Numbered from the stretch's first letter, positions 1-22,450 are shown. The stretch: DNA of 22,450 nt from Nitrososphaeraceae archaeon (GCA_035297365.1 DATGZA010000002.1:1-22450); one strand, 5' to 3'. Translations and numbers: made by a program. The notes: generated from the sequence alone by a model not told the origin.

Positions 1-3000
1 TAGAAACAGGCTTATCCTTCAGAGGGATTTCACCTATAAATTCCCCAGTAGCATTTAATTTAAAAATACTATTGGTTTCTTCATCAGCAACATATAATAT
101 ATCTAATTCTGGATCGACTGCAATAGAAATTGGGGAAGTAATATTCTTACTTGAATCTTCAAGAGATATTAAGGAATCTTCGGACATTTTAAATTTATTC
201 GTATCTATAATGAGAATCTTTCTTTTATTTTCATCTAATATGTACAGCTTTTTATTATTTGGAGAAATTGTTATAGAAGAGGGATAGTATGATTTCAGAT
301 CAAGATTTGTTAAATTACTGTTTTCCAGATCGATCCTTGAAATAAAATTTTTGTCGGGAGAAGAATTAGAAACATAAACATATTTAGAATCGCTTTCTAT
401 ATCCTTTGCTTCAGAAGGAATTATTGAATACTTTTCCCAATCTTTTAAGACTTGTTCTGTATTAGCAATTTGTACTTTTTTCGAATTTACATAGACAAGT
501 ATTTTACTGTCTTCATTAAAAATGGAGTTAGTTGTGTGTAGTGTATCATCCAGAATTTTGTACATAGTATTAGTGTAGCTACTTGTTACATAGATATCAC
601 CAGTAACAATGTCAATATCAATAGAATTTGGATAATTGCCGACTTTTATATTTTTTAAAATCTTGTTAGAAACGGTATCTATGATAGACACTGTACCAGA
701 TTTTTCATTTACTACATAAAGCCTATCAGTTAGAAAATTAATGGCAAGATCAGTAGGTGATTTATAGGCTCCTGCTATTTCTTTAGATATCATAACAGTA
801 TCAAAGGTGGTTATGGTATCCGAATCTTTATTGGCGATATAGATATTTCCAGTTTTCTGATTGATTGCTATTGATGAAGGAAATACGCCTGTCCACAAAT
901 CAGGAAAATCTTTCAAAATCTTTTCATAAGTATATCCATCTAATTCTAAAACTTCATTTTCTAGAGGATCATTGAGATAAATCCGATTAAACATCTCATC
1001 AACGTTAATTGAATTCGCCGATAATCCCACAGAAATATTTGCTATTGGTTTCAAGGTATATAGATCATATACTTTTAACATATTGTTTCCTGATACTAAA
1101 AGACGAGAATAAAATTCATCTATAAAAATTGATAAAGGTTGATAACCAAGGGTGATATTCTTTGTATTTTGGAATTCATGTGTGTAAAAATTATAGTTGT
1201 ATATCGAAATATTGTCTGAATGTTTATATGCTATATATATATCACCAGTAATCTGATCTATATCAAAATGCGATACATCACTTACTTTAATTTCTGTAGG
1301 AAAAGACTTTTGTTTGGAAAATACGTTAATGAATTGCGATTGAAGGTTACTAACATAAACATCCCCGGTATATTGATCTATTTTAACTTCGTGGGGATTT
1401 TTTCCAGTTTGAATACTTTTGACCGGATAAGAAACATCATTTGGTAGAAACATTTTTGGATCGTATGACGATATCTTGTCATATTCTGAAGATGCTATGT
1501 AAATAATACCTTTGTTAGTATTTACAGCAACTGTTCCGGCTTGATTTGTAGATCCTTGAATGGAAATTGTACCTACGGGAAAAATATTTGACGTTTTTGT
1601 ATCTATAACTGATATTTTGTTATCCTTATCGGGCACATATAAAAATTCGTTGTTTTTGCTATCTTCATAATAAGCGGCAGCCAATGGATTTCTTCCCACT
1701 GAGATAGTATTGATAACCTTATGATGATATTTGTTAGTTGAGTTACCATCTATACCTAGGACAGAAACTGTATCAGAAAGTGAATTCACTACAAATATTT
1801 TACTTTTGTCATTTGTTTCGTTTTGTACTACAATATCATTTGGCCCATTCCCAACTATCAGGTTTTGTATAACAGAGTCATTTCTGCTATCTATTATAGA
1901 CACACTATCATCATCATAATGAGCAACATAAACCAAACCATTATAAGGATTTACAGCTATCTCAAGAGGAGATATATTTACGGTTATATTCTTTAATATT
2001 CTGCCATTATAATCTAAAATAGATACCGTACCATTAGTAACAGAATCATCAATATTATTATCCATATTTGATACGTATATTTTATTATTAATAGTGTCCA
2101 AACCCATAGAGTACGAACCAAATCCCCCTGTTAAATTCTCGGTTGATTTATTTGTTAATGTATTTATAATAGTTATGGAGCTCGGACCATCAATCACGTC
2201 TCCAGATTTAGAAAGATTTGTATTTACGACAAATACTTTATGTTCATTGTCATCGAATGCAATTTCGTTTGGCCAAGCACCCACATTTATATTATTCACA
2301 TTATTTTTAATTGTGTCTATAATAGATATTGAGTTATTCTTAGTATTTGTTACATAAAGAATAGAATTCTTTCTGTCAAATGCCATACCAAACGGATCGC
2401 TCCCTACCTCATAATGATCACCGCCTTGTATGTATTTATCAAAATAAATCGGCTTTTGATCACCCGGTAGTATGTTTTTGTCAATATAAATTGGCTTTAT
2501 TGTATTATTGGCTCGCAAATGAATAAATAAAATGTTATTTTCATCATCCACCATCATCTTCCCAATACTTGTTCCACTAATTTTCATCTTTGAAAATTTG
2601 TTTATATCTTGTACACTTTTATCTGGTTCGATTACATGTATGGTTCGAGTGTCAGGCACAGCAACAAAAGTACTGCTATTCTCCTCTCTAAAACCAATAT
2701 ATGCATTTCGTAAATCTTTGAAAGGAATCTTTTTTAAATTTAAATTTTTATCTTTCAATTTAGTTAGATCCGTTGTATCTAGAACAATTAGATCTTGGTA
2801 ATACTTATTATGAATCATCAATTGATTTGTAGGTTCATTAAAAATTACATCACCTGGAATGAAATTTGACTCTCCTAATTCAAGGTCTGGTATAAAATAT
2901 GACTCGCCTCTTTTAATGTCTTTAATTCCTTCTGCCCCAATTGTTTTTAGATTTGCAGGAGTAATATTAGAAACACCATTTCTAAGAAATAAAGATAGTG

Positions 3001-5074
3001 TAGCAGAATCTGAATTAATCAAAAAAATTCTATTATTATCCTTCTCAAGTGCGATGGCTGCTGGTTCGTATAATAGATTGATTACCTCCTTATTTTTAAA
3101 TATAGTGTCAGAAGAATTTTTATATCCAAATATTAGAAGATTATTCGGTTTTTTAGTTGATATGTACAAATAATTATCGTCAAATTTCAGATCGGTTGGA
3201 GAGCCAAAGCCTATTAGAGGTATCGTTCTATTATTATTAATACCATCCTCTTCCTTAAAAAAAGTGATTCCCTTCTTTCCTGATTTATCTGCAACAAAAA
3301 CAAAAGTCAAGTCTTTCTTATTATCATGTATTAACTTTATTGGATTTTCACTAATTTTTATTGTCTTTGTTGGTGGTTCAACAGGGAGCATCTCGAAAAA
3401 TGCATTCATCCAGGGATGCAGTGAACGAATATAATCCCATTTATCTTTTCGTATGTCATAAGTAACGAATTGTCGTTCTTTAGTAATGTAATAAAGTTTT
3501 TCATTACCATTTTCTAGGTCAATGGTCCAGTCTACTGTACTCTCCGGAATTACTATGGGAGGATATTCCGTAAAAGTAATTGTATTGTAATAAACTAGCG
3601 CTCCAAAATAAGCTGCAGCAAGGCCGACGGCTAGGAAAAGTGCTATTAGTTTATAGGTCTTGGTCTGTTTTTTTGTTTCTAAAATTTGCTGTCTTTGCTC
3701 TTGTGTAATAGTTGAAAAATAAGATGTAATAGAGTCTTTTACGATCCTTCTTTTTTCATTATTTTCTAGGCAATCAATAATTTGTAATAAAATATTCTTT
3801 TCATTTCTATTATTGGATATTTTTGATTCTTCTATAAAATATTTAATAGAATTAAAATTCCAAAAATTGGAGTCGATATTTGAAGGATCGAATTCTTTAC
3901 TCTCAAAAAACTTATGGAAACTGATCAATCCAACATTGTCATTTGATTCATCTAAATCAAGAAAATTAGAGCACAATATTAGGAATTCATAGATTTTCTT
4001 ATATCGTCCATCATTAGATGAGAATTCATTAATTTCTTTAAGTATCTTTTTACTTCCCAGGGTATTATTTGTCTTAATTAAATCTTCAGATAACATCAAC
4101 TTGAACCGAATGTTATTATTTTGATCCAACTCTACAATTTTTTTCGATACTAGTAATGCCTCCTCAAAATTAAAATAATTAGGGTAATTTGAATAAATCG
4201 ACCGTAACTTTTCCAAAGTTGAAATTCTCTTTTCTTCTGTTCCTTCAGTTTTTTCGTAAATGCTCAGGACTTTCTTATATTCGTCTTCCGCCTCTTTGAG
4301 ACGTTCGAGAAAAAGTAATGCGTTACCTTTGTAATATCTACTGTCAGCATCCGTACCTACTTTCTGTTTTATAGATATAATCTGGTCAAATAATTTTATT
4401 GCTTTATTATATTGTCCTAGTGATATAGAAGCATTACCTAGATAGGAGAGAGCCTTAACATTGTTGGGGTCGAGCTCTATGTACTTTTCAAATGCAGGTA
4501 TTGATTCTTCATACTCTTTTAAATTATAAAGTGCAAGAGCCTTTAAATACATACCATATCTATTGTTTGGTTCGATTGTCAGAATTTGTTCAACGGGTTT
4601 AAGTGATTCTTTGTAATCTCCAGATTTCTGAAAAGATAATACTTCCTCAGTCAGTTTTTTTATTCTATTTGAATATGCTTCTTGGGCAAGGGCATAAAAT
4701 CTTTCTGCCTCCTCAGGACGATTCAAATAGTCTAATGCGGTAGCCCTGCTAGTATATGCATCAGCCACATATTCCTGTTTTAGGTTAATGACTGAATCAA
4801 ATAGAGATAGTGATTCCTCATAGTTTCCCATGGATAAGTGTGCCAGACCCTTATTGTACAAGGCATGACTGGAAGACGGAGAGACTTCCAATATCAAATC
4901 ATAAATTTTATCTGCATATTCATAATATCCTTTGCCGAGTAAAAGATCTGCTAGTGCAATTAACGAATCGGAACTAAAGTTTTGATCCCGGGTGTTATTA
5001 ACTTTTAGTACAATTTCGTTATCGTTATTAGAAATAGCTACTATTTTGTCTAGCAGGTTGTCTATATCTGTCAT
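1..5074 (-). CDS. Large TPR / single-TM / YVTN beta-propeller repeat membrane protein (receptor 1), >1690 aa, 3' end outside the window
   Basis: Not in the ORF track; sampled segments translated by hand. ATG at 5074-5072 overlaps the caspase TGA (ATGA). Begins MTDIDNLLDKIVAIS..., TPRs (HALYNKGLAHLSMGNYEESLSLFDSVI; SRYYKGNALLFLERLKEAEDEYKKVL), TM at ~3587-3649 (KKQTKTYK-LIALFLAVGLAAAYFGALVYY), then YVTN blades (VGSDPFGMAFDRKNSILYVTNTKNNSISIIDT; SPISIAVDPELDILYVADEETNSI). All sampled segments are in one frame down to position 2, and the track reports no closed ORF here, consistent with no internal stop. Confidence 0.92.
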   Translation of the reverse strand, partial: MTDIDNLLDKIVAISNNDNEIVLKVNNTRDQNFSSDSLIALADLLLGKGYYEYADKIYDLILEVSPSSSHALYNKGLAHLSMGNYEESLSLFDSVINLKQEYVADAYTSRATALDYLNRPEEAERFYALAQEAYSNRIKKLTEEVLSFQKSGDYKESLKPVEQILTIEPNNRYGMYLKALALYNLKEYEESIPAFEKYIELDPNNVKALSYLGNASISLGQYNKAIKLFDQIISIKQKVGTDADSRYYKGNALLFLERLKEAEDEYKKVLSIYEKTEGTEEKRISTLEKLRSIYSNYPNYFNFEEALLVSKKIVELDQNNNIRFKLMLSEDLIKTNNTLGSKKILKEINEFSSNDGRYKKIYEFLILCSNFLDLDESNDNVGLISFHKFFESKEFDPSNIDSNFWNFNSIKYFIEESKISNNRNEKNILLQIIDCLENNEKRRIVKDSITSYFSTITQEQRQQILETKKQTKTYKLIALFLAVGLAAAYFGALVYYNTITFTEYPPIVIPESTVDWTIDLENGNEKLYYITKERQFVTYDIRKDKWDYIRSLHPWMNAFFEMLPVEPPTKTIKISENPIKLIHDNKKDLTFVFVADKSGKKGITFFKEEDGINNNRTIPLIGFGSPTDLKFDDNYLYISTKKPNNLLIFGYKNSSDTIFKNKEVINLLYEPAAIALEKDNNRIFLINSDSATLSLFLRNGVSNITPANLKTIGAEGIKDIKRGESYFIPDLELGESNFIPGDVIFNEPTNQLMIHNKYYQDLIVLDTTDLTKLKDKNLNLKKIPFKDLRNAYIGFREENSSTFVAVPDTRTIHVIEPDKSVQDINKFSKMKISGTSIGKMMVDDENNILFIHLRANNTIKPIYIDKNILPGDQKPIYFDKYIQGGDHYEVGSDPFGMAFDRKNSILYVTNTKNNSISIIDTIKNNVNNINVGAWPNEIAFDDNEHKVFVVNTNLSKSGDVIDGPSSITIINTLTNKSTENLTGGFGSYSMGLDTINNKIYVSNMDNNIDDSVTNGTVSILDYNGRILKNITVNISPLEIAVNPYNGLVYVAHYDDDSVSIIDSRNDSVIQNLIVGNGPNDIVVQNETNDKSKIFVVNSLSDTVSVLGIDGNSTNKYHHKVINTISVGRNPLAAAYYEDSKNNEFLYVPDKDNKISVIDTKTSNIFPVGTISIQGSTNQAGTVAVNTNKGIIYIASSEYDKISSYDPKMFLPNDVSYPVKSIQTGKNPHEVKIDQYTGDVYVSNLQSQFINVFSKQKSFPTEIKVSDVSHFDIDQITGDIYIAYKHSDNISIYNYNFYTHEFQNTKNITLGYQPLSIFIDEFYSRLLVSGNNMLKVYDLYTLKPIANISVGLSANSINVDEMFNRIYLNDPLENEVLELDGYTYEKILKDFPDLWTGVFPSSIAINQKTGNIYIANKDSDTITTFDTVMISKEIAGAYKSPTDLAINFLTDRLYVVNEKSGTVSIIDTVSNKILKNIKVGNYPNSIDIDIVTGDIYVTSSYTNTMYKILDDTLHTTNSIFNEDSKILVYVNSKKVQIANTEQVLKDWEKYSIIPSEAKDIESDSKYVYVSNSSPDKNFISRIDLENSNLTNLDLKSYYPSSITISPNNKKLYILDENKRKILIIDTNKFKMSEDSLISLEDSSKNITSPISIAVDPELDILYVADEETNSIFKLNATGEFIGEIPLKDKPVS

Positions 5075-6405
5075 GATGATGTTGTTCCGATCATTCTTTT
5101 ATATGTCTGATATGCGGGTTTTAATCTTCTTAATAAAATTATTAACTTTGGATCTTTGTCATTTGCATAACCATTTTTAATCTTAACCTGCTCTCCAACA
5201 ATACTCAAAATTGACTTGATAGCATCAGTTTTATTATTAACAATTGTGTCCAGATTGAGTTCACTCACATAGTTAAGGAAATTCTCTATAAGACCACGAT
5301 CTTTAAGTTCCTCTTCTATCTTGATTTTCACATCATCAGGAAGAAGACTACCCCAAGTAAGTACTCCATCAACATACATATCTATTTTAGAGGATATAAG
5401 ATCATTAAAAGAAGGTATTTGTGGATTATCAGGTTTTTGGGATTTCAATTCCTTCAATTTTTTTGCGCAATCTGAAATATATGATATTGAAGGAAAGGAA
5501 GAATCCCCTTCAGGAAATCTTTCCTTGATTGTTTTTTCCAGACTGGTGATATAATAATCAAATTTATCTACAGACAAGGCAATTCTTATAGCAGGCAGGT
5601 TTGAACCTTCACTAACATTAATGTATGAATTTTGTTTCTTGTCATCGGCAAGTTTTTGATTTATGTATTGTTGGAGATTAAATAATGTAATTTCACCACT
5701 TGTTTCATCGGCTGCACCACCTCGTAACCCTTCAATGAAATAATATGTAAATGCACCATGTGGGTGAGGTTCTTTATCATCGCCATAATGGGTGCAGTTT
5801 TTCTTCTCGTATGATACCTGGTCGTTTGCACTGGATGATATGATAAATTTACCAGTACCATAATTTCTGTCTTTTATATTTCCAATATTTCTATCAAGAA
5901 GAGGTGTTAAATCTTTGATTGTCTCTCCTCCTCTTGTATCCTCTGTAGCTACTCCCGAGTAACAACAATCGAGAACAATTATTGCATTTCTCTTGTTTTC
6001 TGATGAGTAGATCTGGTTTCGGAGATCATCTACTTTTATTCCTCCGACATAAGGATCCTTTTTCTTTACTTCATATGTAGATAGATAAAGATCGTTTTTT
6101 TTATCAACAAATCCATGACCTGAAAAATAAAATAAGGCAATATCAAATTCTTCATCCTGTCTAAAAACCTCAGAAATTCTATCAAGGATATCTCTGTGGT
6201 TTGCTTGCTCATTGATTAATAAGTTTTTATCTTCATTTACAAAACCTGCCGCCTGCGAGGTTAACAGTTCAAAGAGTTCTTTGGCATCGTGTTCGGCCCC
6301 TTCTAACTTCGTAATTTCTTTGTCATCGTATTTATCTATACCAACTACTATAGCTACTTTTTTACCTGCTTTGATGTCTGCAGTTGTATCTCCCAAATCA
6401 TTCAT
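5071..6405 (-). CDS. Caspase-family (C14, orthocaspase/metacaspase-like) protease 1 with ~160-aa C-terminal unknown domain
   Basis: KVAIVVGIDKY...LEGAEHDA, catalytic His in FYFSGHG and Cys in IVLDCCYSG, then HGAFTYYFIEGLRG. ATG at 6405 chosen; the ORF track uses TTG at 6414. Confidence 0.95.
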   Translation of the reverse strand: MNDLGDTTADIKAGKKVAIVVGIDKYDDKEITKLEGAEHDAKELFELLTSQAAGFVNEDKNLLINEQANHRDILDRISEVFRQDEEFDIALFYFSGHGFVDKKNDLYLSTYEVKKKDPYVGGIKVDDLRNQIYSSENKRNAIIVLDCCYSGVATEDTRGGETIKDLTPLLDRNIGNIKDRNYGTGKFIISSSANDQVSYEKKNCTHYGDDKEPHPHGAFTYYFIEGLRGGAADETSGEITLFNLQQYINQKLADDKKQNSYINVSEGSNLPAIRIALSVDKFDYYITSLEKTIKERFPEGDSSFPSISYISDCAKKLKELKSQKPDNPQIPSFNDLISSKIDMYVDGVLTWGSLLPDDVKIKIEEELKDRGLIENFLNYVSELNLDTIVNNKTDAIKSILSIVGEQVKIKNGYANDKDPKLIILLRRLKPAYQTYKRMIGTTSS

Positions 6406-6896
6406 CTCACGCAAAATGAAATGGCTGACCCATAAATCAAAGTCAGTAAAAATATGAAATTTTTATTAGATATTACTATACCATCATTATAAGACATAGA
6501 ACTTAACAAGTCATGTCGTAGCGAGAGTACTCTATATTTTGATATGGTACTTCCTATGACTTTAACAATGTAGGCAGAATAGAATTTTTTTACAAAATAC
6601 AATAGAAGATTAATAAAATAGTCTAATAAAGAAATCACGTTTAACATCTATGTGTATTATCATCTTTACATTTTAGTGATTTTCTATTTATAGATTTTGG
6701 TAATATAAAAAAATAAGAAGTTTTTACAAATCGAAGAAGTCTATTTTGTCTCCAGCTAGAAGTTGTATTTTTTCAACTTTTGGCATACGTTGTACACATA
6801 TCATAGATCAGATGTATCAATATATGATGGATCTCTTGCGCAGTTATACCACATCTACGTCTCATTCTTAATCCCGATATGCTCAATCACCGGAAT

Positions 6897-7162
6897 ACAC
6901 TATTCTTCATTACACAGGATTTCACAAGACATGATAAAAATTCTGAAATATGAATATCTTTGTAGTCTGTTCATATTGCGTACCCATTATAGAATTTCTA
7001 TATCTTGTAGATGATATAGTTTATTATACTTCGCTTATTGGAATGGTTTATTTTTGTTATAATATTTTTCTTCCACAGTCAATTCAACATTTCTTTTCTT
7101 CGTTAATGGTAGACTATACTTTACAGTGGAAAACTTTTTCACATCCCAAATATTCCTAAATC
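6897..7162 (-). pseudogene. Decayed C-terminal fragment of an IS5-like (ISL2 / DDE_Tnp_4 type) transposase
   Basis: Joined across frameshifts: DLG/YLGCEK/FSTVKYSLPLTKKRNVELTVEEKYYNKN/HSNKRSIINYIIYKI*KF/NRLQRYS/ISEFLSCLVKSCVM. This resembles, from memory, the DLGYLG..K.FP...LP.KKKR..EL..EEK.YN..HSK.R...EH.I.R.KKF...NRL.RY...SG.VN end of this family. Recognised by eye only. Confidence 0.6.
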
Positions 7163-7454
7163 AAGATTTCGTGCACCTACTTTTCTTATTCTCTTTCTTT
7201 TAGATAGACACTTTACTTCGTATTCCTGACATTTTGATTCTATTTCCCTGTAAATAGAATCAAAATCTGATAATTTCACTCCAGTAAAAAACGTGAACAA
7301 GATGGTTTCTTGATAAACGAGTATAATTTAACAAATCTATGAAAAATCAAGATAGAAATGAGAAATATAGCTTTAAGTTTCCTAATTACGCAAGAGATTA
7401 ATTAATTTAATATCAAGTCCTATTACAATCTATGATTGACTCATCTACCCAGAT

Positions 7455-9476
7455 TTAAAGAAATACTTTTCTTGTAGCAACAACCTCATTTGTCTTTAGA
7501 CCAACAATATCAAGCACTTTTTCGCTGACTTTTGGTCTATCAATACTTATTTTATTTGTACCATCAGTCACATTTTGAGAAAGAACCGGTCTACCGTCAA
7601 CATAAATATCAATACGAGAGACACCGAGGGTAGTAAACTCCATACCTAAAGAGCCAGCTTGATAATCTAGTACTACATCCAGCTGTCTTACCGGCATACT
7701 TGCGAGTATCTCAGACGCCTTCTTTATCAGATCCTCATTTCCCTCTAGTAGGTCTCTGCGACTCATATCATATTTGATATCGGGTGTTATTCCCAAGTCT
7801 TCTATTGGTGTTCCTGCATATTCTCCTACCCGTACGTTTCTGCGAATAGATACTCTCATGTTTGACCCAGAAGGTAATGTTTTTACTTGGTATTTTGTTC
7901 CAGCCAGAATTTGTTGTAAAAGACCGTGTTCCCAAACATTTGCACCGCCGGCTCCTGTATTTCCGTCTACTCCAAGAACCGGACCAATTTTATGATCTTG
8001 AAACCCAGCAGCAAAAAGATCTGTAGCGCTATAACATAAAGCATCTGTTACTAAAAGTACTGGACCGAAGTACTTTTGACCTAAATTATTTGCATCATCT
8101 ATTTCTGTAATAGGGAATCCTCTGGAGAAAATTGAACCTGTAACAATAGATTCTGAAAGGGCAAGCTCCCAAGGCTTTAGGAAAGGTGTTTTACGTGTCA
8201 TTTCAAGGGTAAGAGGAGAGCTTATGAATTGGAATGGTTGTGGTGTAATTTTTTTAGACGTTAGAACTTGCAGAAGACGCTCTGCCGCCGTGATGAGTCC
8301 CCCGCCATTACCTCGTACGTCAATTATAAGTCCCTTCTTTGGAAGCTGCGCCATTAACCGTAGAAATTCGTTAATAAAATCTACATCACTGTTGACCATG
8401 AACGTGAATATTCGTATATATCCTACATCTTCAGAAATTTTCTTTGCCAGAAAGACCTTTGGCATTACACTTTCAAGACCTTCTGCTTTTTCGATCAGAC
8501 TTTCGACAGATCTCGTTCTAGCTAAACGTTGATCGCGCTCCATTACGATTTGTGGTGCAAACAAAATTTGTTTCATCTGCCTAACAAGATCGGTTGTAAA
8601 ATCTAGCCCAATCTTGTATGAATAAGTCGAACTAGCAGACCTGGTATCAAATGTAACATCCTCAATGCCACGTGAATAAACCAACCAATCATGTCGATAT
8701 TCTAAATCCAGACCATCTTCAGTTCTGTAACCTATTACCACCCACTCTTCATCTGGAGGTAGGGAAGCAATGATTGGTCGAAAGGTCATAGATTCTAGCC
8801 CGCGTGCAAAACTAGCTGCTGAATTACTACCTGCATTTTTATTGGCATTAATCTCTACTGCACGTTCCATTGGTACACCATTCCAATAGGTTATGTCTAC
8901 ACCTGGTTTGAATGTAGCAGGAAAAATGTTTTTGTAATCCTCCATAGTATTTGTTACCAAGAATTGTCGTTTATTGTTTTTTACATATGATTCCACTTGG
9001 AATGGAAGAAAGGCGAAATGATCTGAAAATGGTTTAGGTAAACTATAATTTGTATGAAGATCTCTTAGCGACGTAAAGATATCTAAGATTTCTTTATGAA
9101 AATCTAATTCTGGGTTCATCTTATTTGTGGTAGTTTCATCAAGAGTGTGCTGAAGAATTCTTAGTCTTCGTATAGGGTCAACTGCATGCATTGCCCTTTT
9201 TAGAGGCAGGTGTACATAAGCTCCTTCTAACAGTATTAATGCCTGTTCGACAATTGTCTTTCGATCACCAATTGTTAATTTTCCAGTACTAGTAGAATTG
9301 AACTTGTTCAACGTTTGAATAACACCCATCTGTTCTTTTCTGGTTTCAGATAATTCTCTTTCAAATTTTTTTGCAGAATCAACACCTTGTGATGCACTAG
9401 AAATTTCCCTATTTTCTTTAGAACGAGATTTTGTCATAGATCTTTTATGTCCTCTTTTGTCTGATTTTTTGGGCAC
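7455..9476 (-). CDS. S41-family serine peptidase (CPAF/tail-specific protease-like), no signal peptide, basic N-terminal tail, small C-terminal beta-sandwich-like domain
   Basis: GYIRIFTF, LIIDVRGNGGG, DALCYSATDLF (catalytic Ser), GAGGANV, DLHTNY (His) and PIEDLGITPD (Glu), matching the CPAF-type His/Ser/Glu arrangement. GTG start sits ~22-29 bp downstream of a TATA-like box. Confidence 0.9.
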   Translation of the reverse strand: MPKKSDKRGHKRSMTKSRSKENREISSASQGVDSAKKFERELSETRKEQMGVIQTLNKFNSTSTGKLTIGDRKTIVEQALILLEGAYVHLPLKRAMHAVDPIRRLRILQHTLDETTTNKMNPELDFHKEILDIFTSLRDLHTNYSLPKPFSDHFAFLPFQVESYVKNNKRQFLVTNTMEDYKNIFPATFKPGVDITYWNGVPMERAVEINANKNAGSNSAASFARGLESMTFRPIIASLPPDEEWVVIGYRTEDGLDLEYRHDWLVYSRGIEDVTFDTRSASSTYSYKIGLDFTTDLVRQMKQILFAPQIVMERDQRLARTRSVESLIEKAEGLESVMPKVFLAKKISEDVGYIRIFTFMVNSDVDFINEFLRLMAQLPKKGLIIDVRGNGGGLITAAERLLQVLTSKKITPQPFQFISSPLTLEMTRKTPFLKPWELALSESIVTGSIFSRGFPITEIDDANNLGQKYFGPVLLVTDALCYSATDLFAAGFQDHKIGPVLGVDGNTGAGGANVWEHGLLQQILAGTKYQVKTLPSGSNMRVSIRRNVRVGEYAGTPIEDLGITPDIKYDMSRRDLLEGNEDLIKKASEILASMPVRQLDVVLDYQAGSLGMEFTTLGVSRIDIYVDGRPVLSQNVTDGTNKISIDRPKVSEKVLDIVGLKTNEVVATRKVFL

Positions 9477-9497
9477 GCTATGACATATTATTAGTCA

Positions 9498-9515
9498 CTT
9501 ATAAGATTTTTTATC
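9498..9515 (-). promoter_or_regulatory. Putative archaeal BRE/TATA promoter of the S41 gene (leaderless)
   Basis: Minus strand reads GATAAAAAAT-CTTATAAG, with the TATA-like box 22-29 bp upstream of GTG 9476. Confidence 0.45.
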
Positions 9516-9815
9516 TACTCATGGAGTAATTTCTCAAGTTGCATTTTTTAATGGTTAAAAGATGGCAAAATCCATACTCTAAGAGTGTGATCAAAGTTGC
9601 TTCAGAAAGATTTTTTCGGATAAGCTCCAATCATAACCTACTCATAAAATTTGTTAATGTTAATTTTGAATCTAGTCAGTACAGAATAATGCACTTTGCT
9701 ATAAGAATTTGATATCCTCAAATCCATTATCTGTCTTGCTAAAAACGTAAACTATAACGAATGAAAATATGTTCTATTTATAAAAATTAGCTGGCATAAA
9801 AAGAATATTCTATAA

Positions 9816-9983
9816 TCAGCAATAAGGACAATAATACTGAGCATTATCTATAATGTAGCCTGATCCCATAAGGCTTAAAACATTCATTGGAAGGTCTGGC
9901 ATTGAAATTGAAAATGTTCCTACAGCTGAAAGTGACAATATTGTAAAAAGAATTACAATGGAAATTCCCAATAACGCGTTCAT
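9816..9983 (-). CDS. Small 55-aa hydrophobic (signal/TM) protein ending in CPYC
   Basis: Hand translation: MNALLGISIVILFTILSLSAVGTFSISMPDLPMNVLSLMGSGYIIDNAQYYCPYC*. ATG start, co-oriented between receptor 2 and S41, TTTATC about 28-33 bp upstream. Below the ORF-track length cut-off. Confidence 0.55.
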   Translation of the reverse strand: MNALLGISIVILFTILSLSAVGTFSISMPDLPMNVLSLMGSGYIIDNAQYYCPYC

Positions 9984-10064
9984 TTTAAGTTATATAATCT
10001 AATTGAGATAGATAAACATTCCTATAAATCTTAGAAAAAATGTTCCATAATAATCTTCTATTTA

Positions 10065-13000
10065 TTAGTTTTTTCTTGTTCCTAAATCTACATATGAGAT
10101 AATGTTAGATTCAAAGTCCGAAACATAAAGAGTATCTGAATTAATTGTTATAGAGCTATTATTTTTACTTGGCGAAAAACTACCCAACATTGCAATTTCC
10201 AAGGGCTGAATTTTAGGATTAGATTTAGTATAGTTACTTATAACGTAAATCGATTTACTACACTCATGACTAGCATAAACCTTATCATCGTAGAAGTATA
10301 AATCACTTGGACAAGGTTGCCCTAGATTTACCTCCTCATTTCCAATTTCTTGTCCAGATGTAGAATTAATGACTGTCAGTTTAGCTAAATCATCATAAGC
10401 TATAAAGATTTCTTTTCCATCTGGACTTATTACTACAATGCGTGGGAATTTGTCCACTTCTATTTTTTCTAATTCGCTGTCTTTGTTTCCATCAATGACA
10501 GACAAGGTGCCATTTCCATGATTGGCTACATATATTTTATTTGTCTCAGGATTTACAGCGACACTGATTGGATTTTTACCCACAATTAGGTTATTTGTTA
10601 CTGTATCGGTGTTTCCATCAATGACAGACAAGGTGCCATTTCCATGATTGGCTACATATATTTTGTTAGTTTTTGAATTAACAGATATCCCTTTAGGATA
10701 TTTACCTACTGGAATAGTTTCCTTAATTACCTTTTTGTTTTTACCATCAATTACCGATACAGAATCTGATCCGTAATTGCTCACGTAAATCTTAGAGGTT
10801 TTTGTATTGGCATCAAGATCAATGGGTTCTCTACCCACTTGGATATAATTTGACTGATTGTTAAAAGTTATAGTTTTCAAACTAACTATTCCACCGGCAC
10901 TACCTGAAGAAGAAATATACATGGAATTAGTTACATCGTTAATATCAAGATCATAAGGAGAAGATCCTACTTTTATAGTTCTTATTACTTTATCTGTGTT
11001 CGTATCAATAATAGATATAGAATTAGAAACTTTATTAGCTACATAGATTTGATTTTTTTCTTCGTCTATATTTATATGTGTAGGTTTGTTACCTACAATT
11101 ATCTCTTTTATTTTATTTTTTTTGCTGTCAAATACGGATACTACATCATTATCTGGCTGTGTTACATAGATCTTGCCATTTTTTGAATTAACCGCTATTC
11201 CTAGAGGATTTTGTCCTATATTTGTTATAGTATCCACTAGTTTATCAGTTTCTCCATTAATAATAGATATGGAATTAGAATTTCGATTAACAACGTATAC
11301 CTTGCCGCCGTTGGTATCAATGTATATATTAACAGGTTTATCACCCACTGGAACATTGGTCACTCTACTATAATCAGTTCGATCGATTATTGAAACCGTA
11401 TTGGACTCTGAATTTGCTGTATATATCTTGCCATTTTTTGAATTAACCGCTATTCCTAGAGGATTTTGTCCTATATTTGTTATAGTTTTTATTTGTTTGT
11501 CTGTTTCTCCATCAATTACTGACACAAAACCTCGACCTAGATGACTAACATATACTCTGTTCGTGTCTAGATCTAGAGCCACATCATAAGGATTAGCATA
11601 TGGAAGTTTTATAGTTTTAACTGTAGGATTAGGAGGAAAAATATTAAAAAGCTGAAATAGCCAACTCTCTTTACATTCTATAATTGATAAACTGCCTGGC
11701 ACATGATTGACTACGTATACCTTGTTAGTATTCGGATTTATTTCGATTCCAAAAGGCGTATCTTTAACGGGTATATTAATGTCATTCAAGACAGGACAAG
11801 AAACCTGGTAATATATACCAGATATGATTATAAGTCCCGCTACCGTTAACGAACTAAATATTGCTATATTTTTATATTTTCGTTTTATGTTGACGCTTTC
11901 AATACTCTTGTCAACATATTGCCAGAATATTTTTCCACCTTCTTTTCCATACAATAAATCTATCAATTCAAGAATAGCTGTTTTCGAATTGGAATCTATG
12001 TTTTTCTTTTTTTCTACAACTGATATTAGACCCCTAAAATTCCATTCTTTCCTATTGAGTACAATAGGTTTATCACTGTCGTCTAGGTACGCCTGAAATT
12101 TAACAAGCTCTTTACTTCCTTCTTCCTTGTTTCCTTGCAACATATATGAAACCAAAGTCAAGAATTGAAGGATAGCTTGCCTATCCGAAGCATTAGCGGG
12201 AGTCTCTTTAATTAGTTCCTTTGCCAGTTTTCTCCCTTCATTATATTTTCCTTTTTTGATCAATTCCTCCGCTAAAAATATTTTTGCCCTTGATTTTGTG
12301 ACAGTTTGTCCCTCTGTAGCAGTGGCTGCACTCTCTTTAATTAGTTCCTTTGCCAGTTTTCTCCCTTCATTATATTTTCCTTTCTTCATTAACCCCGCTA
12401 ATATTTTTGCTTTCGATTTAGATTTGGGATCAGACAGGTTTTGTATTAGCCTTTCTGTTATAGAAATTGCCTTGTCATGTTGAAAAATGTAATTTGCATA
12501 TAAAGATCTCAATTCAATTAGAGAATCTATATTTTTAGGATCCACTTCAAGAACTTCATTAAAGTATTTTTCTGCCTCTTTGTAGTTTTTTTCACCCCCT
12601 ATTTCTACTAATAATTGACCTTTCTTAATCTTAATATCCAAAATATTTGTAGGATTCATCTCAATGAGCTGATCACAAACATCTATTGCTTCCTTATAAC
12701 GTCCAGACTTTTTAAGAACCGATCCTTTGGCATATAATGCTTCAATATTTTTATCATCAATTTCTAGAACTTTGTCATAACATTCAATAGCCTCTTTTAA
12801 TTTATTGTCCAAGTCAAGTATTTTACCTTTATTTAACCAAGCAAAGAAATTTTTAGAATCTATACTAATTACTCTATCATAACATTGGAGAGCTTTTTTG
12901 TACTGCTCTTTTTTTTGGTAAGAGAAACCCATCTCATTCTTCTCATTGATTTCTTCAACATAATTCTCTGTAACTCGAAGATAGTATTCTTGTGCTTCTG

Positions 13001-13649
13001 AATAGTTTCCAATTTTTTCAAGAACTATACCCTTACCGTTAAGAGCTTCTACATTCTTAGGATCAATACCCAAGACTAAATCATAGGTTTTTAAAGCCTC
13101 ATCATGTTTACCAATTCTCCCAAGAGCTCTGCTTTTCGAATTTAATGCATCGATATTATTAGTGTTTTTTTTTATTACTCTATCATAACATTGAATAGCT
13201 TCCTCATATTTTCCTAATTGACTTAAAGATCTGCCTTTATTATACCAGGCATTGGTATTTTCTGGATCTTTTTCAATAACTCGTTCATAAGATTGAATGG
13301 CTTCAGTGAATTTTTTGAGATAATTCAAAGTATTCCCTTTGTTAGTCCACGCAAGAATATTATCAGGATCTTTTTCAATTGCTTTGTCAAAACAAACGAG
13401 AGCTTCATTATATTTTTCTAAGCCGACTAAGGCCAGACCCTTATTAAGCAAACTCTCTAGATCAGTTGGGTTTAATCGTAGAGCCTCACTAAAAGTCGAA
13501 AGTGATAAATCGAATAAATTCTTCTTTAAAAGACTTTTACCAAATTTACTCCAAGCATGATAATCTAAGGGATTACTTTTTACTAATTCTGCATCTCGTT
13601 TTAAAGTTTCGTCCCTAGCAACAATCTCATCGATAATAAATTCTTCCAT
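10065..13649 (-). CDS. TPR / single-TM / YVTN beta-propeller membrane protein (receptor 2), 1194 aa
   Basis: About 10 canonical TPRs (AWYNKGRSLSQLGKYEEAIQCYDRVI etc.), basic stretch KRKYK then TM IAIFSSLTVAGLIIISGIYY (~aa 595-614), and 13 countable YVTN-type blades (7+6). Starts 7 bp after the caspase-2 stop. Confidence 0.95.
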   Translation of the reverse strand: MEEFIIDEIVARDETLKRDAELVKSNPLDYHAWSKFGKSLLKKNLFDLSLSTFSEALRLNPTDLESLLNKGLALVGLEKYNEALVCFDKAIEKDPDNILAWTNKGNTLNYLKKFTEAIQSYERVIEKDPENTNAWYNKGRSLSQLGKYEEAIQCYDRVIKKNTNNIDALNSKSRALGRIGKHDEALKTYDLVLGIDPKNVEALNGKGIVLEKIGNYSEAQEYYLRVTENYVEEINEKNEMGFSYQKKEQYKKALQCYDRVISIDSKNFFAWLNKGKILDLDNKLKEAIECYDKVLEIDDKNIEALYAKGSVLKKSGRYKEAIDVCDQLIEMNPTNILDIKIKKGQLLVEIGGEKNYKEAEKYFNEVLEVDPKNIDSLIELRSLYANYIFQHDKAISITERLIQNLSDPKSKSKAKILAGLMKKGKYNEGRKLAKELIKESAATATEGQTVTKSRAKIFLAEELIKKGKYNEGRKLAKELIKETPANASDRQAILQFLTLVSYMLQGNKEEGSKELVKFQAYLDDSDKPIVLNRKEWNFRGLISVVEKKKNIDSNSKTAILELIDLLYGKEGGKIFWQYVDKSIESVNIKRKYKNIAIFSSLTVAGLIIISGIYYQVSCPVLNDINIPVKDTPFGIEINPNTNKVYVVNHVPGSLSIIECKESWLFQLFNIFPPNPTVKTIKLPYANPYDVALDLDTNRVYVSHLGRGFVSVIDGETDKQIKTITNIGQNPLGIAVNSKNGKIYTANSESNTVSIIDRTDYSRVTNVPVGDKPVNIYIDTNGGKVYVVNRNSNSISIINGETDKLVDTITNIGQNPLGIAVNSKNGKIYVTQPDNDVVSVFDSKKNKIKEIIVGNKPTHINIDEEKNQIYVANKVSNSISIIDTNTDKVIRTIKVGSSPYDLDINDVTNSMYISSSGSAGGIVSLKTITFNNQSNYIQVGREPIDLDANTKTSKIYVSNYGSDSVSVIDGKNKKVIKETIPVGKYPKGISVNSKTNKIYVANHGNGTLSVIDGNTDTVTNNLIVGKNPISVAVNPETNKIYVANHGNGTLSVIDGNKDSELEKIEVDKFPRIVVISPDGKEIFIAYDDLAKLTVINSTSGQEIGNEEVNLGQPCPSDLYFYDDKVYASHECSKSIYVISNYTKSNPKIQPLEIAMLGSFSPSKNNSSITINSDTLYVSDFESNIISYVDLGTRKN
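10484..10664. repeat. 55-bp perfect direct repeat (10484-10538, 10610-10664), spacing 126 bp = one 42-aa blade
   Basis: Identical DNA encoding KIYVANHGNGTLSVIDGN twice. Confidence 0.9.
11170..11486. repeat. 62-bp perfect direct repeat (11170-11231, 11425-11486), spacing 255 bp = two blades
   Basis: Identical DNA encoding TITNIGQNPLGIAVNSKNGKI twice. Confidence 0.9.
12203..12383. repeat. 52-bp perfect direct repeat (12203-12254, 12332-12383), spacing 129 bp = 43 aa
   Basis: Identical DNA encoding KGKYNEGRKLAKELIKE twice in the helical region before the TM. Confidence 0.9.
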
Positions 13650-13656
13650 TGACCCT

Positions 13657-15000
13657 TCACATCAAATCTTTCTTGTTTTTGATGTCACAAGCCGCTCGCA
13701 ATCGTCCTATAAAAGTTCCCAACCTTTCGTCTTCTGGCGATTGAAATATGTTATTTCTTTTAACCTCTGAAAACAAATGAATTAAAAGTAGACCACTAGA
13801 TGCATCTGATTTTAGCAATTTATCAAAGTTTAGCGATTGAACCGTTTCAACCAATTCCTCATAAAAATCCATTTTAATATTCTGATTTAATTTTGGTCGT
13901 ACTATTCTATAGTTATTACTTAGCCAGTTAATTGCTGGTTCTTTGTACATTCCCAATTCGTCATTAACAATAGCCTTTAAGTTATTTATCTCCCGGTTTC
14001 TATCATCTACTTTAATTAATTCCCCAATTTTTTTTGACGCGTCGTCTAATGCTTGTATATCTATTAGCTTAGTTATTGGATCTCTCTGTTCAAAATATTC
14101 CTTAGTACACTTTATTAGATCAGATATTTTGGCATTATGTATAGCAGGAGATGTTCCCAATTTTATATTTTCCAGTTTGTATGATCCCTGAGATATAGCA
14201 TAGAGAGGTTTTTGTCCTTTTTCTCGTTCCATCTCACTGGAAACATAATTTCTTAAACTGTATATGTTGATAATACCCGTGTCAGGATCTGCTGCTTTTC
14301 CATTCAATCCTTCGATCAAATGAAAAGAGAAATTTCCGTGGGGATGTGCTGGTTCATCTTTATTAACATGAACGAAATCCCTTTCTCTTGATACGGCATC
14401 AGGTTCACTAGATGCGAGGACAATTTTACCAGTTGCATAACTTTCTGGGGAATTTTCACCAGATTCACTAGAATTAATTAGGTCAGTAAGATTAGAGTTG
14501 TACAAATCTTTTTCTTTCTGATCATGGGTTAAGGAAGTCATAGATTTAGTTGCCTCTGTGGATATTCCCGCAAAGCAGCAGTCAAGAATCATCATCACAC
14601 TTGCATAGTTTTTAGAATTAAACATTGTATTTTTTATAGAGTCCATTTCTATTCCAGAAACGAAAGGATCTTCTGGATCCATGTCGTAGGGAGCAATATA
14701 TCCCTTTTTAGACATCTGTTCGTTGCAACCATGTCCAGAAAAATAAAACGTTACAAGATCACATTTGATATCTTTTCGAAATACATCACTAATTGCTTTT
14801 AAAATATTTTTTCTAGTCGCTTTCTTTCCCAATAAGAGATGATTATCTGATACTTGGAAATTACAATTTTTGATGAATGTTTCACAAACTTCTTTGGCAT
14901 CGTTCTCTGCTCCGCCTAATTGTGTAATTGAGCTGGATTCGTATTCATTTATGCCTATTACAATAGCTCTTCGATTCTCATTTTTCTCTTCATCACTCAA
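13657..15000 (-). CDS. Caspase-family (C14) protease 2, paralog of protease 1, with the same C-terminal unknown domain
   Basis: RRAIVIGINEY...LGGAENDA, FYFSGHG, MILDCCFAG, HPHGNFSFHLIEGLNGKAAD. TTG start preceded by purine-rich GTGAGGAAGG. Confidence 0.95.
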   Translation of the reverse strand: MSDEEKNENRRAIVIGINEYESSSITQLGGAENDAKEVCETFIKNCNFQVSDNHLLLGKKATRKNILKAISDVFRKDIKCDLVTFYFSGHGCNEQMSKKGYIAPYDMDPEDPFVSGIEMDSIKNTMFNSKNYASVMMILDCCFAGISTEATKSMTSLTHDQKEKDLYNSNLTDLINSSESGENSPESYATGKIVLASSEPDAVSRERDFVHVNKDEPAHPHGNFSFHLIEGLNGKAADPDTGIINIYSLRNYVSSEMEREKGQKPLYAISQGSYKLENIKLGTSPAIHNAKISDLIKCTKEYFEQRDPITKLIDIQALDDASKKIGELIKVDDRNREINNLKAIVNDELGMYKEPAINWLSNNYRIVRPKLNQNIKMDFYEELVETVQSLNFDKLLKSDASSGLLLIHLFSEVKRNNIFQSPEDERLGTFIGRLRAACDIKNKKDLM

Positions 15001-15057
15001 CTGTAAAGACCTTCCTCACGAAAATTTGAAGAAAAATTCTGCATTACATTATCAATA

Positions 15058-15105
15058 AGGTAGCTATCGTTAGGATCTGGCTCTGCCACGATAGATATCC
15101 TACCT
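15058..15105 (-). promoter_or_regulatory. Imperfect inverted repeat / possible RNA hairpin upstream of caspase 2
   Basis: Minus strand AGGTAG-GATAT-CTATCGT...ACGATAG-CTACCT forms a 13-bp stem with a 5-nt bulge and an inner GGC-AGA-GCC. Confidence 0.4.
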
Positions 15106-15711
15106 GATTTTTTATATCTCAAGTTTTTTATAGCAGAGATATCATAATATGGTATAATAAAATTTATTTTATTAAAAAAAATTGTAAGATAACTGCAATC
15201 TCCGAAAAAGATTTTATGAATATTCAAATGGTAGTTCTGGCAGTTGCGAATCATCTATTATTATAATCCTCATTATTCTTCTTTTTATAGTTATTTATCA
15301 TTTATTGTGTCTCAAGAATATCTGTTTTCAATATTTTGTTTTCAAATTCCTAAAACTGAGAGATAACACATAATCATAATTATTTTTATTCTCTTTTTTA
15401 GCCCTCTCTAGTTTCTAATACCATCTATATATTATCTTCTATAATTCTTAACCCAGTCAGCATCATGTGATAATTGATACGAACGTTTCTTGCTATCTAT
15501 ATTTTTGTGTAACAGTACTTTCTTCTTTTGCTTTGCCTAATGGTCTAAATAGTAAGATGAAAATATAATATGTTCAAAATCTTCTCTTTTGTAATTTTGA
15601 ATATCTAACGATTGGTTAAAATTTTCATTTTCATATATTTGACTATTGGACTTGAATTCTCTTCTAAACATAATAGAAAGAAGGTTTTTTAGTAATTAAA
15701 TTAAATATCAA

Positions 15712-16104
15712 ATGAAATTGGGTAATAATTCAAGAATAATGGTGGTTGATGATGATGTAGATTTAGATGAAATTTACCGGCTAATTCTCGAAGATAATGG
15801 GTTTAATGTAGAGACTTTTAATAATCCCTTTGAGGCGTTGGAGTGCTTTAGACAAAAACCAGAAAACACATTTGATCTAATGTTGATAGACATGGTCATG
15901 CCTGGAATGAATGGTGCTGAGTTATACAGGGAGATGATGAATTCTAATAAAAAAATGCCGAACGTTTGTTTTATTACAGGACATCCAACATACTACGATG
16001 TTCTTAAAGATTCGTTTCCAGAAATTAAAGTAAGATGTTTTATTAGGAAACCGGTTGATAAGAACGAGCTAATAATACATGTTAAACAGGAAATAAACAA
16101 ATGA
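15712..16104 (+). CDS. Single-domain response regulator (REC/CheY-like)
   Basis: IMVVDDD acidic pocket, LMLIDMVMPGMNG phospho-acceptor Asp, FITG, IRKP; no output domain. Confidence 0.93.
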   Translation: MKLGNNSRIMVVDDDVDLDEIYRLILEDNGFNVETFNNPFEALECFRQKPENTFDLMLIDMVMPGMNGAELYREMMNSNKKMPNVCFITGHPTYYDVLKDSFPEIKVRCFIRKPVDKNELIIHVKQEINK

Positions 16105-16446
16105 TAGTAATCGTAATTTGGTTGTATTTACTAAGTTTTAATTTAAAGTTCTAAAGTTGTGTTAAATAAAAATCATATTGACTTGTAATTAGTTTTTCTA
16201 CTTCCAAAATATCATTAAATAATTAATTATCTCAGATTTAGATTTTTAAACAGTAGTTTAGATAATTTCAGTATCGTCTTCTTATTAATAAAATTAGTAA
16301 AAATAAGATCGTACTGCAGACTATCTCAAATACTATATGAATTAATACATGATTTGATAAACAAACTTTTTCTAGATATAGCAAGTTGCTGATAGAGAAA
16401 GGATAGATATTATTAGATCTAAATTTTAGACATTTTAATCATCCAT

Positions 16447-16464
16447 TTTTTCGGCGCCGAAAAA
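16447..16464. repeat. Perfect 18-bp palindrome TTTTTCGGCGCCGAAAAA
   Basis: Read directly; 8-bp pure-GC core in a very AT-rich intergenic stretch. Confidence 0.85.
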
Positions 16465-16719
16465 TTTAAAATCGATTTATAATATTTCAATCATTATCAT
16501 AATTATTTTTTTTGTTCATTTGGAAACCTTTGACTTCTAAAGGTATTTATGTAAATTCAGTAACTAGAGTTAAAAATTATCAAATTTATGACAGAAGAGA
16601 TATTGAATAGGCTGGAGATGTTTACCGGATCCAAACAGTAGACTATACGATATACAACCAAGAAAAGTAACAAAAGAGATATAATAGAAATAATGGCTTT
16701 AGCTACAACAAATGGATTG

Positions 16720-17275
16720 CATGTAACCGTATTGGATTCAGGTTGAGATTCCACACAGAAATATCTACGTACAACGACCTTACACAGGATATTGAAAGAG
16801 ATTGGTTAAACATCCTAAATGTAACATCAGAAATAGAAAATAGAAAGGGATTGCGATGAAAATCTAACCAGATAATACATATCGATATTTAGGACATTTT
16901 ACCTTCAAAATCCGATCTAAAAATCTATGTTATCAATACCTAAGATGTTTAATCAGCAAATATAGCAAATACATATTGTCTGAACAGATAGAGGAGTGTA
17001 GACGTACCTCCGCATCTGAAGGCTACATAGTAGAAGATATGGCTACCTAGCAAGGCAACTCATGATAAATGTAAACATTTCATCAACATGTTAAGCTTTT
17101 TATGACAAAGTACAAGAAAACAGATAAATCATTTCTAAATGGATAAACACAACTACAAGCAAAGTTTCAGACATACAACAAGATAGTGATGATTGAATTT
17201 CTTGTGGTAAAAGAAATTTCCAATACATATTATATAAAGAGATAATATTCTGTTTGTAAAATATATAATAAAGAA
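16720..17275 (+). pseudogene. Heavily decayed IS6-like (DDE, IS240-type) transposase remnant
   Basis: Ordered fragments across frameshifts and stops: HVTV...*DSTQKY, NQIIHIDI, QYLRCLISKYSKYILS/TDRG, HQH..FYDK, DD*ISCGKRN, LFV/IYNKE. They parallel, from memory, HVSIWNWIQKY...KQIL.IDIS...LI.KYGKH.VSTDGG.WY...HIHSSYEK...DDYFPCRK...LFV..HN of this family. By-eye match. Confidence 0.5.
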
Positions 17276-17433
17276 AGAGAACATAGTGGCATCTTTGGTC
17301 ACACATCGTCTGAAATGTTTCTCGTGAAAGGATGATTAAATAGTTATAAGAATAACAAAATACTTCAAATAAAAAGGATTACCCAGGTTGGATAATTGGA
17401 TCTGTTACCTGTCTATCAATGTACAGCAGTTAT

Positions 17434-17452
17434 GTAAAAGATCTTTATATAG
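17434..17452 (+). promoter_or_regulatory. Putative BRE/TATA promoter of the transthyretin-like/GMC pair
   Basis: GTAAAAGATC-TTTATATAG; TATA 17444-17451 lies 22-29 bp upstream of in-frame GTG 17473. Confidence 0.5.
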
Positions 17453-17472
17453 TTGTATTTTATAATTATTTT

Positions 17473-18087
17473 GTGAATATTTTTTCAGTTCAAGGAAAAA
17501 TAATCAGTCAAACAATCACTTCTTTTAATGGCTTAAAAATTCAGGTAATGGACGATGATCAACAATGGTTCGAAGATCGCAATGACGATCTATTGGGATC
17601 GAGCTGGGTAAACCATGACGGTTCTTTTGAAATTAGTTTTGACGATTCGTCTTTTAAGGATACCTGGGTGGAAATGGAACCAAGAATATATCTGATAATA
17701 AGAAATAAAGATGGACAGATAATACACAGAACTACCCAATATAAAATTCAAATAGATGATAAAAGAGAGACAACTATTAAAATACCTATAACGGTTACTA
17801 TTGATTCCCTAAAAAAGAAACCAGAATTAATAACAGATATAGATCCATATGCAAACAATAATAATAGAATTTTGTCAGCGTTTTCTTCTTTAAATGATGT
17901 TTATACAATAAACAACAGTGATTTTGTTAGAAATTTTACACTTTTGAATAATTCTATTAATGCATGGTTAGTATATGCCCAAGAATTTTCTTGGAAAAGG
18001 ATTGGATATGATGGTCCGCAGGTTCCAAGATATCCGCGAAAACAGCCAGATCATAAACATACTTTATCATGGGAGAAAATGGCATGA
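17473..18087 (+). CDS. Transthyretin-like beta-sandwich protein with a C-terminal W..IGYDGP tail, probable GMC accessory subunit
   Basis: VQGKI...GLKIQVMDDD...DDLLGSSWVNHDGSFEISFD...EPRIYLII pattern; TGA overlaps the GMC ATG (ATGA). GTG 17473 preferred over the track's 17419 because of the TATA position. Confidence 0.65.
   Translation: MNIFSVQGKIISQTITSFNGLKIQVMDDDQQWFEDRNDDLLGSSWVNHDGSFEISFDDSSFKDTWVEMEPRIYLIIRNKDGQIIHRTTQYKIQIDDKRETTIKIPITVTIDSLKKKPELITDIDPYANNNNRILSAFSSLNDVYTINNSDFVRNFTLLNNSINAWLVYAQEFSWKRIGYDGPQVPRYPRKQPDHKHTLSWEKMA

Positions 18088-22450: not shown

Follow-up and report, generated by a model that had tools for sequence, protein, structure and literature searches.

A putative caspase and TPR module of archaea and bacteria with a rare membrane-anchored, propeller-bearing form

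Prokaryotic immunity recurrently uses caspase-fold proteases together with repeat-type sensors, as in Craspase, the gasdermin systems and type IV Thoeris. To our knowledge, almost nothing is known about repeat-sensor-coupled caspase-fold proteases in archaea and in soil ammonia oxidisers, organisms that matter in soil nitrogen cycling. A stretch of 22,450 nucleotides from a Nitrososphaeraceae archaeon (GCA_035297365.1, DATGZA010000002.1:1-22450; in the following "the window") contains two diverged copies of a gene pair, in which a caspase gene is followed by the gene of a large protein with TPR arrays, one transmembrane (TM) segment and a YVTN-type propeller. This arrangement raises the question whether an external propeller controls a caspase inside the cell or whether the pair has a different role. 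As judged by sequence comparison, the membrane-anchored TPR-propeller form is a rare version of a wider caspase-plus-TPR module in archaea and bacteria. We describe it as a variant form of a putative prokaryotic conflict-type module, for which outside-in signalling is possible.

Both pairs are encoded on the minus strand. In cassette B the caspase gene caspB (13657..15000; 447 aa) and the partner gene recB (10065..13649; 1194 aa) are separated by the 7 nt 'agggtca' (13650-13656), and in cassette A the paralogous genes caspA (5071..6414) and recA (2..5074) share an ATGA start/stop overlap at 5071-5074. The overlap and the 7-bp gap were already part of the initial annotation and both can be read directly in the sequence. 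Open reading frames and Pfam searches likewise confirm the coordinates it gave for the two pairs, including the caspA start at 6405, where an ATG is found (444 aa) within a reading frame that extends to a TTG at 6414 (447 aa). Since the window comprises the whole contig, the recA reading frame is open at the contig end and encodes at least 1691 aa. The two caspases are 32% identical over 431 aa (E 1e-69), an alignment that spans both of their domains, and the two partners are 23% identical (E 5e-48). Judged from these alignments, the A and B cassettes are ancient paralogous copies of one two-gene protease module. The GC content of the cassette genes (0.31-0.34) is ordinary for this genome (0.305 ± 0.031). 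Within the window no Rfam match and no flanking mobile-element repeats were found, the repeats detected being internal TPR and propeller-blade repeats only, and PADLOC returned only generic caspase and TPR matches. In RNA libraries of three studies, short contigs map to sections of the two caspases and of the two partners and run across the caspase/partner junction of each pair, which is weak evidence given that DNA carry-over is possible. The receiver gene described below and the non-coding gaps have no such cover, which is not a sign of silence.

The first gene of each pair encodes a metacaspase-like protease with matches to Pfam Peptidase_C14 (PF00656) at E-values of 4e-21 for caspA and 3e-23 for caspB (76.1 and 83.4 bits at a cut-off of 21.4). 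The His/Cys dyad consists of the SGHG histidine and the second cysteine in LDCC (H90/C142 in caspB and H100/C151 in caspA). In alignments of 39 sequences the His is kept in at least 90% and the LDCC Cys is invariant, in agreement with the intact dyads noted for both proteins beforehand. CaspB comprises the C14 domain (~1-284) with a disordered loop (144-190), followed by a helical C-terminal domain (CTD; 285-447). Its AF2 model has a pLDDT of 82.5, with CTD helices above 90, and a Foldseek search with this model returned metacaspase-9, MALT1 and Yca1 at E ~1e-8 and a probability of 1.00. The modelled fold is that of a caspase-hemoglobinase. Hydropathy provided no TM segment for caspB, which is taken to be cytoplasmic. 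The closest relative of caspA (G003:C291) is 50% identical. With the NCBIfam model NF047832 ("caspase, EACC1-associated type") caspB scored 81.7 bits and caspA 132.1 bits; over seven family members including both window caspases the scores ranged from 81.7 to 136.4 bits, all below the cut-off of 140. By these scores the EACC1-associated caspases are the nearest family, with the window caspases outside the NCBI threshold. The CTD, which is shared by both window caspases, is family-specific and stays constant in all 39 members of the alignment. It matched no Pfam or NCBIfam family, and its ESM Atlas neighbours were generic helical or TPR-like structures (TM-score <0.5). A few distant family members are fused to TIR, among them P0062 and P0047, the latter being a TIR-TPR-caspase-CTD fusion.

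The second gene of each pair encodes a predicted type-II membrane protein. RecB consists of TPRs (~1-380), a family-specific helical post-TPR domain (PTD; ~381-590), a TM segment (595-613) and an extracellular YVTN/YncE-type propeller (616-1194). In recA the TPRs are followed by the PTD (~285-470), a TM segment (476-494) and an extracellular stretch of propeller repeats longer than 1190 aa. Profile searches found TPR arrays and YVTN/YncE/NHL propeller repeats in both partners, the YVTN model (TIGR02276) reaching 231 bits in recB and 100 bits in recA at a cut-off of 27.85. TM segments and topology were called by hydropathy and charge counts, not by a trained predictor: each partner has a single hydrophobic segment with five Lys/Arg in the 15 residues before and none in the 15 residues after it, and neither N-terminus is hydrophobic. 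This matches the earlier description of proteins that lack a signal peptide and carry basic residues before a single TM segment. Because of the positive-inside count, and because the same TPR-PTD arrangement exists soluble and signal-peptide-free beside cytoplasmic caspases, the partners most likely adopt the N-in/C-out topology with cytoplasmic TPRs that had been proposed. N-glycosylation sequons are denser on the outside part, a difference that is fully accounted for by composition and uninformative on topology. In the alignment, the PTD motif is common to soluble partners, where it lies at the C-terminus, and to TM partners, where it immediately precedes the TM segment. The language-model neighbours of the PTD are generic TPR clusters and thus provide a lead only to its identity. 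A homology between CTD and PTD (the "EAD principle") was rejected, as hhalign gave a probability of 0.8%.

Whether caspase and partner belong together can be judged from other genomes. At 35 of 40 caspase loci an ORF on the same strand starts within -67 to +180 bp of the caspase stop; four of the remaining five loci have less than 210 bp of sequence left, and at the fifth (L018) a TPR ORF is located 651 bp further on. All 30 non-redundant downstream proteins have a TPR_1 match at E<=1e-5. For 16 pairs, caspase and PTD distances were correlated with a Mantel r of 0.845 (0 of 9999 permutations as high), although vertical co-inheritance by itself would produce such a correlation, too. A single chain of 1004 aa (P0126) combines C14, CTD, TPR and PTD. 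Among 61 related genomes the PTD occurs only in the four that have a full-length caspase (G000, G003, G006 and G010), with one partner gene in G010 (G010:C2) having no adjoining full-length caspase. The pairing in other genomes, the co-divergence, the full fusion and the genome-level co-occurrence support a conserved functional unit of caspase and TPR protein at the sequence level. Modelling recA 1-475 in complex with caspA, with a separate alignment for each chain, gave a score of 0.00, which is the tool's no-verdict value. Alternatively, a caspase gene and the gene of an abundant TPR surface protein could merely be neighbours that were duplicated together, as archaea frequently encode TPR proteins and YVTN surface proteins. 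Such a meaningless adjacency is strongly disfavoured and appears very improbable in view of the TPRs in all 30 downstream proteins, the restriction of the partner-specific PTD to caspase-carrying genomes, the single-chain fusion, the overlap of the recA start with the caspA stop and a caspase-then-TPR gene order that is kept across two domains of life.

The initial annotation had treated the external propeller as part of the core system. This is not borne out by the PTD clusters, which we counted among the 150 best PTD-profile matches of an exhaustive profile search. Among these matches the PTD core was present in 92 clusters: in 73 of them the PTD forms the C-end of a soluble protein, in 16 it is followed by a TM segment (with a propeller in 14 of the 16), and in three by a tail without TM segment. 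Hosts of the soluble form include Methanoperedens, ANME-1, Nitrososphaera, Acidobacteriota and Bacteroidota. In the caspase tree all TM-type loci fall into one clade (support 100/98, 20 rows), which is nested among loci with a soluble TPR protein and a further gene, termed X. All rows of the TM clade with a recorded origin belong to Nitrososphaerales, the metagenome rows being without taxon. With 73 of 92 clusters soluble and the TM-propeller form restricted to one clade, the coupling of caspase and TPR protein is therefore independent of an outside sensor. In sequence terms, the core module is a predicted cytoplasmic one, made of a CTD caspase and a soluble TPR-PTD protein, to which TM segment and propeller would be an add-on. 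The conserved pairing and co-phylogeny that had been put forward as a check hold for caspase and TPR gene, while the TM-propeller occurs in the Nitrososphaerales clade only.

Gene X is a small thioredoxin-fold gene without CxxC that usually precedes the soluble caspase-TPR pair and is absent from every row of the TM clade. The fold scores are middling (best Z 8.2, rmsd 2.2 over 86 residues; Foldseek E ~0.01). An identity as gasdermin or TIR was rejected, as the fold searches list thioredoxin-like folds only. In the genome of the window, tblastn with gene X provided nothing better than E = 1.4. Overall the module is rare: of the 238 species genomes that represent the family, seven from 4 of 18 genera have the caspase, and within its own genus the module is present in four of 25 genomes, with G000 counted among them. 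Several diverged copies can share one genome. The flanks of soluble-type loci contain varied housekeeping genes and not defence islands, with an IS110 transposase at one locus. Plasmid and phage collections yielded no full-length homologue, only partial matches to the C14 domain.

A further component beside cassette B and its relatives had been missed by the initial annotation. A stand-alone CheY-like receiver of 130 aa (15712..16104, plus strand; Pfam Response_reg) is encoded divergently from caspB. It matches PF00072 with 74.1 bits (cut-off 30.2, E 1e-20), and 8 orthologues share the acidic DD pair, the phospho-acceptor Asp (D60), the Thr and the Lys-Pro. Of the 15 TM-type loci with enough upstream sequence, eight have an orthologous receiver ahead of the caspase at a distance of ~650-1250 bp, and in seven of these eight the spacer is ~650-725 bp long. 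As far as gene neighbourhood can tell, the B-type cassette likely includes the receiver as its third component. The spacer between receiver and caspB (15001..15711; 711 bp) is AT-rich and presumed to be a promoter or leader region. It contains a block (~15182-15316) that is conserved among close relatives at the DNA level in all frames. A protein encoded in this ~700-bp spacer was rejected, since the conservation is frame-independent and found in close relatives only. A hidden third gene upstream of both caspases was rejected as well, the small ORFs (81 and 85 aa) being kept only among near-identical loci and having no family match.

What role could such a module have? The cassette genes have dN/dS values of 0.09-0.50 over all parts, with the highest value for the CTD (0.50), 0.09-0.12 for the C14 domain and 0.2-0.27 for all parts of recB. 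They are therefore functional genes under purifying selection. In the outside-in reading proposed initially, the propeller binds a ligand (virus, competitor or surface polymer), a signal crosses the TM segment, and the TPR-PTD part recruits or activates the cognate caspase similar to a death receptor or PRR. The likely N-in/C-out topology, the very large ectodomains (580 aa and >1190 aa) under purifying selection, the propeller in 14 of the 16 TM-type clusters among the best 150 profile matches and the signalling context suggested by the CheY-like receiver would be in agreement with this, and metacaspases fused to extracellular CHASE2 have been read likewise (PMC3501461). However, the ectodomain is missing from the 73 soluble clusters among the same matches, and the single-pass helix, without known dimerisation or signalling domain, offers no obvious mechanism of transmission. 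Among close orthologues the ectodomain is moreover the slowest-evolving part (87% identity, compared to 77% for the TPRs and 57% for the caspase CTD). It is therefore a poor fit to an external sensor in an arms race, although a conserved ligand would suit this pattern. We thus consider an outside-in receptor rather unlikely. The conserved ectodomain would also be expected if the proteolysis were regulatory or housekeeping, i.e. if the caspase processed its partner (e.g. freeing the TPR part from the membrane) or the receiver in envelope or S-layer maintenance, adhesion, biofilm formation or a developmental or stress switch. Tight translational coupling, neighbourhoods that are not defence islands, a normal cassette GC content and the receiver domain linked to the cassette point in the same direction. 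A housekeeping device would, however, be expected in more than 7 of the 238 genomes of the family and 4 of the 25 of the genus, and would hardly spread as a unit over archaeal and bacterial phyla, occur in multiple diverged copies in one genome and have TIR-fused relatives, which makes this reading distinctly unlikely.

The best explanation, to which we assign an even chance, is a two-gene module of caspase and TPR-PTD protein with a conflict- or stress-type role, from which the membrane version is derived. Because the module is rare, multi-copy and cross-domain and has TIR-fused relatives, the sequence evidence speaks for a role in conflict, in an abortive-infection-type reaction or in stress response rather than for housekeeping. 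In this module the first gene would provide the metacaspase-like C14 protease with its CTD, and the second, translationally coupled gene the TPR-PTD protein, which may serve as sensor or regulator and hold the caspase or gate it, probably by way of the fast-evolving CTD. Once freed, the caspase would act on cellular targets or on one dedicated substrate, for which the receiver and the partner itself are candidates. In the membrane version the cytoplasmic switch would be tied to the cell envelope, where the propeller could serve as an anchor or provide an extra input. A full transmembrane receptor-caspase device in Nitrososphaerales, in which a cue from the envelope or from outside is read by the propeller, the TPR-PTD part releases or activates the cognate caspase via the CTD and the receiver adds a phosphorelay link or gate, seems unlikely. 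If true, Archaea would have a proteolytic pathway for death or immunity that signals from the outside in and is built on a widespread cytoplasmic caspase-TPR switch. The module can be recognized in both prokaryotic domains by its signatures, i.e. C14 with its own CTD, TPR with its own PTD, and the thioredoxin-fold gene or the CheY receiver. Its soluble and membrane-tethered forms offer a natural comparison for caspase gating, and the branch with the huge ectodomain is a candidate with which receptor-coupled proteolysis in archaea could be tested.

In the literature searched we found no account of a caspase gene that neighbours the gene of a TPR-TM-propeller protein, nor of the CTD/PTD module; such architectures might be listed in the supplements to Kaur et al. 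2020 and 2021. The initial statement that no archaeal system of this architecture has been described stands to this extent, but related ideas are in print (PMC7159879, PMC3501461). The EACC1-caspase conflict system (PMC7159879) resembles the present module as a two-gene unit of a constant caspase and a membrane-associated component that is proposed to sense and then activate, and the caspases of the present family are the nearest sequence relatives of the EACC1-associated type (82-136 bits vs 140). Its own 5' EACC1 gene, described there as small with one conserved TM helix, was not found upstream of the window caspases, as judged mainly by the non-conservation of small ORFs. The EACC1 system has variable C-terminal effector domains and is reported mainly from Actinobacteria, whereas the family described here has a constant helical CTD and occurs in archaea and a few bacterial phyla. 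Here the membrane component is the downstream TPR-PTD-TM-propeller protein of 1200-1700+ aa, which is non-membrane in most relatives.

In Craspase/TPR-CHAT (Csx29) of type III-E CRISPR-Cas, a TPR array also regulates a caspase-fold (clan CD) protease. As described in PMC9729208 and related preprints, TPR and CHAT are there part of one polypeptide that is activated by the crRNA-guided gRAMP, whereas a C14 protease and a separate TPR protein are found here. No cas genes were present among the window ORFs scanned, and no CRISPR repeat array in the window. Type IV Thoeris, as described in a 2024 preprint (10.1101/2024.10.24.620036), resembles the present module in its C14-type protease, whose C-terminal domain is uncharacterised and thought to receive the activating signal. 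It has an adjacent TIR gene, while the partner here is a TPR protein and TIR is found only fused, as in P0047 and P0062; no TIR gene was present among the window ORFs scanned or at the loci examined. The window also contains no gasdermin gene. A caspase homologue with a repeat-type sensor is likewise known from metacaspases fused to TPR/WD40 or to extracellular CHASE2 (Asplund-Samuelsson et al. 2012, PMC3501461) and from gasdermin-associated C14/CHAT proteases with TPR/LRR/WD40/NACHT (Johnson et al. 2021 preprint). The CHASE2 metacaspases additionally share the predicted arrangement of a receptor domain outside and a caspase inside. These proteins are single-chain and bacterial, in contrast to the separate genes, the YVTN ectodomain and the archaeal host of the present module.

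The window is a complete contig of 22,450 bp; it belongs to a 2.5-Mb genome with a GC content of 30.5% and carries two gene pairs, each consisting of a C14 caspase and a partner protein. In cassette A the caspase caspA (5071..6414, minus strand) overlaps its partner recA (2..5074, minus; 1691 aa, open at the contig end) by an ATGA, and in cassette B a 7-nt spacer separates caspB (13657..15000, minus) from recB (10065..13649, minus; 1194 aa); both junctions were read directly. The two caspases give Peptidase_C14 matches in Pfam (4e-21 and 3e-23) and contain no TM segment. recA and recB alike possess a TPR array followed by YVTN/YncE/NHL propeller repeats. A lone hydrophobic segment is present in each; the 15 residues that lead up to it include 5 K/R, those that follow include 0, and a signal-like N-terminal segment was found in neither partner. 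The caspases share 32% identity and the partners 23%; judged by sequence, both are old paralogues. By these ORFs, junctions, domains, TM segments and paralogue identities, the observation of the initial annotation, i.e. two diverged pairs of a caspase and a TPR-TM-propeller protein that lacks a signal peptide and carries basic residues before a single TM, is confirmed in every detail.

Between the cassettes lies a gene for a 673-aa S41 peptidase (7455..9476, minus) without signal peptide and with a basic N-terminus. It gives a weak CPAF-like NCBIfam match (86 bits vs a cut-off of 250), and its GC of 0.384 exceeds the 95th percentile of the genome. The gene also follows recB in the related locus L071 (91% identity); as loci further removed lack it at this place, it is probably a mere neighbour of the cassettes. 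From this gene to caspA extends a 1-kb AT-rich stretch (6415-7454, GC 0.283) in which no ORF exceeds 83 aa and which does not resemble the spacer between receiver and caspase in cassette B. Positions 17419-22305 hold a trio encoding a 222-aa protein, a 907-aa GMC oxidoreductase and a 427-aa protein of no known identity. The trio adjoins the cassette in several same-genus genomes in varying orientations (L016, L019, L076, L069), which probably reflects genus-level synteny; on contig G003:C135 a 215-aa gene and the GMC gene lie 160 bp upstream of the caspase and point the same way.

In a 39-sequence alignment of the caspases the SGHG His and the LDCC Cys are conserved and the HxHG motif is invariant, such that the His/Cys dyad noted earlier is indeed kept. 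The alignment also contains a conserved C-terminal region of ~165 residues. An AF2 model (pLDDT 82.5) predicts a caspase fold, a loop directly after the catalytic Cys that is disordered (144-190), and a C-terminal domain (CTD) of helices modelled with confidence. Foldseek matches to metacaspases, MALT1 and Yca1 run through the protease domain only and were confirmed at sequence level; for the CTD neither a Pfam or NCBIfam family nor a convincing structural neighbour was found. The closest NCBIfam for caspA, caspB and five other tested members is 'caspase, EACC1-associated type', with scores of 82-136 bits just below the cut-off of 140. Two Asp residues, one in the GAENDA motif and one two positions ahead of the catalytic Cys, presumably correspond to the acidic S1 pocket of metacaspases, which would predict Arg/Lys specificity. 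N-terminal fusions to TIR and/or TPR occur in a few members of the family, among them P0047 (TIR-TPR-caspase-CTD) and P0045 and P0069 (TPR-caspase-CTD). In P0062 an apparent TIR precedes two caspase halves, the rear one from one caspase and the front one from another; a tandem array or an assembly artefact could account for this.

The genomic comparison shows a fixed genetic link, across two domains of life, between a TPR protein and a protease whose active site is intact. CTD-bearing homologues were gathered from relatives' genomes, species genomes and metagenomes, and 40 loci were analysed, leaving out L091 (no intact caspase ORF). In 35 of these loci a same-strand ORF begins between -67 and +180 bp relative to the stop codon of the caspase; in four the sequence ends too soon, and in one (L018) a TPR ORF lies 651 bp away. 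Once five near-duplicates had been removed, all downstream proteins (30/30) have a TPR_1 match at E<=1e-5, and database protein P0126 unites C14, CTD, TPR and partner domain in one chain, such that the pairing reported for the window extends to other genomes. The partners share a post-TPR domain (PTD; motifs LYSNYxF, LAExLIKxGKYxEGRK, RFLILSSYxLEG, WNFxGL and LIDLLxGK), which ends the soluble partners and directly precedes the TM in membrane partners. Profile comparison found no homology between PTD and CTD, and a common origin of the two was rejected. Among 61 related genomes the PTD occurs only in the four with a full-length caspase. A co-phylogeny check, as proposed in the initial annotation, revealed correlated caspase and PTD distances (Mantel r 0.845, 16 pairs, 0/9999 permutations as high), for which vertical co-inheritance alone would suffice. 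As an exception, the partner gene on contig G010:C2 follows a GMC-oxidoreductase gene and has no adjacent caspase; genes for a short CTD-less C14 and a CHAT-TCAD7 protein lie 5-9 kb from it. This 'caspase island' of a same-genus genome (L019, 2614-8623 and 14005-15834) comprises the short C14, which is caspA-like (64% identical), another C14-like ORF, the CHAT protease with its TCAD7 domain and the orphan partner directly after the GMC gene.

Soluble partners (370-614 aa, no TM, no propeller) occur in Methanoperedens, ANME-1, Nitrososphaera, Bryobacteraceae, Terriglobia and Bacteroidota loci. With the ANME-1 locus L030 as the one exception, these loci carry 5' of the caspase a well-conserved gene of ~190-220 aa, gene X (L026:6371-6940, L027:6397-6987, L028:6348-6980, L031:6402-6980, L034:6396-6995 and others). 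It carries the motifs GENVF, YLFYYPG, NLFVNIGRLNDP and PVIIVTA, has no Pfam, NCBIfam or PADLOC family and lacks a CxxC motif; fold prediction gives a thioredoxin-like structure, with scores in the middle range. Gene X was not found in the genome of the window. In the caspase tree all membrane-type loci, cassettes A and B included, form one clade (support 100/98, 20 rows) nested among loci with gene X and a soluble partner; every row of recorded origin is from Nitrososphaerales and none has gene X. The two rows of this clade that look 'soluble' (L023, L032) represent membrane-type partners whose gene is split or frameshifted. Cassette A shares a long branch with G003:C291, and the duplication is therefore old. 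An exhaustive profile search for the PTD gave 92 clusters that bear the domain among its best 150 matches: the PTD is C-terminal in 73, followed by a TM in 16 (14 with propeller) and by a tail without TM in 3. By the tree and these counts, the basic module is cytoplasmic, and the membrane-propeller form is an elaboration that is in the minority and specific to one lineage. In the Nitrososphaerales lineage the partner is a single-pass membrane protein, most likely of N-in/C-out topology. Within recB a 129-nt tandem duplication (12171-12392, copies 84% identical) doubles a PTD helix (KGKYNEGRKLAKELIKE) and is also present in the L070/L071 orthologues.

Selection was compared for one pair, caspB/recB against the L071 orthologues. 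Purifying selection acts on all regions (dN/dS 0.09-0.50): the C14 domain with 85% identity and dN/dS 0.09-0.12, the caspase CTD with 57% and 0.50, the partner TPRs with 77% and 0.21, the PTD with 85% and 0.27, and the ectodomain with 87% and 0.26. The cytoplasmic CTD and TPR parts thus diverge fastest and the propeller slowest. Over positions 10065-15000, dS drops from ~0.6 (caspase, TPR) to ~0.25 (PTD, ectodomain); judged from this single pair, lineages may have recombined inside the partner gene. In soil RNA libraries from three studies, contigs with at least 95% identity cover parts of the two caspases, of the two partners and of the S41 gene. They are short (92-573 nt among those listed), and each caspase/partner junction is bridged by one of them, consistent with transcription of the cassettes, short of proof.

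The membrane branch likely has a third component, a stand-alone CheY-like receiver (15712..16104, plus strand, in the window); of the 15 membrane-type loci whose upstream sequence suffices, 8 have this gene upstream of their caspase. It is divergent from the caspase in the window, L069 and L070 and co-directional in L024, L078, L079, L081 and L032. Receivers of distant loci with otherwise different neighbours are 43-48% identical, and cassette-linked receivers keep all phospho-acceptor residues; the gene is absent from cassette A and GMC-linked loci. The receiver-caspase spacer, ~650-725 bp long in all but one of the 8 loci, contains no conserved ORF and is conserved at the DNA level among close relatives only. 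A conserved non-coding block at 15182-15316, ~180-315 nt upstream of caspB, is common to L069 and L070 and partly to L076. It has no Rfam match and may be a promoter or leader element.

The caspase occurs in 7 of 238 species genomes of the family (5 of 116 high-quality ones; 4 of 18 genera) and in 3 of 24 other genomes of its own genus, with up to three diverged copies per genome. Soluble-type loci are flanked by unrelated housekeeping genes, in one case by an IS110 transposase. Cassette GC is ordinary for its genome, PADLOC did not recognise the system, and no full-length caspase homologue was found on plasmids or phages in the collections searched. We propose that the TPR-PTD protein would regulate the caspase, plausibly via the fast-evolving CTD, and that the membrane form would place this switch at the envelope. 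The receiver could act as a phosphorelay link or as a substrate, and the output would be proteolysis of cellular or dedicated targets. The initial annotation instead favoured an outside-in receptor whose propeller input activates the caspase; this is a possible reading, against which stand the solubility of most PTD partners and the slow evolution of the ectodomain. For the regulated module that we propose, a conflict or abortive-infection-type role is favoured because of its rare, patchy, cross-domain and multi-copy distribution and the TIR fusions, and is kept uncertain because the loci have no defence-island context.

By these comparisons the caspase/TPR-PTD module is real, conserved and so far uncharacterised: full-text searches, supplementary tables aside, revealed no description of the CTD/PTD module or its membrane-propeller form. 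Its interest lies chiefly in offering an archaeal example of a gated caspase that can be tested, and in the natural contrast that the soluble and membrane-anchored forms provide. The closest described system is EACC1-caspase, a membrane-associated two-gene system whose caspase type is the nearest relative of the window caspases; the module is not a member, because it lacks both the EACC1 gene and a variable effector tail (PMC7159879). Outside-receptor, inside-caspase proteins were already suggested for cyanobacterial metacaspase-CHASE2 fusions, in a survey that found archaeal metacaspases in Euryarchaeota only (PMC3501461). Type IV Thoeris likewise has a caspase with an unexplained C-terminal domain but differs in its TIR partner (10.1101/2024.10.24.620036). 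Craspase shares the TPR control of a clan-CD protease, but its protease is of the CHAT type, forms one polypeptide with the TPRs and is tied to CRISPR.
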